Assembly (NCBI GenBank): GCA_000004985.1
Contig: GG738898.1
Length of the DNA: 64,000 bases
Reading direction: 5' to 3' (one strand)
DNA from: Naegleria gruberi
Taxonomy: Eukaryota
This document shows, piece by piece, positions 1 to 64,000 of this stretch. The notes under the pieces were generated by a model that had not been told where the DNA came from, did no database searches, and saw only the letters and a list, made by a program, of their open reading frames with translations. The position numbers and the translations under genes were made by a program. Each line of letters starts with the position of its first letter. Positions within the stretch are counted from its first letter, which is position 1.

Positions 1-167
1 TAATGGATATATTTTTTAATTTCATTTCATCAACTAATTCAAATGCCTTTGTTAAATTTCCTATTTTTTTATAAAATATTAAATTATAAAATTAAATTAA
101 TAATATTAAAATTAAAATAATAAATAATAAAATTAATAAAATATTAAAATTAAAATAAAAATAAAAC

Positions 168-1147
168 AAACCTTCATGTGTAAAACCAGTAATTAAAGAA
201 TTATAATAACCATCAAAATCTTCATTACAATAATCTTTAAAAAATTGAAAAGCCTTTTCAATATTACCTTCCTTAATAAAACCTTCAATAATAATATCTT
301 TTGTTAAAGTAGGTGGTTTCATACCATATTCAGTTGACATTTGATTAAATAATTCCATTGCCATACTCATATCATTAATTAAAGCATAACCTCTAATTAA
401 AGTAGTAAATGTAAATTCATCAGGTGGAACTAAAACTTGATCAGATTCATCCATCCAATTAAATAATTCCATTGCTCTTTTCATTACAACTAAATTATGT
501 TCACATGTTGGATTAAATACTTTAATTTCTTTAATTAATCCATTTAATACTACTGTAAATGCTGATGTTCCTATATATGGTGCTGTTTGTCCATGTTCAT
601 TCTTGGCATTTCTTAAAAAATTAATTGCACCTGTTACATCACCTGTATTTATAATTATTTGTAATAATTTTGTAATTTTAGGTTTTAATTTTAATTGTAA
701 AACTATATTTTCACTTGATAATCCCATTTCATTACAATTATCAATACGTTTCTTTAATAATTTTAATAATGTTCTAGCTGTTTCAATATCTCCTACTTCT
801 TTTATAGTTTCAACTAATTTATCTAATAATGTTTCAACAACACGTAATTGTGTTTTACTTCCCTTTTCATTGGCTTTTAGAAAGAATTTAACTTCTCTAT
901 AAACTTCAAATAATGGTGATTGTTGTTTACCATCTTGATATAATTTATTAGAATTAATAATGGATCCTTCTTTTTTCATTCTTCTATAAAATTCTAATGT
1001 ATTCATAATTTCATTACGTTTTTTTAATACTTGTTCATAATTTTCAAATGTTGTTATTGTTGCTTCATTAGTTGTTGTAGTTGTAGTAGAAAAAGTAGAA
1101 GTAGAATCATCATCATCATCATTATCATCATTCATATTATTTGTAGT

Positions 1148-1178
<31 letters not shown>

Positions 1179-1231
1179 GAATTATAAAGGCTTTGAGAGG
1201 AAGGCTTGTTATTATTTCTAAAAGCCTTTAA
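168..1231 (-). CDS. Pentatricopeptide-repeat (PPR) protein, partial. The N-terminus is lost in the gap at 1232-2704, and the C-terminus probably continues past a GT donor near 167 out of the window.
   Basis: Minus-frame translation shows degenerate ~35-aa helical repeats, e.g. 'TLIRGYALINDMSMAMELFNQMSTEYGMKPPTLTKDIIIEGFIKEGNIEKAFQFF'. The track ORF 92..3436 artificially fuses it through the N-run to the PMS1 C-terminal domain. Confidence 0.55.
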
Positions 1232-2704
1232 NNNNNNNNNNNNNNNNNNNNNNNNNNNNNNNNNNNNNNNNNNNNNNNNNNNNNNNNNNNNNNNNNNNNN
1301 NNNNNNNNNNNNNNNNNNNNNNNNNNNNNNNNNNNNNNNNNNNNNNNNNNNNNNNNNNNNNNNNNNNNNNNNNNNNNNNNNNNNNNNNNNNNNNNNNNNN
1401 NNNNNNNNNNNNNNNNNNNNNNNNNNNNNNNNNNNNNNNNNNNNNNNNNNNNNNNNNNNNNNNNNNNNNNNNNNNNNNNNNNNNNNNNNNNNNNNNNNNN
1501 NNNNNNNNNNNNNNNNNNNNNNNNNNNNNNNNNNNNNNNNNNNNNNNNNNNNNNNNNNNNNNNNNNNNNNNNNNNNNNNNNNNNNNNNNNNNNNNNNNNN
1601 NNNNNNNNNNNNNNNNNNNNNNNNNNNNNNNNNNNNNNNNNNNNNNNNNNNNNNNNNNNNNNNNNNNNNNNNNNNNNNNNNNNNNNNNNNNNNNNNNNNN
1701 NNNNNNNNNNNNNNNNNNNNNNNNNNNNNNNNNNNNNNNNNNNNNNNNNNNNNNNNNNNNNNNNNNNNNNNNNNNNNNNNNNNNNNNNNNNNNNNNNNNN
1801 NNNNNNNNNNNNNNNNNNNNNNNNNNNNNNNNNNNNNNNNNNNNNNNNNNNNNNNNNNNNNNNNNNNNNNNNNNNNNNNNNNNNNNNNNNNNNNNNNNNN
1901 NNNNNNNNNNNNNNNNNNNNNNNNNNNNNNNNNNNNNNNNNNNNNNNNNNNNNNNNNNNNNNNNNNNNNNNNNNNNNNNNNNNNNNNNNNNNNNNNNNNN
2001 NNNNNNNNNNNNNNNNNNNNNNNNNNNNNNNNNNNNNNNNNNNNNNNNNNNNNNNNNNNNNNNNNNNNNNNNNNNNNNNNNNNNNNNNNNNNNNNNNNNN
2101 NNNNNNNNNNNNNNNNNNNNNNNNNNNNNNNNNNNNNNNNNNNNNNNNNNNNNNNNNNNNNNNNNNNNNNNNNNNNNNNNNNNNNNNNNNNNNNNNNNNN
2201 NNNNNNNNNNNNNNNNNNNNNNNNNNNNNNNNNNNNNNNNNNNNNNNNNNNNNNNNNNNNNNNNNNNNNNNNNNNNNNNNNNNNNNNNNNNNNNNNNNNN
2301 NNNNNNNNNNNNNNNNNNNNNNNNNNNNNNNNNNNNNNNNNNNNNNNNNNNNNNNNNNNNNNNNNNNNNNNNNNNNNNNNNNNNNNNNNNNNNNNNNNNN
2401 NNNNNNNNNNNNNNNNNNNNNNNNNNNNNNNNNNNNNNNNNNNNNNNNNNNNNNNNNNNNNNNNNNNNNNNNNNNNNNNNNNNNNNNNNNNNNNNNNNNN
2501 NNNNNNNNNNNNNNNNNNNNNNNNNNNNNNNNNNNNNNNNNNNNNNNNNNNNNNNNNNNNNNNNNNNNNNNNNNNNNNNNNNNNNNNNNNNNNNNNNNNN
2601 NNNNNNNNNNNNNNNNNNNNNNNNNNNNNNNNNNNNNNNNNNNNNNNNNNNNNNNNNNNNNNNNNNNNNNNNNNNNNNNNNNNNNNNNNNNNNNNNNNNN
2701 NNNN

Positions 2705-5132
2705 TTCTTTTTTTAATTTTTCATAATTAAATTTTTCATCACAAGCATGTTGATCTAAAATGTACAAATCATTTCTAAATATAGTAAGTATAAAACTCTT
2801 ATTAAATTGTCCTATAATTTGCATTTGTAAAAAATCTTGTTTTTTAATGGTACGTTTGGTTTCTTTTTCATTTTTAATATTTTTAATTTCAATTTTATTT
2901 TCATTTAAATTTTCAATTTTTCTCTTTTTAATATTTTTATAAATATTTAATAAATTATTTTCAATTTCATTTTCAATGGTTATATTTTTAAAATTATTAT
3001 TATTATCAATTAATTTTACATTATTTACTTCTTCATCTAAATCATCAAATTTGATTCTTGTTACTGCTAATTTCCTTTTTGGTGCAATTACTTTTTTAGT
3101 AGTTTTATTTATATTTAAATCTTCTTGTGAAGATTCTGATGATTCATTTTCATATAAATCTTTTAATTTATCATAAATTTTATTTTCATTATTTTTAATA
3201 TTAGATTTTAATTTATTTATTTTATTTTTAGTAGATTTATTTTCTTGAATATTATTTGTATTATCTAATATATTATTATTATCATTTATATTTATATTTA
3301 TATTTATATTTTCATTTTCATTTATATTTATATTTTCATTGTTATTTTCATTTTCGTTATTTTTAATATCAAATATGGAATCATTAATTATTTTACTTTC
3401 ATTATTTAAATTATTATTTAAATTATTATTAATCATTAAAGATTGTAATGAAATTGGAGTTTTTTCATTTGAATATTGTGAATTATTACTATTTATAGAA
3501 ATTGGAGATAATTCAGTAGATAAATTATAAACTCTCTTATTTGGATCTAATAATAAATTTAATTCATATTTTAATAATTGTATTATACCTTGTTCAGATA
3601 TTAAATATATTGTTCTTTTATCAGGTGTTACATTTATATCTATATTATTACTATTTATAGAAATATTTAATACAAATATAGGATATTGATTTCTATTAAA
3701 TTCTTTATATATTTCATTTATACATTTAGTTATTTTAGGTAAATCAACTGGTCCTAATTATTTTAAAATATAAATTATTAAAATATAAATTAAATTTAAA
3801 TATAAAAATATAAATTATTAAATAAATAAAAAAATAAAAAAACATACTATTATTTACATATAAAAATTGTCTATCATTTGAAGATCTTCCACATCCCTTT
3901 TCAGGTAAAGAAATAAAACCATTAATTTTAATAAAATGTGGATCATTTTGAATAAAATCAACTTTTTGTAATTTTTTAAAATCCTTCAATCCAAAAATGG
4001 AAACATAATTATCTTTTAAAGATTTACCATGTGATGTAAAAATATTTTCAAAATTATTATTTTTAAAATTACTAACAATAAAAGTAATATTATTAATTAA
4101 AGAATATGAATATACTATATTTATACATTTTGAAAATTCTCTTTTTAAATTTTTTGTAAAATCTTTATGTCGAACTGGAAAATTTTTAAATAAATTTAAA
4201 ACTTTAATTGTAGTTCCATTTTTAGAACGTAATAATTGTTCAATTTTAGTAATATTTTGATCATGATCATAATAAATTAAATTTCCTAATTTATCACTTT
4301 CTGTTTTTGTAAATATTTGTAATTCTGCCATACATGAAATTGAAGATAAGGCTTCTCCTCTAAATCCAAATGTAGAAATATTTTCCAAATCTGTAAAATT
4401 AATTAATTTAGAAGTATTATGTTTTTTAACAATATTTTCAAAATTATTTTTAGAAATTCCATTTCCATTATCAGAAACTTCAATACATTCTAATCCCATA
4501 TTTGTAAATTTAATTTCTATAAAAGTAGATGATGCATCTAATGAATTTTCAATTAATTCTTTAATTACACTTGTTAATGAAATTATAACTTGACCACTAC
4601 ATATTCTATGAATAGAATTATTACTTAATTTAGATATTATTGATTTTGATTGAAATATTTCTTCATTTGTTATTTCTTCTTCTTCTTCATCTTTATTATT
4701 TTCATCATTATTTTCAATAGGATCTTCATCATTATTATTTTCATCATTGTTATTTTCATCATCATTGTTATTATCCTCAGGTAATGGTATTACTGTTATA
4801 TTATTATTAGATTGATTTAATTTATTGTTATTAGTAGATGATGATGATGATGGAGATGAAATTAATTGATTAAATAATGAAAATGAACGATTATTATTAT
4901 TATTATTGGATGAAGATGATGATGATGATGCTATTGATGATGTAGAGGATGAAGATTGTGGTGTAGTAGTAATACATGATGATGATGAAGATGAAATCGG
5001 AGATGGTGAAGGAGATAATTCTGAAGCTATTAAATTACTTGTATTTGCTTTTCTTTTGATTGTGAGTGTTGATGTTGTCTTTTTGGTAGTGTTGTTGATG
5101 TTATTATTGTTGTTGGGTACAAGTGATGACAT
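2705..5132 (-). CDS. PMS1: DNA mismatch repair protein, PMS1/PMS2-type MutL homolog. Exon 1 is 5132..3848, intron is 3847..3754 (GTATGT...AG), exon 2 is 3753..>2705. The C-terminus is truncated by the gap.
   Basis: N-terminal GHKL ATPase motifs are 'KELIENSLDA', 'IEVSDNGNGI' and 'GFRGEALSSI'. The exon junction recreates the conserved 'DRQFLYVNN|RPVDLPKI...YPIFVLNISINSNNIDINVTPDKR', which closely matches human PMS2. The MutL C-terminal dimerisation motif 'LDQHACDEKFNYEKL' lies at 2710-2760. A long Asn/Ser-rich low-complexity linker separates the two domains. Confidence 0.9.
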
Positions 5133-5221
5133 TTTTAAATTACTAGTTATTAGTTGATTTTCCTTGTGACAATGAAAATAACGTGTTTAAATTTCTTTTT
5201 TTACAACTTTCAAGAAAAAAT

Positions 5222-5257
5222 TATCGCGATCTACAGGACTCGAACCTGTGCGGGTCT
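5222..5257 (-). tRNA. Truncated tRNA 3' half (T-arm plus acceptor 3' strand). The 5' part is missing in the 50-N gap at 5258-5307.
   Basis: Minus-strand 'ACAGGTTCGAGTCCTGT' is a perfect 5-bp T-stem with a GTTCGAGTC T-loop, followed by a 7-nt acceptor strand 'AGATCGC' and a discriminator. The anticodon is not visible, so identity is unknown. Confidence 0.5.
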
Positions 5258-5307
5258 NNNNNNNNNNNNNNNNNNNNNNNNNNNNNNNNNNNNNNNNNNN
5301 NNNNNNN

Positions 5308-6300
5308 CATTTCAGATTCATCCAATTATAGAATTAGAACTATTTTCCCAAATGGTACAATTTCAACATTTGCTGGAAATGGAATTGCTAATTTAGGACA
5401 AGATGGAGTATTAGCAACAAGTACTTCAGTTGCCATTCCAGGTTATATGGCACAAAGTTCATTGAATGGAGATGTCTATTTTGCAACAACTGTTGTTTCT
5501 TCAGTGAGAAGGATTAATACAAATAATCTAATTACAACAATTGCTGGTAATAATCAAATTGCATATAGTGGTGATGGTGGATTAGCTATTGCTGCTTCAT
5601 TTAGAATTCCATATGGTGTTGCTCTTGGAATGAATGGTGAATTGTTCATTACTGATACTAATAATAATGTTATTAGAAAGGTTTCGTCTACAATTGGAAT
5701 TATTACAACCATTGCTGGAAGTGTAACAGGTGGATATAGTGGAGATGGTGGATTGGCCATTGCTGCTAAACTATCTAGTCCTTATGGAATTGTGGTTGAC
5801 CAATTGAATGGTACAATTTATGTTTGTGATTTTGGGAATTCTCGTGTTCGTAAATTAGTGCCATATTGTACTAAGGGAACATTAGTGAATGGTAATTGTG
5901 TATATCCTGTATGTTATGATTTGGATTTTGATGATGTGAGAGTTTGTTCAGGTCATGGAAATTGTCAAAGTTCAAATCATTGTAATTGTCAAGAGGGTTG
6001 GAATGGAAGTTTAAATTGTTCAATATTTTCATGTGAAAGTATTGGAAATTGTAATGGAAATGGAAAATGTATTTCCAATAATACATGTGAATGTCAATCA
6101 GGATGGAATTCTACATTTGATTGTTCACAATTTGAATGTAATGACCTTAATAATTGTAATGGAAATGGTCAATGTATTTCTAATAGTACATGCGAATGTC
6201 AATCAGGATGGAGAGGAAATTCACAATGTTCTGCTACCAGTTGTGATGCTCTTTCTCAATGTAATGGAAATGGAAAATGTATTTCTAATAACACATGTGA
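5308..6300 (+). CDS. NHL-repeat / EGF-like (tenascin-type) repeat protein, teneurin-like. It is partial at both ends because of gaps at 5258-5307 and 6301-7225.
   Basis: Repeated 'YSGDGGLAIAA...PYGV' NHL blades. At least four tandem ~32-aa Cys-rich units 'CNGNGKCISNNTCECQSGWNS...C' are encoded by ~96-nt DNA repeats from ~5990 to 6300. Confidence 0.7.
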
Positions 6301-7225
6301 NNNNNNNNNNNNNNNNNNNNNNNNNNNNNNNNNNNNNNNNNNNNNNNNNNNNNNNNNNNNNNNNNNNNNNNNNNNNNNNNNNNNNNNNNNNNNNNNNNNN
6401 NNNNNNNNNNNNNNNNNNNNNNNNNNNNNNNNNNNNNNNNNNNNNNNNNNNNNNNNNNNNNNNNNNNNNNNNNNNNNNNNNNNNNNNNNNNNNNNNNNNN
6501 NNNNNNNNNNNNNNNNNNNNNNNNNNNNNNNNNNNNNNNNNNNNNNNNNNNNNNNNNNNNNNNNNNNNNNNNNNNNNNNNNNNNNNNNNNNNNNNNNNNN
6601 NNNNNNNNNNNNNNNNNNNNNNNNNNNNNNNNNNNNNNNNNNNNNNNNNNNNNNNNNNNNNNNNNNNNNNNNNNNNNNNNNNNNNNNNNNNNNNNNNNNN
6701 NNNNNNNNNNNNNNNNNNNNNNNNNNNNNNNNNNNNNNNNNNNNNNNNNNNNNNNNNNNNNNNNNNNNNNNNNNNNNNNNNNNNNNNNNNNNNNNNNNNN
6801 NNNNNNNNNNNNNNNNNNNNNNNNNNNNNNNNNNNNNNNNNNNNNNNNNNNNNNNNNNNNNNNNNNNNNNNNNNNNNNNNNNNNNNNNNNNNNNNNNNNN
6901 NNNNNNNNNNNNNNNNNNNNNNNNNNNNNNNNNNNNNNNNNNNNNNNNNNNNNNNNNNNNNNNNNNNNNNNNNNNNNNNNNNNNNNNNNNNNNNNNNNNN
7001 NNNNNNNNNNNNNNNNNNNNNNNNNNNNNNNNNNNNNNNNNNNNNNNNNNNNNNNNNNNNNNNNNNNNNNNNNNNNNNNNNNNNNNNNNNNNNNNNNNNN
7101 NNNNNNNNNNNNNNNNNNNNNNNNNNNNNNNNNNNNNNNNNNNNNNNNNNNNNNNNNNNNNNNNNNNNNNNNNNNNNNNNNNNNNNNNNNNNNNNNNNNN
7201 NNNNNNNNNNNNNNNNNNNNNNNNN

Positions 7226-7777
7226 TGTGATATTGATAGAAGTGAAGGTTATTGTTTACAATTAGTAGACACACCAGGTCAGGAAGAGTAAGTTTAATGA
7301 TTCATTCTCAACCCTTTAATCATTGAATTATTATTATTACTCAGTTATGACAGATTAAGACCTTTATCTTATGATAAACCATCCAAATGTCACATTTTTA
7401 TAATGTGCTATGCAATATCGAGTCCAGTAATGATGATTAAGTGTTTGGAGGATTTTTCTGATAGATTTCTTCCAGAAATTCAATCATTTTTGGATTACAA
7501 CAGGTCAGTGTTGGTAGTTGGAACAAAATCTGATATTTGTGATTATTCAAAAACAGGAGATTTTCGTTTGGGAAAATATTGGAATAGTTATTTGTGTAAA
7601 AAGTATGATTCGTATGGAAAGAAACTGTCTCAGTGGATGGGTGCTGTGAGTTATGTTACAACATCTTCGAGAGAGTTTGTTGGACTGGAAGAATTGGAAG
7701 ATTTAATTGTCAAGACGTTTATCTATTCGAAACTTATCAAAGCTCCAAACAAAAAGGAAAAATGCATATTGTGCTAA
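7226..7777 (+). CDS. Divergent Rho-family small GTPase, 3' part only. Exon is ..7287, intron is 7288..7344 (GTAAGT..CAG), exon is 7345..7777. The N-terminus is in the gap.
   Basis: Splicing gives '...CLQLVDTPGQE|DYDRLRPLSYDKPS...', a Rho switch-II variant with DTPGQE instead of DTAGQE. The C-terminus ends '...KKEKCILC', a CaaX-like box. The track ORF 5183..7291 is an artificial fusion with the NHL gene across the N-run. Confidence 0.75.
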
Positions 7778-7874
7778 GATTCTTTCATCCAATCTTAGCT
7801 TAAAAGAAATTAATACAATAATAGCTGTCACTCATCTGCAGATAAAATTTCAAAGAGTGAATAGTACGGTTTTG

Positions 7875-9638
7875 CTATTTGATTTTAAAGAACGAAATTT
7901 CAGAACAACAATCTATAGCCAAGGCAATCAAATCCATCTGTAGAAATAGAGTATTATCAAATTTGATTGTTGAACTGTTAAATTTTCGTGCTAATTCAAA
8001 GTAATCCTCTTTGTCAACTCCACACATCATTTTCCTATACTTCTCAACAAGGATATTATCAATAAGTTTAGTTTGAGGATGAATGATTGATTTTTGAATC
8101 AATTCTTCATAAATCATTTCAAAGTTAATAAGATATGTTGAACGGTTATGCTGAATGATAATGGATTCAGATAGTGTCAATTTTGAAATGAATTCTGAAA
8201 ATTTTAAACTCTTTGTTTTCAAAAAACCATCTTTGAGTGATTCTTTGTAATGTAAATAAACTGGAAAATCATAATTATTCGAAACTTCTGATTTTCTTAC
8301 ATAGATGCAAACTTGATATTTTTCATCCTCCATTTCTTCATTACTTTCTCCGATTACAATAACATCATCATGTTCATCTGGAATTTCAAAATACTCATTT
8401 TCAAAGTCCAATTGAAAGCATTTAGTAATTTCCTTATCAAAAAACCACAATTTCTTATTTCCAAAATCAATATCTTTTAAAAATTGCAAACATTCTGGCA
8501 TCACACTCTCACCATATTCTCTTATTATTAATGAGGGAAATTTAACACTCAATTTTGCAAGAGAAAGACATGATTCTCTTGTGAGTGGCACATTTTCAAC
8601 ACTGGTTTCAATAATAAATTGAGCAACATTGCAACTATCAGCACTATGGGTAGGAGAAAAGTACAACCTTTTGAAATTATTATCAAAATGAGCAACATTT
8701 AAATATTTAGAAACAGTAAAAGTATGTAACAAATTATTTGTTTTCTTTTCATATAAATAAGCTTCTCCATTCCTTGTCAAGCTAATGAAATAATGTTCAT
8801 AATATGGAATTATTGACACAATTGCTTCATCAAATGTGTCAATTTTAATTTCAATTCCAGATTTTTCATCCTTCAAGATTAAATAATGTAATTGTTCGTA
8901 ACCATTAAGTATATCTTTAAATAAAAGATATAACTGTCCCTCCTTTTCATCCACATGTAATACATCAACAATAGTATAATTTGGTTGATTTAGTTTAATT
9001 TCTCTTATTTTTGATCCATTCAATAAATCCATTACATAGATTGTATTAATATTATGTCTGATATATAGTTCATTCTTTGATTTAGCACAACACATTTCAT
9101 AGTGTGAACTAATCTTACTTTCCCAAATAGGAGATTCTGTTGAATAATCCGTCACATGATCTAATATTTTAAATTTCTTAATAATACCACCTCTTGCTCC
9201 AATATAAACATTCTCAAATTGACTGTCAATCAGATATGAACTATATAATGGTAATTTAAATTTAAGTTTCCATGATTTACATTCTGAATCAAACACATAA
9301 CATTGATTCTTGGTAGTTATGGCAATTATTAAATTATTTAATTGATTAGTTGTAACAGTAGTAATATATGAAATGGTATCATCAAGTTTTGGGAGTGTAT
9401 AATCTATTTTATGGAAATTAATATGGAGTACTTTAACTTTGTTTCCTCCGAGTTGATCTTTCAAGCCTTGAGGAATTTTTAATAAATTATCGGATAGAAT
9501 TAGTTTTACTAATTCTTGTTCATGATCTACTTGATGTTCTTCTTTTTGTGGAATTTCACATATTGTTTCAGATTTAAGCTTTTTGAAGTGATGATCAATT
9601 GAATTACTAATTTCTGGCAGTCCAGACTTTCTCTTCAT
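7875..9638 (-). CDS. Hypothetical protein of 587 aa with no recognisable motif, possibly beta-propeller-like.
   Basis: Long uninterrupted ORF with moderate AT content and coherent codon usage. Confidence 0.6.
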   Translation of the reverse strand: MKRKSGLPEISNSIDHHFKKLKSETICEIPQKEEHQVDHEQELVKLILSDNLLKIPQGLKDQLGGNKVKVLHINFHKIDYTLPKLDDTISYITTVTTNQLNNLIIAITTKNQCYVFDSECKSWKLKFKLPLYSSYLIDSQFENVYIGARGGIIKKFKILDHVTDYSTESPIWESKISSHYEMCCAKSKNELYIRHNINTIYVMDLLNGSKIREIKLNQPNYTIVDVLHVDEKEGQLYLLFKDILNGYEQLHYLILKDEKSGIEIKIDTFDEAIVSIIPYYEHYFISLTRNGEAYLYEKKTNNLLHTFTVSKYLNVAHFDNNFKRLYFSPTHSADSCNVAQFIIETSVENVPLTRESCLSLAKLSVKFPSLIIREYGESVMPECLQFLKDIDFGNKKLWFFDKEITKCFQLDFENEYFEIPDEHDDVIVIGESNEEMEDEKYQVCIYVRKSEVSNNYDFPVYLHYKESLKDGFLKTKSLKFSEFISKLTLSESIIIQHNRSTYLINFEMIYEELIQKSIIHPQTKLIDNILVEKYRKMMCGVDKEDYFELARKFNSSTIKFDNTLFLQMDLIALAIDCCSEISFFKIK

Positions 9639-10293
9639 TTTTTTTGTAGTTTTTAATATTAAAAAATAATACCAAAATAAAGATCAGCAAGGCTACACTT
9701 TTAAAAAGCAATAAATAAACTCGCTTGTTAGCTATCTTTATTCTTCAATAACCTGAACAAACAAGATTCGTCCAAGAACTCTTGAATTCACTGTTCATAC
9801 AGTCAAAGACTGTAGCGGGATTGTCGCCATATTCCTGGCAGGCTTCCCGTCTAAATCATTAAGTNNNNNNNNNNNNNNNNNNNNNNNNNNNNNNNNNNNN
9901 NNNNNNNNNNNNNNCTCCACACTTTTAGTTTCAAATTGACTGATTTGCTGAGACCTCAATTGAGTGATGAGGAATTACTGTCCATTGATTTTGAAAATAA
10001 CTCACCATATTCGTATGTGGTTAATGTAACTTCACATGAGGGCTCACACCACACTTTAAACTGATTTCCACATTCAAACCAATCTTTCTAAGGCATCCCT
10101 CAACATGTTGACGCATTCAGCCGCTAATCAACTTGCCAAACAAGGAATATTGATTAAATGTATTGATGGTGCTTACAGAATTTTACATCCAATCCTCACC
10201 AATTCCACCAGTTATGGTAAATTATTCAAAGACTATAAAGTTGTTGAGTGGTAGCTTTGCTTGTACTGGCAAGAAACTTAGCAAATTATTAGT

Positions 10294-11969
10294 TTATTGC
10301 ACTAAACACTTCTTTTGTGGACGAACTTTACTACAATAATTGTCATCTTTGGTGACGGCAATTGTTCTCAAAATGACACTACTCAAATCATCAAGGCCAT
10401 ATCCTGTTTTGGAGCTAGTTTCAATATAAGTGGCACAACCCATATTTTTGGCCATCAACTCTCCTTGTTCGAATGTGATTGGTTTTTCTTCATATTTAAG
10501 AATGAATTCCTTATTAAGAATTGAATCAGTACGATAGTCAATCTTGGTATTCACTAATGCCACAGGAGCAGTACAGTGGTGTCTGATTTCTGGAAGCCAT
10601 TTGGTGACAACATTGAAAAATGAAGCCTCTGACACACAACTAAAGTTCACTAAGAACAAAGATGTCCCTGGGTAGGACTATTACAATATTATTACAAAAA
10701 ATATAATTTCAATACTTACCAATGGACGTAATCTAAATAATATTAAGAAAACAAAAATAAAAATGATTAATTACCTATCATAATCTAAAATTGGTTAATT
10801 TCAATTAAATCCATTCAAAAAAACTCACCTTCAGGACCAGCAGTATCCCTTTGTAAATGTTAACAAATTATTAAAGAGATAGCTCAAATAACTTACCATA
10901 GACCGATTGAATAAGTCTTGTCTTCAACTTTTACACTTATATTGTGATTGTCAAACACAGTTGGAATATAATCATTTGGATAATCTCCAGAAGAATAGCG
11001 TTTTAATAGTGTTGTTTTACCTACTGCTCCATCTCCTACCGCAACAACCTTAAAAACACCATAAGGAGGAGGATACTTGTCTAACATTTCAACCACATGA
11101 GAATAGTTTAAAAGTTCAGACTTGGAACAATACTGTCTTCCATCTTTACGTTGTTTTACCTCCTCAATTTTCAATGTTCTTTCAATATTCTTCTTTTCAA
11201 CTTTTGACATGATGGCTTGAACAGCTTGAGTGAGATTTTCCTTGTAATTTGACTTTTTACGTAAATAGGAATCGAAAATTCTTGATTGAGTGGTATCAAA
11301 AACATATTTACAAAGTACATAATCATAGGAACCAACAGTTTGTTTTGATGCCTCCTTAAAATCACTCAATTTTTTGAAATAAAAATCTTCCCAATATTGA
11401 TCTTCAGTTGTTAAAGTGCAAATTCTCAATGATTTGGAAACCAAATGTAATTTCATTAAATCTTGAATGCTAAGAAATGATAGAACTGTTCTGAAAATGT
11501 CATCATTCACCTTCTCATTAAATAAATCAATATTAAATGAGCTTGTTTCTGATTTGGTTATTGATTTTCCGTCTTTCTTACTTGAAGTAATAGACGTAGT
11601 TGTTGGTGGAGAAACTGTCAAAACGTCAGGAGTCTTTTGAAATAATCCTCCAACTACAAAATAAGTAATAGAGGAATCAGTGGAAGGAATTTGCACAAGA
11701 GCATGAAGTACAGGTTGAGCTTCTTCCTTATTAGAATCATTGAAAATGGATGAAAGAGAATGAGTTGTATCAATCTTCCAACCTTGGCCAACATTTCCCA
11801 AATCAAGACATGTACAATCTGTGAAATCTTGATTTTGATTACAACCACCAACACTATACAATGTGTTTCCTTCCAAAACCATTGAATGTCCATATCTAGC
11901 AAACTGTTCACTCAAATTTGATGCAATAATCTCAGCATTCACTACCAATCTGTCAACACTCTCTACCAA
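10294..11969 (-). CDS. F-box/Kelch-like N-terminal domain fused to a Rho/Rac GTPase. There are five exons (minus strand): 11969..10897, 10848..10829, 10784..10775 (10 nt), 10732..10720 (13 nt) and 10677..10294. The true 5' end is probably beyond the gap at 12030.
   Basis: Exon 1 has a Kelch-like 'GHSMVLEGNTLYSVGG' and an F-box 'IFRTVLSFLSIQDLMKLHLVSKSLRI', followed in the same ORF by G1 'VVAVGDGAVGKTTL' and 'YIPTVFDNH'. Splicing through four GT..AG introns of 42-48 nt reconstitutes '[29 protein letters not shown]...EIRHHC...LVNTKID', ending in CaaX 'CLVQ'. Confidence 0.85.
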
Positions 11970-12362
11970 TGAATCAAGTGAAATCTTAATTGTATCTCTA
12001 ATAATGGAATTAGCTGTTTACCTCCATGANNNNNNNNNNNNNNNNNNNNNNNNNNNNNNNNNNNNNNNNNNNNNNNNNNGATGATCAATTATTCCATCCT
12101 TTTATTGGTTAAAAATATTAGTCTAATATCATTTCTATTGATTCAATAGATTAACAAGTATTCCAGTGTAATAAGTATTCACACTTGCTCTCCCAATTTC
12201 TCCTTATTAAATCCACCAATTAATTCAAAACTTTGAAATACGTGTTTTCATTACAATATCAGTTCATCCTCAGTCAACTTGAAGTAACTTTTTCTATTAA
12301 TAAAAAATTCTCTTTTAAAAAAAAATAATCATTATTCCGATCTTAAAATTCTCATCATCAAA

Positions 12363-13484
12363 ATGTTTCAAATTAATTCTAATCTTCCTCATCACGATCA
12401 TGATTTAGATGATCAAATTAACTCTGATATTAATTTTCCATCAGCATCATCATCTTTAAACTACTCATCAAATTCCTCCTCATCCACTACTACTTTTAAT
12501 AATGGTTATATTTCCAATTATATTAAAATTACAAATGGAGAATTAATAGAAATTCCCAAACCTAAATTAAAATTATATTCAAAACCAACATTTAATGAAT
12601 TACCAATTGAAATTATGTTAAATATATTAGATTATTTAAACATGTTAGAAATAATAGAAAGTAAAATACAATTTCTAAATAAGAATTGTTACATTTTATT
12701 AAATGAATTAGAATTTGAATATTCAAAAATATTTTATGAAAATAAATTAAAATATCTAAATAAGGAAGTATTTAATGAAAGTATTTATTTTAATAATACA
12801 ATTGATAATATTATATGTAAATGTATTTATATAGTAAATTTACCATTACATTGGTATATTTATCAATTAATTTTAAATAGATTTAAACAAATTGATAAAA
12901 TATTTAAGTATTTAATATCACAATCACCTGAATTAGGAAGATATTTAAATGGAAATTGTAATGAAATTAAAAAATTTAAACAATTTTCATTAAAATGTTC
13001 AAATTATTGTTTAAATAATTATAAAAATAATTTTAAATTTTTAAATAATTTTCCAATTGATTTTTGCCTTTCTTGGTTATTATATGATGGAGAAAGCCAA
13101 GGCTTTGAAATTGATCAATTTTATATAACAGGACAATGTAGATTAATGGGTTTAAAAGAAATTATTTTATATTTAAATGATGAATTATTACCAAATATAA
13201 CTATTAGTGCCAATGCTGGAATTTTTATTTATAATTTAAATATTTTAAATGGAAATATTGAATCTATAAAAGGATGGAATGTTTTAAAATATCCAAATTG
13301 GTTGGAATTTTTAAAAACAAGTAATAATTTAAATCAATATCAAATTTTAAATCAAAATAATAATACTATAAATGGTTTTATTAAAATTAAAAAACCAAAT
13401 AATATTTTAAAAAATATTGTAAAATTTTATTATGATGAAAAGAATATTAATTCAAATCTAGATGATTTTAATTTAAAATATTAA
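12363..13484 (+). CDS. Hypothetical F-box-like protein; very AT-rich (~85% AT) and Asn/Ile/Lys-rich.
   Basis: Contains 'FNELPIEIMLNILDYLNMLEIIESKIQF', which fits the F-box consensus. The ORF is single-exon. Confidence 0.55.
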   Translation: MFQINSNLPHHDHDLDDQINSDINFPSASSSLNYSSNSSSSTTTFNNGYISNYIKITNGELIEIPKPKLKLYSKPTFNELPIEIMLNILDYLNMLEIIESKIQFLNKNCYILLNELEFEYSKIFYENKLKYLNKEVFNESIYFNNTIDNIICKCIYIVNLPLHWYIYQLILNRFKQIDKIFKYLISQSPELGRYLNGNCNEIKKFKQFSLKCSNYCLNNYKNNFKFLNNFPIDFCLSWLLYDGESQGFEIDQFYITGQCRLMGLKEIILYLNDELLPNITISANAGIFIYNLNILNGNIESIKGWNVLKYPNWLEFLKTSNNLNQYQILNQNNNTINGFIKIKKPNNILKNIVKFYYDEKNINSNLDDFNLKY

Positions 13485-13872
13485 TAAATTTATTTAATTT
13501 ATTTAATTTTTAATAATTCTTTTTGATCGAAATCAATGAATTATTTATTTGTAGTACGTAAATATTTTCCATTTTTACAACTCTTTCATATCAGTGAATA
13601 ATTATTGACTTTTATGAGTGCTTACAAGGAATTTGTGAGTGAATTATATTATTTATATTATTTAATATTAATTCACTTTATTGAATGGTGATAAAACCAT
13701 GTTATCTTTGATTGTATTTCTAATGTATCAAATACTAACGACTACAAAATATATTGTTCTTATCAAATTCATTGCTAACACTACAAAATTTGTGTGTTGT
13801 ATGGCGAGTTTGTTGTTATTGAAATCTAAAATTAAAAAAATAGGTCTACAGCCTTATTAACCTCACAAAACA

Positions 13873-14671
13873 ATGTTATCGGAATTATTATCAAAGAAGA
13901 CGGGCGATGATCAGAATACAACATCATCTTCATCGGAACCTTCAACTACCAAGTATCCATATACAACTAGTGTTGTTGCTGATGGTAGAAGAAAATTTCA
14001 TACAACCTATGAAAATGGAGTGGAAATGGTTGAGGAATTTGATTTGCAAACTAATCAATTATTATTGAGAAAGAGGAGAACTGTTTCAATATTAGGAGAA
14101 GGAACTTGGACAATTGAAATTGGAGGTGAGGTTAAATCCTTCAATCCAATTCATGATTTGATTGCTCCATCAACAGTCAATGTAAGTTTGAGGAATTTTG
14201 ATTATAGAATATATTCCTTAATCTATTTGAATTAGCCAATTTTTATGAGAAAGGATACATCCACATTATTCCAATGGAGAGTTAGAAACTGTTTCTATGA
14301 ACCTAATGTATATAAGGTCAATATCGACCATGAAAAACAAGAAATTGTCATTAGTACAACTAATAAGAAGTATTATAAACGATTCTCGATACCAGATATG
14401 AAAGAATCACCAAAAACTAAATTAAATGATGAAAGTTTGTCATTTAAATTGGAGAATAATACCCTCATCATTTCGGTAAGTCTACTCTCGTCATCATTAC
14501 AAAATTAATAACATCATATTATTAATAACCACATGTAAACTCTTTCCGAATTTAAAGTATGTAAAACCAGACTTGATACTGAAGAAAGAAAGAGCAAAAG
14601 AAATGGAACTTGCTTCAATGAAAAGCGAGAGACCACCCAGAGATGGAGATGTACAATGCCCGCAACAATAA
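13873..14671 (+). CDS. DPCD: DPCD (deleted in primary ciliary dyskinesia) homolog. Exons are 13873..14181, 14236..14475 and 14558..14671; introns are 14182..14235 and 14476..14557, both GTAAGT..AG.
   Basis: The spliced product is collinear with human DPCD: 'DGRRKFHTTYENGVEMVEEFD', 'NPIFMRKDTSTLFQWRVRNCFYEPNVYKV', 'TTNKKYYKRFSIPDM', 'NTLIISYVKPD...DGDVQCPQQ*'. Confidence 0.9.
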
Positions 14672-14736
14672 ATTTATGTTTTTACAATTAAAGATGTTGT
14701 TGTTAATATTATGTATTGTTGTTGTTGTTAATAAAA

Positions 14737-15099
14737 TTACGATGATTTCTTTTCGTCCAATCCTTGAATCATATCGTCCCAAACATTTCTTTCCTTATGT
14801 TCAAGCTTATCTTGCAAGAATTTAACTTGACTTCTAGTTCTTGTCCAATTACCATAAGAACTGTAAGACAATAATTGCCATTCCAATTTTCTTTGCTTCA
14901 TTCTTTCTTCTTCCTCATAAACACGGATTCTTCTAGATTCAATAAGATCCTTGGTTCTCATCATGTTGTTATCAATCAAAGTACTAATAGCATTTTGGTT
15001 CAAGATTGAAGCAACAGTGATACCTCCAACAACTCCTAAAATACTGAGTTTGATAGCGGTAGAGAAGACTGGTCTAAAAGCAGCGGCAGTGTGTGGCAT
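14737..15099 (-). CDS. Small hypothetical protein of 120 aa with one N-terminal hydrophobic segment (possible mitochondrial or membrane protein). It is divergent from IFT46 with a ~260-bp shared promoter region.
   Basis: Hydrophobic 'LSILGVVGGITVASIL' followed by a charged, coiled-coil-like tail; codon usage is coding-like. Confidence 0.5.
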   Translation of the reverse strand: MPHTAAAFRPVFSTAIKLSILGVVGGITVASILNQNAISTLIDNNMMRTKDLIESRRIRVYEEEERMKQRKLEWQLLSYSSYGNWTRTRSQVKFLQDKLEHKERNVWDDMIQGLDEKKSS

Positions 15100-15363
15100 T
15101 TTTAATTAATATTTATTAAAAAAAATATTATTTGATGATTAAATATTTATTTTTCAATGAGTATGGTTTGATAATTATTGTCATGGATTTTTTCGAGAAA
15201 ATGAAAGTGAATTTGAAATTTATTGATTCATATCTTTGATATAGATATGAATTACTTGTGTTCAACACTTTTGTATGCTTGTTAATGAAAACAAAGTAGA
15301 ACTTGTTGTTTAGCGCCAAACTACCATCAACCGCCAATATGCTACAAAACAAACTACAAAAAA

Positions 15364-16687
15364 ATGAACACAAGCATGGACGATGGAAGTGACGGTGAAA
15401 GTACTGAGTACGAAACTGATGAAGAAGAACAAGAAGAGGAAGAAACCATTGATCAGAGAATGCCTCAAAGAGGTCAATCTCAACGAAGAGAAGATGATGA
15501 TTTCGGTCTACACTCTGAAGAGGAAAGTGAAGAAGGTTCTGCAGATGAAGAAGAAAATCTTAATTCAACAGGAAAATTCACTAGCATAGGAAATAATAAT
15601 AATAACGCTCCAAAGGGTGCTGTTCTTTCAAATAGATATGAAAATAGAGGAGGAAGCGGTGCTGGTGTTAGAGGAAATTCTGCATCAAAACCACCTTCTA
15701 AACCTTCTTCATCTCAAGGAAAAGTTGTTTCAAATCAACATTATGATGAAGTGTACATAGCAAATGATGACGAGGTTCATTCTATACCTAGTCCAGAACA
15801 TACACCAAGAGATAGAGTTCAAATAACAAAAGCAGAAGAATCGGAGGAAAGAAGAAGGCGAAGGTGAAGGAGAGGAAGAATCGGAGGAAGAACACTCTGA
15901 AGCTTCTGAGGATGACTATGCAATGAGACCAGGAGCCAGACCAGTTCAACATCCAGCATACAATGCCAATGAATCAAACATGCTTCTTAGTAAGATGAAC
16001 ATCTCTAATGAATTGAAAGAATTATTTACCTACATTAATAGATACAAACCTCATGAGATTGAATTGGATACCAAGTTAAAACCATTTATTCCAGATTATA
16101 TGGCTGCAGTGGGTGAGCTGGATCCATTCATTAAACTTAAAAGACCAGATCTTAAAGAAGATGAATTGGATGACCTTGGTTTGAAGGTTATTGATGAACC
16201 AAATCCATCTCAATCAGATCCAACAGTTGTAACTTTAGACTTAACATATCAAATGAAGGGAGATAGAACCTCCAGTACGGCCGCAGAATCTTCCAATCTC
16301 TCATCTGGAATTGTTGCTGCAAAGAAGCCAGAAACAATTATTAAGAGTGTAGAATCTGGAAATGATAAATTAATTCTTAAATGGATTAATGATATTAGGG
16401 AGCTTCACAAGAAGAAACCACCACCAACTGTAACTTATTCAAAGGTCAATGTTGATTTTACTCAACTTATTCAAGCTTGGCCTGATGCATTCGAAGAAGA
16501 GTTAGCAAAAACAGATTTACCAGGAGCAGATTTGGATGTTGATTTGGAAGAATATGTAAAAATTATTTGTAGTTTACTTGATATTCCAGTTTACGATGGT
16601 CACTTAATTGAATCATTACATGTGCTGTTTACACTGTATTTAGATTTTAAGACTAATCAACATATTCAATCTCAAATGAATTTTTAA
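15364..16687 (+). CDS. IFT46: Intraflagellar transport protein 46 (IFT-B core). The acidic N-terminal region (15364..~15860) and the IFT46 core (to 16687) are in different frames, with an apparent +1 frameshift between 15827 and 15867.
   Basis: The core matches IFT46 along its length: 'ELFTYINRYKPHEIELDTKLKPFIPDYMAAVGELDPFIKLKRPD', 'LGLKVIDEPNPSQSDPTVVTL', 'WINDIRELHKKKPPPTVTYS', 'DIPVYDGHLIESLHVLFTLYLDFK'. The frame break lies between duplicated 'GAAGAATCGGAGGA' motifs. Confidence 0.88.
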
Positions 16688-16912
16688 ATAAATGCCCACC
16701 AACTTAAAAATCCGTTCTCGTCTTCCTTATTTGTGAAATTAAAATAACATCAAAATGTTCATTTCCATGTCTTATAGACGTTATGATTAAAGAATTGTTT
16801 ATGACCGTTATGATTAATCACTAAGCATCACTGTAAAAAAAAGATTTGATTCTAAATTCACCACAACCTCCTGCTCACTAGAGTTGTCTCCTTAATAATA
16901 GTTTTATAAAGC

Positions 16913-19900
16913 ATGAATAATACTAGAAAGGTTCCAGGTAATTCTAACAAACCTTCATCGTCAACATCTACTTCATCGATAAAGAAAAAAGACACTGACA
17001 AAAAGTTGTTGCAACAACAGAAACCAACAACAACAACAACTGGTACAAAACCAAATCTTCCAATCCTTACTATTCCTAAATTTAAATCACCTCCCTCTAC
17101 ACCTCAAAAACCAACAACAAACATCAAGGAGAGTATCACCAATCCTAATACAAAATCAAACAAAAATCAAGCTCCGATTAATAGCCTCAATCAGCAACAG
17201 AGAGAGTATGATGCAATGGGTAGTGGAAAGCCGTCTAAAATTCCTAAGCCTTCCAAAACCTTCATAGATTCATCACCACTGGTCAATAAGAAACTTAGAT
17301 TTGAACCTAAAACCAACAATGATGATTCAATTTTCAAAGGAAGTAGAATACCTCGCCCAAAAGCTCAAACATTTATTCACCAACCTCCATCCTCACCTAG
17401 AAACATAAACCCTCAACCAACGACCTCAAGAAACAACTCCGAAAGAAACCTCTTAAATCATTTACCTTCTCCGTTTACCACCTCCATATCATCAACTTCT
17501 AATCAAGCCTTTTATTTAGTATCACCTAGACATCATCATTCCATATTGTTACCAGCATCACCTTCTCATACTATTAGACAAACATTTACTAGCAATAATA
17601 GTTCATCTAATTATCATTCTAAAAATCTTGACAAAATTGATGACTTTTCCTTTATGGATGATGTTTCAACTATGAAATTGTTTGATGATGATGAATTAGT
17701 ATTCAAGTTACGTCAACCAACAGAAACCGTTCACAATGATCGTTATGAAACATTGGTGAATCAACCGTTAATCATTGAAACACCTTCACCAAAAGACCTG
17801 TCTAATAGCGAAGCTTCAACGTCACCCATCAAAAAAACACCTCCAACGTCTCCACTACTTTTGCTATCACCAAAGAAGAACGATAGTGAAACTAAACCAC
17901 TCTATTCAATAGATCATCATCATCATCATACACTTGATTTTATAGAACCTATTCATTTAACGCCACTTTCAGATATTATGGTTTCGGAGACTTTGAATTT
18001 AGTATCTGATGATGATCATCAAGAAGTAAATATTATTAATCATCATCACAATGATATTGCAACCAATAATAATAATAATAGTAATACAAATACAACAATA
18101 ACATTAAATAATACTACTCATGATGGAGTAATATTAATAACAGATTTACCAATTTATATGGAAATTTATAATTATGCAAAGGAAGGAAAGGAATTGGACC
18201 TCTTTAAGAAATTAATTCACTTTAGCCAGTTATCTCAACTTTTAGATAATAATTCGAGTAATAATAGTAGTACAAGTAGTATTACTATTGTTAATAATAA
18301 TAATAATATTAATATAACATCTACTACTACTACTAGTAATGGCAGCAACAGCAATGTTAATGTTGATGATAATAACAATACTGAATTGTCTGATGAAGTT
18401 TATAAAAAAGCCTATCAAAAGTTCCTTTCTAGAGGAGTTTTTGCCAAGTTAATAGTCAAGGAAGAAATATTAACATTAAATAGTATTGAACCGGAAAGTG
18501 GTAATACAGCACTTCATGCAGCTATTAATGGAGATCATATAGGTACATCAAGTTTATTATGTAAATGTAAAAGAATGATTAATCAAAATAATGATAGACA
18601 AAATGTTGATCTTGAGTTTTTGAATATTGATCAATATAATAAGAGGAAAGAAACACCTCTTCATATTTCTGTTTTAAAGAATTTTGCCAATGTAGCCCAT
18701 TTACTCTTACAAAATGGTAGTAAAGCATTTGAATTAACGGATGCAAATGGAAATACAGCATTACAATTAGCTGCAATTTATGAAAGAGAAGCAATTTCAC
18801 ATTCAATATGTGAACATGGAGGTGATGTCTGTATAATGTACGATGATAAAATTGAAAGAATTGTTACAGAAGATAAAACGTTAGAAGGCAAAACATTTGA
18901 TAGATTTGGATTTCCAGTTACAAATTTACAAAACAAATGGACAATTTCAACAAACCATGGTAAAATAACCGAATATGTATCAATAGATATTGTAAAACAG
19001 CCAACACTCTATAACGAATTGCATAAAAGAAGAATTAAAGAAGAATCACGTTTAAAGAAATGGAAAGAAATGTTAAAAGAAATTAGAGAACATCATGAAA
19101 AGGGAGATGATTTATATTTACCAAAGAAATTTAAAGAGAGAGTGAGAAAGGGTATTCCAAATGAAGTACGTGGTGAAGCATGGTTCTATTTAACACGTGC
19201 TCACATTTTAAAAAAACAAAATTCAAAACTCTATTCAGATCTTAAGCAAAGACCATTGACAATGAAAGATTCAAAACAAATTGATGTTGATATTAAGAGA
19301 GAATTTCGTGAACATCGTTTGTTTGCTCACAGATATGGAAAATATCAAGTTATATTATTTAATATATTAAGAGCATATTGTAATTATAATGTTAAATTAG
19401 GATATACACAAGGAATGTCATCAATAGCAGCAATGTTATTAATGTATTTAAATGAAGAAGATGCATTTTGGGTATTTTGTTCAATTATGGAAGGTCAAAA
19501 TTACAATATGCAAGAAATGTATTTTGCAGGATTACCAGGTGTTTATAAGGCAACATTTGTTTTAACAAATATTTTATCTAAAAAAATGAAAAAATTCATG
19601 AAAGCATTTGAAAATGAAGATGGAATTGGATTTAATTCATTTTGTACAAGATGGTATATGTTAAATATGTTAACTCAAATTCATTTTGATATTGCTGTAT
19701 TAATATGGGATTTATATTTATCTGAAGGAAATAAGGTTATTCATAGCGTTAGTATGGCCTTTATTAGAATTTTTAAAAAGAATTTATTCAAATTGAAATA
19801 TGATGGTATTGTTCAAACTTTATCAAAATTATTGGATGTTGATTTTGATTTGGAAAGATTTATGAGAAAAATACTCGTTTCTAAAATTAAAGAAAAAACA

Positions 19901-19939
19901 ATACGAGGTTTAGAAACTGAATACGATAAAAAACATTAA
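16913..19939 (+). CDS. TBC-domain Rab GTPase-activating protein with ankyrin repeats and a long S/T/N/P-rich N-terminal region (1008 aa, intronless).
   Basis: Ankyrin repeats 'GNTALHAAINGDH...ETPLHISVLKN...GNTALQLAAIY'. TBC Arg finger 'IDVDIKREF' and Gln finger 'GYTQGMSSIAAMLL'. Confidence 0.9.
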   Translation: MNNTRKVPGNSNKPSSSTSTSSIKKKDTDKKLLQQQKPTTTTTGTKPNLPILTIPKFKSPPSTPQKPTTNIKESITNPNTKSNKNQAPINSLNQQQREYDAMGSGKPSKIPKPSKTFIDSSPLVNKKLRFEPKTNNDDSIFKGSRIPRPKAQTFIHQPPSSPRNINPQPTTSRNNSERNLLNHLPSPFTTSISSTSNQAFYLVSPRHHHSILLPASPSHTIRQTFTSNNSSSNYHSKNLDKIDDFSFMDDVSTMKLFDDDELVFKLRQPTETVHNDRYETLVNQPLIIETPSPKDLSNSEASTSPIKKTPPTSPLLLLSPKKNDSETKPLYSIDHHHHHTLDFIEPIHLTPLSDIMVSETLNLVSDDDHQEVNIINHHHNDIATNNNNNSNTNTTITLNNTTHDGVILITDLPIYMEIYNYAKEGKELDLFKKLIHFSQLSQLLDNNSSNNSSTSSITIVNNNNNINITSTTTTSNGSNSNVNVDDNNNTELSDEVYKKAYQKFLSRGVFAKLIVKEEILTLNSIEPESGNTALHAAINGDHIGTSSLLCKCKRMINQNNDRQNVDLEFLNIDQYNKRKETPLHISVLKNFANVAHLLLQNGSKAFELTDANGNTALQLAAIYEREAISHSICEHGGDVCIMYDDKIERIVTEDKTLEGKTFDRFGFPVTNLQNKWTISTNHGKITEYVSIDIVKQPTLYNELHKRRIKEESRLKKWKEMLKEIREHHEKGDDLYLPKKFKERVRKGIPNEVRGEAWFYLTRAHILKKQNSKLYSDLKQRPLTMKDSKQIDVDIKREFREHRLFAHRYGKYQVILFNILRAYCNYNVKLGYTQGMSSIAAMLLMYLNEEDAFWVFCSIMEGQNYNMQEMYFAGLPGVYKATFVLTNILSKKMKKFMKAFENEDGIGFNSFCTRWYMLNMLTQIHFDIAVLIWDLYLSEGNKVIHSVSMAFIRIFKKNLFKLKYDGIVQTLSKLLDVDFDLERFMRKILVSKIKEKTIRGLETEYDKKH

Positions 19940-19999
19940 TTATTTAATTGATCTTTTGATTTTCTGCAAACTAGAAAGTCGTTGGTAATAGTCAAAAAA

Positions 20000-21403
20000 A
20001 TGGAAAAACACTCACCACAACTTAATTTATCGGAAACAAGGAAGAAACAAGATTTTAATGATGATACAATTTATGAAATTTTGTCTTTTTTTAATGATTT
20101 TAAATTTATTGTAATGAATTGTGCATTGGTGTCCAAGCAGTGGTTGAATGTTGTTTTATCATCATGTCGTCATCTTTCATTGGAATGTGGAAGAAGAGTT
20201 GGAATGGATGGCCAATTTTTACAAAATATTGCAACTCTAGAGATTAATACCACTTTTAATGATGATACTTACAAAAAACTGATCTTGATGAAATCACTAA
20301 CAAAACTAATTAGTTGTAACAATAATATTGGTGTTGAAGAAGCTAAATATATTAGTGAATTGAAACAATTAACTCATCTTTATATTTCTAGCAACAAAAT
20401 TGGTGTTGAAGGAGCAAAATACATCAGTGAATTGAAACAATTGACCAATCTTGATATTTCTTACAATAATATTGGTGCTGAAGGAGTTGAACATATTGGT
20501 AATTTGAAACAACTAACCTTTCTTTGTATTTATCACAATAATATTGGCGATGAAGGAGCTAAACATTTAAGCGCATTGAAACAATTGACTTATCTGTATA
20601 CTGCTTTCAATAATATTGGTGTTGAAGGAGTTAAATATATAATCAAATTGAAACAACTATCATATCTTAATATTTGTAGCAACAAAGTTGGTGATGAAGG
20701 AGCTAAATACCTTAGTGAATTGAAACAATTGACCAATCTTAATATTTCTAATAGTAATATTTGTGCTAAAGGAGTTGAACATATAACGGAAATGAATCAA
20801 TTAACCATTCTTAATATTTCCACCAATAATATTGGTATTGAAGGAGCTAAATATATTGGTAAATTGAAACAATTGACATGTCTTAATATTTATTACAGTA
20901 ATATTGATATTGAAGGTGCTAAATACATTAGTGAAATGAAACAATTGACCGATCTTAATATTTCCTACAATAACATTGGTATTGAAGGAGCTAAATATAT
21001 TGGTAAATTGAAACAATTGACATGTCTTACTATATATAATAATTACATTTGTGATGAAGGAGCTAAATACATTAGTGAATTGAACCAATTGACCAATCTT
21101 AATATTTATAGTAATAATATTGGTGATGAAGGTGCAAAATACATTAGCGAATTGAAACAATTGACCAATCTTGATATTTCTGTCAATCAAATTGGTGCTA
21201 AAGGAGTTAAATACATAGCAGAATTGAATCAATTAACCATTCTTTCTGCTTCTCTCAATAATATTCGTGATGAAGGTGCTAAATATATTAGCGAATTGAA
21301 ACAATTGACCAATCTTGATATTTCCAGCAATAACATTAGCATTGAAGGAGTTAAATGTTTTGAGGAAATGAAACACTTGACAGTTCTTGAAATTTACCAG
21401 TGA
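20000..21403 (+). CDS. F-box / leucine-rich-repeat (RNI-like) protein with ~15 tandem 24-aa LRRs.
   Basis: N-terminal F-box 'DDTIYEILSFFNDFKFIVMNCALVSKQWLNVV', then repeats 'NNIGxEGAKYISELKQLTNLDIS'. The ATG at 20000 gives 'MEKHSPQ'; the track start at 19982 is a non-ATG codon. Confidence 0.8.
   Translation: MEKHSPQLNLSETRKKQDFNDDTIYEILSFFNDFKFIVMNCALVSKQWLNVVLSSCRHLSLECGRRVGMDGQFLQNIATLEINTTFNDDTYKKLILMKSLTKLISCNNNIGVEEAKYISELKQLTHLYISSNKIGVEGAKYISELKQLTNLDISYNNIGAEGVEHIGNLKQLTFLCIYHNNIGDEGAKHLSALKQLTYLYTAFNNIGVEGVKYIIKLKQLSYLNICSNKVGDEGAKYLSELKQLTNLNISNSNICAKGVEHITEMNQLTILNISTNNIGIEGAKYIGKLKQLTCLNIYYSNIDIEGAKYISEMKQLTDLNISYNNIGIEGAKYIGKLKQLTCLTIYNNYICDEGAKYISELNQLTNLNIYSNNIGDEGAKYISELKQLTNLDISVNQIGAKGVKYIAELNQLTILSASLNNIRDEGAKYISELKQLTNLDISSNNISIEGVKCFEEMKHLTVLEIYQ
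20320..21390 (+). repeat. Tandem ~72-nt coding repeats (LRR units) inside the F-box-LRR gene.
   Basis: Near-identical 72-nt units with 'caattgaccaatcttgatatttc' recurring about 15 times. They generate the spurious antisense ORFs 20801..21232 and 21233..21457. Confidence 0.85.
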
Positions 21404-21567
21404 TGAGTTTTTATTCTTTACACATACCAATTTGCAGCTATGAAGAAGCTTCATCATTTCAATTCATTTCTATTGATTTTGGATTGTTCAACTGTTTTAC
21501 TCTTTATCTCTCTCACTGTGAAAAGAACAAAAAGAATTTTCATTGTGAAATAAACCAAATTAAAAAA

Positions 21568-23166
21568 ATGACACAACAACAGTTCTATTATCATTATTCA
21601 ATAATCATCACCATGATTTTACTATTAACTTTACAACAATATATTTTAGTATTGCCAATGTCATCCTTACCAATAAAAACACAACAATTAAATTTAAATC
21701 TTGAAGCAAACTTCGGAATAATTTATTCATTCAATAGTAGTGAATGTTCTCCACAAAGATCATTAAAAGAATGTAAATCATCGATATATACTTTTAAAAA
21801 TATTAAAAAGGAAACTAATTTTGATGAAATTAATTTATATTACAAATTTAATGAACCTTTAAATTCAAACTTGGAATTTTCACTTTCATCTTTGGAAAAT
21901 CGAGGAAATGTTTTAACTAGTATTAAATTTAATATTAAACAAGATGAAAAATTGAATGATAAACTAATTTTAACATTTAATACTAAATATGGATTATTTA
22001 ATATTGATATGACTAGACAATTAAATGTTTCAATTGCAAATATTAATGATACGTTTAATCATTATTTAAATAATGATGAATTTGGTGTTTTAAATTTTAA
22101 ATCTAATTCTATTGATTTGGAATTAAATTTATTAAATATTTTTAATTTTATAAATAGAAATTTTAAAATAGTAATTCATGTAAATGGAAATACAAATTCA
22201 AGAATTTTAAATTTGAATGAATGGAATCAAGTATCATATCCTTCTTCATTTGAATTACAATTTCCAAATCAAAGATTTTTAACACTTTCATTTCCATCTC
22301 AAGACAAATTTGGAGAATTTAAAATAATTGAAAATAATTTAATTGATAAAAATGATCTAAGTCATGATATTGATAATTTTGAAAATATTAAAATATTAAA
22401 TAGTTATTTATATTTTGATATTAATTTAAATATTGAAAATTCAATTTTAATTTTTAATATTGGAAATTTAACAAATTTTAAAGATATATATGGAAAAGAA
22501 TATAATATTGATATAAATTCATTAAAATGTGCATCTACTTATGGTAATGGATACGTGAAAGGAAAAACAATAATTAAACCAGTTTATTCGTTCAATGATG
22601 GTAAAATATTAAAATGTATTGGAGATTCGATTTTTAGAAATAATTCGTTAATTACTATTTTGGGATTAAGACAGGAAACAAATATAATTAAAATTAAAGA
22701 TGAATCTCAAATAACTGGAAAGGTTACGAAAAAAGAAGGAAGATACTATCAAGCAGAAATACAATCTGACAGTTGTATTGCCTTTGATGGCGTTGTTTCC
22801 TTAAATAGAATGAAAATTTATGGTTTACAACAAGAATTATCCAAACATATTATCCTCCCTACCGTAAATAATGATACTTTTTATATGGATAGTATTATAG
22901 GTGGTGATCAAGTTAAATTTTGTGTGGATTCTCAAATTTATTCTGAAATTGGAAATTCTAAAAAACAAGTAATTGTATTTTATTTTATTTCAGAACATTT
23001 AGAATCAGAATTTAAATTTAAAGTTCATATTTCACCTTATTGGAAATTACCTGTTGTAATTGGATCTGTTATTGGAACAGTTGTAATGATAACAATTGCT
23101 GTTTTTGTAATGTTAATTATTTTTAGTTGTACAAGAAGAAAATATTCTTATAATCCTGTTAATTAA
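21568..23166 (+). CDS. Type I membrane glycoprotein of unknown function (signal peptide, large N-glycosylation-rich ectodomain, single C-terminal transmembrane helix).
   Basis: ATG at 21568 gives 'MTQQQFYYHYSIIITMILLLTL' (signal peptide). There are many NxS/T sites. The C-terminal transmembrane segment is 'VVIGSVIGTVVMITIAVFVMLIIF', followed by a short basic tail. Confidence 0.6.
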   Translation: MTQQQFYYHYSIIITMILLLTLQQYILVLPMSSLPIKTQQLNLNLEANFGIIYSFNSSECSPQRSLKECKSSIYTFKNIKKETNFDEINLYYKFNEPLNSNLEFSLSSLENRGNVLTSIKFNIKQDEKLNDKLILTFNTKYGLFNIDMTRQLNVSIANINDTFNHYLNNDEFGVLNFKSNSIDLELNLLNIFNFINRNFKIVIHVNGNTNSRILNLNEWNQVSYPSSFELQFPNQRFLTLSFPSQDKFGEFKIIENNLIDKNDLSHDIDNFENIKILNSYLYFDINLNIENSILIFNIGNLTNFKDIYGKEYNIDINSLKCASTYGNGYVKGKTIIKPVYSFNDGKILKCIGDSIFRNNSLITILGLRQETNIIKIKDESQITGKVTKKEGRYYQAEIQSDSCIAFDGVVSLNRMKIYGLQQELSKHIILPTVNNDTFYMDSIIGGDQVKFCVDSQIYSEIGNSKKQVIVFYFISEHLESEFKFKVHISPYWKLPVVIGSVIGTVVMITIAVFVMLIIFSCTRRKYSYNPVN

Positions 23167-23210
23167 ACTAGGGATGTAATAAATGGAAAGTAGAATTCTA
23201 TAGAAATATT

Positions 23211-25079
23211 TCAATAATATTGATTTGCCTTATTTGAAATTGACATGCCAAACTTGTTAAAATCTTCAGGTGTGGAAATATCTGTAAACTTTTCAATATT
23301 ATTCTTTCCCAATAATGTCTTTACATGATCTTTCATCCTTTCATGCACATCATACCAAGCATGTTTATAGAGAACATTTAAATATTCTCGAAATGAGAAG
23401 GCATCCTCTTTTTGAGCGAGCATTCCATAGATTATAATAAATAGTTTGGCATCTATAATTGGAAGTGAAAATCTACTCAAAAATTGATCCATTAAATTAA
23501 ATTCGTACGGATAAGTATTATTTACAATTTGAATAATTAACTCTTTAACATTATTAATAATAAAAGTTTGATCATGTTCAGAAATACGTGACATTTCAAA
23601 TACTGACTGGTTTGGAAATAATACATTAAATGCTTTAAATGTTAATGCAGTGTCTTTCCTTAGTACATTCATTAATTTTGCAAAGAATTTACATTCTTCT
23701 TCTATTGCATAAATTGTTAATTGATATTTATCCATTAAATATCTAACTAATTCATGAATTTCTCGACAATTATCACAATTCAAGCATTTGATTGCTTCCT
23801 TAACTTGTTCCATTGGAAATGTGAAATTTCTTTCACTGGCAACCTTAAAGAAGTTAAATAAATTTCTAATATTTCCATTTTCCAATGAAACTATTTCAAT
23901 TGGGAATGGAAATTCTTGAAGGAATGTTCTGAGATATTTCTGACCTGTACTGTAAAGGGAAATAGTTTGAGAAATGGTAAATCCTTTTAATGGATTTTCA
24001 TAATACTTAATTATTTGATTCATCCCAATTAATTGATTTAAACATTTCATAAAATAATTAGTTTTCTTAAATAATCCTGTGGTTTTAAAACCTAGACAGT
24101 ATGATAGATAATCATCCTTCACATCTACTATTTCAACTCCATTTTTAATCATTTCTGTTGTAATCATTGGAATGTGTTTCTCATAGAATTCATATTTTTT
24201 GAATAATATCGATAAAATAGAAATTGGATATTTCAATTTGTAAAATGTAAATAATTTTTCTATAAAGTCATCCGAATATTCAATAAATTGATCCAATTTA
24301 GGGAGTTCTTCAAGTATTAACTCAAATAATTTCCCCAATTTCGAATAGTCCAAATATTGATTCATTCTAATAATCTTTCCAATACACTCTCTAATTAAAT
24401 TCGTTTCTTCTGGAACGTACTGTCTCATATATGGAGATCTTTCAATATTCTTACATAATAAAACTTGCATAAATTGATAAATCACCAAATCATAATAATA
24501 AAAACTATCACCAATGGATATGAACTTTTGAACCGCAGCAGAATAGAAGGAAATTACTTGATTTTTCATTAATTTCTTGAATTGGGTATTTTCTAAATTG
24601 TTTTCTACTCGTTTCATTCTCAAATTCTTTGCTTCTCTTTCCAATTCTAAATTTCTCTTCACAAGTGACAATAATTTAGATATTACAATGGGACGGAAAT
24701 GAGTGTCACTACTGGAATATGATGGTTGGGGTAGAGAATTTATCAAAGAATACACAACTTGCATCCTCTCTTTCATATTCTTTGTTTTTTCAAGATTGTA
24801 AATTATTCCACTGTTAGTATCTTTAATTTTGTAAACATTTTGTAAAGCATTACAACAATTAATTAAATGTTGTATTAAAAATCTTTCAAATACCATCTTC
24901 CAAAATGTTTCACTTTTATCCAACTGTAAATTCCACTCCCTACAAACAACCAAAACATTTGGAATTTCATGAATCGGAAGAAATTCCACCACACTATTCA
25001 ATTCATCATAAGAAATTAATAATATTTGTGATGAGTGAGTTATTGTTTCTAATTGATCGTTAGTTTTGCGGTTAGACAT
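23211..25079 (-). CDS. Hypothetical protein of 622 aa with a weak N-terminal F-box-like motif.
   Basis: 'LISYDELNSVVEFLPIHEIPNVLVVCREWN' near the N-terminus; the rest is helical with no known motif. Confidence 0.55.
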   Translation of the reverse strand: MSNRKTNDQLETITHSSQILLISYDELNSVVEFLPIHEIPNVLVVCREWNLQLDKSETFWKMVFERFLIQHLINCCNALQNVYKIKDTNSGIIYNLEKTKNMKERMQVVYSLINSLPQPSYSSSDTHFRPIVISKLLSLVKRNLELEREAKNLRMKRVENNLENTQFKKLMKNQVISFYSAAVQKFISIGDSFYYYDLVIYQFMQVLLCKNIERSPYMRQYVPEETNLIRECIGKIIRMNQYLDYSKLGKLFELILEELPKLDQFIEYSDDFIEKLFTFYKLKYPISILSILFKKYEFYEKHIPMITTEMIKNGVEIVDVKDDYLSYCLGFKTTGLFKKTNYFMKCLNQLIGMNQIIKYYENPLKGFTISQTISLYSTGQKYLRTFLQEFPFPIEIVSLENGNIRNLFNFFKVASERNFTFPMEQVKEAIKCLNCDNCREIHELVRYLMDKYQLTIYAIEEECKFFAKLMNVLRKDTALTFKAFNVLFPNQSVFEMSRISEHDQTFIINNVKELIIQIVNNTYPYEFNLMDQFLSRFSLPIIDAKLFIIIYGMLAQKEDAFSFREYLNVLYKHAWYDVHERMKDHVKTLLGKNNIEKFTDISTPEDFNKFGMSISNKANQYY

Positions 25080-25109
25080 TTTTAATATTATTGATTAATG
25101 GTGAACTTT

Positions 25110-26501
25110 TCAAATGTTTTGAGATTGGTGAAGTAAATATTCATCAATGGTTTTGAAAATTCCTTCATAATAATAACGTTTTACAATCTTGTATCGTGAT
25201 GCAAATAATTTGTAAGTTTTCAATTCAATCTTTAGCATTTCCACATAGTTAGAAACTCTTGAATCTTTAGGAAAAACTATTCCACTAGGTTGTTGTTGCT
25301 GAGTTTTTTTGTAATGATACTCTGCGGCAACTGAAACATGAGTTAGAATTTCTATTGGAAGAATTATCACATTAGGATTACTAATTAATTTAACAATGGA
25401 TTTGGCACATCTATCAAGAGTAAACTCCACCATTGGTGTTACTGTTGCATATTTTGATAATATTCCTAAAGTAGTTCCATTTTTGATTATTTCATAATAC
25501 ATTGTAATTGTATCTGATTTTCCAAAAGTTTCATCTTCATAATTCTTACATTCTGAAATTAGTGTTTGAACAAATGTATTCAATTCCATGCAATTAGAAG
25601 AATCTATCAAATGTGGATGTTTCAAAATTTGATAACAATCATTGTATTCATCTTTACAATCATCCATGAAATAAGTAAACGTATCTGGTAGTATTTCAAG
25701 AAATCTTTCAAATGAAAGTGGATACAAATCCATACTCTTCTCTACATTGAATATCGCACATTCTAATATTTGGATAAGCGAAATGAGAAGTTTTGTTGTG
25801 GTGCAATTTTCTACAATTAAATTTTGTTTGTAAAACAATAAAATTTGAAAGTAGAATTTGGAAACGTCCAATCTTTCAAACCACCATTCATAAAAACACA
25901 TATTCAAATAAGTAATGGCTACTCTAGTACTCGAATGAGAATCGAACACTTTTGAAAGATAATCCTTAGCTTGTTTGGCTGATTTTTCTGATTTTTCAAT
26001 ATTTCCCATTTGACATTCACATGAAGCTTTGATTGAATAATATAAAGCAGCCATTTCATTCATTTCCTTATTATAACTTGATGAATTATTGGATTTGTAA
26101 TGAGAAATCAAGAATTGTTCCAACTCCTTCCTCTCCATTATTTTAAATCCACTAAAGTAATAATCCAATATTGTAACATCTTCGTGTTTAATACTATTAT
26201 TAATGACTGGTTTCGCTCTTCTTTTGTAATTAGTTGAATATTTACATGTCATTCCTCTCAAACTACAACCATGACATGATGGTTTCGTTCTATCACATCT
26301 TCTGTGATTGACTCGGCAACCGTCACATGATATGGGTGAATACTCAATCACAGTTGGTTCATTATTATTGGTAGAATTAGTAGATGTGCTGACGACATTC
26401 ATTGTCTTGTCGGATGCATGATTTGTTTTATCTTCATCAATTTGTTGAAGGCTAAGGAACATGTTATGATGATCTTCACCTCCACTACTACTACTAGCCA
26501 T
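25110..26501 (-). CDS. Zn(II)2Cys6 (GAL4-type) binuclear-cluster transcription factor.
   Basis: 'CDGCRVNHRRCDRTKPSCHGCSLRGMTC' has exact CX2CX6CX6CX2CX6C spacing, followed by a basic stretch 'KYSTNYKRRAKP'. The ATG sits at the gap edge. Confidence 0.8.
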   Translation of the reverse strand: MASSSSGGEDHHNMFLSLQQIDEDKTNHASDKTMNVVSTSTNSTNNNEPTVIEYSPISCDGCRVNHRRCDRTKPSCHGCSLRGMTCKYSTNYKRRAKPVINNSIKHEDVTILDYYFSGFKIMERKELEQFLISHYKSNNSSSYNKEMNEMAALYYSIKASCECQMGNIEKSEKSAKQAKDYLSKVFDSHSSTRVAITYLNMCFYEWWFERLDVSKFYFQILLFYKQNLIVENCTTTKLLISLIQILECAIFNVEKSMDLYPLSFERFLEILPDTFTYFMDDCKDEYNDCYQILKHPHLIDSSNCMELNTFVQTLISECKNYEDETFGKSDTITMYYEIIKNGTTLGILSKYATVTPMVEFTLDRCAKSIVKLISNPNVIILPIEILTHVSVAAEYHYKKTQQQQPSGIVFPKDSRVSNYVEMLKIELKTYKLFASRYKIVKRYYYEGIFKTIDEYLLHQSQNI

Positions 26502-27077
26502 TGATTCAAAGGAAAAATCATTGGGANNNNNNNNNNNNNNNNNNNNNNNNNNNNNNNNNNNNNNNNNNNNNNNNNNNNNNNNNNNNNNNNNNNNNNNNNN
26601 NNNNNNNNNNNNNNNNNNNNNNNNNNNNNNNNNNNNNNNNNNNNNNNNNNNNNNNNNNNNNNNNNNNNNNNNNNNNNNNNNNNNNNNNNNNNNNNNNNNN
26701 NNNNNNNNNNNNNNNNNNNNNNNNNNNNNNNNNNNNNNNNNNNNNNNNNNNNNNNNNNNNNNNNNNNNNNNNNNNNNNNNNNNNNNNNNNNNNNNNNNNN
26801 NNNNNNNNNNNNNNNNNNNNNNNNNNNNNNNNNNNNNNNNNNNNNNNNNNNNNNNNNNNNNNNNNNNNNNNNNNNNNNNNNNNNNNNNNNNNNNNNNNNN
26901 NNNNNNNNNNNNNNNNNNNNNNNNNNNNNNNNNNNNNNNNNNNNNNNNNNNNNNNNNNNNNNNNNNNNNNNNNNNNNNNNNNNNNNNNNNNNNNNNNNNN
27001 NNNNNNNNNNNNNNNNNNNNNNNNNNNNNNNNNNNNNNNNNNNNNNNNNNNNNNNNNNNNNNNNNNNNNNNNNNNNA

Positions 27078-27427
27078 NCTGGGGATATAAGGCCTGTGCT
27101 ACTGGTAAAGGAAGACAATCTGCCAAGTCAGAACTTGAAAAGTTGAATTTAGATACTCTTACTGTTCAAGAAGCCCTGAAAGAAGCTGCTCGTATTATTT
27201 ATCATGTTCATGATGATTCAAAGGATAGACAAATGGAATTGGAATTGAGTTGGATTTCTGCTGACACCAAGTGGGAACATCGTAAAGTTACTGGTGAATT
27301 ATTTGACCAAATGGTACAAAATGCCAAGGACCAAACCAAGAAGACTGGTGCTCCTTCAGCAACTGGTGGATCTACTTCTGATTCTATGGCTGATGAAGAT
27401 GAAGATTTGTCATCAAGCAATCAATAA
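27078..27427 (+). CDS. PSMA3: Proteasome subunit alpha type-3 (alpha7), C-terminal part only. The 5' two-thirds lie in the gap at 26527-27077.
   Basis: 'TVQEALKEAARIIYHVHDDSKDRQMELELSWIS' parallels human PSMA3 '[26 protein letters not shown]', and the C-terminus has an acidic tail. Confidence 0.75.
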
Positions 27428-27534
27428 TTCTCTCCAACACAACCACCACTCTGTAATAATACTATTTTGAAATACATTGTAAATTTGAATATCACACACA
27501 ATTTTAAATTTCTTTTCCATAAATATTATAAAAA

Positions 27535-28245
27535 ATGTCTCAATATCATGAGCAGCAACAAGATGATTCATTTCCCATCTCATCTATTGTCCCATCAAAT
27601 ATGATCGGAATGAGTGATGTTATTACTACTAACACTGCTACTGCTACGGGAGAGGATTTTTCACCATCATCTTTGCTTCCATGTGAAGCCTATGAAAAGG
27701 ATGGGTTTTGTGCTAGAGGATCAACTTGTAAATTCAAACACGAATCAGCCATTGGAAATGTTAATTTAATTGAATTTTTATTTGAGTATGAAACAATCAT
27801 TCCGAAGGCTACAAGTAAGAAGGTTAGAAAAATCAGTGAAATTACTTTGGATACTCAAAAAACAAATCAAGTACCACCCTCTCCCTCTTCTATTGATAAG
27901 AAACCAATGATTAGGAAATCAAAGAAAACAAAAATTGAAAAGAAAATTGATAATGATAGTATTAATAATACTAATACTTCATCATCTACTAATCAATTAA
28001 CAAGTGCATCGATGCCAGAGGAACCTTTCGAAATACCTGCTGAATATGCTGAAATTAACTTTGAAAAACCAATCATTCCATTCAATTTTTCATTTCACAC
28101 ACCTACCTTTTTAAGACAATCTACATTGCAAGAATTAATTGATATTAACATGAAAAATACAACAAATAGAAATAAGGGAATTGTGCTGGCTTATATGAAA
28201 GGTAAGAAGATTTATCAAATTCTCACTAACTTTGACCTTAAATGA
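27535..28245 (+). CDS. CCCH zinc-finger protein.
   Basis: 'CEAYEKDGFCARGSTCKFKH' has canonical C-x8-C-x5-C-x3-H spacing. Confidence 0.7.
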   Translation: MSQYHEQQQDDSFPISSIVPSNMIGMSDVITTNTATATGEDFSPSSLLPCEAYEKDGFCARGSTCKFKHESAIGNVNLIEFLFEYETIIPKATSKKVRKISEITLDTQKTNQVPPSPSSIDKKPMIRKSKKTKIEKKIDNDSINNTNTSSSTNQLTSASMPEEPFEIPAEYAEINFEKPIIPFNFSFHTPTFLRQSTLQELIDINMKNTTNRNKGIVLAYMKGKKIYQILTNFDLK

Positions 28246-28499
28246 TTTAAAAGAGAAGGAAATTTACAACTCTTCACATGATAAAGTTTCCTACTCGAGA
28301 AAATTTACAAAATACAAGAAAACTCTTCCAACAACCAAAAAGTAGAGGGAATTCATGGATTGATATTACAAGTTTTTACTCTAAAAAGAATAATGGAGTC
28401 ACTACCCAAATAATTAGATTTTCAGAAATTAAGCCTCTAGTAACCTTTGTTTATTACGACTGTATTAGCTCAGGTCTCCAAAGCTTGTAAGTACAACAA

Positions 28500-29448
28500 T
28501 TATTGCCTCTTATATTTAATGATATATTCAGGATAACATTGATATCTATCATAAACAATTAATTCTCTATATGCACTATTTGATGCATTTGAGTTTCCAA
28601 TTACACTATCAAAGACTCTTCTGTTAGTACCGTTAATTTCTGGAGGTCTTCTTTCATTTGTCATTCTTTTAGGTGTGTAATAGATTTGTCTTCCCAATAA
28701 AACTCTGCATAAGAATAGAGAATATTCATTATTTCGATCTGGAGTACAATATTGATCACTTTTAGAACAATATTCTGCAAAATAAACTCCAGCTCCAAAT
28801 AAACCTCCCAAACTTGCAACTCTTTCATCAAATCCATGCTCTGAAATGCTTGAAATAAATTCTGGTTTTGTTCCATGCCATAAATATTTTTCATTCATTC
28901 CACCATTCAATCCAACTGTTTTCATCCACTCAAAGGATTTACTTGTTTTTGCTAATTGTTCTGTTTGAACTTGGATTGAGTTCAGGGGATCTTGATAAGA
29001 TGTCAAATGATTCATTCTTGATTTATATGAAGTGAAAAGTGATGCATTTTCAATTCTTGAAACACTTGAAACAACCATTTTGGAATAGTTCATTCTCACT
29101 TGTTGATCTCTTCCACTTCCAAGAGTTGTTGAATTACAAGAAATATCAATTACACCTTGAATAGTATTCTTCAAATATTTTGTAACATCCACAATGTAAT
29201 ATCTTTTAGAATAGGATGTAAATGTATTTCTCTTCCAATAACTTGGCAAGACAATATTCAATTGTTTGGATTTAGATTCTTCCAAATCCATTTCCATTGT
29301 TTGTAATTTCTTTTCCTTAATTTTCAATTTGCTGATTTGATTGGAAATTTCTTCTCTTTTTTTGACACTTTGATTGGTGAATTCTTTTGTTTTCTGTTCA
29401 AGATTCTTAATTTTTTCTTGAAGATTGAGTTTATCTTGATTAAAGATN
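28500..29448 (-). CDS. Poly(ADP-ribose) polymerase catalytic-domain protein, C-terminal part. It continues 5' through the gap at 29449-30718, and the likely N-terminal 'MSLVSSEDLFYSL...' lies at 30859..30719.
   Basis: H-Y-E PARP signature: 'LWHGTKPEFISSISEHGF', 'GAGVYFAEYCSKSDQYC', 'LFLCRVLLGR', 'YRELIVYD'. The upstream part is coiled-coil 'NQDKLNLQEKIKNLEQK'. Confidence 0.82.
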
Positions 29449-31419
29449 NNNNNNNNNNNNNNNNNNNNNNNNNNNNNNNNNNNNNNNNNNNNNNNNNNNN
29501 NNNNNNNNNNNNNNNNNNNNNNNNNNNNNNNNNNNNNNNNNNNNNNNNNNNNNNNNNNNNNNNNNNNNNNNNNNNNNNNNNNNNNNNNNNNNNNNNNNNN
29601 NNNNNNNNNNNNNNNNNNNNNNNNNNNNNNNNNNNNNNNNNNNNNNNNNNNNNNNNNNNNNNNNNNNNNNNNNNNNNNNNNNNNNNNNNNNNNNNNNNNN
29701 NNNNNNNNNNNNNNNNNNNNNNNNNNNNNNNNNNNNNNNNNNNNNNNNNNNNNNNNNNNNNNNNNNNNNNNNNNNNNNNNNNNNNNNNNNNNNNNNNNNN
29801 NNNNNNNNNNNNNNNNNNNNNNNNNNNNNNNNNNNNNNNNNNNNNNNNNNNNNNNNNNNNNNNNNNNNNNNNNNNNNNNNNNNNNNNNNNNNNNNNNNNN
29901 NNNNNNNNNNNNNNNNNNNNNNNNNNNNNNNNNNNNNNNNNNNNNNNNNNNNNNNNNNNNNNNNNNNNNNNNNNNNNNNNNNNNNNNNNNNNNNNNNNNN
30001 NNNNNNNNNNNNNNNNNNNNNNNNNNNNNNNNNNNNNNNNNNNNNNNNNNNNNNNNNNNNNNNNNNNNNNNNNNNNNNNNNNNNNNNNNNNNNNNNNNNN
30101 NNNNNNNNNNNNNNNNNNNNNNNNNNNNNNNNNNNNNNNNNNNNNNNNNNNNNNNNNNNNNNNNNNNNNNNNNNNNNNNNNNNNNNNNNNNNNNNNNNNN
30201 NNNNNNNNNNNNNNNNNNNNNNNNNNNNNNNNNNNNNNNNNNNNNNNNNNNNNNNNNNNNNNNNNNNNNNNNNNNNNNNNNNNNNNNNNNNNNNNNNNNN
30301 NNNNNNNNNNNNNNNNNNNNNNNNNNNNNNNNNNNNNNNNNNNNNNNNNNNNNNNNNNNNNNNNNNNNNNNNNNNNNNNNNNNNNNNNNNNNNNNNNNNN
30401 NNNNNNNNNNNNNNNNNNNNNNNNNNNNNNNNNNNNNNNNNNNNNNNNNNNNNNNNNNNNNNNNNNNNNNNNNNNNNNNNNNNNNNNNNNNNNNNNNNNN
30501 NNNNNNNNNNNNNNNNNNNNNNNNNNNNNNNNNNNNNNNNNNNNNNNNNNNNNNNNNNNNNNNNNNNNNNNNNNNNNNNNNNNNNNNNNNNNNNNNNNNN
30601 NNNNNNNNNNNNNNNNNNNNNNNNNNNNNNNNNNNNNNNNNNNNNNNNNNNNNNNNNNNNNNNNNNNNNNNNNNNNNNNNNNNNNNNNNNNNNNNNNNNN
30701 NNNNNNNNNNNNNNNNNNCAATTGTGAAGTATCCTCATGTGTAATATTCAATCCTTCAATAACTACAATATATTGATGACTGTAAAATGAATAGAAATCT
30801 CTTGGCCTTCGTTTATAACTAAGGGAATAAAACAAATCTTCACTCGAAACCAGTGACAAACGATGTGCATTGTGCCTTCTTTTGAAATTAAGGGAAAAGC
30901 CACTAACTATGGCACCAATTTGTTCTTCCTTTCCACTACCTTCATCAAATCTCTAAATACGCATAGAGACCTTCCTCTCAATGTTGTACACCTCGATATT
31001 ATATCCACGATGATGATCTTTACTATTGATAGTTGTCATGTTTTTTTAAGATTGTGTTTATTTTTAAAACATTTGTCGACCTTAATATATCTTAATACAT
31101 TTGTGAAACATAGAAAATTGTTTGCAAAATCACAAAAATAATTGCATTCTAAATTTGTTTTTTGTTCTTGAATCAATTAAGAGAAATGATCAGTTTCTGT
31201 CTTTTGAAAGGTTATGTTGTCTTGAGGATAATAGAAATGATTATCAACTGATACATCACTGTGTTAAATACAACAATACCTCAAGTCACCAATTTTCGAA
31301 AACAACACCTTATTCATCTTTCTAAATAAGTATACTTCCACATTAATCACTGTGATTATCCGACTCCTCCTAACCAACTCATGAGTTGAAGATCAACCAT
31401 TAACCACAAAGCTTGAAAA

Positions 31420-32510
31420 ATGCGTCAATTACGTGTATCAATATCTCAACCTCAACAAGTTGTTGTGCATCGACCTTCTTATCAAACTCTTCCTCCTAAA
31501 CAATCAGTCATCAATAAGAAGAGAGATCGAAATGTTTTATTGATGGAATATTATTCATCAGCCTATATTCGACCTAGTAAATATTTGCTATTAAGCAGAG
31601 AGGATGTTGAAGAAACTGGTGATGAAGACAATATTTCTTCTCATCATCAGGAAGAAACTAATTTGAATGAAAGTCTTCTCGTTTACACTAATATTGAACA
31701 AGAATCAGCTTTAAATAGAAGAGGTCTGTTGCATGTTGGTGAAGATTGCCTTTCGATTATTGCCAAGTACATGCGAATAGATGAAATGTACACATGTATA
31801 CAAACATGCAAAGCTTGGGGAAGAATGTTACTTCCCACCTTTATGTTATTATCAGAGGAAACTTTAGAATATGAAGAACACTTGCTGGACTTACTCACCT
31901 ATGGTTTGAAAGTGGACAATAATCCATTGGATTTTGCTTCAGAAGGAGTGTTTTCTGAGCATGCTACATGGAAACCACATTTATGTTATCTTGAACAACA
32001 AGAAGTTGCACCATTCGAAGGAAATTTTGAAGAGGAAGAGGTCGTAGAGCATAAAGATTTACAAATTTGTAGGATTAATCTTCCCTTTGGTAGTCCTCTA
32101 TGTAAGGGAACAATAACAGAACAATTCGAATTGATACAAGATGAAGTAAATGTAGATAGCTATCGGGAGGTGGTGAATGAACATCTTGGTATTCCAATAG
32201 AAGAACAATGAAGTTATGAATTTACTCCTTTCGTATTCTATGATGAGATTAAGAGGGAGAAGGAAATGATGCTTCCCTATGTTAAGGAAATTCAACAATC
32301 ACTGATTGCTCATTATGAAGATCATTATAATGAGATGACCAATGAACAGAGATCTTCTCCCTCAATGACATTTTATGGATTAAGACTGGGTATTATGCAT
32401 CTCTTAAAGAGAGGAGGTGTAATGTTCTTTGAACCCAATGTAGTTGAAGATGCTCTCTATCAATTAAAAGCAATCATTTATTTGGTAATTAAGGAAGCTT
32501 ATGAAAGTNN
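31420..32510 (+). CDS. Hypothetical F-box-like protein (31420..32211, possibly continuing in 32266..32510 before the gap).
   Basis: 'LLHVGEDCLSIIAKYMRIDEMYTCIQTCKAWGRMLLP' fits the F-box consensus; the 3' structure is unresolved. Confidence 0.5.
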
Positions 32511-32813
32511 NNNNNNNNNNNNNNNNNNNNNNNNNNNNNNNNNNNNNNNNNNNNNNNNNNNNNNNNNNNNNNNNNNNNNNNNNNNNNNNNNNNNNNNNNN
32601 NNNNNNNNNNNNNNNNNNNNNNNNNNNNNNNNNNNNNNNNNNNNNNNNNNNNNNNNNNNNNNNNNNNNNNNNNNNNNNNNNNNNNNNNNNNNNNNNNNNN
32701 NNNNNNNNNNNNNNNNNNNNNNNNNNNNNNNNNNNNNNNNNNNNNNNNNNNNNNNNNNNNNNNNNNNNNNNNNNNNNNNNNNNNNNNNNNNNNNNNNNNN
32801 NNNNNNNNNNNNN

Positions 32814-33090
32814 TTGTTGTTTTTGCTCAGCAGTTCTTTGTTCAGCTTGTTGTTGTTGAGCAGCAATTTCTCCATTGGAAGAATAGGTTGATGGAGGAGC
32901 TTGTTTATTTCTCTTTCCAACTGTCTTTCCACCTCCCATCAATAAAGAAGCTCCTTTGGTAATTTTACTGCAAAATCCTCTTTTTCCTTTCTTTGGTTGA
33001 CCACCAGCTTGTTGACTGGTTGAGTCTCCTCTGAAACCTCCTTTTCTTTTTAAGGAAATGATGAAGGTGATATCAGAAAGTTCTTCATTG
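32814..33090 (-). CDS. Hypothetical basic/Gln-rich low-complexity protein fragment whose 3' end is in the gap.
   Basis: The minus frame reads '...LKRKGGFRGDSTSQQAGGQPKKGKRGFCSKITKGASLLMGGGKTVGKRNKQAPP...QQQQAEQRTAEQKQQ' into the N-run. Confidence 0.35.
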
Positions 33091-33540
33091 GAAGAGAAGG
33101 CAAGAGTTGAAGATGAGTGTACGTATACAAACAGCTCCGAGAGTGGTTGATGGTTTAAGTGGATTACTTCGCGTTAGTTTATCCAACTTAGTAAGCTAAA
33201 AATTTGATAAATTGAATGGTAATTGTATTGATGAATAGTAATGATTGTTAAGATCAAATTATTTATTGAAGGTTTTTCACTACAACTAGACCCTCCAACA
33301 ATCCATTTCACATGGAGTTGGATTTTTGATTGTTCAACGTGACTATTTTCAATGATTTTTACAACATTTGTGTTCTCTTCTCCGATTTGGAACATTGTCA
33401 ACACTAGCAAGTTGGTTTCGTAAAGATATTTCAATAAAGAAGAGTGTCACTTTGAAATAACGCAAAAACAATTGGTAACACACTATGTTCAATGTCGTAA
33501 ACAGAAGACTGCTATTAGTCTTTTCAAAATTTGAAAAAAA

Positions 33541-34167
33541 TGTTTAACAAAACCCATTGTTTACTAGTTACTTTGATATTATTCCTATTGTTTGCTCAAT
33601 CAGCTGTTGCCTTGATTGATCCAAATGATTTGAGTGAAATAAAAGAGACCATAATNTACCCTTTCCAACAGTTCTAACATTACATGTAGTACATGTTCTG
33701 AACAATTACTTCCATTCTTGAATGACATGTGTTGGAAGTATAACACCAATACTAGAGAGCAAATTGTTTCATTCTTGTCTATCTCTATTGATAAAGAACC
33801 TAACCAAAAATTGTTGAATGAGGTAATTGCTAGTGTTGCTCCAACCATTGTTGAACTTAAAACAGCTTCTCAGACTATGGAAGAAAAGAAGACTGATCTA
33901 CTTTCTGGATGGTTATCAACTTATGGATTCTACCCAAAAGGAAATGGTCAACCAATTGAGAGAGTTATTGGGTTTATTGTTACCAACTGGGCTTCACCTT
34001 CAACCACCTTACACATTCTTCTAAATGCCAGAAATATTCGTAATTTACTCAATACTAGACCTGCTTCTTCTGAAGTATTAATGTTTTCATTGATGAATTA
34101 CTTGAATAGTTTGAATAGTCTTGCCTACAGTTCTAAACCAGTTTGTTCTAGATTGGAATGTCATTAA
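33541..34167 (+). CDS. Small secreted Cys-containing protein. The reading frame is broken at the ambiguous base 'n' at 33656; treating it as a 1-nt indel joins the signal peptide to ORF 33718..34167.
   Basis: 'MFNKTHCLLVTLILFLLFAQSAVA' is a signal peptide, and '...ITCSTCSEQLLPFLNDMCWKYN...' continues in frame if the 'n' is removed. Confidence 0.5.
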
Positions 34168-34561
34168 ATGCGTTTTAACAAATTTGGTATTTAATTAAAT
34201 TGAATTGAACATTACACCTGTCTGAAATTGCTTGTGAAAGTTCTGAATATTCTTATATCTAGAATTGTATTCTCAATTTTTCAGTATTCGATACCTTATT
34301 TAAATTAGATTCTTCCTCACTAAAAACTTTCATATTTCCTCTTTAATATCTTTCAAAGAATCCGAAAGATATCCAAACATCCCTTAACAAGTAAGATTTG
34401 TTGGGCGACGAATTGTATGTAAAGGTGTTGGTTGACCAATAGAAACATCTGTTCCATCCTTGTAGTGATGAAGATTGATTGTCAGCAATTTTGTGGAATG
34501 ATATGTTTTTCNNNNNNNNNNNNNNNNNNNNNNNNNNNNNNNNNNNNNNNNNNNNNNNNNN

Positions 34562-34898
34562 CATTCTTTTTTGTAAATTGTCCACGAATTTAGAGAATCC
34601 TGAACAGAAGAACTCTGAAAAAGAAGACAATGCAGAAGAATTTAACAGAACAGAGAAGGAGCAAATAGAGATGGACATGAAGGAAGATTTTGCATATTTT
34701 GGTTACGCTCTTTATGAAGACGATTTTAATGAGTTTCCAATACTGGATAATGATGAAGACGATTCTTTGGAACAATTGGAACAAGCAACAGAGGAAATAT
34801 CTCTCCATTATCACTTACGAAGATTATTAAGGGAGCGTTCTTATGAATGCATTACAAATTACTTTCTGAAATTGTCAAAACCAACAAGTGCTGATTAA
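34562..34898 (+). CDS. Hypothetical acidic protein whose 5' end is in the gap at 34512-34561.
   Basis: ORF with D/E-rich 'EDDFNEFPILDNDEDDSLEQLEQATEE'. Confidence 0.4.
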
Positions 34899-35033
34899 AT
34901 CCACAAATATAGAGCGAGGAGACCATTCAGTAATCTTAATTTATTTTGTAAACCACTCCGCTTTGTTACTCCTCAAAAACTCCCTTCAAAGTCCGTAGAA
35001 GTAACACAAGAAAAAACCAAACAGAAAAAAAAA

Positions 35034-36955
35034 ATGTCAGTAAAAGGATTCTCACCATCATTATCATCGATCACTAACACATTGATGATCATTTTGATGA
35101 TGATTAATTTATTATCAATGGTTCATTCATCATTGTGTGCATCATCATCATCATGGACACAAAAACATGGTGATTTCTACATGTCCAATTCCATTCCTGA
35201 TTTTCCACTTTCCCATTCATCATGGATTAGTATGAATTCTCCGATGCTTACCAAGATGAATTTGAAACTTGATTCTACATCATTGATATTTGCAAATGCA
35301 CCATTGAGTGGTAAATTATTGATGGTTCTTGATGATGATAATCAACAATTGGTGATCGCAAGTATTAATTGTACTAGCGGAGTATTTAATATTGAAAGAA
35401 ATTTGACAAGTGTTTATCCTGGAACGAAGAGAGTTNNNNNNNNNNNNNNNNNNNNNNNNNNNNNNNNNNNNNNNNNNNNNNNNNNNNNNNNNNNNNNNNN
35501 NNNNNNNNNNNNNNNNNNNNNNNNNNNNNNNNNNNNNNNNNNNNNNNNNNNNNNNNNNNNNNNNNNNNNNNNNNNNNNNNNNNNNNNNNNNNNNNNNNNN
35601 NNNNNNNNNNNNNNNNNNNNNNNNNNNNNNNNNNNNNNNNNNNNNNNNNNNNNNNNNNNNNNNNNNNNNNNNNNNNNNNNNNNNNNNNNNNNNNNNNNNN
35701 NNNNNNNNNNNNNNNNNNNNNNNNNNNNNNNNNNNNNNNNNNNNNNNNNNNNNNNNNNNNNNNNNNNNNNNNNNNNNNNNNNNNNNNNNNNNNNNNNNNN
35801 NNNNNNNNNNNNNNNNNNNNNNNNNNNNNNNNNNNNNNNNNNNNNNNNNNNNNNNNNNNNNNNNNNNNNNNNNNNNNNNNNNNNNNNNNNNNNNNNNNNN
35901 NNNNNNNNNNNNNNNNNNNNNNNNNNNNNNNNNNNNNNNNNNNNNNNNNNNNNNNNNNNNNNNNNNNNNNNNNNNNNNNNNNNNNNNNNNNNNNNNNNNN
36001 NNNNNNNNNNNNNNNNNNNNNNNNNNNNNNNNNNNNNNNNNNNNNNNNNNNNNNNNNNNNNNNNNNNNNNNNNNNNNNNNNNNNNNNNNNNNNNNNNNNN
36101 NNNNNNNNNNNNNNNNNNNNNNNNNNNNNNNNNNNNNNNNNNNNNNNNNNNNNNNNNNNNNNNNNNNNNNNNNNNNNNNNNNNNNNNNNNNNNNNNNNNN
36201 NNNNNNNNNNNNNNNNNNNNNNNNNNNNNNNNNNNNNNNNNNNNNNNNNNNNNNNNNNNNNNNNNNNNNNNNNNNNNNNNNNNNNNNNNNNNNNNNNNNN
36301 NNNNNNNNNNNNNNNNNNNNNNNNNNNNNNNNNNNNNNNNNNNNNNNNNNNNNNNNNNNNNNNNNNNNNNNNNNNNNNNNNNNNNNNNNNNNNNNNNNNN
36401 NNNNNNNNNNNNNNNNNNNNACTTTCCAATGATTGTAAGGTGGCTATTATTGATTTGGAAATGGAGACCATTATTGTGGATGGAAAGAGACAAGCCAATG
36501 TTAAAATTGATCGATCCCTAACGGAACAATCTGCAATTGTTACAGTAAGTTTATTTATTTATGCAATACTTAATGTTATGATGAAATTAAAGTATTACGG
36601 AGCTAAAGTTATTAAAATGTGTGATAAAACATTATCAAACACAGTCAATATCACAGATTTGATAAGAAATGAAAATTTAGGACATTTATCACTTGGCAAT
36701 TTTGAGCATTTTGTTTACAATGTTTTGGATGAAAAGGTTTACAGTGGAAAAAAAACTTTAACTGAGACATTTATTTGTAAAATTGAAAGTAATGGTAAAA
36801 TTGTTGGCAAAATTCAAAGACCCAAGTCAAATTTGATAGAAATTGAATTTCCATCAACTCCAAACTATAGACACAAAGCACTAGTGTTGGCACTTGCCTT
36901 ATTTTGTTTTGCAACATCAGGTGGTGGTGGTGTCGTCTTCCCAATGATCATTTAA
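35034..36955 (+). CDS. Hypothetical membrane/secreted protein interrupted by the gap at 35436-36420. The 3' part 36440..36955 ends in a hydrophobic tail. There is a candidate in-frame 48-nt intron at 36546..36593.
   Basis: N-terminal signal-anchor 'LMIILMMINLLSMVHSSLCA' and C-terminal 'ALVLALALFCFATSGGGGVVFPMII'. Confidence 0.45.
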
Positions 36956-37087
36956 TCAGCTCAACAATTAACTGCCCTTAGGAAATTTTGGAAAGCAACA
37001 AACACATTGAAAATCATTAAATTAATGAAAATCTGTCATGAAAAATTACAAAATGCTTTCCTTACCTTTAATAGAAATTCAAAAAAA

Positions 37088-37684
37088 TTATGTTTTTTTC
37101 CTTTTTGGTGTTGTGTTTCTTGCTGTATCATCAGTATCAGTTTCGTCTCCATCGTCATCTTCTTGATTGTTTAATTCATTTTCCATTTCTGAACTAGTTC
37201 TCTTCTTTAATTCTCCAAATTTATTTGCCATCTCTGTAAAATATGCCTTCCTTATCAAATCATTCAAATCACTGCCTTTATCTGCTGAACTTTCATTTTT
37301 CTTTTCTTTTTTATCTTTTTTTCCCTTCTTTTCCATTTTTAATTTGTCCATGATGGCAGTTTGCTTATTCTTGATGGTTTCACATTTGAGTTCTGACTCT
37401 AATTTACAATATTTAATAAATTCCATCATGTTAGTATCGGAATCAAAAAATTCAGTCATTTTCTTTTTAGAAATTCCCTTGCTTTTAGTTTCGTCCGATT
37501 TGTTAAAAATTGTGGAAAGATAGAAAGCGAGTAGAGGTGTATGTTTTTCTTGATTGTATCCCACTCTCTTGGCTGGAGATTCTTGAATTGTTTGTGGTGT
37601 TGTCGTGCTGATAGGAAGTGGACTATCTTGAGACGAAACTTGACTATTCTTTCTTCTTGGAGGCATTTTTTTTATGGTGGACAA
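37088..37684 (-). CDS. Hypothetical Lys/Glu-rich protein of 198 aa.
   Basis: ORF with a basic N-terminus 'MPPRRKNSQ', a central block and an acidic C-terminus. Confidence 0.5.
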   Translation of the reverse strand: MSTIKKMPPRRKNSQVSSQDSPLPISTTTPQTIQESPAKRVGYNQEKHTPLLAFYLSTIFNKSDETKSKGISKKKMTEFFDSDTNMMEFIKYCKLESELKCETIKNKQTAIMDKLKMEKKGKKDKKEKKNESSADKGSDLNDLIRKAYFTEMANKFGELKKRTSSEMENELNNQEDDDGDETDTDDTARNTTPKRKKT

Positions 37685-38055
37685 GAGAAAATGGGCTGGA
37701 TGTCAAATTGACATTAACACTTCCGTGAATGCAACTTTTTTGCCATCACCAAGTTGAATAAAGGTGCACACGACTCAATTTCTAGAAATGATTGATGCAA
37801 TTGTTGTTACTTCTTCATACGATTGTAAACATTTTATTAAATTCTCTAATTGAAACCAATAGGATGTTGTGTGTTATTATTGGGAAATGTTAAGGGAACT
37901 TTTCTCATTTTGATGGTTGAGCTTTGAGTTAAATTTTCCATGTGTTAATTCCCATGTGTGTTTATATGTTCCACTGATAAACTGAAAAGTATATTTCTCA
38001 TTTATGGAGAAGGGTTTAGTTTGGAGTTTCTACTCTAAGAAATCAAGAAAGAAAA

Positions 38056-38974
38056 ATGAAGAGTAGCTTAAAGTATTTGGTTGGTATGATAATTGGTGCA
38101 GGAGGAATGTACCTTTACACCAACACTAAACAACCTTCAGTGAGTACGAAACTTTATTCGAATCAATCATCAATATTTCTATTCAAATAACAATTAGAAT
38201 ATCATTGGTGGTTATGCACCTCTCCACAGAATTCATAACCACATTTGTGGTGTTCATGGCTATGCTCATGGTTAGTATTTTATTCGAAACTACAATAATC
38301 ATGATTACACATCAATAGATATGAAAAGAAGTATTACAGCTCATCATTATTGCTCTCATATCCGACCAGATTTTCATCAATGTGTTATTTATGATAGTGA
38401 TAGTCCTGATGCCAAACTAATCGGAATCGAATACATTATCACTGAGGAAACGTATAATACATTGGATCCAGAAGAGCAAAAACTTTGGCATTCTCACCAA
38501 TATGAAGTTAAAGGTGGATTGATTACGTGCCCTCATATTCCTCAACTTGTTGAACATCAAATTATGAAACATATAATTAAGGTAAGAGTTTCATTGTAAC
38601 AATTTATTGTAAACTTTGTAAAGACATATGGTAAAACATTCCACACTTGGCAAGTTGACACTCAACCTGATTTACCTTTGGGAATCCCTCAATTAATGAT
38701 GGCCTACACAAGAGAGGAGAATATGCCAGAAGCACATGTCAGAAAAATGTTTCTTAATATGGATAGATTGAGAGATGACATTATCAAAGATAGAATCTAC
38801 ATTGAAGGAAGTGAGAAAGGCATTCACCCAAATGCTGACTCCTGGGAGAAGGGAAATACCGAATTATTATTGAAACTTGTTGATTTCAATTCCAACTCCG
38901 TTTCAGCAAATAATAATTCAGAAATGAAACCAACAATTCCAAAAGATGTTGTCTTTGATTTGAAAAAGGAATAA
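38056..38974 (+). CDS. DUF1264 / oil-body-associated-protein (OBAP)-like protein. Exons are 38056..38139, 38198..38270, 38319..38581 and 38624..38974; introns begin GTGAGT, GTTAGT and GTAAGA.
   Basis: The spliced product has the family hallmarks '[11 protein letters not shown]', '[37 protein letters not shown]' and 'LWHSHQYEV', followed by '[12 protein letters not shown]...GIPQLMMAY'. Confidence 0.7.
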
Positions 38975-39065
38975 AACAATTTATTATCAATGCTTTCTAA
39001 CAAATACCACATGCTCCATGCAATATTCTTCCTTTCGTTGATTTTCCTTAGTTGTTTGGCTTAAG

Positions 39066-39147
39066 GGAATAAATTCCGAGCAAATTCCGAAAAAAAAATG
39101 GCTTGAAATTGATTCCGAGGTTTGCAAACCAAAAATAATTCGGAAGC
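39066..39147 (+). promoter_or_regulatory. Heat-shock-element-like GAA/TTC repeat cluster upstream of Hsp70, with a TATA-like 'TATTTAAAT' at ~39187.
   Basis: Four copies of '(A)ATTCCGA(G/A)' or 'ATTCGGAAG' plus 'GGAATAAATTCC' lie within 80 bp, about 165-245 bp upstream of the ATG at 39312. Confidence 0.45.
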
Positions 39148-39311
39148 AAAACATCAACAATTTGGAAAGTTATTTTCGGGATGTAGTATTTAAATGATGG
39201 AACAATCTGCTCATGATGAAATAACAATCAGAAAAAAAAGAATTTAAATTATTCTTAGCTACAATATATTGTACATAATTATAATCGAGAGTAAATAGTA
39301 ATAACAACAAG

Positions 39312-41264
39312 ATGTCATCTGCTGAAGTATTTGATGGAGCCATTGGTATTGATTTGGGAACAACTTATTCATGTGTTGGTGTCTATATGGGAGATAATGT
39401 AGAAATCATTCCGAATGATCAAGGTAATAGAACAACACCTTCCTATGTTGCATTCACTGATGAAGAACGTTTAATTGGTGATGCTGCCAAGAATCAAGTT
39501 GCAATGAATCCACACAATACAGTATTTGATGCTAAACGTTTAATTGGTAGAAAGTTTTCCGATTCAACAGTTCAAGATGATATGAAACATTGGCCATTCA
39601 AGGTCATTACAAAGAGTGATGAGAAACCATACATTCAAGTTGAATACAAAGGAGAATCACATGTTTTCACACCAGAACAAATCTCATCCATGGTCTTGAC
39701 TAAAATGAAGGATATTTCAGAACAATATTTGGGTAAACAAGTCAAGAAGGCAGTCATTACAGTTCCTGCCTATTTCAACGACTCACAAAGACAAGCAACC
39801 AAGGATGCTGGTGCAATTGCTGGTTTGGAAGTTTTGAGAATTATCAATGAACCAACAGCTGCTGCCATTGCTTATGGTTTAAACAAGAAGGGTGAAAGAA
39901 ATGTTTTGATTTTCGATTTGGGTGGTGGTACTTTTGATGTTTCAATTTTGAATATTGAGGATGGTGTTTTTGAAGTGAAAGCCACTGCTGGTGATACTCA
40001 CTTGGGAGGAGAAGATTTTGATAACTTGATGGTTCAATTCTGCTGTCAAGAATTTAAGAGAAAGTACAAGAAGGATATTCAAGAAAATCCAAGAGCATTA
40101 AGAAGATTGAGAACTGCCTGTGAAAGAGCCAAGAGAAATTTATCATCAGCTGCCAATGCTTCAATTAATGTTGATTCAATTATGGACGGAATTGATTTGG
40201 ATATTTCAATGACTCGTGCTAAATTTGAACAATTGAATATGGACTTGTTTAAGAAGTGTTTCGAACCAGTCAAGAAGGTTTTACAAGATTCAGGATTGGA
40301 TAAGGCACAAATTGATGATGTTGTTCTTGTTGGTGGTTCAACTCGTATTCCAAAAGTTCAAGAAATGCTCAGAGAATTCTTCAATGGAAAAGAATTGTGC
40401 AGATCAATTAATCCAGATGAAGCTGTAGCTTATGGTGCTGCAGTTCAAGGCGGTGTTTTAACTGGTAAGGAAACCAAAGTCTTATTAATCGATGTTACTC
40501 CACTTTCATTGGGTATAGAAACAGCTGGTGGTGTCATGACCAAATTGATTGAAAGAAATTCAACCATTCCATGTAAGAAATCTGAAATCTTCTCAACCTA
40601 TGCTGATAATCAAACAGCAGTCACTATTCAAGTCTTTGAAGGAGAAAGAACCTTGACAAAGGATAATCACTTGTTGGGAAGATTTAACTTGGAAGGTATT
40701 CCACCAGCACCAAGAGGTGTTCCAAAGATTGAAGTCACATTTGAAATTGATTCTAATGGTATTATGAAAGTTTCTGCCAAGGATACTTCATCTGGTAAGA
40801 CACAAAACATTACCATCAAGAATGAACAAGGACGTTTGAGTAAGGAAGAAATTGAAGAAATGGTCAAGAAGGCCAAGGAAATGGAACAATTTGATAAGGA
40901 ATTGAAAGAAAAGATTGATGCCAAGAATCAATTAGAGGCCTACGCCTATCAAATGAAATCCACTGCTGATGATCCAAACTTGTCTGGTAAATTATCAGAT
41001 GCTGATAAGAATACCATCAAGAAGACATGTGAGGAAGTTATTAATTGGTTAGATAATAATTCTACCTATTCAAAGGATGATATTGAAAAGAGAAGAAAAG
41101 AATTGGAAGGTAAATGTGCACCAATTATTAGCAAGTTGTATCAACAAGGAGCTGGTCAACCAGAATTTACACCAAATGGTGCAAACTTTACCTCAGATAA
41201 TACTTCCAGTAATTCAAGCAACACAACATCAAAGCCAAAGTTTGAAGATGTTGATGTCGATTAA
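39312..41264 (+). CDS. HSP70: Cytosolic heat-shock protein 70 (HSPA/Ssa-type), 650 aa, intronless.
   Basis: '[13 protein letters not shown]', '[10 protein letters not shown]' and '[14 protein letters not shown]' with full-length collinearity. The C-terminus is 'EDVDVD'. Codon usage is biased to ggt/aag/cca/aga. Confidence 0.97.
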
Positions 41265-41286
41265 ATAAACACTTTTTTTTGAAACC

Positions 41287-41344
41287 ATTATGCAATAATT
41301 CACCAATTTGACACTCTACCAAAATGGGTATACTTTTTGTGATT
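41287..41344. repeat. Second copy of the 3' end of the ARF-like gene (identical to 44137..44183), abutting the gap at 41345.
   Basis: 'tcaccaatttgacactctaccaaaatgggtatactttttgtgatt' occurs at both sites. At 44140 it encodes '...KKYTHFGRVSNW*' of the BTB-ARF gene. Confidence 0.8.
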
Positions 41345-42043
41345 NNNNNNNNNNNNNNNNNNNNNNNNNNNNNNNNNNNNNNNNNNNNNNNNNNNNNNNN
41401 NNNNNNNNNNNNNNNNNNNNNNNNNNNNNNNNNNNNNNNNNNNNNNNNNNNNNNNNNNNNNNNNNNNNNNNNNNNNNNNNNNNNNNNNNNNNNNNNNNNN
41501 NNNNNNNNNNNNNNNNNNNNNNNNNNNNNNNNNNNNNNNNNNNNNNNNNNNNNNNNNNNNNNNNNNNNNNNNNNNNNNNNNNNNNNNNNNNNNNNNNNNN
41601 NNNNNNNNNNNNNNNNNNNNNNNNNNNNNNNNNNNNNNNNNNNNNNNNNNNNNNNNNNNNNNNNNNNNNNNNNNNNNNNNNNNNNNNNNNNNNNNNNNNN
41701 NNNNNNNNNNNNNNNNNNNNNNNNNNNNNNNNNNNNNNNNNNNNNNNNNNNNNNNNNNNNNNNNNNNNNNNNNNNNNNNNNNNNNNNNNNNNNNNNNNNN
41801 NNNNNNNNNNNNNNNNNNNNNNNNNNNNNNNNNNNNNNNNNNNNNNNNNNNNNNNNNNNNNNNNNNNNNNNNNNNNNNNNNNNNNNNNNNNNNNNNNNNN
41901 NNNNNNNNNNNNNNNNNNNNNNNNNNNNNNNNNNNNNNNNNNNNNNNNNNNNNNNNNNNNNNNNNNNNACATTTATCGTGTTCTGATTTCTAGAAAAAAC
42001 GAATGATATTGATTTACTGAAAGATTAATATTATTATCCAATA

Positions 42044-43296
42044 TTGTGATTTCGGAAAACCCTTTTCCTTTTTTTTTTGAATTTTTTCAAGGTTTGTTTG
42101 AATTGCTTCGGATTGGTTTGAATTGGATTGAATTGCATCAGATTTGAAAAAAATTTGGCTGCCCGAATTAACTGATAGAGTGTATGTGAATGGAAAAGGT
42201 TTGGCAGACGAAGAGATTCAATTAATTAAATATAAATATGACAATTATCTGCTAATAATATACCTCCACACAAAATTGCTCGTCTTATTCGAGTGGAAAC
42301 CTTGTTTTCTCTTCCGACGATTAGAAAATATATGGAAAACCAAGAAAAATCAAAACCAGGTCGTCCAAGGTATTCTGGAAAATCTACACAATTGAATATG
42401 TTGGCCTTTATTAAAACTTGTTTTGAAATTATGCCCACTCTTTATCTGCAAGAGTTGCAACAATCTATTAAGGAAATATTTGGAAATGAGATATCATTAT
42501 CTCAATTATCGGATGTCAAAACCAAGATTTTGAATATCACTAACAAGAAAGTGGAATTATTAAGTAATTATCGGAAAAAACCTCATATTCAACAACATAG
42601 AAAACTTTACAGAGAATTGGTTCTTGGTTTCGAAATTGATGATTTGTTTTTCATTGACGAGTCCACTGTTACATACACCGATCTAGCAAGAAGGAGAGGT
42701 CACTCATTAAAAGGAACACCTGCAAGGAACTCATCTCATCATGTTTCGAATAAGAGATTTTCAATTATTGCTTGCATCAATAGATTGGTTGGAGTAGTTT
42801 ATTGTGAAGTCATTGATACAACCGAAAAAGGAGTGGATCAAATTATCTTTTCAAACTTCATGGATACTTTGAAACATTTAATTCCAAAAGACAAAGTGTG
42901 TGTTATGGACAATAGTTCAGTTCATAATAAGGAAACTTTGGTTGATTCCATGAAGGAAGCTGGAATACATGTTCTATTTCAAAGTAGATATTCACCAGAT
43001 TACACTCTAATTGAATTTTGTTTCTCGTGGTTGAAAAGTGAACTGAAAAGAGAAGAATATATAACGTACCCATTGGCTTTCTTGGTGAAACAAACCTTTG
43101 ATAGTATGCCAGTGGAAATTGTTCGAAAATATGTTGGACACGCCCAACAGAATTGGAAATCCAATAGATTGTAAGTTAAAATAAAGTTTGTTTTATTTGA
43201 TTGAATTGGTTTGAATTGGTTTGTATTGGATTTTGTTGGAAAAAAAATTGCAAAAAAATTCAAAAAAAAAAGGAAAAGGGTTTTCCGAAATCACAA
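42044..43296. mobile_element. Tc1/mariner-superfamily (DD34E) DNA transposon of 1253 bp with a TA target-site duplication (42042-43 and 43297-98). It has ~44-bp terminal inverted repeats plus subterminal 'GGTTTGAATTGG' direct repeats. The transposase gene is frameshifted.
   Basis: Left end 'TTGTGATTTCGGAAAACCCTTTTCC(T)nGAATTTTTT' equals the reverse complement of the right end '...GGAAAAGGGTTTTCCGAAATCACAA'. The internal ORF encodes an HTH 'KPGRPR' and the DDE core 'FFIDESTV', 'VCVMDNSSVHNK' and 'YSPDYTLIE', with 34 residues between the second D and the E. Confidence 0.85.
42329..43174 (+). CDS. Tc1-like transposase; probably a pseudogene.
   Basis: The N-terminal HTH segment 'MKKIWLPELTDRVYVNGKGLADEEIQLIKYKY' (42144..) is out of frame with the main ORF near 42240-42265, and there is no GT..AG to rescue it. 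Confidence 0.7.
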   Translation, partial: YMENQEKSKPGRPRYSGKSTQLNMLAFIKTCFEIMPTLYLQELQQSIKEIFGNEISLSQLSDVKTKILNITNKKVELLSNYRKKPHIQQHRKLYRELVLGFEIDDLFFIDESTVTYTDLARRRGHSLKGTPARNSSHHVSNKRFSIIACINRLVGVVYCEVIDTTEKGVDQIIFSNFMDTLKHLIPKDKVCVMDNSSVHNKETLVDSMKEAGIHVLFQSRYSPDYTLIEFCFSWLKSELKREEYITYPLAFLVKQTFDSMPVEIVRKYVGHAQQNWKSNRL

Positions 43297-43459
43297 TAGC
43301 CTTCATAATTTTAATATCAAAATTCAATCCGAGAAGAATAATTTTAATATTACTGACTCTTCTAATTGGGAAATATCAGGAAATACTTTTAATGTTGGCG
43401 CTTATACTACTACTGCATTCAATTTATATTACTTATTAGTAAATAATCAAGAATTGATG

Positions 43460-43801
43460 AATGAAATATTACCATTTAATTTAACAAGTATTGAATTACA
43501 TAACAATTTTCCATCCTATTTATTAAAACAAATAACATTACATCTTTATTCAATGACAAAGTCATTTTCAAAGGAGGATAAGAATTTAAATATTAGTTTA
43601 TTAAAAGAGAGTTGTTTCAATGGAATGATATCAAATATTACTCAATTTATTGAAATGTTGCAAGAAAGTCAATTTGGAAGTGATTTGGAGTTTATTGTAA
43701 AATTTGTTGAGGAACAGAATAAGACATTACAACAACTTGTGTTCTCTGAAAAGGATTATTATGAATTCAATGCTATGGAGAATAATACTATTAAGAATTA
43801 A
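43460..43801 (+). CDS. Hypothetical host gene immediately 3' of the transposon. The track ORF 43211..43801 begins inside the right inverted repeat and is over-extended.
   Basis: Open frame 'MNEILPFNLTSIELHNNFPSYLLKQ...'. The transposon junction lies just upstream. Confidence 0.35.
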   Translation, partial: NEILPFNLTSIELHNNFPSYLLKQITLHLYSMTKSFSKEDKNLNISLLKESCFNGMISNITQFIEMLQESQFGSDLEFIVKFVEEQNKTLQQLVFSEKDYYEFNAMENNTIKN

Positions 43802-44139
43802 GAACAATTTATTGTTTAGGTATAGTATTGAAACTATCTCCCTTCACATATGTATGGATCCACCAAAATTTCCAGAGTTGTTTTTAAAAATTGAAGAAGA
43901 GATTTTACATTATTTTCCCTTATCATTTCCTCCCACTAGGGCTATGGCTCCTCTCAATATCATTCAAGTTTTCTGTAAATGATCATTATAGACAGTGTGC
44001 GAAGGAGCAGTCACACCATTAGAGACAACTCTAAGAAGAATGCATTGAGTGGCGAGAAAGATAAAACACAAACCGAGGATTAGTCTCATTTTTTTAGATA
44101 ATTATCAAATTATTGGCATTTACAAAGATGTTGCACAAA

Positions 44140-46108
44140 TCACCAATTTGACACTCTACCAAAATGGGTATACTTTTTGTGATTGATAAGGAGTTTAGGA
44201 AAACCCACAGCTTTCTCAACTGTCTGAATTGCCCATTCCAAACCATCAGATAGACCTAGACCAGTAATTGCACAACACGATTGAACATACCATTTTTGCC
44301 TAAATGTATGTAATTTCAGCAGTGAAACCAATTCAACACGACTCATAGATGTAGATATATCTTGTTTGTTAGCAAACACTAGAATAGGACAATTTTTGAG
44401 CTCATCATCTTTGAGTATTCTGTTTAGGTCATCAGTTGCTTCCTGAAGTCTCTGTCTATCATTCGAATCCAGCACGAACAGTATGCAGTCAGTATTGCTC
44501 AAGTAATGTTTCCAAACCTTTTGTGGACTTCGGTTCTTTTCATTCCCGCCAATATCCCACTAGAATTTTAAAAGTAAATTTCAAATATTTTCCAAAAACC
44601 TCAACTTACAATGCAAATTTCAGCAGTGCCACGTTCCAAGGTTTCAACATTGAAGCCAATGGTGGGTGTCTAAACGAAACTAATTAATGAATAGATTAAA
44701 TTTCACTTACAGTAACTCCAGGTTCTCCACTTTTAAATTGGTTTAGAATTGTGGTCTTACCAGATGAATCAAGGCCAAGTAATAGGAATCTAAGCTTTGT
44801 ATTAATATAATTAACCTTTTCAGGAATTTTTTGAATGAGATATTTCTTCCAAAGCTCATCAGGTATGACACGTTCTTTCCTAAACATGTAAATGTGTAAC
44901 AGATCCTGTATCTCTTCAATCAAGCTCTCAAATTGTGGCATTGACTTTCTAATTCCAATAAATATGAGACAGAATGAGTAGAGGATTTCGTAATCACACA
45001 AACTCCAATCATATTTCCTCAATAATCCATATGCATCTTTGAATCTATTTTCAATATCTTGAAGCATCCACATTACTATATATGCCATTTTGTTTCCTTC
45101 CACTTTAGAAAAATGAGGAGAATCTATCAAACCTTCAAATAATTCCAATGGAAGTGATGAAACAATCTTTAACACAGGTACATATAATAGTGCTAATAGT
45201 AATTGAGTTAACTTTTTTGAAATCATGATATTATCAAGGAATGGATAATACTTAATAAGTAATTTTGGATTTTCCATGTATTTCTTTTCATCCTCATCAT
45301 TTGCATATTCCAATTTCTCTCCACGATATACTGTATCAGAAATAACACATGATGAATTATAACCCAACATGTAGCAAACCTTAGGTATGATAATATCCTT
45401 GCAATCAGCTGAAAATTCCAAACATCTGAGTCCAATAGTGAGGGCATTGAATTGATTTACAACTCGTGAAATAGCTCTGATTAAACTTTCAATTTGATAT
45501 TCGTCAGCAATTTTCAATAATTCCAATAAATCTTTCCATCCAATAATTCTTGCATCATTTTCATTGAATAATCGTTTAGAAAGTCCTAACTTTCCTACGT
45601 GAATAAATTCAATCACCATTTCAAAATAATCACACCACGATTTTTCACAATTTTGTAAAGTCATTTCGTTTGATTTCGACTCGGCCATTTCAATATTTAA
45701 CATTGCTTCAAAAACCTTGCTTTCCAACATGATTAATTCTCTAGAAACCAATAATTTCTTTCTAATTTCAGGTATGTGAATTGTAAAATAAATAGTTTCT
45801 TTCTTAGTTTCTAATAGATTAAACTTTTTAATTAGAAAACTATTCTCTGAATCATCATGACATTGCTCAACTTTAAACAAATCATGATAAATTTTCGGAG
45901 AGTTGTTGTTAGCTGATGTCAATTGATCCTCTTCATCTCTCATCAAGTAGTAATACATTGAATTTTGGACCTTTCGAATAGCAACTTCATTGTGTTGGTC
46001 ACTGAAAAAGCCATCTTCCAATCCACTTCCTTCTTTACAGTACCAATGTGACCACGAATCCAATAGAAATTCATCATCATTCATTTTTTCAATTATGAAA
46101 TTGATCAT
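44140..46108 (-). CDS. BTB/POZ-domain N-terminal region (~440 aa) fused to an ARF/ARL-family GTPase. Exons (minus strand) are 46108..44711, 44669..44610 and 44559..44140; introns are 44710..44670 and 44609..44560, both GTAAGT..TAG.
   Basis: BTB-like 'IYFTIHIPEIRKKLLVSRELIMLESKVFEAMLN'. The ARF motifs are G1 'LLGLDSSGKTTIL', 'T|PTIGFNVETLERGTAEICI|WDIGGNEKNRSPQKVW', 'LVFANKQD' and 'CAITGLGLSDGLEWA'. Switch II is DIGGN rather than DxGGQ. Confidence 0.8.
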
Positions 46109-46275
46109 CGTTTTATGAAGTGATGTGCTTTAATATTTTGTTATTTACGTGGCAATGATGTGCAAGATCATTTTGCAATTAGATTAATATTGTAAACAAA
46201 GTGATAATTTATTTTACAATCATAGAATAATCTATCTGTACATTTTTATAAGAAACAAACTTTACAAAATCACAT

Positions 46276-46512
46276 CTAATCCGATCCACCAAGGAGACGC
46301 AACACCAAATGAATAGTAGCATCCTGTCTGACACCATACTCATTCAAAGTTCTATCATCTTGCATTTGTTTACCAGAGTAGATGAGTGATTGTGATTCAG
46401 TTTTGATTCCCTCCTTCATAAAGATCTTTTCCTTCAGGTGAGAAACTCTATCATTACCTTCAACTCTCAGAGCAATGGTTTTGGAGGTGATACTCTTTAC
46501 GAAAATGTCCAT
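46276..46512 (-). CDS. Divergent ubiquitin-like protein (78 aa) ending in LRLLGG-SD.
   Basis: 'MDIFVKSITSKTIALRVEGNDRVSHLKEKIFMKEGIKTESQSLIYSGKQMQDDRTLNEYGVRQDATIHLVLRLLGGSD' has the ubiquitin beta-grasp pattern (about 35-40% identity to ubiquitin by eye) with a di-Gly before a 2-aa tail. Codon usage is biased to ttc/atc/aag/ggt. Confidence 0.75.
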   Translation of the reverse strand: MDIFVKSITSKTIALRVEGNDRVSHLKEKIFMKEGIKTESQSLIYSGKQMQDDRTLNEYGVRQDATIHLVLRLLGGSD

Positions 46513-46658
46513 CTTGTTATTTGTTTTGTTTTTTTTGAGTTTGTTGATTTCAAGTTGGAAACACATTTGCGACTTTTTATTGGAATTTTTTGGTTCTATT
46601 GCGCGGTGGAAGCGAAATTTCGTTTTCTGTGGTTTTCAGGATTTTGTAAATTTTACCT

Positions 46659-47552
46659 TCACCAAATGAACTTTTCAAAGTCGAGTTTGTGGTTTGTGAA
46701 TTGGGAAGTAAGTGGTTTGTTGGTAAATGAAAACTCTCTAAAAGAAACTTCCGGGTCCATGTAACTAATTGCCTTCTCAATGATAATATCCCATTCATCG
46801 TTCGTTAGTTTCAATTCTTTCAAAGTTATTGATAATTCAGCATTTATGCCATCATTGCTATGTTTTAAATATAACTGAGTCCAAGTTGAAAACCTTACCA
46901 TTCCTAGCTCTCCAAACTCAATTTCAAAACAATGACCTTTATAGGCATACAAACCAATGTTGTCTCCCTCGTCATAGTCAAATCTTGTAATTTTTGGGAT
47001 GGCATTCGAAAAGTTTTCTGACTGTTGATCGATTTTACTCAGCTCAGCTTTGAAAATTCCAGTCTTTTTGCTGTTAAAAACGAACTCAATTTCTTTTTCA
47101 ACTTTCCCAAATACTAAAGTTACAGCGTTTTTTGCAAACTCACCGACAATAGCTTTATCAGCCAATGAATAGGAATTGACTTTAAAGGAATGATTAAGCT
47201 TAATAAGCATGTTATAAACTATTCCGTAAGGTGTGTTTTTCCAAACTCTTCTAAATTGCTTAGAAACTGACGAAACACTGATTGTGCATTCTGAAGGGAG
47301 ATAATTCAATATTTCTTTAACAACTTCATCTGGCTGATTACCTAAAAGTATGGCCATTCTGTTGCAAACCGGTACGGTTTCTTCTTCTTGTTTTTGTTTC
47401 TTACAGTTATTTTGCTCACTTTCGGAAATGTATTTTCGTTTAAAACCATTAGTTTGCTCTTCTTCTAATGAACCAACATCCGTTTCATATTCTTCCCTTA
47501 ATACACAATCATCATTCATATTACTTTGCTCGACCTTTGCAAATTTGGACAT
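46659..47552 (-). CDS. Hypothetical F-box-like protein, paralog A of a tandem pair.
   Basis: 'ILNYLPSECTISVSSVSKQFRRVWKNTPYGIVY', 'QSENFSNAIPKITRFDY', 'FEIEFGELGMVRF' and 'NDEWDIIIEKA' are shared with 47606..48430. Confidence 0.65.
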   Translation of the reverse strand: MSKFAKVEQSNMNDDCVLREEYETDVGSLEEEQTNGFKRKYISESEQNNCKKQKQEEETVPVCNRMAILLGNQPDEVVKEILNYLPSECTISVSSVSKQFRRVWKNTPYGIVYNMLIKLNHSFKVNSYSLADKAIVGEFAKNAVTLVFGKVEKEIEFVFNSKKTGIFKAELSKIDQQSENFSNAIPKITRFDYDEGDNIGLYAYKGHCFEIEFGELGMVRFSTWTQLYLKHSNDGINAELSITLKELKLTNDEWDIIIEKAISYMDPEVSFREFSFTNKPLTSQFTNHKLDFEKFIW

Positions 47553-47605
47553 TTTTTTAAAAAAATAAAAGGAATCTGATATATTTAGTTGAAGAGCTGA
47601 TGATA

Positions 47606-48430
47606 CTATGGTATTTCCAATTCATGCCCAGTAAATACTGATTTACCCATATCATCGTAATAGTCAAAGTCCTCAAACTCTTGACATGAATCAATATAAT
47701 CACTTGCTTGTCCAATAATTATATCCCATTCTTCATTTGTTAACTCTAAACCTTTCAGTTCTGCAGATATTCCATGATAGGAAGAACCCTCTTCATACTT
47801 GCTATATGGATCCCATCCCCAAAATCTAACCATTCCCAGTTCTCCAAATTCAATTTCAAAGCCAGCAGCTTTACACACAAGTGTTCCATAGTCCATTTTG
47901 CTTGTTCTTTCATAATCAAATCCAGTAATTTTTGAAATGGCATTTGAAAAGTTTTCTGACTGTTTTTTGGTTTTTCTTAGTTCACTAATTAGCCGATCTG
48001 CCTTTCGTAAATGAAATAAATTCTTCTTTTCTCTTTTATATTGATCCATTACTCCTAAAACAATTTCTTTTGTAAATTTTCTACAATCAACTTTGTCATC
48101 CAATGAATAAGAATGTTTCTTAAAGGAATAGTTCAATTGAATGACCATGGTATAAACTATTCCATGAGGAGTTTGTTTCCAAGCTCTTCTAAATTGTTGA
48201 GAAACGCTCGAAGCTTGAATCGAAGATTTGTAATTCATAAAGTTTAGTATTTGTTCAATAATTTCATCTGGTTGACTTCCGAGAAGTGTTTGCATTCCTA
48301 AATATTCCTTTTTGCTTTTCTTGTAATACGAATATTCATGTTTAAAAACATATTTTCTTTTTGTGGTTTTTTCTTGCTCATACGAATAGTCGTCAGAATC
48401 GCTCGAGCATGATGAATCACTTTCAGACAT
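47606..48430 (-). CDS. Hypothetical F-box-like protein, paralog B of the tandem pair.
   Basis: 'ILNFMNYKSSIQASSVSQQFRRAWKQTPHGIVY', 'QSENFSNAISKITGFDY', 'FEIEFGELGMVRF' and 'NEEWDIIIGQA'. Confidence 0.65.
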   Translation of the reverse strand: MSESDSSCSSDSDDYSYEQEKTTKRKYVFKHEYSYYKKSKKEYLGMQTLLGSQPDEIIEQILNFMNYKSSIQASSVSQQFRRAWKQTPHGIVYTMVIQLNYSFKKHSYSLDDKVDCRKFTKEIVLGVMDQYKREKKNLFHLRKADRLISELRKTKKQSENFSNAISKITGFDYERTSKMDYGTLVCKAAGFEIEFGELGMVRFWGWDPYSKYEEGSSYHGISAELKGLELTNEEWDIIIGQASDYIDSCQEFEDFDYYDDMGKSVFTGHELEIP

Positions 48431-48485
48431 TTTTTAAAGATATTCGCAAAATTTAATAATTATAATTGAAAAATAGTTCTAAAAA

Positions 48486-48519
48486 TGGAGTCATAGGGAA
48501 TCGAACTAGACCTTCTGCA

Positions 48520-48550
<31 letters not shown>

Positions 48551-48556
48551 AACCCC
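48486..48556 (-). tRNA. tRNA-Ala (anticodon UGC), Pol III gene with a T5 terminator immediately downstream at 48485..48481. The T-arm is atypical.
   Basis: Minus strand 5'-GGGGTTA TA GCTC AGTTGGTA GAGC G TCTGC TTTGCAT GCAGA AGGTCTAGTTCGATTCCCTA TGACTCC A-3'. The acceptor has the Ala identity pair G3:U70. The D-arm and anticodon arm match eukaryotic tRNA-Ala. The T-arm as written gives only a 3-bp stem, so it is either a sequence error or a pseudogene variant. Confidence 0.75.
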
Positions 48557-48825
48557 TCATTATAATTGCTTATAAATTGTGTATTTGAGTAACATTAAAG
48601 ACAATGTCCATACCCAGAACTTGTTTTGAGCTTGCAACTTTTGAAAGTATTAAAAAAATAATCACAACTCATGCATGCTCCTTTAAAATATTGGAATTTC
48701 GAATCCTGTTCTTCATAGAAGATCTAAACTAGAACATGTTCTGAGAATTTAATGAGAATAATTTAATTCTCAATCGCTAAGACTTTAAATGCTGTTCACA
48801 CATTCGAATAAATCACATAAAAAAA

Positions 48826-49869
48826 ATGACTCAAGTCAACCAAGGTTATACTGATCATTCATTCTCCGATGATGTTTGCTATGAAATATTGTCCTTCCTG
48901 GGTGATGATTGGAAATTCGTATTGACGAAATGTACATTAATTTCAAAACAATGGTTAGAAGTTATCAAGCAAAGATCAAAACTTTCTGCATGCTTCAGCA
49001 ATCCGAAGGTCAACCGTGTGATGGAAAAGGGATTTTTACATTATTTCGTCAAGATTAAGTTTAAAAGCGTTTATAAACTAAATGATGAATGGTTTGATGT
49101 TTTTGAAAAGATGAATCAATTGACTGAGCTTCAAATTGATTGGGTTAGAGAAATAGATTTGAAAAGAATTGTTGATTTGAAACAGTTGACAAAGCTTTCT
49201 GTTTGTTCTTGTACTGAAGATGTGGAACAGGTTAAACTTATTGGTGAAATGAAACAATTGACTGAATTGAAAATATCTTCCAACAAATTTGGCGATGAAG
49301 GAGCAAAAATTATTGGTGGAATGACACAGTTGACTAAATTAGAAATTAAAAGTAACAGAATTGGAAAATTGGGTGCAAAAGCATTGTGTAATTTGAAAGA
49401 ACTGAAAGAACTACGTATCTCTGAGAATGCTCTTGGAGCAAGTGGAGCCAAATCAATCAGTCAATTGAAACAATTAACCACCCTCACAATTGATTACAAT
49501 CAATTGGGTCCAGAAGGAGCCAAAGCAATTAGTGAAATTCCAAACTTGACCAATTTGAGTATATGCAGCGATCAGATAGGTGCTGCAGGTGCTAAATCAA
49601 TAAGCAAAATGAAACAATTATTAACACTCAGTGCAGATGGAAACGCTATTGGCGATAAAGGAGCAAAGGCAATTGGTGAAATGAAACAATTGACCAGTCT
49701 TCATCTTAGTTTCAATCATATTGGTTTTGAGGGTGCTAAAGCAATTTCTGAGCTTAAAAACTTGAGATATCTCAATATGACAACCAATCCGCTCAGTAGT
49801 GAAGGTGCTCAATTACTTCAAAATATGAAATTGCCAAAACTTATAATTGATTTCAAATTTCAAAATTAA
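48826..49869 (+). CDS. F-box / LRR (RNI-like) protein, paralogous to 20000..21403.
   Basis: F-box 'DDVCYEILSFLGDDWKFVLTKCTLISKQWLEVI', then repeats 'NxIGxEGAKAISEMKQLTxL'. Confidence 0.8.
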   Translation: MTQVNQGYTDHSFSDDVCYEILSFLGDDWKFVLTKCTLISKQWLEVIKQRSKLSACFSNPKVNRVMEKGFLHYFVKIKFKSVYKLNDEWFDVFEKMNQLTELQIDWVREIDLKRIVDLKQLTKLSVCSCTEDVEQVKLIGEMKQLTELKISSNKFGDEGAKIIGGMTQLTKLEIKSNRIGKLGAKALCNLKELKELRISENALGASGAKSISQLKQLTTLTIDYNQLGPEGAKAISEIPNLTNLSICSDQIGAAGAKSISKMKQLLTLSADGNAIGDKGAKAIGEMKQLTSLHLSFNHIGFEGAKAISELKNLRYLNMTTNPLSSEGAQLLQNMKLPKLIIDFKFQN

Positions 49870-50165
49870 ATTTAAATCCATTTTCGTCTCCAGATAATTA
49901 AAAAATCTGTTAAGCCAAAGTGTTTAAGGAAGAAACTTGACAAATAAACTTTAAAAACCTAGCAGAGTCTCTTTTTATTACATGAATTAGCATATTTACA
50001 AATTCTATCGATACAATCCATAGAATATTCCATAAAATACACTACTTTACAATTTCTTGTTCTTGAAAATTAAAACTTTTTAAAATTATTCTATTTATCC
50101 AACAGCCGTTCCGAGAATTCATCAATCTTATTTAATATTACATTGTATTTAAATTATATTAAAAA

Positions 50166-51440
50166 ATGTCTCAAAAGTATCCTCTTCTTCTCCGATTTCT
50201 CTACTCTCCATCAAAATTAGAGGAAAAACTCTACTTTATTAGAAGTTTTAAATTATTAAAACTTCATGAACAGCAACAACAATCCAACAAGAAGCAACAA
50301 CACACTCCCTATGTTTTATTTAATGACTTTCCGACATCATCAACAAAATTATTTTCGAACAGTCAAAATTTGATTGCAAAACAAGTGGAAAATTTGTTAT
50401 TTAAATGGAAGGAAGTTGATATTTCACATGAAACTAGTATTGAAACATTTAATCATCAACAATCTCAATTCCAAAATTCCGAAAGAGAATATTCTCAAAT
50501 AGAGATGGATGCCGAGTTCTTTAAAAGTCGTAAACAAAGTAATTTTGAATTGAGTAATCAAATGGAAGCAAATAAGAAAATTCCACATCCACTCTTTGAA
50601 AAATCCTCAATTTCATCTCTTCACAATGAACCTAATGAAAAGGCAAAATTACAAGTGGAAATTTTACAACGAATGGAAAAGCAAAGATTGAACATTCTCT
50701 CAAAGAAGGTCCATGATGAATTAGGATGGTGTCCAATGATTGATAATTCCTCAGATATTCTCTACATGAAAGGTCACTGTAAGAAGGGTAGTGTTATTGG
50801 ATTTTATCCTGGAATGGTCTATTCAGTCGCTCAATTGAAAAAAGCTGAGGAAAAGTTCTTGAAAATTACAAAAGGAGACTCATCCATTGATCGATACAAC
50901 AGGAGCATGTTACAACCCTATCTTCAAAAGTCAAATCAGCCTCAGTTTTATATTAATGGTAACTTGGAGAATGAAATCTTCTTTAATACCATGTATAATC
51001 ATGATGAAATATTCAATGATGCTACTCTTTCCTTCAATAATGATGATGAAGATGATGGCCATCATAAGAATAATAGAAAACAAGCAGAAGGAGCTGGTAG
51101 CAATCTATCTAAACGTTTATCCAATGTACTAGAAGGAGAAGAGGAAAACTTTGAAAAGTATGGATGTTATTTGGCTTCACGTTTTCTTCATCCCTTCTCA
51201 CTAATGAACAAATCCTTCTTTTCCAATACTTCGAGAAAGATATCAGCCAATGTATTAGCCTTCCCTTTTGTTGTTCCAATGTCGTTGGATCCTTCACTTT
51301 TTGCCTACATTCCTAATCGTGTTGTTGATGATAAGAGATCACTGCTATCAGGTACTGGTTTGATGCAGGGTGTTGTTTATATTGCGGATAGGGATTTGTA
51401 TGATGAGCCTATCATCAGAGAGTCGTTTGTTGTTGAATAA
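50166..51440 (+). CDS. Hypothetical protein of 424 aa.
   Basis: Long ORF with a Gln/Asn-rich N-terminus and a conserved-looking core 'GHCKKGSVIGFYPGMVYSVAQL'. Confidence 0.5.
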   Translation: MSQKYPLLLRFLYSPSKLEEKLYFIRSFKLLKLHEQQQQSNKKQQHTPYVLFNDFPTSSTKLFSNSQNLIAKQVENLLFKWKEVDISHETSIETFNHQQSQFQNSEREYSQIEMDAEFFKSRKQSNFELSNQMEANKKIPHPLFEKSSISSLHNEPNEKAKLQVEILQRMEKQRLNILSKKVHDELGWCPMIDNSSDILYMKGHCKKGSVIGFYPGMVYSVAQLKKAEEKFLKITKGDSSIDRYNRSMLQPYLQKSNQPQFYINGNLENEIFFNTMYNHDEIFNDATLSFNNDDEDDGHHKNNRKQAEGAGSNLSKRLSNVLEGEEENFEKYGCYLASRFLHPFSLMNKSFFSNTSRKISANVLAFPFVVPMSLDPSLFAYIPNRVVDDKRSLLSGTGLMQGVVYIADRDLYDEPIIRESFVVE

Positions 51441-51594
51441 AAACAACTTGCTCTCTATGTTGTGCGTTGTTGTTCAAGCAATTTTATTGTTGTGAGGTAA
51501 AATGCCTTGAGAAAATTTCCATTGTAATGAGCAAAAATGCCAAGACAACTAGGTATTATTTAGAAATTTTGTTGAAAAAAAAAATACAGTCAAG

Positions 51595-52095
51595 ATGTCC
51601 ATCGAACTTTCCGTTCAAAACCAAAGAGCTTTCCAAAAGCAAGAATCCGTCTTCTTGGGTAACAAGAGAGGTTTGTTGAAGAAACTTAAGGATGGTAAGA
51701 TTACTGACCAAGAAAGAAGAAAGGTCAGATTCTTCAAGAACATTGGTCTCGGTTTCTCCACCCCAAAGACTGCTATTCAAGGACAATACATTGACAAGAA
51801 GTGTCCATTCACTGGTAACGTCTCCATCAGAGGTAGAATTTTGAGAGGTGTTGTCAAGTCCCACAAGATGGCCAGAACCCTCATCGTCAGAAGAGACTAC
51901 TTGAAGTACGAAAAGAAGTATAACAGATATGAAAAGAGACACAAGAACGTTGCTGCTCACATTTCTCCAGCTTTCGAAGCTCACGAAGGTGATGTTGTTG
52001 TCATTGGTGAATGTAGACCATTGTCCAAGACTGTCAGATTCAACGTTGTCAAGGTTGAAAAGAAGGGTTCCAAGAAGTCTTTCGAATTGTTCTAA
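51595..52095 (+). CDS. RPS11: 40S ribosomal protein S11 (uS17).
   Basis: 'KRGLLKK...[50 protein letters not shown]...[22 protein letters not shown]'. Codon bias is strong (aag, ttc, aga, ggt, gtc). Confidence 0.95.
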
Positions 52096-52223
52096 ATTGA
52101 CTAAATCATAAAAAAAACTATTTAAAATCAACTCTTTCCTATTATTATTCATTAATGATACTTTTTCACTAATAATAATTATCGAAAATCTTAATCTTCT
52201 TAACTTTATAAAATCTCACTTTA

Positions 52224-53999
52224 TTACTGAACTGATTTGAAATCTAAAATAATTCTTATTGCACCAGCAGCAAGGATAACAAGTGGTGCAGGAATATCAT
52301 AAACAGATAACATTAAAATACTGAACACAACAGTACATGCTGAGGCAATATGCAAGTTTGGAACACTTCCCAACCATAAAATGTAAACAGCAGTGAAAAC
52401 AAATCCGACAGAGGTTGCATTAACACCTTTGAGAATACTCTTAACAATTTGCTTCTGTCTATATCTGTGCCAGAATGGTAAAGCTCCCCAAACGAAAAGG
52501 AATGCAGGTAAAAACAATGCTACCCAACAAATGACGGCACCAACCACATCACCCATAATACCTCCAACATAGGCAGAAATATTGAACATTGGTCCAGGTA
52601 AGGCACTTTGTAAGGCAAAACCATTCAAGAATGAATCCTCTGTCAAATAACCCAATTCTGAAAATTCATTCAAAATCATTGGTAAAACAACATGACCTCC
52701 ACCAAATATCAAACTTCCAATTCTGTAAAATCCTTCTGCCCATTCAAGTGGTGGATATTTCACAGAAATACGAGCAATAAACAATCCAAATAAGAGGACA
52801 AAGAATATTGTCAAGAAGATTATACCCATGAATGGTCTCATTGGTAGTGGAAGTTTGGTTTCTTCAACTGTTGGTGATGCTGTTGTAGGTGGCAAGTCTT
52901 GTTCGTCCTCTTCTTCCTTTGGTGGATTGGATTCCAAATCAGCTGCATCTTCTTCATTTCTAAGGAGTTGTGGTTCAGATTCGGCTCCTGTTTCTTCCAA
53001 TTCAAATGAAGAATCACTTGTTGTTCTATTGTTGCCACGTCTCTTCAGCTTACTGAGCTTTTCACTGATATACTGCTTGAACTCTTTGATATTCATAATA
53101 AATACACGTGCAAAGAACTTGGCGGATGCAAAGAAACCTTTTGGTTTTCTCAATCCGTGCTCCTTGATTGTTCTCTGATAGAATATTTGGGTATATTCAA
53201 ATACTACATTGATAAATCCTCCACAAAACATGACAATTAAAACAGTATACCATTTTTGCCAAATGATAAATACTGCAAATGCAGCAATTAATAATGTTCT
53301 TGAAATCCTATCAGTGGTCAATCGTGATGATAACGTATATGCTGCATGAAGTACAATTGAGACAGCAGCACATGAAAATCCATTCAAAGCAACTTTCAAA
53401 TAATATGGAAACATTTCAGTGACATTTTGATCCTTTAACAAAACACCAGCACAGGCCATAATAATAGCAGTCGGTAAAGCAAAGAAAATAAATGATAATA
53501 ATCCTCCCAAATAACCAGCATGAATTGTACCAAGAGCAATCACTAATTGTGTACTAGTTGGTCCAGGTAATGATTGACAAACAGCAAACAATTCAGTAAA
53601 TTGTTCAAGAGTAACCCATTGCCTTTTCGTCACAAAATTCTCCTGTAAAATTGAAATATGTGCAGCTGGCCCACCAAAACTCAACAATCCCAAAGGAATC
53701 ATCGATGATGTAATATCCCATAATTTTAATAAATAACCTAAAAAGAAAGTTCTTCTCAATCTTTGTATTCTGGATTCCGGTTGAATATTTGGTAATGGTG
53801 ATTGTTGTTGGTCCTCTTCATCTTCATTATTAATTGATATTGTATGATGATGATTGTATTCTTGTTGTTGTTGTTCATCTTCCTCGATTATTATTTCTTC
53901 CTCATTATTATCCGATGATGATCCAATCACATTCTGTCTATTGATGATAATGTTCGATTCTCTTGGAATGTTTCCTTCCTCATCATGAAGGCTTTGCAT
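52224..53999 (-). CDS. Chromate ion transporter (CHR family).
   Basis: 'LGLLSFGGPAAHISILQENFVTKRQWVTLEQFTELFAVCQSLPGPTSTQLV', and a second half 'GSLIFGGGHVVLPMILNEF...FLNGFALQSALPGPMFN', which is the two-repeat CHR topology. There is an acidic insertion in the middle. Confidence 0.85.
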   Translation of the reverse strand: MQSLHDEEGNIPRESNIIINRQNVIGSSSDNNEEEIIIEEDEQQQQEYNHHHTISINNEDEEDQQQSPLPNIQPESRIQRLRRTFFLGYLLKLWDITSSMIPLGLLSFGGPAAHISILQENFVTKRQWVTLEQFTELFAVCQSLPGPTSTQLVIALGTIHAGYLGGLLSFIFFALPTAIIMACAGVLLKDQNVTEMFPYYLKVALNGFSCAAVSIVLHAAYTLSSRLTTDRISRTLLIAAFAVFIIWQKWYTVLIVMFCGGFINVVFEYTQIFYQRTIKEHGLRKPKGFFASAKFFARVFIMNIKEFKQYISEKLSKLKRRGNNRTTSDSSFELEETGAESEPQLLRNEEDAADLESNPPKEEEDEQDLPPTTASPTVEETKLPLPMRPFMGIIFLTIFFVLLFGLFIARISVKYPPLEWAEGFYRIGSLIFGGGHVVLPMILNEFSELGYLTEDSFLNGFALQSALPGPMFNISAYVGGIMGDVVGAVICWVALFLPAFLFVWGALPFWHRYRQKQIVKSILKGVNATSVGFVFTAVYILWLGSVPNLHIASACTVVFSILMLSVYDIPAPLVILAAGAIRIILDFKSVQ

Positions 54000-54151
54000 T
54001 TTTTTGTAATTACGAAAAAAATCTTTTATTTAAAGTACCAATAGTATTAATGCATTACAATAAACTTTTTTATTATATAACAAGAATATATAATATTATT
54101 CATTCCGATACTTTGAGTTTCATATTGGCTATTAGATAATATATCATCATC

Positions 54152-54823
54152 ATGAATTATTTAATTTATTTAAAAAAAATGAAAATGAAAATTGTTTGTT
54201 TGATTGCTTGTCTCGTTGTCGTTTGTTTCCTCTCGCAACAAACCTTCGGATTTGATATCTTTGCCTCTACACAAAAGAAGATCCAACAAAGCAATGAAAA
54301 GTTGGACTTGAATGGAATTGCTCTCGTTCAAAGAGTACCAGAACATCCAGCAATTATGAAGCTGAAGAGTAAATTGATGAAGGCTAAAGAAGCATCTTGT
54401 CACTATAGTAATATTTCAAAGGATCAAAAGGCTTTTGAATGTGATGTTTCTGTTAATCAAACCATTGTTGGAGAACATGTTGCTTTCAATGCTTCATTTT
54501 CTGTTGATGTTGATTTAAAGACTGAATCAGCCATTGTTCAAATTGTTTTTGATGGAATGGTTATTTATAATAAGAATTTGACAATTGCTGATTTGACTGT
54601 ACCAATTTGCGTTACTCCAGCTGCTTTGGATAAGCTCATTTCCTTGTGTCTTGATTTTAGTCAACTTAAATTTGATGTCAATAAGGAATGTTTCAGAGCT
54701 TTTGTTTCTCTTGATTTGAAGATTATTTACATTAAGGAAATAACAATTATTCCACCACAAGAATTTGGTTGGAATATGGCTCAATGTGATGCTACAGTTC
54801 CATTCTATGCCAAGAAGAAATAA
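54152..54823 (+). CDS. Small secreted protein of unknown function with a signal peptide.
   Basis: 'MKMKIVCLIACLVVVCFLSQQTFG' with 8 Cys in the mature part; the likely true ATG is at 54179. Confidence 0.55.
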   Translation: MNYLIYLKKMKMKIVCLIACLVVVCFLSQQTFGFDIFASTQKKIQQSNEKLDLNGIALVQRVPEHPAIMKLKSKLMKAKEASCHYSNISKDQKAFECDVSVNQTIVGEHVAFNASFSVDVDLKTESAIVQIVFDGMVIYNKNLTIADLTVPICVTPAALDKLISLCLDFSQLKFDVNKECFRAFVSLDLKIIYIKEITIIPPQEFGWNMAQCDATVPFYAKKK

Positions 54824-55147
54824 ATTTATTCTTCTGTGGTTTCAAGAAATTTCTTTGAAAGAAGAACTCAGAATTGGACGTTTTACTTAAATAGCTGAAC
54901 TGAACTTTGAATTATTAGTCAGTTATTCAACACACGACTTTCTAATATAAAATACCACAGTTGAAAGTTCTATTGGAACATCTCTAACAATCATCTCGCG
55001 ATATTTAAGAGAATGATTTTCATAAAAAGAATGGAAATTGACACGATTATCAAATTTAATAACTCACCAATACAATGTAAATATTTGAATAAATTATTCT
55101 CGCTCCTCTTTCAAACTACAATTAGCCTTACTTTCGTATACGAAAAA

Positions 55148-56848
55148 ATGTCTGCACAACCACATTATTCGTCGCCCTACAAAAACAATACACCATCCGG
55201 TGATGTAAATAACAACAACTATCATACACCTACAAAACCTTCCCAGCCCTTTAACGGAACATCACCTCAAACTATTTACTTGAGTCCAAGCTATTCGAAT
55301 TATTCGACTAATCCTTCAATACTAGTTTCGGCTAGTCCTGTCAGTAATCTACAACCCTATGACTTGAATCAACAACCAATCACCTTAAATATTTCTTATG
55401 ATGATGATCCATTCAATGATGAATTACCAACACAATATAGTCTTTCATCGATGGTTCCGCATAATCCTTCACTGTCGAATAGATCTAGTACAAACTCAAA
55501 TCAAAGATCTACATCAAGATTAAGCACCGGAGCTCAATCGAATAGTAGACCACAATCACCTCCTCCCCCATCATATAACGAAGCAATTGGTCATCCAACA
55601 AATGTTTCTCCAATAACTTCACCACATTCGAATAATACTTCTCCTCCTAATATCGATTTGAAATCAATGGTTGAACTCGAACCAAAAACAATTCAGGGAA
55701 GGAAAGTATATAGCACTTCTTGGAGTGAACCACCACAACATGCTGCTGGATCATCTCCAAACATAATGTATCACGATGTTTTTGTTCGAAAGTTGGATCA
55801 GGACGCTATTCAAAGGTCGACACCTAATCTCTCCAGACAAACATTCGATTTATATAATCATATAGTGAACCAGAAGGAAATTCCTGGTGATGCATCACTA
55901 TTAAGAAAGGAAAAGGACTTGTTGGGTGTCAATAAGGAACTAGAACAAAAGTCACAATCAAAGAATGCAATTCATCCAGTTGAGGTTCAGAAAGAGGATT
56001 TGGAAAAGATGGACAATGAACAGACTCCTCTTGAAAGACCAGAAGAGGAAATTCTCTACGATATTTACAGAACTAAAAACAAGCTGGAAGATTTGAGAAA
56101 GGAGCTGGCAGCAAAACAGTCACGAAAAAGCAAAGTTTGCTGGAATATGAGTTTTCTAGGTTTGGATGTTTTAGAGATTTTAGTGACAATTTTGTTGATC
56201 AACTTTTGTGTTGCCTCATTCTGGAGAGGAACTTGGGTTCTCATAGAGAGCTATGTTGTGTTTGGAGGGACAAGTCCTGAGAGGGCAGCCCAAATTAATT
56301 TAATATATTTAGGAATAGGTATTGCATCAGTCGGTTTCTTCCAATTATTGAGTGTGGTTGTGAGCAATCATGATGTTCACACTATTCTCCATAAATACTG
56401 GAAGAGTGTCAGGGAAAGTTTCAGAGATTCCGATAGACCCTATCACAAAATGAGACCAAAGATATTTGGATTTTGCATTCTTTCATTCCTGTGGATTGTT
56501 GAGAAGGTTCACGTTTATATCGTAGCTGTTGGATGTGTATTTTGCTGGAGAGGTGTCTTTGGTATTTGGGATTCGTATATTGCTCCATACATGGATAAGG
56601 AAAATCAAATTATCAGTGGTTGGTTATCTCATGGTTTAGGCCTGGTGTTTGTCTTAATATTCGGTTGTATGAATAGTCTGACAGTTGCCCCAGCCAGAAC
56701 AACCAATGATAGAATGATGAGTTTCTCAGGTTTCGTCGGTTCCAAGTGGAATTTCATCACCAATTTCATTAAGGAACACAAAAAGACCAATCAAGAACGA
56801 AAAATATTGAAAGAATGTGCCAGAAGAGACTCTGTTACCAGTAACTAA
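55148..56848 (+). CDS. Hypothetical multi-pass membrane protein with an S/T/P-rich N-terminal region and an internally duplicated 'C..FWRG.W' transmembrane module.
   Basis: ATG at 55148 'MSAQPHYSSPYK'. The C-terminal half has at least four hydrophobic helices, with 'CVASFWRGTWVLIES' and 'CVFCWRGVFGIWDS'. Confidence 0.55.
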   Translation: MSAQPHYSSPYKNNTPSGDVNNNNYHTPTKPSQPFNGTSPQTIYLSPSYSNYSTNPSILVSASPVSNLQPYDLNQQPITLNISYDDDPFNDELPTQYSLSSMVPHNPSLSNRSSTNSNQRSTSRLSTGAQSNSRPQSPPPPSYNEAIGHPTNVSPITSPHSNNTSPPNIDLKSMVELEPKTIQGRKVYSTSWSEPPQHAAGSSPNIMYHDVFVRKLDQDAIQRSTPNLSRQTFDLYNHIVNQKEIPGDASLLRKEKDLLGVNKELEQKSQSKNAIHPVEVQKEDLEKMDNEQTPLERPEEEILYDIYRTKNKLEDLRKELAAKQSRKSKVCWNMSFLGLDVLEILVTILLINFCVASFWRGTWVLIESYVVFGGTSPERAAQINLIYLGIGIASVGFFQLLSVVVSNHDVHTILHKYWKSVRESFRDSDRPYHKMRPKIFGFCILSFLWIVEKVHVYIVAVGCVFCWRGVFGIWDSYIAPYMDKENQIISGWLSHGLGLVFVLIFGCMNSLTVAPARTTNDRMMSFSGFVGSKWNFITNFIKEHKKTNQERKILKECARRDSVTSN

Positions 56849-56879
56849 CATGGTAATTAGGAGCTACGTGTTTTCAAGT

Positions 56880-58218
56880 TCACCTAATAAATTTATTCAT
56901 TATATCTAACATTATTGAAGCAATTTGATTGAATGCTTTATTGTATTCTTCCTTCTTTTCCAGGTATTGATTTTGGGAAGGATTAAGGTCGCTAAGAAAT
57001 GCATACATGCACATCATCAGTTCAATCAAGCGGTATATGAGATGTAAATCTTGAATGGATGATAGTAAAGGTTCAACTCGCTCAATTAATACTGTCAGAA
57101 CAGCCTTTCTTTTTGTTTCTTCTTTCAAGAATGTTAAAGAACTATGTAAAATAATATTGAAGAACGGAGCTGTTCTATGAATAATTCGAACAAGTAACTG
57201 GTTCATGATTCTAATACACTCAAATGTTAATACCTCCAACTTGTCAATTACCGGAGTGAGGTCATTTAACTGAAGTAATGGACTTGCAATATTATGAATG
57301 GCAAATAGCCTTCCTTCATCATCTAGATTCATCTCTCTAATATTTACCGATACATACAGTAAATTTAATGATGTGGGGTTATTTTCTGCCAATTCAATAA
57401 GATCAATAAGCTCTTTAGGTTGTTTCAGAGCTTGGTTAATCTCTGATAAAATTCTTGCTAACTCTATTGACACTTCCATGTCAAACCCTGCAAAACATCG
57501 CATATGTTCACTCCTCAACATGGAAATAATACCTTCAGTATCTATTAATTGTCTAGGTGCACCTAATAATAAGGAGGAAACAAACAGCTCCAACTTATTC
57601 AGTGGAATAATTTCCATAAAATCTCGTAGCCATAACCAATATGAGGTATCTTCAATAAAGATTGCTGAAGAAAAAGAGAGGCATTCGTAGGCCATTTCCA
57701 AGTGTTTGTCCCTTTCGGTGCAATGATAAGCTTTGAATATATGTATCATGCCATTGACAAAATACTCGAACTGGTGTGGGATGTTAACAGTGAATGTTAG
57801 GGAAAACAGAGCATTCACGAAATGTATTGCTTACAGACTTCAACTCTTCCCAGATAAGGGATTCGGATTGGTTAGAATGTTCTTCAATTAAATTAACAAC
57901 AGACACTTGTGTAAGTTCCATCCAAACAGTTTTTGTTTCTCCGTTAACATGCTGCAACACTTTGGTAGGATCATTGCTCACTTCTTCCACTACTGTGTTT
58001 CCATGCACTTTCATTGCCTTTATCAAAAATAGTAGAGAAGTTAATTCTTTATGTTGGTTCTTAGTGTGTAGATGAACAGCTAGTTGATACAAATCCTGGT
58101 CTTCCACTTCCTCAATCACTTTTTCTACAAATAACCTATCTAATACACGTATAGGATGAGAAAATTGTGGTTTTAAATATGTGGTGATGAGTTCAAGAGA
58201 TTTTATCATTTTTTTCAA
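56880..58218 (-). CDS. Hypothetical helical-repeat protein. Two frame-shifted ORFs (58218..57784 and 57818..56880) are probably one gene with a frameshift or unrecognised intron.
   Basis: The ORFs are contiguous and co-oriented and overlap by 35 nt; no motif is recognisable. Confidence 0.45.
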
Positions 58219-58433
58219 AGATTTCTTAATGCAATCATTCTTCCTATTTTATGTTTTTCGATTGGTACTTTATAATAGTGAGTAATCTCAATCAAAGTTG
58301 CGAACAATTATTTCAACATTTTCTAGAGTTCCAAGTTCCCAAAGAGTGAAATTTGAATATGCATTTTCAAAAATTACAATAAAACACAATGCACTTCCAG
58401 AAATGATGAACTTTTGAAACAACACAAAAAAAA

Positions 58434-59612
58434 ATGTTACAAGACATGCCAGAGATTCCCATCGATGACTTTGATGAGGAACAATCAACACAAGAAACAT
58501 CAACAAACTTTGACAGAAGCAAGACAAATAAGAAGAAGAAACTTCATGATAGAGATGTCTATCAACTCGTTGCCAAGTATCCGAGTGCTAAAGAGAAGTC
58601 ATCTGGAGGTGGTTCTAATAGGAGATGGGTTGAGGGAGTGACAATGGTTTTTGCTCAGGAGAAGATTGATGGTTCTCAACTCTCTGTTAAACGAATGTAT
58701 AAGGATGAGATGGAATTGGTGGAGAAGAATAGTTGTTGTGGAAGGGATGATGATGATGAGGAGGAAGGAGATTCGGAAAATGTAGTGGAAACACCAAGTT
58801 CTCTTCCAGAATTTGTAAAGGACACTGATAGAGAAACACAACTTGTGTTTAGGTCAAAGAGAGGTCCAATTGGTTGTGATACTTTCTTTGGAGATGCTGT
58901 TCGTTCAGTTTCGACACTTGCTGATTTATTGAGGCCGAATTGGACCTATAGAGGTGAAACTGTAACACGATTGAGACATACTAGAATTTTATATGGTAGA
59001 ATTCCAAAACATTCATTTGTGTTATTCGAAATTCAAAATGAAAAGGGCCACTATTTGCCTCCAAATTTAATTCAAGAAGAAGCTGAAAGAATTGGTTTTG
59101 AATATTCTCAAATTTTATATCAAGGCATTCTGGATTTTAAGAAATTGAAAGAAGTTGCAAATAATTCCAAATCTCAACTTGGTGGTTTTGCAATGATTGA
59201 AGGTATTGTGACAAAAATGTACAAAAATGGTAAAATGTCATCCTTCAAATTAGTTGCCAAACAATACAAGGAAACAAAAACCAAGAAAATCATGAAGATT
59301 AATGAATTCTCAGAATTAGATAAGAAATTAAAAGTAATTGCAAAGGGAGTGTGCACTAGGTCAAGATGGGAAAAGGCAATTTTCAGATTTTTGGAAAATG
59401 GAGGTGAGAAAAAGGATTCAGATTTGGGAGGTAAAATTTCTCTTGAAATTAAGAACGATATCATGAAGGAAGAAACGGAAACAGTTATTCGATTGTTGAA
59501 AGAGAATGATATTGAGTACACTGATACCATTCTCAATGTTATTCTGGAACATGCAGTGGATGGAGCCAAAGATTGGGCCAAAGATTTTGTCAAAAACCTC
59601 GACAATGTCTAA
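58434..59612 (+). CDS. ATP-dependent polynucleotide ligase-like protein (RNA-ligase-type covalent nucleotidyltransferase).
   Basis: Motif I 'VFAQEKIDGSQLSV' (KxDG), motif IV-like 'MIEGIVTKMY' and motif V-like 'FKLVAKQYKETK', with an acidic N-terminal extension. Confidence 0.6.
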   Translation: MLQDMPEIPIDDFDEEQSTQETSTNFDRSKTNKKKKLHDRDVYQLVAKYPSAKEKSSGGGSNRRWVEGVTMVFAQEKIDGSQLSVKRMYKDEMELVEKNSCCGRDDDDEEEGDSENVVETPSSLPEFVKDTDRETQLVFRSKRGPIGCDTFFGDAVRSVSTLADLLRPNWTYRGETVTRLRHTRILYGRIPKHSFVLFEIQNEKGHYLPPNLIQEEAERIGFEYSQILYQGILDFKKLKEVANNSKSQLGGFAMIEGIVTKMYKNGKMSSFKLVAKQYKETKTKKIMKINEFSELDKKLKVIAKGVCTRSRWEKAIFRFLENGGEKKDSDLGGKISLEIKNDIMKEETETVIRLLKENDIEYTDTILNVILEHAVDGAKDWAKDFVKNLDNV

Positions 59613-60104
59613 TTCTTCCAATAAATTCACATCCTAAACTATTCGAAACCAAACGATTCGCTTCACACTACAATTTTCTAAATTTTGGCGCGTAACCAAT
59701 TCTGGCGCACATGACCATTTTCAACATGTCCATAAAAAAAATTACAACCAAATATTCTTGGAGTTTTGATCCTAACACAATCTTTGAAAAAATAAAGCAA
59801 AAAAGAATATCACACAATATCAGGACAATATTTTCAAAGCCTTCTTTAAATATTATTTAAATATTATTTTCAATAATTGTTGTTATTGTTGTGCTTTACG
59901 GGACAAGCTAATTTATTCTTCTTTGTTATTGGAAATCTTATTGGAGGAAGTGTAACAATCATTGAGAGTAGAGAGCATCATTATATAATTGAAACAAATA
60001 ATAACAATATTGCAATAGCTATTGAACAATAACAACATCAATAGAAGGAGTTTTTAATAATTATAATAATAACAAAAATAGTTTTTTGGGAGGAGGAAAA
60101 CAAA

Positions 60105-61460
60105 ATGTTTAATTCAATATCGGCCAATGATGATTTTATGAATTCTTTAATGACTGGAGAGGAGGAAACGTTTACGAGTAGTGGGAGTGCTGGTCAGCAT
60201 CGAAATAGATATTTGGAAAAGTCGAAACAGAGCAAATCACCAACAATGAATTCTTCATCACCTTCATCATCACCTAAATTACAGGATTCAACAAATAGAC
60301 GATATACAATGACACCTGGTGGTCAACCAAAGTTAGCTTCTGAGATGGTTCCTATTCCATCTTCCCGAAATACGAATTACGGAAGAAGATTGAGATATAA
60401 TTTGTTTGGAACATCTGCTCCATCGAATGGAATGGATAGTAATAATTCGAATATGAGTTCGCAACCACCAATTGACTCATTACCAGAACAACAAATTTCT
60501 AATTCTGTTGCAACTTCTGTAATAAGCAGAACCAACAGTTTGTACAGTAATAATAGTACACAAGTACCTTATAATCCTATCGAGTTCCAAATTGAAAGAG
60601 AAAATCTCACTTTTAATACTGATCAAGAAGTGCCCAGGTTTAAAATTGGCATTTTTGGACGAAATTCTTCCATATTTACAATTCTATTTGTTCTTCACCT
60701 TAAAAGTGAATGGTATTACATGGATGGAAAGTTAAAATCGACGGATTCATTTAGATTGGATCCCACTTCTGACAGCTTTATATCAACAAGGCCAATTATG
60801 AATCCAATAGAATCTGATGAAAATGAATTAGCACTTGTTTCGTTGGAATGGATTGATATGTCTCCTACACATAACCAATACCAACTAAAGGATACTGAAG
60901 GATTCGTGTATGTTTTAGATATTGGTTGCAAAGTAAATGGTGAAGAATATTTGCCAAAGAGTTTTGAGGATCAATTACGAGTTGCAATTCAGTACTTGCA
61001 AACATATATCAAGAGGAGAATAATGAGGAATAACAAGAACGAAAATTTTGAGGAATTTGAGGAACCAGTTGTGTTCTTGTGTTATCATGACGAGGATTTG
61101 TACAATTTGAGAGAGGAAGAATTAAACAATTCTCTAGATAAGAGAAATTCTATAATAATGACAAATGAAGACGATTCACCATTAGAAGAAAGCGCCAGGT
61201 CTATAAATATTCGAAATGCAATTCAAAAAACCTTAAACGAACAAATACCACTCAAGTTAAAGAATACCAAAGTTTATGTTCAGGAGGCTAAAGATCACAA
61301 ATCCATAGGATCCTTCATAGACAATAGTTTCGCCTTTCTTGCAAGCGAAATTACATTATCCAAATTCATGAATGAACACAAAGCGAAAAATGGCCAAAAT
61401 TCAATATCATCTTTCTTTGCCTCTAGTAGAGACGAGGAAGTTTCAGATAATCTATTGTAA
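60105..61460 (+). CDS. Hypothetical protein of 451 aa with an S/N-rich N-terminus.
   Basis: Single ORF whose 3' end overlaps the stop of the convergent DUF4116 gene by 9 nt. Confidence 0.5.
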   Translation: MFNSISANDDFMNSLMTGEEETFTSSGSAGQHRNRYLEKSKQSKSPTMNSSSPSSSPKLQDSTNRRYTMTPGGQPKLASEMVPIPSSRNTNYGRRLRYNLFGTSAPSNGMDSNNSNMSSQPPIDSLPEQQISNSVATSVISRTNSLYSNNSTQVPYNPIEFQIERENLTFNTDQEVPRFKIGIFGRNSSIFTILFVLHLKSEWYYMDGKLKSTDSFRLDPTSDSFISTRPIMNPIESDENELALVSLEWIDMSPTHNQYQLKDTEGFVYVLDIGCKVNGEEYLPKSFEDQLRVAIQYLQTYIKRRIMRNNKNENFEEFEEPVVFLCYHDEDLYNLREEELNNSLDKRNSIIMTNEDDSPLEESARSINIRNAIQKTLNEQIPLKLKNTKVYVQEAKDHKSIGSFIDNSFAFLASEITLSKFMNEHKAKNGQNSISSFFASSRDEEVSDNLL

Positions 61461-63248
61461 ATTATTTAAATGTGGAATCTTTTCCTTAAGCAAGTTGTAA
61501 ACCTCTTCATTCTTCATGAACATGGTTGGAAGGTGTAGATAAATATATTTTTCAATATCAGCAGGAGTGTTGTGTTGGAGTGCCTTAACAACAAGTTCTG
61601 AGGTAAGAAAATTGTAAGGAATAATCTTGAAATTAGTTGGTTCAGTAATTGCCAATTTGATAAAATCTGTATCTCTCTTTTGATAAAAGTCTAACCCAAC
61701 ATATAATTTTGGCTGGGCTGTCAATATCTTGATAATATTCTCTTTTGAAGTAAATTTTTCTGGAACATCTATCCATCTATATTGCATATGCTGCAAAGCA
61801 ATTATAACCATCTCAAGAGTTAATATCTCTTCCTTAATCATTGAAAGAATTGAAGGACTACAATTATATCCTTGAGAGAGAGCCGTCATTACTAGATCTG
61901 GAGTTTGGTGCACATATGAAATTGTTGCTGGATTAGTCATCACAAGATGCTGAATCATGTTATCACTCAAGTAAACATCCTTAGGCAGTATTTTCAACAA
62001 CTCTACTCCATATTTGTTATTTGCTAATTTCATTAATACATCCTCGTCCAGAAGTAATGACTTATCAACACAAGAAAGGTCAAGTTTTTGCCCATAAAAA
62101 TTTCTAACTAAACTCAGTAATTCCAATATGAATTGTTTGTTTGATCTCAGTTTAGGACTTATTAAGGGGAATGCCGAAGTGTGTACTTGTAAGAGTAATA
62201 GAGCTTTAGGATAATCATGGCAAAACAAATAAAGTGTTTGATCGGGTATATAATCAAAGTTCGAAAAATAGGTACCTCCTTTTTGGATCATTGAGTTTAA
62301 TGTTGTTGTTAACACTTCAACATCAACTTTCAAAGATTCAGGAAGGGATTTGTAAAGAGAGCCACGATCATGGAATACTAATTTGAGAGCTACCTCCTTA
62401 TCCGATTTCAATCTATCAGAAATAATGTTAAAGAGAATCAAGGTATTGTTATAAGTTATTGATTCCAATATCAAGCTCTTGTCGTCACTAACTTCAAAAG
62501 GCACTGTTGCACTAAAGCTGTAAGTAATATTTTTGAAAGTTGTCAACACAATATCTCTATCCTTCTTGAGTCTTTCCGAGATGAATTCATATTTGCGATA
62601 GGAAGATTTTACAGCACTAAGTGCTATTTCCTTATCGTCTTTGAAGAGGGGTGATATTTTTGATATACACAGTCCATTTTTCACTGCCTCTAAGCAAATA
62701 TCACGATCCTCTTTCAAGTTGTCAGACAGGGACAGATAAGTATTGCATGTCTTTTGAATCATATTCAATGCATATTCTTTGTTCTCTATTATTGACTTGG
62801 GAATGAATTCTACAACAGAAAGAGTAGGCATCTCCTCCATTCTGAACGGCTTGGATCTGATAGTCTCTTGTGCAATTTCTGTTCCTTTCACTCTTTCAGA
62901 ACAAAATCTAACAGTAAGAGGATGCATAAGCAGAATGTCTTTCATAAATATTTCGTCATCTTTGATTTCATCTGAAGCATATTGAATAGCATCTAAATAA
63001 TTTGACACAGCTGCACAAACAATATCTCTATTATTCCTTAGTTCTTTGGAAACATATTTCAATTGACTCCCATTATTCCTTAAATATTTCAACACAAATT
63101 CGGGATCATTCTTCTTTTCTTCAGTTGCGAACCTGATAGGCTCTCGTTTCGGTACAATTTTGAGATTCAACTTTTGTTGTGGTAATAGACTTTTGAACCA
63201 TTTCTTCATGTTACCTAACTTGTTAAATGAATAATTCTCGAATCCCAT
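61452..63248 (-). CDS. DUF4116 repeat-containing protein whose N-terminus is in the terminal gap at 63249-64000.
   Basis: Tandem ~30-aa repeats of the DUF4116 type: 'LKYVSKELRNNRDIVCAAVSNYLDAIQYASDEIKDD', 'DNLKEDRDICLEAVKNG', 'ERLKKDRDIVLTT' and 'DRLKSDKEVALKLV'. Confidence 0.65.
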   Translation of the reverse strand: MGFENYSFNKLGNMKKWFKSLLPQQKLNLKIVPKREPIRFATEEKKNDPEFVLKYLRNNGSQLKYVSKELRNNRDIVCAAVSNYLDAIQYASDEIKDDEIFMKDILLMHPLTVRFCSERVKGTEIAQETIRSKPFRMEEMPTLSVVEFIPKSIIENKEYALNMIQKTCNTYLSLSDNLKEDRDICLEAVKNGLCISKISPLFKDDKEIALSAVKSSYRKYEFISERLKKDRDIVLTTFKNITYSFSATVPFEVSDDKSLILESITYNNTLILFNIISDRLKSDKEVALKLVFHDRGSLYKSLPESLKVDVEVLTTTLNSMIQKGGTYFSNFDYIPDQTLYLFCHDYPKALLLLQVHTSAFPLISPKLRSNKQFILELLSLVRNFYGQKLDLSCVDKSLLLDEDVLMKLANNKYGVELLKILPKDVYLSDNMIQHLVMTNPATISYVHQTPDLVMTALSQGYNCSPSILSMIKEEILTLEMVIIALQHMQYRWIDVPEKFTSKENIIKILTAQPKLYVGLDFYQKRDTDFIKLAITEPTNFKIIPYNFLTSELVVKALQHNTPADIEKYIYLHLPTMFMKNEEVYNLLKEKIPHLNNLQ

Positions 63249-64000
63249 TNNNNNNNNNNNNNNNNNNNNNNNNNNNNNNNNNNNNNNNNNNNNNNNNNNN
63301 NNNNNNNNNNNNNNNNNNNNNNNNNNNNNNNNNNNNNNNNNNNNNNNNNNNNNNNNNNNNNNNNNNNNNNNNNNNNNNNNNNNNNNNNNNNNNNNNNNNN
63401 NNNNNNNNNNNNNNNNNNNNNNNNNNNNNNNNNNNNNNNNNNNNNNNNNNNNNNNNNNNNNNNNNNNNNNNNNNNNNNNNNNNNNNNNNNNNNNNNNNNN
63501 NNNNNNNNNNNNNNNNNNNNNNNNNNNNNNNNNNNNNNNNNNNNNNNNNNNNNNNNNNNNNNNNNNNNNNNNNNNNNNNNNNNNNNNNNNNNNNNNNNNN
63601 NNNNNNNNNNNNNNNNNNNNNNNNNNNNNNNNNNNNNNNNNNNNNNNNNNNNNNNNNNNNNNNNNNNNNNNNNNNNNNNNNNNNNNNNNNNNNNNNNNNN
63701 NNNNNNNNNNNNNNNNNNNNNNNNNNNNNNNNNNNNNNNNNNNNNNNNNNNNNNNNNNNNNNNNNNNNNNNNNNNNNNNNNNNNNNNNNNNNNNNNNNNN
63801 NNNNNNNNNNNNNNNNNNNNNNNNNNNNNNNNNNNNNNNNNNNNNNNNNNNNNNNNNNNNNNNNNNNNNNNNNNNNNNNNNNNNNNNNNNNNNNNNNNNN
63901 NNNNNNNNNNNNNNNNNNNNNNNNNNNNNNNNNNNNNNNNNNNNNNNNNNNNNNNNNNNNNNNNNNNNNNNNNNNNNNNNNNNNNNNNNNNNNNNNNNNN

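Follow-up and report, generated by a model that had tools for sequence, protein, structure and literature searches.

A DD34E Tc1/mariner transposon copy with a frameshifted transposase gene, and a repeated BTB-Arf gene end beside an assembly gap, in Naegleria gruberi

Cut-and-paste transposition of Tc1/mariner elements duplicates the dinucleotide TA only and gives no 45-nt flanking duplications. A literature search for Tc1/mariner elements of Naegleria found no description. The element described here, lying within a 64-kb stretch of N. gruberi DNA (the window), is an ordinary cut-and-paste Tc1/mariner transposon, and it shared with Tc1, Tc3, and Sleeping Beauty the TA duplication, the terminal inverted repeats (TIRs), a single transposase of about 340 codons, and an element size of about 1.3 kb. 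The features that define the superfamily were found together, namely a DDE/D RNase H-like domain, TA flanks, and TIRs bounding an element of 1-2.5 kb, and the assignment as a DD34E Tc1/mariner element with TA duplication was fully supported by the combined sequence, profile, and modelled-fold evidence. The element was composed of the following features:

42042-42043: left TA target-site duplication
42044-43296, plus strand: Tc1/mariner-superfamily (IS630/Tc1-like, DD34E) element, 1253 bp
42044-42087, plus strand: left TIR, 44 bp
42098-42136, plus strand: left subterminal repeats with 10-bp period (TTGAATTGG/C)
42144-43174, plus strand: transposase pseudogene, read in the frame of 42144 to about 42251 and then in the frame of 42293, with the stop codon at 43172-43174
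42250-42252, plus strand: putative 1-nt deletion (frameshift) within the first helix-turn-helix (HTH) region, at about codon 36 of 343
42356-42370, plus strand: PGRPR (GRPR-like) linker between the halves of the paired-like DNA-binding domain, from the translation
43201-43229, plus strand: right subterminal repeats with 10-bp period, direct relative to the left set
43253-43296, minus strand: right TIR, 44 bp, 100% complementary to the left
43297-43298: right TA target-site duplication

The sequence-only reading had described a 1253-bp element with perfect 44-bp TIRs and flanking TA/TA, and all of this stood: the element spanned 42044-43296, its TIRs were 100% complementary, and TA was present directly outside both of them. 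TA plus the 44-bp TIR made up a 46-nt, 100% complementary inverted repeat, which occurred at just these two sites within the window (chance expectation, about 2e-16 pairs); the 64-kb window contained one copy of the transposon. The subterminal repeats were also present as claimed (GGTTTGAATTGG at 42115 and 43208, plus a copy with one mismatch at 43218), but their orientation between the two ends had to be corrected, since the repeats at both ends all lay on the plus strand and were therefore direct, not inverted. The reading of a recent insertion was upheld: because the TIRs are perfect and the TA/TA flanks clean, the insertion is young.

The window transposase ORF matched Pfam DDE_3 (E 2.8e-19) and the IS630 model NF033545 (E 5e-25, 88.6 bits; model cut-off, 100 bits). 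Its closest relative P0002, the 341-aa transposase of Logan contig SRR26782601_196417 (locus L001), was 65% identical and colinear, and it matched NF033545 with E 1e-25, the scores of both ORFs being 88-90 bits and under the 100-bit cut-off. The catalytic residues were D122, D206, and E241 in the window ORF, with spacings of 83 and 34, and their equivalents in P0002 (D170, D254, and E289) were invariant across 32 family members; the DD34E Tc1-like nature proposed beforehand was thus borne out, with a DDE_3 domain and with E separated from the second D by 34 residues. The family profile matched Mos1 (1.7e-11, the best PDB match), SETMAR, and SB100X (5e-9), and its positions 5-119 matched the paired domains of Pax5, Pax6, and Prd (E 1e-6 to 1e-5). 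The AlphaFold model of P0002 reached pLDDT 90.6 when built from a 32-sequence alignment (a 2-sequence alignment had given an unusable pLDDT of 48.8). This model matched the fold of full-length Mos1 (E 4.6e-12) and the catalytic domains of Mos1, Metnase, and Sleeping Beauty (TM about 0.65-0.75), and it contained six helices at residues 20-127, the DNA-binding region. The Pfam search for HTH domains gave weak HTH_32 and HTH_33 matches only, and the Pfam Tc3/Tc5 HTH models did not match the transposase. A bipartite paired-like HTH was found at the family level, its first half being broken by the frameshift in the present copy.

This frameshift had been placed between the HTH and the main ORF; its existence was confirmed, while its position was found to be within the first HTH. 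When one base was restored at 42250-42252, a stop-free frame of 343 codons resulted, and it aligned without gaps and end to end to the 341-aa P0002. All ATGs in the 5' part of the transposase were out of frame, leaving no in-frame start, and the annotated protein EFC39566.1 (280 aa; the one member of its 90% protein cluster) began at an internal Met of the transposase. The uninterrupted ORF with start codon of an autonomous element was therefore lacking. With one nucleotide deleted in the first HTH and no initiator ATG, this copy would be unable to make its own transposase, and the transposase gene at 42144-43174 appears dead; the frameshift is situated only some 280 bp from a contig start and so could be a sequencing error. 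An intact DD34E transposase would bind the 44-bp TIRs via its N-terminal paired-like bipartite HTH domain, cut out the element, and insert it again at a TA, this dinucleotide being duplicated in the process. Since its own transposase is lacking, the copy would be non-autonomous and decaying, and we infer that it would be mobile, through mobilisation in trans, only given an intact copy at another site.

The surroundings of the element were organized as follows:

39312-41264, plus strand: Hsp70 gene, 650 aa, NAEGRDRAFT_44741 / EFC39565.1 (Pfam HSP70, E 2e-261; exact protein-collection match)
41300-41344: repeat copy 1, reaching directly to the gap edge
41345-41968: assembly gap, 624 N
43299-43801, plus strand: host ORF, no Pfam match, first in-frame ATG at 43457
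44140-44184: repeat copy 2, consisting of the stop codon at 44140-44142 (minus strand) and the last 14 codons of BTB-Arf
44140-46108, minus strand: BTB-Arf fusion gene (Pfam BTB and Arf; tblastn)
46108-44711, 44669-44610, and 44559-44140, minus strand: BTB-Arf exons
44710-44670 and 44609-44560, minus strand: BTB-Arf GT..AG introns, with splice sites read from the sequence

The minus-strand gene, named BTB-ARF in the sequence-only reading, was indeed a fusion of BTB and Arf. BTB-Arf relatives were present in other samples, among them P0123, which ended before the Arf C-terminal tail; no second Arf paralogue was found within the 64-kb window. With the empty site reconstructed, the frame of the host ORF was open leftwards across it as far as a TGA at about 42013, and the transposon may therefore interrupt a host gene. 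A scan for bacterial promoters and terminators gave nothing above shuffles, the models being bacterial and the host eukaryotic.

The two repeat copies were exactly identical over 45 nt (41300-41344 and 44140-44184; blastn E 4e-21), with 47/48 matches from 41297; the first copy had been reported as 47 bp from 41287, and its start was corrected to 41297 (47/48) or 41300 (exact 45 nt). The repeat had also been described as last codons plus 3' UTR: the coding part held for nearly all of it, namely the final 14 codons of the Arf exon together with the BTB-Arf stop, while the 3' UTR accounted for merely 2-3 nt. Copy 1 was in frame and protein-identical to copy 2 (14/14 residues plus the stop), it lay 35 nt downstream of the Hsp70 stop codon, and the two copies did bracket the element and one host ORF. 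Global and local alignments found no similarity upstream of the copies, even degraded. The gap at 41345-41968 was the only one of the 14 gaps in the window with a flank that recurred elsewhere in the window. The contig index had no record of either the Hsp70 or the transposase protein under exact look-up, and homologue searches with the Hsp70 C-terminus and spliced BTB-Arf found no N. gruberi or near-identical proteins; these searches missed the Hsp70 protein known to be in the collection searched, so a missing match is no evidence of absence.

As to the cause of the repeat, for which the sequence-only reading had offered a transposon-associated segmental duplication or an assembly artefact at the gap, we infer that it is most likely, with somewhat better than even confidence, a contig-end or alternative-haplotype artefact, because the copies are 100% identical, copy 1 ends at the gap edge, the repeat starts at the stop codon, and nothing similar lies beyond. 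The contig ending at the gap would carry at its tip the Hsp70 3' flank running directly into the BTB-Arf 3' end; this tip would possibly derive from the alternative haplotype in a heterozygous diploid, without the segment of about 2.8 kb (transposon plus one ORF), or alternatively from a chimeric or misjoined read, and the gene end would stand twice in the scaffold, yet once per chromosome copy. Naegleria has been described as mainly heterozygous diploid, and only one assembly of N. gruberi, NEG-M, is listed (PMC9928731). Tentatively, and on balance doubtfully, NEG-M would be heterozygous for a structural polymorphism: (i) haplotype 1 with 35 nt between Hsp70 and BTB-Arf, which face each other tail to tail, and (ii) haplotype 2 with an insertion of about 2.8 kb including the host ORF, itself hit by a very young Tc1-like element of a sparsely sampled, presumably heterolobosean DD34E lineage, with direct subterminal repeats and with a two-gene element (L001) as its only close relative. 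Two points stand against the artefact: the scaffold joins both contigs with an estimated gap of 624 bp, so that Hsp70 and the transposon-bearing contig are in fact linked by clones, and this fits a real repeat-insert-repeat structure equally; and it is normal for an assembler to end a contig once it has gone a few dozen bases into a genuine repeat.

The same points favour a real insertion or duplication, in which about 2.8 kb was inserted at the BTB-Arf gene end and a long target stretch was duplicated, by staggered breaks filled during repair, target-primed reverse transcription, or dispersed segmental duplication; the transposon would have inserted later, and Hsp70 would have as its neighbour a dead fragment from the 3' side of the Arf exon, continuing into the gap. 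The order U-R-[gap]-Y-R-Z (R being the repeat) is the exact expectation for an insertion with long target duplication, the two contigs are joined in the scaffold by a gap of finite estimated size, and contig breaks just inside a repeat are common in assemblies. This origin is nevertheless rather unlikely: all 45 visible bases are identical, the boundary falls exactly on the stop codon (as it would if two alleles shared conserved coding sequence), and the visible right junction (44100-44139) showed neither polyA nor a terminal repeat nor any other sign of insertion, the left one being hidden in the gap. The in-frame copy 1 with its 14/14 identical residues and stop, together with the BTB-Arf relatives known from other samples, would also suit a gap that is underestimated and hides a near-identical BTB-Arf paralogue or a large part of it, the 45 nt being its visible tip; with a gap estimate of 624 bp against a gene of about 2 kb, no other paralogue in the 64-kb window, and identity breaking off abruptly at the stop codon and no similarity left in the UTR, such a paralogue seems quite improbable. 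The suggestion that the duplication was associated with the transposon, made for example by aberrant transposition or by repair after excision, draws on physical proximity only, in that the copies bracket the element, and it is hardly credible. A precise TA/TA duplication of its own flanks the element, whose ends are separated from the copies by about 0.7 kb (gap included) and 0.84 kb, and an unrelated ORF shares the bracketed segment; since Tc1/mariner elements duplicate TA only and the copies are distant, the 45-nt repeat is not a product of transposition, and a causal link was unsupported.

Until it has been checked, the repeated Arf gene end beside the gap is accordingly best regarded as a probable problem of assembly or haplotypes and not as biology, and EFC39566.1 ("predicted protein") should be labelled as a truncated frame of a Tc1/mariner transposase pseudogene. 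The ploidy and sexuality of N. gruberi are still debated. If the two-haplotype reading is true, the locus would provide a PCR-testable marker of structural heterozygosity and a datable transposon insertion, and it would point to haplotype divergence and to recently active DNA transposons in Naegleria.

The comparison with known systems was also applied to the closest relatives. Locus L001 had AT-rich ends with short ATTG-type tandem repeats, a likeness to the Naegleria element, but it differed in that its transposase gene was intact and in that a second, divergently oriented ORF of 414 aa lay between inverted contig ends; the host ORF beside the Naegleria element showed no similarity to this second ORF. 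Terminal repeats comparable to those of the Naegleria element were not found at the next relative, P0166 (locus L002). A scan of JGI metagenomes with the 18-nt tip of the terminal repeat gave 26 single matches, which were taken as chance: they ended after 18-19 nt and were without transposase.

Bacterial IS630 and the Naegleria element had in common the best curated model (NF033545), the DDE_3 domain, the TA target, and a similar size; in contrast to IS630, the host was eukaryotic, the model score was below the cut-off, and the closest relatives were metagenome and Logan proteins. The paired-like N-terminal domain and the GRPR-like linker were shared with Tc1-like DD34E elements, and the stretch from the second D to E aligned gaplessly to SB100X of Sleeping Beauty, while identity to the solved Tc1/mariner proteins was only about 14-16%. 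The terminal repeat of Tc1 typically starts with CAGT, whereas that of the Naegleria element began with TTGTG; the 10-bp subterminal repeats were direct between the ends, in contrast to Sleeping Beauty and Tc3 with their IR/DR layout. Mos1 mariner was the best full-length structural match, including the DNA-binding domain, and the best PDB profile match; the mariner motifs WVPHEL and YSPDLAP were not conserved in the Naegleria element, which had YSPDYTLIE, and its third catalytic residue was E, not the D of Mos1 (DD34D).

An inverted repeat of 46 nt with 100% complementarity was identified at 42042-42087 and 43253-43298 (about 2e-16 such pairs expected from base composition). Its outermost two bases were TA on both sides, and the bases beyond them were unpaired; thus the best reading was a 44-bp terminal inverted repeat, a TA/TA target-site duplication, and an element of 1253 bp, just as the sequence-only reading had described this Tc1-like element. 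The 25-nt tip of the terminal repeat, at up to three mismatches, was found only at the two element ends in the window (0/100 shuffles). Subterminal repeats, also claimed by that reading, were present at both ends, and all copies lay on the plus strand; they were thus direct, not mirror-symmetric, relative to the element ends, a detail that had been missing.

Features of the element
42044-43296: element, 1253 bp, with 44-bp terminal inverted repeats plus TA/TA target-site duplication
42098-42136 and 43201-43229, all plus strand: subterminal repeats (TTGAATTGG/C), 10-bp period, with recurrence of GGTTTGAATTGG and of its 9-nt core

The long transposase open reading frame (ORF; 42293-43174) was 100% identical to the annotated protein P0001 (EFC39566.1 / XP_002672310.1, NAEGRDRAFT_72532), deposited as 'predicted protein [Naegleria gruberi]' from a 310,422-bp scaffold. 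This ORF matched Pfam DDE_3 (E 2.8e-19) and, at E 5e-25, the IS630 model of NCBIfam, where its score of 88.6 bits fell slightly short of the cut-off of 100 bits; it displayed the candidate catalytic residues D122 (FFIDES), D206 (VMDNSS), and E241 (YSPDYTLIE), whose spacings of 83 and 34 corresponded to DD34E. When 1.84 billion representative proteins were scanned in full with HMMER, 2984 relatives were obtained at E<=1e-3 and only 20 at E<=1e-30; the ten looked up among the closest were metagenome or Logan proteins of ~320-350 aa. Invariant residues in an alignment of 32 relatives included reference D170, D254, and E289, the last two again 34 apart. In the profile of these 32 sequences, the C-terminal two-thirds matched Mos1 (1.7e-11), SETMAR, and Sleeping Beauty SB100X (5e-9), and N-terminal positions 5-119 matched the paired domains of Pax5, Pax6, and Prd (1e-6 to 1e-5). 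The closest transposase relative, P0002, was 65% identical to and colinear with the window ORF; its AlphaFold model, built on the 32-sequence alignment, was confident (pLDDT 90.6), had full-length Mos1 transpososome chains as its best PDB matches (E 4.6e-12), and gave target-normalised TM values of ~0.65-0.75 against the catalytic domains of Mos1, Metnase, and SB. Sequence, profile, and fold matches thus agreed on every testable Tc1/mariner and DD34E (Tc1-like) feature, and the element belongs, in mechanism and membership, to the Tc1-like DD34E branch of the IS630/Tc1/mariner superfamily. No description of such elements in Naegleria was found in the literature searched.

P0002 (341 aa; encoded on L001, a Logan contig from run SRR26782601) had an intact N-terminus, and its counterpart in the window was split between the frame of 42144 (…NGKGLADEEIQLIKYKYDNYL) and the long-ORF frame (…NNIPPHKIARL…). 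The window copy was 1 nt short in its DNA alignment with the L001 relative, and one base added anywhere in 42250-42252 yielded 343 stop-free codons with a gapless end-to-end alignment with P0002; the frameshift was therefore a single-base deletion in the first half of the HTH (~codon 36). The frameshift noticed in the sequence-only reading thus held, but not its position between the DNA-binding and catalytic parts. The codon opposite the P0002 Met was AAA in the window copy, every ATG in the 5' part of the transposase gene (42184, 42190, and 42238) was out of frame, and the annotated 280-aa protein started at an internal Met without the first HTH half. Intact terminal repeats (88/88 bases) together with two lesions in ~1 kb fit a young yet already non-autonomous copy. 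The contig began only ~280 bp away from the deletion, which might thus also be a sequencing error.

The window contained one copy of the element, the 90% protein cluster of EFC39566.1 had a single member, and a scan of JGI metagenomes with the 18-nt tip of the terminal repeat gave chance matches only. A word-indexed homologue search with the C-terminal 199 residues of the Hsp70 ORF as the query did not return the identical N. gruberi protein present in its collection, so matches missing there (e.g. further N. gruberi transposase copies) do not mean absence.

The contig L001 (1-2678) carried the intact P0002 gene at 1555-2580 and ended in a perfect 30-nt inverted repeat, which resembles a terminal repeat that the assembler collapsed at k-1. 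It also harbored a second ORF (414 aa, 172-1416, minus strand) that was divergent from the transposase gene and had no Pfam match, and ATTG-type short tandem repeats were located near its ends; judged from this gene content, L001 may be a two-gene Tc1-like element.

The ORF directly to the right of the element (43299-43801) had no Pfam match. After in silico removal of the element and one TA, its frame stayed open 10 codons further left, and its first in-frame ATG followed 55 codons after the insertion site. An open stretch of ~65 codons at 6.7% stop triplets had a chance probability of ~0.01, and thus the element may interrupt an exon of a host gene, the upstream part of which would then lie in the gap; part of this stretch was open in a second frame as well, and the interruption was therefore rated only a lead.

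The window was AT-rich (G+C 30.7%, N excluded) and contained 14 N runs, four of which were 50-N placeholders and two of which were single N; where long 'ORFs' spanned N runs, they were artefacts of translating N. Together with the exact protein matches, these features identified the window as draft scaffold sequence of N. gruberi NEG-M.

Genes, repeat, and N runs around the element
39312-41264: Hsp70 ORF, 650 aa, exact match to EFC39565.1
41300-41344 = 44140-44184: exact repeat, 45 nt (47/48 when counted from 41297 and 44137)
44140-44184, minus strand: repeat copy 2, comprising the TGA stop (44142-44140) and last 14 codons (…NHKKYTHFGRVSNW) of the BTB-Arf third exon
44140-46108, minus strand: BTB plus Arf fusion gene (Pfam BTB, Arf), three exons
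44710-44670 (41 nt) and 44609-44560 (50 nt), minus strand: BTB-Arf introns, GT..AG, very short
N runs: 1232-2704, 5258-5307, 6301-7225, 9865-9914, 12030-12079, 26527-27076, 27078
N runs, continued: 29448-30718, 32509-32813, 33656, 34512-34561, 35436-36420, 41345-41968, 63250-64000

The BTB-Arf product had an N-terminal BTB/POZ region and a C-terminal Arf-family GTPase, a combination also seen in ENA metagenome proteins (P0126; best match P0123, 51% identical); the repeated 14 codons lay inside the C-terminal tail (~25 residues) of the Arf domain. The repeated gene end reported in the sequence-only reading was real as a sequence (blastn E-value 4e-21; ~7e-16 such pairs expected by chance), with copy 1 starting 10 nt later than written and with an exact run of 45 nt. 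The repeat started exactly at the stop codon and ended exactly at the last base ahead of the 624-N gap at 41345-41968, and neither global nor local alignment gave similarity further upstream of it. Only this gap, 1 of the 14 in the window, had a flank (20- or 30-mer) present a second time, and the recurrence was therefore not a systematic assembler feature.

A duplication linked to the transposon, as suggested from sequence alone, was rejected as the origin of this repeat. Tc1/mariner transposition duplicates TA alone; the element had its own precise TA duplication, it was ~0.7 kb (gap included) away from copy 1 and 0.84 kb away from copy 2, and an unrelated ORF also lay within the bracketed segment, and thus the repeat was not made by the transposon.

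The repeat is probably a contig-end or haplotype artefact, and its perfect identity and its boundary exactly at the stop codon fit this reading. The left contig tip would come from reads joining the Hsp70 3' flank directly to the Arf 3' end, and such reads might derive from a chimeric clone or, in a heterozygous diploid, from a second allele that lacked the ~2.8-kb segment; the boundary suggests conserved coding sequence beside divergent intergenic DNA. Naegleria has been described as mainly heterozygous diploid, and NEG-M was the sole N. gruberi assembly in the list of the 2023 pangenome paper (PMC9928731). A real U-R-insert-R-Z structure is rather unlikely; it would have arisen by dispersed duplication or when an insertion duplicated a long target. 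The scaffold link across a gap of finite estimated size and the tendency of assemblers to break off just inside repeats fit this structure equally well. There is only a slight chance of a paralogue hidden in a gap of underestimated size; the 64-kb window contained no other Arf paralogue.

The main value of these results lies in an annotation correction and in the flag on a probable assembly problem. The element is unusual only in the scarcity of its close relatives, which were very few in public data, in its distance from characterised members, and in its direct subterminal repeats: its transposase was only 14-16% identical to solved Tc1/mariner structures, bacterial IS630 was the closest among curated models, and its subterminal repeats were direct rather than inverted, in contrast to Sleeping Beauty-type elements with their IR/DR arrangement of binding sites.

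What the first reader, a model, noticed from the sequence alone, without database searches (positions are those of the whole stretch)
44140..46108. BTB-ARF-like GTPase fusion with switch-II Gln replaced by Asn
A ~440-aa N-terminal region with a BTB/POZ-like fold is spliced through a phase-0 GTAAGT intron onto a canonical ARF core ('GLDSSGKTTIL', 'PTIGFNVE', 'NKQD', 'CAITG'). The catalytic Gln of 'DxGGQ' is Asn ('WDIGGNEKNR'). That predicts a GTPase-impaired, constitutively GTP-biased ARF tethered to a Cul3 adaptor. The known ARF fusion is TRIM23/ARD1 (RING-ARF), not BTB-ARF.
Basis: partly seen in the sequence, partly recalled or inferred. Interest (0 to 1): 0.7.

Follow-up and report, generated by a model that had tools for sequence, protein, structure and literature searches.

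The report
Naegleria BTB-ARF fusion gene, already catalogued
This is a real Naegleria gruberi gene that joins a ubiquitin-ligase adaptor domain (BTB) to an ARF-type GTP-binding domain lacking its catalytic glutamine, but the gene and its domain fusion were already published in 2021, so only the loss of the glutamine across the family is new.

Summary

One detail is wrong. Both introns lie inside the ARF domain, and the P-loop sits in exon 1 in the same ORF as the BTB region. The fusion therefore does not depend on splicing.

The window comes from Naegleria gruberi NEG-M. The gene is XP_002672368.1, named NgrArf1l and flagged "BTB" in Vargová et al. 2021 (GBE). Their sequence is identical to residues 9-625 of my model. 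So the claim that BTB-ARF is not a known architecture is wrong.

What I add:
- The family is restricted to Naegleria and Willaertia, plus unassigned metagenome contigs.
- Its BTB keeps the Cul3-contact phi-x-E motif.
- The catalytic Gln is replaced in most members (N, A, G, S, T, M, L, D). It is kept in three of eleven lineages and in one of five N. gruberi paralogs.
- A second-strain allele keeps Asn492, with pN/pS about 0.18.

That the protein is GTP-locked and works with Cul3 is plausible but untested. Interest is low to moderate.

The parts
44140..46108 (-). Whole coding region of NgrArf1l (BTB-BACK-like-ARF), ATG to TGA, 625 aa. The public model starts at Met9 (46084).
44711..46108 (-). 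Exon 1 (aa 1-466): N-terminal region, BTB, BACK-like helices, and the ARF P-loop and helix 1.
   Evidence: The ORF runs on into a stop inside intron 1 (VSEI*).
45455..45802 (-). BTB/POZ domain (aa 103-218).
45680..45688 (-). Met141-Ala-Glu143, a phi-x-E motif at the position of the Cul3-contact motif of SPOP and KLHL3.
   Evidence: The phmmer alignment to SPOP pairs query iEMaES with SPOP hEMeES. The motif is defined in PMC3616122. It is kept in 10 of 12 family members.
44831..45454 (-). All-helical region (aa 219-426), 3-box/BACK-like, ending in a conserved D-E-x-W helix (aa 417-425).
44221..44830 (-). ARF GTPase domain (aa 427-599), interrupted by the two introns.
   Evidence: Pfam PF00025, E 2.4e-54. 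Arf1 structures at E about 1e-49.
44753..44776 (-). P-loop GLDSSGKT (G1).
44670..44710 (-). Intron 1, 41 nt, GTAAGT..TAG, phase 0.
   Evidence: Same position in L001. No differences from the strain allele L006 over all 41 nt.
44610..44669 (-). Exon 2 (aa 467-486), switch I and interswitch: TPTIGFNVETLERGTAEICI.
44560..44609 (-). Intron 2, 50 nt, GTAAGT..TAG, phase 0.
   Evidence: Same position in L001, L002 and L005. It holds the only indel within the aligned gene region of the strain allele.
44542..44544 (-). Codon AAT = Asn492, at the position of the catalytic Gln71 of Arf1.
   Evidence: Kept in allele L006, where the neighbouring Gly codon has a synonymous change.
44359..44370 (-). NKQD (G4, guanine specificity).
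44158..44166 (-). His-Phe-Gly in the C-terminal tail. An aromatic/hydrophobic-Phe-Gly motif recurs in the tails of family members.
   Evidence: Alignments. NgrArf1c, 1j and 1k tails.

Best explanation
The gene is NgrArf1l of Naegleria gruberi. It belongs to a family restricted to Naegleria and Willaertia in which an Arf1-derived G domain sits C-terminal to a BTB plus BACK-like module. That is the position where Kelch or MATH substrate-binding domains sit in classical Cul3 adaptors.

Most likely mechanism (inferred):
1. The BTB-BACK-like part dimerises and docks on Cul3 through the phi-x-E motif and 3-box-like helices.
2. The ARF domain still binds guanine nucleotide, because G1, switch-I Thr, G4 and G5 are intact.
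3. Lacking the catalytic Gln (Asn492) and having a lengthened switch II, it hydrolyses GTP slowly or not at all by the usual ArfGAP route.
4. It therefore acts as a long-lived GTP-form interaction module that recruits ARF effectors or partners to the ligase, or gates the adaptor, rather than as a fast membrane switch.
5. It has no Gly2 or myristoylated amphipathic helix, so the canonical ARF way of inserting into membranes is not available.

Shown: the architecture, motifs, fold, family distribution, purifying selection and recurrent Gln loss. Inferred: Cul3 binding, nucleotide state and targets.
For: Identity:
- Window ORFs match N. gruberi NEG-M proteins exactly.
- The published NgrArf1l equals aa 9-625 of my model.

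Architecture:
- Pfam Arf E 2.4e-54 and BTB E 2.4e-6.
- BTB in 10 of 14 relatives, best E 6.6e-10.
- AlphaFold model of the exon-1 product: pLDDT 80.2, pTM 0.79.
- All top 50 Foldseek PDB hits are of the same kind.

Cul3 motif:
- Query EMAES aligns to SPOP EMEES.
- phi-x-E is the conserved Cul3-contact motif, and KLHL3 E85A abolishes measurable Cul3 binding (PMC3616122).

G domain:
- The Arf1 alignment shows only the Q->N change and the insertion in switch II. The P-loop, TPTIGFNVE, NKQD and CAI are kept.

Family (phmmer of the N-terminal region against 1.84 billion proteins found 15 representatives; every one that carries a source name is from Naegleria or Willaertia). Residue at the Gln position:
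- N: window gene
- A: NgrArf1k / L001
- G: L002
- S: N. fowleri P0074, N. lovaniensis P0068, NgrArlX2
- T: N. lovaniensis P0061
- M: L005
- L: NgrArf1j
- D, with GG->CN: L003
- Q: NgrArf1c / P0079, N. lovaniensis P0064, Willaertia P0069/78

- A rough NJ tree places the Q-keeping members among the Q-less ones.

Selection:
- Strain allele L006 has 6 synonymous and 4 non-synonymous changes in 239 codons.
- pN/pS is 0.18, binomial P 0.009.
- There is no exon indel, and Asn492 is kept.

Precedents:
- Rnd, RhoBTB and RhoH lack Gly12, Ala59 and Gln61 and are GTPase-defective (PMC8072805).
- BTB domains of RhoBTB/RacA take part in cullin-3 ligase complexes (PMC8305917).
Against: - No biochemical or expression data exist for this protein.
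- I did not test whether N. gruberi has a Cul3.
- The phi-x-E motif and 3-box-like helices are necessary but not sufficient for Cul3 binding, and many BTB proteins only oligomerise.
- Asn differs from Gln by one methylene and might still position water. GTPases without the Gln can hydrolyse through a GAP-supplied or in-cis residue. From memory, examples are Rap with RapGAP, and TRIM23, whose ARF domain I recall has Lys at this position. K458I is described as GTPase-dead in PMC12075517.
- Several unfused divergent N. gruberi Arf paralogs also lack Gln (Arf1g K, Arf1h L, ArlX4 G). Gln loss may therefore reflect general divergence rather than the fusion.
- The strain comparison rests on only 10 substitutions.
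Confidence: 0.5

Rival explanations
1. The BTB-BACK-like region serves only as a dimerisation or oligomerisation scaffold and has no link to Cul3. It brings two ARF domains together, and GTP hydrolysis, if any, is triggered by G-domain dimerisation or by an in-cis element of the N-terminal region. That would make the canonical Gln dispensable.
For: - The Gln position is free to vary (eight different residues) while the P-loop and NKxD are mostly kept. This fits a hydrolysis mechanism that does not use Gln.
- TRIM23 shows that an E3-linked ARF domain can be an active GTPase: K458I is called GTPase-dead in PMC12075517. That its N-terminal part acts as a GAP is from memory.
Against: - The best structural matches are the Cul3-adaptor subclass, with the 3-box/BACK extension.
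- The phi-x-E Cul3-contact motif is conserved in 10 of 12 members. A pure dimeriser has no need for it.
Confidence: 0.2
2. RhoBTB-like autoregulation. The ARF domain is not a substrate receptor but folds back on the BTB-BACK-like module. It controls the adaptor's own access to Cul3 and its own turnover, and other surfaces recognise the substrates.
For: - It has the same general design as RhoBTB/RacA: an atypical small G domain lacking the catalytic residues plus BTB, linked to cullin-3 (PMC8072805; PMC8305917).
- Conserved N-terminal SHWY, pre-ARF D-E-x-W and C-terminal x-F-G motifs could be intramolecular or partner contacts.
Against: - The domain order is reversed relative to RhoBTB, and there is one BTB rather than two.
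- That the RhoBTB G domain binds its own BTB is recalled from memory and not verified here.
Confidence: 0.2
3. A decaying or functionless lineage-specific paralogue. The Q->N change and the switch II insertion are drift in a redundant gene copy and have no mechanistic meaning.
For: - N. gruberi has many divergent Arf1 paralogues with altered switch II.
- Family members are only 24-56% identical.
- Some are clearly degenerate: L003 has GG->CN, and P0061 has NKxD->NMQD.
Against: - The 625-codon ORF is intact, with canonical splice sites.
- All other G motifs are intact.
- pN/pS is 0.18 against a second strain, with no exon indels, while indels accumulate right after the stop codon.
- The N-terminal module is conserved between Naegleria and Willaertia.
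Confidence: 0.1

Closest known systems
NgrArf1l (XP_002672368.1) and its paralogues NgrArf1j/1k: BTB-ARF proteins of Naegleria gruberi listed in Vargová et al. 2021, Genome Biol Evol 13:evab157 (PMC8358228)
   Same: It is the same gene. The published 617-aa sequence equals aa 9-625 of the model. It is classed as an Arf1-derived paralogue, flagged 'BTB', and lacks Gly2 and myristoylation. The paper notes that ARF family members have repeatedly been recruited into ubiquitin circuits through BTB or F-box domains.
   Different: The gene is not different. The paper does not mention the catalytic glutamine, switch II or hydrolysis: zero occurrences in the main text. It does not flag NgrArf1c or NgrArlX2 as BTB proteins, although both share the same N-terminal module. 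My model allows a start 8 codons upstream.
TRIM23 / ARD1 (RING-B-box-coiled coil-ARF)
   Same: An Arf-like domain at the C-terminus of a ubiquitin-ligase module. The ARF domain is unmyristoylated and internal. From memory, its ARF domain also has a non-Gln residue (Lys458) at the catalytic position. K458I is described as GTPase-dead (PMC12075517).
   Different: TRIM23 is itself a RING E3. Here Pfam finds no RING, B-box or coiled coil, and the partner module is a BTB adaptor that would need Cul3/Rbx1. TRIM23 is a holozoan group, whereas this family is heterolobosean. The two fusions are independent.
RhoBTB / Dictyostelium RacA (Rho-BTB-BTB)
   Same: A small G domain that lacks the catalytic residues and is regarded as GTPase-defective, fused to BTB domains that take part in cullin-3 complexes (PMC8072805; PMC8305917).
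   Different: The G domain is Rho-type and N-terminal, with two BTB domains. Here it is Arf-type and C-terminal, with one BTB plus BACK-like helices. There is no homology of the fusion event.
BTB-BACK-Kelch and MATH-BTB Cul3 adaptors (KLHL11, KLHL3, KEAP1, KBTBD2/4, SPOP)
   Same: They are the best structural matches of the N-terminal module. The phi-x-E motif is shared, and helical 3-box/BACK-like helices follow the BTB.
   Different: The Kelch propeller is replaced by an ARF G domain. The helical region (about 200 aa) is longer than a BACK domain, and Pfam finds no BACK domain in it. Sequence identity is 12-21%.
Malawimonas Rab-BTB-BACK-Arf and F-box-ARF fusions (Vargová et al. 2021); Anaeramoeba RCC1-F-box-Arf (P0039)
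   Same: Independent fusions of ARF domains to cullin-adaptor modules. P0039 also lacks the Gln (WDIGGG).
   Different: They have different partner domains and come from different lineages. The phmmer search of this N-terminal module found no named relative outside Naegleria and Willaertia.

Membership tests
ARF family small GTPase (Pfam PF00025) | Profile match to the Arf domain above the curated cut-off. | tested here: met
   183.8 bits against a cut-off of 22.3, E 2.4e-54, profile positions 3-173 of 174. Arf1 structures at E about 1e-49.
ARF family small GTPase (Pfam PF00025) | Nucleotide-binding motifs G1 GLDxxGKT, switch-I Thr, G4 NKxD, G5 CAx. | tested here: met
   GLDSSGKT, TPTIGFNVE, NKQD and CAI are all present.
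ARF family small GTPase (Pfam PF00025) | Catalytic Gln in WDxGGQ (Arf1 Gln71). | tested here: not met
   The motif reads WDIGGN. Asn492 pairs with the Gln of GGQ in the Arf1 structure sequences and in my alignment to human ARF1 and ARF6, and a 3-residue insertion lies downstream.
ARF family small GTPase (Pfam PF00025) | N-terminal Gly2 myristoylation and amphipathic helix. | tested here: not met
   The G domain starts at aa 427 of a 625-aa protein. The published table scores NgrArf1l as having no Gly2.
BTB/POZ Cul3 substrate adaptor | BTB fold. | tested here: met
BTB/POZ Cul3 substrate adaptor | phi-x-E Cul3-contact motif in the alpha3 region. | tested here: met
   M141-A-E143 aligns with SPOP M-E-E. 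The motif is defined in PMC3616122. It is conserved in 10 of 12 family members.
BTB/POZ Cul3 substrate adaptor | 3-box/BACK helices after the BTB domain. | tested here: inconclusive
   The predicted helices align over 149-195 residues with KLHL11 and A55 BTB-BACK. Pfam finds no BACK domain, and TM-scores are low (0.24-0.31).
BTB/POZ Cul3 substrate adaptor | Physical binding to Cul3, and presence of Cul3 in the organism. | not tested
Binding itself needs an experiment.
TRIM23/ARD1 | RING, B-box and coiled coil N-terminal to the ARF domain. | tested here: not met
   No RING or B-box hit at E <= 1.
RhoBTB | N-terminal Rho-type G domain followed by two BTB domains. | tested here: not met
   The G domain is Arf-type and C-terminal, and there is a single BTB domain.

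The most novel reading that the evidence does not exclude
Small GTPase domains that become hard-wired to cullin-adaptor modules (BTB or F-box) systematically lose their catalytic glutamine and become static GTP-form receptor domains. The evidence is the recurrent, independent Gln replacements in the Naegleria/Willaertia BTB-ARF family, the F-box-Rho gene with Gln->Pro in this same window, the Anaeramoeba F-box-Arf with Gln->Gly, and RhoBTB. NgrArf1l would then be a CRL3 substrate receptor that reads ARF effectors, a type of E3 receptor not characterised so far.
Probability: 0.25. Interest if true: 0.5.

Novelty: already known. Interest (0 to 1): 0.25.

Why it matters
The architecture is not new, so its value is modest. 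It gives a concrete, testable example of an ARF domain placed where Cul3 adaptors carry their substrate-binding domain, in an organism related to the pathogen N. fowleri, which has a family member (P0074). The family-wide replacement of the catalytic Gln was not discussed in the paper that catalogued these genes. It suggests that these ARF domains are used as long-lived binding modules rather than as cycling switches. If confirmed, this would add a convergent case beside RhoBTB and TRIM23 for how small G domains are wired into ubiquitin ligases.

Tried and rejected
1. Full-length homologue search. It was swamped by ARF hits, did not return the N. gruberi self-entry, and gave only two relatives with the N-terminal module. 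The search with the N-terminal region alone gave one. The exhaustive phmmer run was what defined the family.

2. Exact look-up of my 625-aa model. It is not in the collection because the public model starts at Met9. This was resolved through the paper's supplementary sequences.

3. Structure prediction of the full spliced protein. Only the exon-1 product was modelled, so there is no information on BTB-ARF domain packing.

4. phmmer of the N-terminal region against PDB sequences. It gave only weak SPOP hits (E 0.23). That alignment is useful but not significant on its own. The fold comparison was needed.

5. Early guesses at the organism (rotifer, dictyostelid, Rhizophagus) from composition and low-complexity proteins. 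I rejected them after the exact matches to N. gruberi proteins.

6. PMC4388676 was searched for the Cul3 motif and had nothing useful. P0035 was suspected to be TRIM23-like but turned out to be a Rab-B-box-Arf protein.

7. The idea that Gln loss is universal in the family. Rejected: NgrArf1c, N. lovaniensis P0064 and Willaertia P0069/78 keep GGQ.

8. The idea that Gln loss is specific to the fusions. Weakened: unfused N. gruberi Arf1g, Arf1h and ArlX4 also lack Gln.

Full report
**What is in the sequence**

The feature lies on the minus strand. An ATG at 46108 opens a 470-codon ORF that ends in a stop just inside a GTAAGT intron. Splicing at two short phase-0 introns gives a 625-aa product ending at the TGA at 44140:
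- intron 1: 44710..44670, 41 nt
- intron 2: 44609..44560, 50 nt
- both read GTAAGT...TAG

All quoted motifs are present: GLDSSGKT, TPTIGFNVE, WDIGGN, NKQD and CAITG.

Pfam gives Arf at E 2.4e-54 (aa 427-599). It gives BTB at E 2.4e-6, 28.1 bits against a curated cut-off of 20.5 (aa 103-218). The closest solved proteins are Arf1 from many species (E about 1e-49). In the printed alignments Asn492 pairs with the Gln of the target's GGQ (Arf1 Gln71). Three extra residues follow in switch II (NEKNRSPQKVW against QDKIR---PLW).

One point of the description is wrong. The introns do not join the BTB part to the ARF part. The ARF P-loop and first helix are in exon 1, in the same uninterrupted ORF as the N-terminal region, and both introns cut the ARF domain. 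The fusion is therefore a property of the ORF itself, not of a splicing prediction.

**Where it comes from, and whether it is known**

Exact look-ups of neighbouring window ORFs hit Naegleria gruberi NEG-M proteins on one 310-kb scaffold:
- Hsp70, XP_002672309.1
- an F-box protein, XP_002672370.1, at 47606-48430
- XP_002672371.1 at 52224-53999

Vargová et al. 2021 (PMC8358228) surveyed the ARF family across eukaryotes. [quoted passage not shown] Their table lists three N. gruberi proteins as Arf1-derived paralogues with the extra domain "BTB":
- NgrArf1j, XP_002679090.1
- NgrArf1k, XP_002672337.1
- NgrArf1l, XP_002672368.1

Their sequence of NgrArf1l (617 aa) is identical to residues 9-625 of my model, across both junctions. 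So this gene, its splice structure and its BTB-ARF architecture are already public.

The main text of that paper never mentions glutamine, switch II, catalysis or hydrolysis. The Gln-to-Asn point is not discussed there.

**The N-terminal module**

- KBTBD2
- vaccinia A55

Foldseek agrees: KBTBD4, SPOP, KBTBD2 and KLHL11.

The weak sequence alignment to SPOP pairs the query's I-E-M-A-E-S with SPOP's H-E-M-E-E-S. This is the phi-x-E motif. In KLHL3 (M83-S84-E85) and SPOP it buries the most surface against Cul3, and KLHL3 E85A disrupts Cul3 binding so severely that no Kd could be measured (PMC3616122). The motif (M141-A-E143) is kept in 10 of 12 family members.

About 200 residues of confident helices follow the BTB and align with BACK domains. 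Pfam does not call a BACK domain, so I call this region BACK-like.

**The family**

An exhaustive phmmer search with the N-terminal 438 residues against 1.84 billion representative proteins found only 15. The named ones are from N. gruberi, N. fowleri, N. lovaniensis and Willaertia magna. The rest are metagenome contigs. BTB is detected in 10 of 14 members scanned and Arf in 13 of 14.

Intron 1 is at the same position in L001. Intron 2 is at the same position in L001, L002 and L005.

Reading the switch II of every member I could complete gives the following at the catalytic position:

| Residue | Member |
|---|---|
| Asn | this gene |
| Ala | NgrArf1k and its strain allele L001, 99.5% identical |
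| Gly | L002 |
| Ser | N. fowleri P0074, N. lovaniensis P0068, NgrArlX2 |
| Thr | N. lovaniensis P0061 |
| Met | L005 |
| Leu, with a deletion | NgrArf1j |
| Asp, with GG->CN | L003 |
| Gln retained | NgrArf1c/P0079, N. lovaniensis P0064, Willaertia P0069/78 |

Within N. gruberi only one of the five paralogues that share this N-terminal module keeps the Gln. A rough neighbour-joining tree places the Gln-keeping members among the Gln-less ones, which suggests at least three independent losses. That tree is only indicative.

In this gene every other nucleotide-binding motif is canonical. Some relatives (L003, P0061) have further degenerate motifs.

**Is the gene under constraint?**

A metagenome contig (L006, ENA ERZ929261) carries a second-strain allele covering codons 387-625, both introns and the 3' flank.
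- It has 6 synonymous and 4 non-synonymous differences in 239 codons.
- There is no indel in the exons and a 1-nt indel in intron 2.
- Several indels begin right after the stop codon.
- The Asn codon is unchanged, next to a synonymous change in Gly491.
- pN/pS is 0.18. A deficit of non-synonymous changes this strong has binomial P 0.009.

The numbers are small but argue against a decaying copy. They independently support the exon-intron model.

**How it probably works**

These steps are inferred, not shown. The module order BTB, BACK-like, C-terminal domain is that of Cul3 substrate adaptors, with the ARF domain in the place of the Kelch propeller.

I think the most likely reading is a dimeric Cul3 adaptor, or at least a BTB scaffold. 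Its ARF domain binds GTP but is refractory to the usual Gln-dependent, ArfGAP-stimulated hydrolysis. It would then present a long-lived GTP-form surface to ARF effectors or partners. By my alignment to human ARF1, the equivalents of Phe51, Trp66 and Tyr81 (which I recall as the Arf1 effector triad) are present.

It cannot use the canonical myristoyl and amphipathic-helix membrane switch.

Precedents for natural loss of the catalytic residues giving GTPase-defective proteins are Rnd, RhoH and RhoBTB (PMC8072805). RhoBTB/RacA also couple such a G domain to BTB domains that take part in cullin-3 complexes (PMC8305917).

Rival readings:
- BTB acts as a pure oligomeriser, with hydrolysis driven by dimerisation or an in-cis element. 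TRIM23 shows that an E3-linked ARF can be an active GTPase, since K458I is called GTPase-dead (PMC12075517).
- A RhoBTB-like autoinhibitory role of the G domain.
- Drift in a redundant paralogue.

A caveat for all functional readings: several unfused divergent N. gruberi Arf paralogues also lack the Gln. Gln loss is therefore not specific to the fusion.

**Verdict**

GTP-locking and Cul3 binding are untested, and the novelty claim is wrong.

The gene is already annotated and its architecture already published. The modest addition here is threefold: the BTB is of the Cul3-adaptor type with its phi-x-E motif, the family is confined to Naegleria and Willaertia, and its catalytic Gln is replaced recurrently. 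Interest is 0.25.

Noticed in passing
window 10300-11969 (-): A second small GTPase fused to a ubiquitin-ligase adaptor module. The ORF at 10893-11969 has a Kelch-like region and a weak F-box hit (E 1.2e-3, 19.1 bits, just under the 20.5 cut-off), followed by a Rho/Rac G domain. Three micro-exons downstream, spliced by eye, give WDTAGPEDYDRLRPLSYPG, so the catalytic Gln61 is replaced by Pro. This parallels the BTB-ARF case.
   Followed up: partly
window 46276-48430 (-): Directly upstream on the same strand lies a cluster of ubiquitin-system genes. The first is a divergent ubiquitin-like gene, MDIFVK...LVLRLLGGSD, with 40/76 identities to ubiquitin and 35/76 to NEDD8 and a di-Gly followed by two residues, 168 bp from the BTB-ARF start. 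Beyond it are two F-box genes (46659-47552 and 47606-48430, the latter XP_002672370.1).
   Followed up: partly
window 44140-44220 and 46040-46060 (-); family alignment A1: Short conserved motifs lie outside the domains. They are an N-terminal S-H-W-Y, a D-E-x-W helix about 20 residues before the ARF P-loop strand, and an aromatic/hydrophobic-Phe-Gly motif in the C-terminal tail (HFG, YFG, IFG, RFG, FFG). All are present across Naegleria paralogues. Their function is unknown. They may be docking or intramolecular contacts.
   Followed up: no
window 42293-43174 (+): An ORF of a Tc1/mariner-type DDE transposase (Pfam DDE_3, E 2.8e-19) lies just downstream of the BTB-ARF gene. This exact ORF translation is not in the protein collection.
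   Followed up: no
window, several stretches (for example within 92-3436, 5183-7291, 29324-30859, 35034-36521): Long runs of N (masked or unsequenced gaps) interrupt several ORFs. ORF lists across these regions are artefactual.
   Followed up: no
window 61452-63248 (-): A 598-aa protein made of at least five DUF4116 repeats (E 1.2e-50).
   Followed up: no
proteins P0015, P0017 (Adineta vaga and relatives), P0002, P0005: Other unusual ARF architectures turned up in the searches. Rotifer ARF domains with a long C-terminal region read WDVGGR or WDIGGR (possibly the Arl17 group of Vargová et al.; I did not check this). There is a triple-tandem ARF protein with GGS/GGS/GGI, and a Mortierella tandem ARF.
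   Followed up: no

Follow-up and report, generated by a model that had tools for sequence, protein, structure and literature searches.

A conserved, divergent ubiquitin-like gene of Naegleria gruberi that probably encodes a processed modifier

A 64-kb stretch of a Naegleria gruberi NEG-M scaffold, referred to here as the window, carries an intact gene for a 78-residue ubiquitin-like protein (UBL). UBL is an addition to the ubiquitin family that, judged from its sequence, is probably processed and conjugatable. The interpretation that we favour, with moderate confidence, is a lineage-restricted and divergent ubiquitin paralogue of N. gruberi, made as a stand-alone precursor of 78 residues from a gene that has escaped annotation. 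The origin of the window was established from its open reading frames, which include exact matches of the N. gruberi proteins EFC39565, EFC39568, EFC39569, EFC39626 and EFC39627. The gene and the spacer at its 5' side are as follows.

46276..46512, minus strand: UBL gene, 78 codons plus a TAG stop (46276-46278), with coding bases 46279-46512
46513..46658, minus strand: spacer of 146 bp between the stop of F-box paralogue 1 and the start of UBL

The product of the reading frame is MDIFVKSITSKTIALRVEGNDRVSHLKEKIFMKEGIKTESQSLIYSGKQMQDDRTLNEYGVRQDATIHLVLRLLGGSD; the precursor has MDIFVK at its N-terminus and HLVLRLLGG-SD at its C-terminus. A preliminary description of this DNA had reported a 78-residue beta-grasp protein ending in LVLRLLGG-SD, and this is indeed an intact minus-strand reading frame that matches the Pfam ubiquitin family. 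A further ATG (46564-46566) lies within the spacer and is not the start codon. The 96-codon frame that begins at 46566 was rejected as the UBL gene, because in a closely related strain (contig L002, 96.8% identical) a deletion of one nucleotide in a run of A shifts this ATG into a different frame from MDIFVK, which places the start of translation at MDIFVK. The relative P0002, described below, has no in-frame start upstream. The UBL reading frame, from its own start to its own stop, encodes one domain and is neither polyubiquitin nor a fusion to eL40 or eS31, and no other ubiquitin-like coding sequence was found by tblastn in the 64 kb. The low-GC stretches of the window were dismissed as biology, being runs of N at assembly gaps.

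Family membership is clear from the profile search, in which UBL matched Pfam PF00240 (ubiquitin) with E=3.9e-26 and 91 bits (cutoff 25.4) over profile positions 1-71 of 72. Among solved structures the best match was ubiquitin, at about 80 bits. The AlphaFold2 model (pLDDT 87.2) has the order of strands and helix found in ubiquitin, with strands at residues 2-7, 12-16, 41-45 and 66-71 and a helix at 23-34, and the top Foldseek matches of this model were all ubiquitin (1ubq, TM 0.95, rmsd 0.8 A). As modelled, UBL has the ubiquitin beta-grasp fold, strand-strand-helix-strand-strand.

The residues of functional interest are partly kept and partly replaced. UBL retains the I44/H68/V70 patch, with I8 in place of L8, as well as F4, T12, L71, R72, L73 and Gly75-Gly76, and lysines 6, 11, 27, 29, 33 and 48 of ubiquitin are present. 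Its departures from ubiquitin include R42S, R74L, P37K/P38T, K63Q, Q40S and S65A, so that among the E1-contact arginines of ubiquitin R72 is present, while R42 and R74 are replaced by S42 and L74. Gly75-Gly76 is followed by Ser-Asp and the stop codon, and P0002 has the same arrangement (GG-H). On the evidence of the reading frame, UBL is organised like the precursor of a processed modifier, as had been proposed, with a stand-alone beta-grasp domain, Gly-Gly and a short extension.

Conservation and the C-terminus

P0002 is the sole relative found for UBL; polyubiquitins swamped an exhaustive HMMER search, which may thus have missed remoter members of the clade. It is eukaryotic, 74% identical to UBL and represented by two loci (L001 and L040). 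Together the two proteins form a clade with two known lineages and 18 shared derived residues. Comparison of UBL with P0002 gave dN=0.18, dS=1.9 and dN/dS=0.09. Within the lineage of UBL, the protein is unchanged in strain L002 (0/78 residues), and one of 237 nucleotides differs, turning the stop from TAG to TAA; at the divergence of the flanks, about 9.9 differences would be expected (Poisson P=5.5e-4). Within the lineage of P0002, the haplotypes L001 and L040 differ by 7 synonymous and 0 non-synonymous changes. The flanks diverge by 4-13% in these two independent comparisons, in both of which the protein is unchanged. UBL is under strong purifying selection.

The GC3 of UBL is 0.41, against 0.24-0.32 in the adjacent genes. 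Its sequence was recovered in ENA metagenome contigs only, and from neither NCBI nor UniRef. EFC39625 is the only accession between EFC39624 (BTB-ARF) and EFC39626 (F-box paralogue 2), and UBL is apparently without a gene model in the N. gruberi reference annotation.

The pattern of conservation bears on whether UBL is conjugated at all. It might instead be a non-covalent binder of ubiquitin receptors, a decoy or regulator that is never activated by an E1. Ubiquitin contacts the crossover loop of UBA1 through Arg42, Arg72 and Arg74 (PMC12355090), and the loss of two of these three arginines in UBL, together with the intact receptor-binding patch I44/H68/V70, would suit such a role. However, Gly75-Gly76, Leu71, Leu73 and Arg72 have been conserved in two lineages despite saturated synonymous divergence, and both UBL and P0002 stop one or two codons past Gly-Gly, with an extension that is short and variable (SD or H). 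Such conservation is to be expected only of a C-terminus in use, and we therefore regard a non-conjugated UBL as unlikely.

Neighbouring F-box, LRR and BTB genes

The preliminary description placed UBL between a BTB-ARF gene and tandem F-box paralogues, with an F-box-LRR gene beyond them, and both the coordinates and the Pfam matches agree with this arrangement.

44140..46108, minus strand: BTB-ARF GTPase fusion gene, at least 2 exons, with an intron near 44503-44695
46659..47552, minus strand: F-box paralogue 1, 297 aa, F-box at residues 74-107, Pfam 29.1 bits (cutoff 20.5)
47606..48430, minus strand: F-box paralogue 2, 274 aa, Pfam F-box 28.9 bits, exact match of EFC39626 / D2VU48
48826..49869, plus strand: F-box-like/LRR gene, 347 aa, RNI-type leucine-rich repeats, LRR_6 E=1.7e-30
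10893-11969: candidate F-box gene, Pfam E=1.2e-3, sub-threshold
12363-13484: candidate F-box gene, Pfam E=0.01, sub-threshold
19982-21403: candidate F-box gene, Pfam E=1.7e-3, sub-threshold
23211-25079: candidate F-box gene, Pfam E=1.5e-3, sub-threshold

The BTB-ARF gene begins downstream of UBL, 167 bp from the UBL stop; its reading frames matched Pfam BTB (E=1.5e-6) and, on two frames, Arf (E=4.3e-6 and 1.2e-26). We infer that it is EFC39624, which has been placed in the 'ADP-ribosylation factor' orthogroup OG0000639 (PMC9928731 Table_5). F-box paralogues 1 and 2, which share 45% identity, both exceed the Pfam F-box gathering score. No Pfam match was found in the C-terminal part of paralogue 1, and the database entry for paralogue 2 reads 'FBOX domain-containing protein [Naegleria gruberi]'. 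The N-terminal segment of the F-box-like/LRR gene matched Pfam F-box-like below threshold (E=0.03), and the gene is 43% identical to 19982-21403, N-terminus included. Its inferred accession is EFC39567, which has been assigned to the orthogroup OG0000031; at least 33 proteins of this orthogroup are from N. gruberi, and not one is from another Naegleria species (PMC9928731 Table_5). The lineage-specific expansion that had been suggested is thus a published one for the LRR/F-box-like family of this gene.

At least eight F-box-like genes had also been claimed for the window. Two of them lie above the Pfam threshold and five below it (14.5-19.1 bits, E=0.001-0.03, all at the expected N-terminal position), whereas 31420-32211 had no Pfam F-box match; the count is therefore 7 F-box or F-box-like genes in 57 kb of non-gap sequence, distributed over at least four unrelated architectures.

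This setting had led to the proposal that UBL is a modifier dedicated to the adjacent cullin-RING adaptors, working with BTB-ARF, the F-box paralogues and the F-box-LRR gene as a co-evolving local module. BTB-ARF, UBL, F-box 1 and F-box 2 are consecutive minus-strand genes with gaps of only 53-167 bp, they lie in a window with seven F-box or F-box-like genes, and the order F-box 1 / UBL / BTB-ARF is the same in the strain of 96.8% identity, a distance at which conserved order is uninformative. Against the proposal, both P0002 loci adjoin a Rab3GAP-like gene, no recognisable F-box or BTB gene occurs among their listed reading frames, and their other reading frames gave no tblastn match in the window. 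The F-box genes of the window are of unrelated architectures, and F-box 1 changes fast in strain L002 (9/182 residues), while UBL is invariant. Gene neighbourhood is also a weak predictor of shared function in eukaryotes. A local module is thus unsupported and decidedly improbable. F-box and BTB genes are greatly expanded in N. gruberi and P0002 has other neighbours, so that UBL most likely lies among them by coincidence.

Relation to ubiquitin, NEDD8 and other ubiquitin-like proteins

Ubiquitin is the closest sequence match of UBL, of equal length and with the same predicted fold. The two are 53% identical (40/76, with no gaps), more than the 35-40% estimated earlier, and differ in the other 36 residues. 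The canonical protein hardly varies among eukaryotes (more than about 95% identity), and the ubiquitin of Naegleria itself differs from the human protein at about three residues (PMC9741609). UBL was rejected as canonical ubiquitin on this identity, on S42, L74, K37/T38 and Q63, and on its being a stand-alone monomer. Canonical ubiquitin genes are head-to-tail polyubiquitin or fusions to eL40 / eS31, in contrast to a monomer with a Ser-Asp extension.

NEDD8/Rub1 is a nearer parallel in form. It is a single-domain protein with a short C-terminal extension, and its distance from ubiquitin (44/76) is similar to that of UBL; it becomes joined to cullins by way of UBC12 and the NEDD8 E1. The question is then whether UBL is a highly diverged NEDD8/Rub1 orthologue of N. 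gruberi. The segment LIYSGKQM (residues 43-50) is the same in human NEDD8, Y45, S46, M50, V23 and E28 are of NEDD8 type, and the extension past Gly-Gly is also in keeping with NEDD8. However, the defining Ala72, on which selection by the NEDD8 E1 depends, and the acidic surface of NEDD8 (E12, E14, E31, E32) are replaced by Arg72, T12, A14, F31 and M32, K4 is likewise missing, and the identity to human NEDD8 is 45%. R72, F4 and T12 are of ubiquitin type, and Arg72 also occurs in P0002; in NEDD8 itself, A72R abolishes adenylation and activation by the NEDD8 E1 (PMC12355090). In a neighbour-joining tree (500 bootstraps, only 76 columns, no Naegleria NEDD8 included), the NEDD8 clade was recovered without UBL in 97.8% of bootstraps, and NEDD8, UBL and P0002 were grouped in 6.6%. 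The reference sequences of this tree were entered by hand, and that of human NEDD8 was checked against PDB chain 1ndd_A (153.7 bits, full length). The phylogenetic check that had been proposed therefore leaves UBL outside both the NEDD8 clade and canonical ubiquitin. Moreover, Naegleria has cullins and CSN5, so that another part of its genome can be expected to encode a conventional NEDD8, and the orthologue reading is very improbable. It is scarcely credible that UBL is a ubiquitin retrocopy or pseudogene in decay whose frame is open by chance: the missing gene model and the alteration of functionally important residues (S42, L74, Q63) would fit, but the dN/dS of 0.09, the unchanged protein between diverged flanks in two independent comparisons, the GC3 above that of the neighbours and the high-confidence fold of the model all speak against it.

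Divergent ubiquitin-like proteins of protists and giant viruses are closer to UBL in general character. They are also stand-alone proteins of about 76-80 residues that end in Gly-Gly plus 1-2 residues, and they are 50-60% identical to ubiquitin. R74L is present in several giant-virus and metagenome examples (LRLLGGV, LRLFGGY, LRLLGGN). The LLGG tail, earlier taken as a modifier signature, is not diagnostic: ubiquitin-S27a fusions and the ubiquitin-like proteins of giant viruses acquired it independently. In the tree, UBL does not group with the proteins from giant viruses and metagenomes, none of which is a specific relative. The sequence P0003 is identical to an adjacent near-canonical ubiquitin gene at 51/76 positions, versus 43/76 for UBL, and looks like a separate tandem duplication. 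The 'NEDD8-like' proteins of Dictyostelium are lineage-specific divergent ubiquitin/NEDD8-like genes. Vertebrate FAT10, which is charged by UBA6, and UbKEKS, a ubiquitin variant encoded by a pseudogene, may be analogous in concept, as extra ubiquitin-type modifiers beside ubiquitin for which a second UBA1-family E1 is possible. FAT10, however, is a tandem di-domain protein with a CYCIGG tail and has only the fold in common with UBL.

Predicted activation and implications

For a divergent ubiquitin paralogue of this kind, a protease of the ubiquitin C-terminal hydrolase type would cut off Ser-Asp and expose Gly76. UBL would then be adenylated by a ubiquitin-type E1 and not by the NEDD8 E1, since residue 72 is Arg. 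Since only one of the three E1-contact arginines survives the changes R42S and R74L, activation would probably be weaker than that of ubiquitin, or altered. The product could be joined to lysines as a variant modifier, presumably without K63-type chains, as position 63 is Gln.

Each Naegleria genome holds two UBA1-family E1 genes (PMC9928731 Table_5). By analogy, a bolder and improbable reading would give Naegleria-type heteroloboseans a third conjugatable ubiquitin-type modifier with its own enzymology, perhaps charged by one of the UBA1-family E1 enzymes, and with a surface that has evolved away from bacterial attack. Gln40 of ubiquitin is the target of the effectors Cif, CHBP and MavC, and SidE effectors of Legionella attack Arg42; UBL has Ser40/Ser42 here, and P0002 has Glu40/Ser42. 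If this were true, a bacterivorous amoeba would possess an 'effector-proof' ubiquitin.

Protists and giant viruses commonly carry divergent ubiquitin-like genes in single copy, and since the local tie to F-box genes fails as well, the present finding is incremental. It adds a conserved ubiquitin-family gene that the reference annotation of N. gruberi, a model heterolobosean, lacks. UBL would be missed by diGly proteomics in Naegleria and by lists of ubiquitin-like modifiers, also where such work is directed at the pathogen N. fowleri; with Leu at position 74, the trypsin remnant of its conjugates would be LLGG (+340.21 Da) instead of GG. If UBL is conjugated, it would offer a natural experiment on how far the E1-contact residues R42 and R74 of ubiquitin may drift in a protein that retains R72 and Gly-Gly.

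The ubiquitin-like gene and the selection acting on it

The 78-codon ubiquitin-like gene, UBL, runs on the minus strand from 46512 to 46279, where it encodes MDIFVKSITSKTIALRVEGNDRVSHLKEKIFMKEGIKTESQSLIYSGKQMQDDRTLNEYGVRQDATIHLVLRLLGGSD, and ends with a TAG at 46278-46276. Its product matches the Pfam ubiquitin family (PF00240) with an E-value of 3.9e-26, far over the curated threshold, and among solved structures it matches ubiquitin chains best, at about 80 bits per single domain. The AlphaFold2 model (pLDDT 87.2) has the strand and helix order of ubiquitin with a disordered tail, and Foldseek's top matches to it are ubiquitin without exception (1ubq, TM 0.95, rmsd 0.8 Å). On these matches the gene is real. 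The ubiquitin identity of 35-40% given in the preliminary description was wrong, BLASTP yielding 40/76 (53%) without gaps; against human NEDD8 it is 35/77 (45%).

The mechanical reading frame carries 18 extra upstream codons, to an ATG at 46566. In L002, a contig of a close strain that agrees with the window at 96.8% across 932 nt, loss of 1 nt from the A-run in between shifts this ATG out of frame, and P0002, a relative from another eukaryote, has no in-frame start upstream, which places the predicted translation start at MDIFVK.

Comparison of UBL with P0002 gives dN = 0.18 and a saturated dS of 1.9 (dN/dS = 0.09). Against L002, only the stop codon of the 237-nt gene differs (TAG to TAA); the 29 differences in the rest of the 932-nt alignment would lead one to expect about 9.9 in the gene (Poisson P = 5.5e-4), and the adjoining F-box protein in L002 has 9 of 182 residues changed. 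The P0002 gene itself, compared between the two contigs that carry it (L001 and L040, two haplotypes), shows seven synonymous and no non-synonymous differences, with a downstream flank 87% identical. Both lineages retain Gly-Gly followed by a stop 1-2 codons on (SD or H). GC3 is 0.41 in UBL, compared with 0.24-0.32 in neighbouring genes and 0.50 in uS17, a ribosomal protein gene; this hints weakly at appreciable expression. Taken together, these data appear to exclude a pseudogene, and they point to use of the C-terminus.

Relationship to ubiquitin, NEDD8 and other ubiquitin-like proteins

In UBL, ubiquitin-type residues are found at F4, T12, L15, V17, K29, I30, R54, L56, T66 and R72, and NEDD8-type residues at V23, E28, Y45, S46 and M50, while 34 positions are unlike both; 16 of these 34 are invariant between ubiquitin and NEDD8, for example G10S, P19G, P37K, P38T, Q40S, R42S and R74L. 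The ubiquitin hydrophobic patch is retained (I44, H68, V70, with I8 for L8), as are L71, L73, G75-G76 and lysines 6, 11, 27, 29, 33 and 48; K63 is replaced by Gln and S65 by Ala. Naegleria ubiquitin differs from the human protein at only about three residues (PMC9741609), and therefore UBL is not the organism's own ubiquitin. Cullins and CSN5 are present in Naegleria (PMC9928731; PMC7531848), so a conventional NEDD8 gene is expected elsewhere in the genome; the papers and supplements consulted report only the cullins and CSN5, with no separate Naegleria NEDD8 sequence.

The phylogeny upheld the placement of UBL apart from Rub1/NEDD8. A neighbour-joining tree (500 bootstraps, 76 columns) was built from ubiquitins, four NEDD8/Rub1 sequences (none from Naegleria) and divergent ubiquitin-likes, the ISG15 C-terminal domain serving as outgroup. 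Reference sequences were entered by hand; ubiquitin agrees with the solved-structure chain, and human NEDD8 matches 1ndd_A over its full length at 153.7 bits. UBL and P0002 grouped with 98.6% bootstrap support and NEDD8 formed a clade without them at 97.8%, compared with 6.6% for a grouping of all three.

Close relatives are few. Two word-indexed searches of 5.8 billion proteins, with UBL and then with a shortened two-sequence profile, returned only P0001, P0002 and P0003. P0001 is UBL itself on an ENA metagenome contig. P0002 (77 aa, ending LVLRVLGGH) is 74% identical (56/76) and has 18 derived residues in common with UBL and counts as a genuine relative. Its contig (5.8 kb, 42% GC) probably comes from an organism not among the sequenced Naegleria species; a database search turned up no close homologue of the Rab3GAP-like gene next to P0002. 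An exhaustive HMMER search with UBL yielded 29,193 representatives at E ≤ 1e-3; among the 150 matches listed, all with at least four ubiquitin-type repeats (polyubiquitins and multi-domain ubiquitin-like proteins), there was no close relative.

P0003, 57% identical to UBL, was rejected as a family member. It follows a near-canonical ubiquitin gene at a distance of 23 nt, both having an unusual MT- start and -GGN end, and since it is nearer that gene (51/76) than UBL (43/76), it is read as a probable independent tandem duplicate of its neighbour. The pair occupies 126-628 of L003, an ENA metagenome contig of 25% GC, as two 79-codon genes, a ubiquitin (MTQQIFVK...LRLRGGN) and P0003 (...LRLLGGN). 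Nine derived residues are common to P0003 and UBL (A14, N20, L26, E28, K37, Y45, G60, R62, L74). The shared ends suggest descent of P0003 from its neighbour, in which case these residues would be convergent.

The LRLLGG tail was likewise discarded as a family signature, being present in unrelated ubiquitin-likes and ubiquitin-S27a fusions. Viral contigs with the pattern GKQ...HL[VA]LR[LVF]LGG numbered 3 in a codon-level scan, and metagenome contigs 33; the hits are ubiquitin-S27a fusions, ubiquitin-likes of giant viruses and others, with no close UBL relative among them. Giant-virus contigs with LRLLGG or LRLFGG ubiquitin-likes are L004-L006, L014, L015, L032, L033 and L035; R74L also occurs in some uncultured eukaryotes, in ubiquitin-S27a fusions that are canonical in other respects, and metagenome contigs of the R74L/LLGG-type set are L013, L020, L022, L024-L026, L028 and L031. 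The LLGG tail is thus a recurrent substitution, and R74L is tolerated even in a ribosomal fusion gene. A giant-virus origin of UBL was rejected, as a viral scan with the family alignment gave only ordinary viral ubiquitins, which match ubiquitin at 69/76 and UBL at 37-41/76; the sequences bear no apparent sign of viral descent.

Neighbouring genes and gene models

The genes around UBL and the further F-box candidates are as follows.

44140-46108, minus strand: BTB-ARF, a fusion of BTB domain and ARF-family GTPase, interrupted near 44503-44695 by one intron or more
46659-47552, minus strand: F-box 1, over the Pfam threshold
47606-48430, minus strand: F-box 2, over the Pfam threshold
48826-49869: LRR gene, RNI-type leucine-rich repeats with a weak F-box-like N-terminus (E = 0.03)
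10893-11969, 23211-25079 and 12363-13484: further sub-threshold F-box matches

BTB-ARF, UBL, F-box 1 and F-box 2 follow one another on the minus strand, 167, 146 and 53 bp apart, the two F-box genes being tandem paralogues (45% identical). BTB-ARF joins a small GTPase to a Cul3-adaptor-type domain and is reminiscent of RhoBTB, but with ARF. Splicing of UBL onto BTB-ARF is unlikely, both lineages stopping 1-2 codons after Gly-Gly and the spacer differing in length by strain, from about 101 bp in L002 to 167 bp in the window.

The LRR gene is 43% identical to 19982-21403, F-box-like N-terminus included. F-box E-values were computed for a library of 24,736 models and the F-box hypothesis was specified beforehand, which makes it probable that the five weak matches are genuine, if divergent, F-boxes. 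The claim of at least eight F-box-like genes thus stands for two firm and five probable cases, and fails for 31420-32211, which had no Pfam match. By plus-strand accession order the LRR gene is EFC39567, which falls in orthogroup OG0000031. At least 33 proteins of N. gruberi are listed there, and N. fowleri and N. lovaniensis contribute none. This supports the proposed lineage-specific expansion for that LRR family; for Naegleria F-box genes as a whole, the text of Grau-Bove 2015 gives no figure.

A minus-strand gene at 10294-11969, split by an intron, joins a Ras/Rab-like GTPase to Kelch repeats and to the F-box already listed at 10893-11969 (Pfam E = 1.2e-3, 19.1 bits). The trypanosome protein TbFRP is a FYVE-F-box-GTPase, a combination unique as far as its authors know, found in Euglenozoa only and with no N. 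gruberi orthologue found (PMC3593210); the Naegleria gene differs from it in its F-box and GTPase architecture, in another discoban.

The idea that UBL is a dedicated modifier for the local cullin-RING adaptors is left unsupported by the P0002 locus. This is the only informative linkage comparison, gene order in L002 being uninformative at 97% identity. Among the ORFs listed up to 2 kb upstream and 3.6 kb downstream of P0002, no F-box or BTB gene was recognisable; a Rab3GAP-like gene adjoins P0002 instead in both contigs, and the other ORFs of the locus gave no tblastn match to the window. The F-box genes of the window themselves have at least four unrelated architectures. With different neighbours and unrelated architectures, the adjacency is taken to be incidental, such genes being abundant in this genome, and a functional module of UBL and the local adaptors keeps only a low residual probability.

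The scaffold measures 310,422 bp. The window holds 14 runs of N (assembly gaps), which explain its very low GC bins; real sequence is 30.7% GC. Five ORF translations match proteins of N. gruberi NEG-M on this scaffold exactly, namely EFC39565 (HSP70), EFC39626 (F-box protein), EFC39568, EFC39569 (uS17) and EFC39627. On the minus strand, accession numbers follow the order of the models along the scaffold (EFC39617 at 7.9 kb, EFC39626 at 47.6 kb, EFC39627 at 52.2 kb). EFC39624, placed in an "ADP-ribosylation factor" orthogroup (PMC9928731 Table_5) with two further N. gruberi proteins and orthologues in N. fowleri and N. lovaniensis, we take to be BTB-ARF. EFC39625 is then the sole number between it and F-box 2 and is needed for F-box 1. 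The exact UBL protein and word-sharing sequences come only from ENA metagenome contigs, with none from the NCBI, UniRef or EukProt N. gruberi sets; the 96-aa extended form is absent as well. From accession order and database sources we infer that UBL has no gene model in the reference annotation.

Other features of the window include a protein with five DUF4116 copies (61452-63248, minus strand, Pfam E = 1.2e-50) and a PARP catalytic-domain gene broken by an assembly gap (28500-29327, minus strand, E = 7.8e-26). A Tc1/IS630-type element occupies 42042-43298. Its inverted repeats, each 46 nt long and perfectly matched, lie at 42042-42087 and 43253-43298, and between them is a DDE_3 transposase ORF (42293-43174, Pfam E = 2.8e-19). 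Accession numbering makes this probably EFC39566, a member of an orthogroup with several copies in N. lovaniensis. Two copies of a 48-nt sequence, in direct orientation and 98% identical, are 2.8 kb apart: 41297-41344 touches the assembly gap 41345-41968, and 44137-44184 overlaps the 3' end of BTB-ARF. They may reflect duplication of a segment around the transposon, or else a duplication introduced by the assembly.

Proposed conjugation pathway and meaning

A ubiquitin C-terminal hydrolase-type protease would cut the 78-residue precursor after Gly76, and a ubiquitin-type E1 would then adenylate and thioesterify it. Residue 72 is a key E1 discriminator: A72R abolishes NEDD8 adenylation by the NEDD8 E1, ubiquitin R72A permits adenylation by that enzyme, and ubiquitin Arg42, Arg72 and Arg74 contact the UBA1 crossover loop (review PMC12355090). 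A ubiquitin-type enzyme is proposed because Arg72 excludes the conventional NEDD8 E1. Of the three contact arginines UBL has the pivotal Arg72 without the other two, and the loss of R42 and R74 is predicted to weaken or alter E1 recognition. Every Naegleria genome of the pangenome has two UBA1-family genes (OG0000389), which in N. gruberi are EFC43131 and EFC48865 (PMC9928731 Table_5); this leaves room for a UBL-preferred E1, and one of the two could be dedicated to it. With the I44 patch and six lysines still in place, UBL would be able to bind receptors and to form chains, though not via position 63.

After trypsin, conjugates should carry LLGG (+340.211 Da) instead of GG; they would escape the usual diGly workflows, and a search aimed at LLGG is feasible. 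UBL is a genuine, conserved and unannotated member of the ubiquitin family, distinct from ubiquitin and NEDD8, and as far as current data show it is confined to N. gruberi-like amoebae and one further relative. Lineage-specific divergent ubiquitin-likes are a phenomenon already known, to which UBL adds one member.
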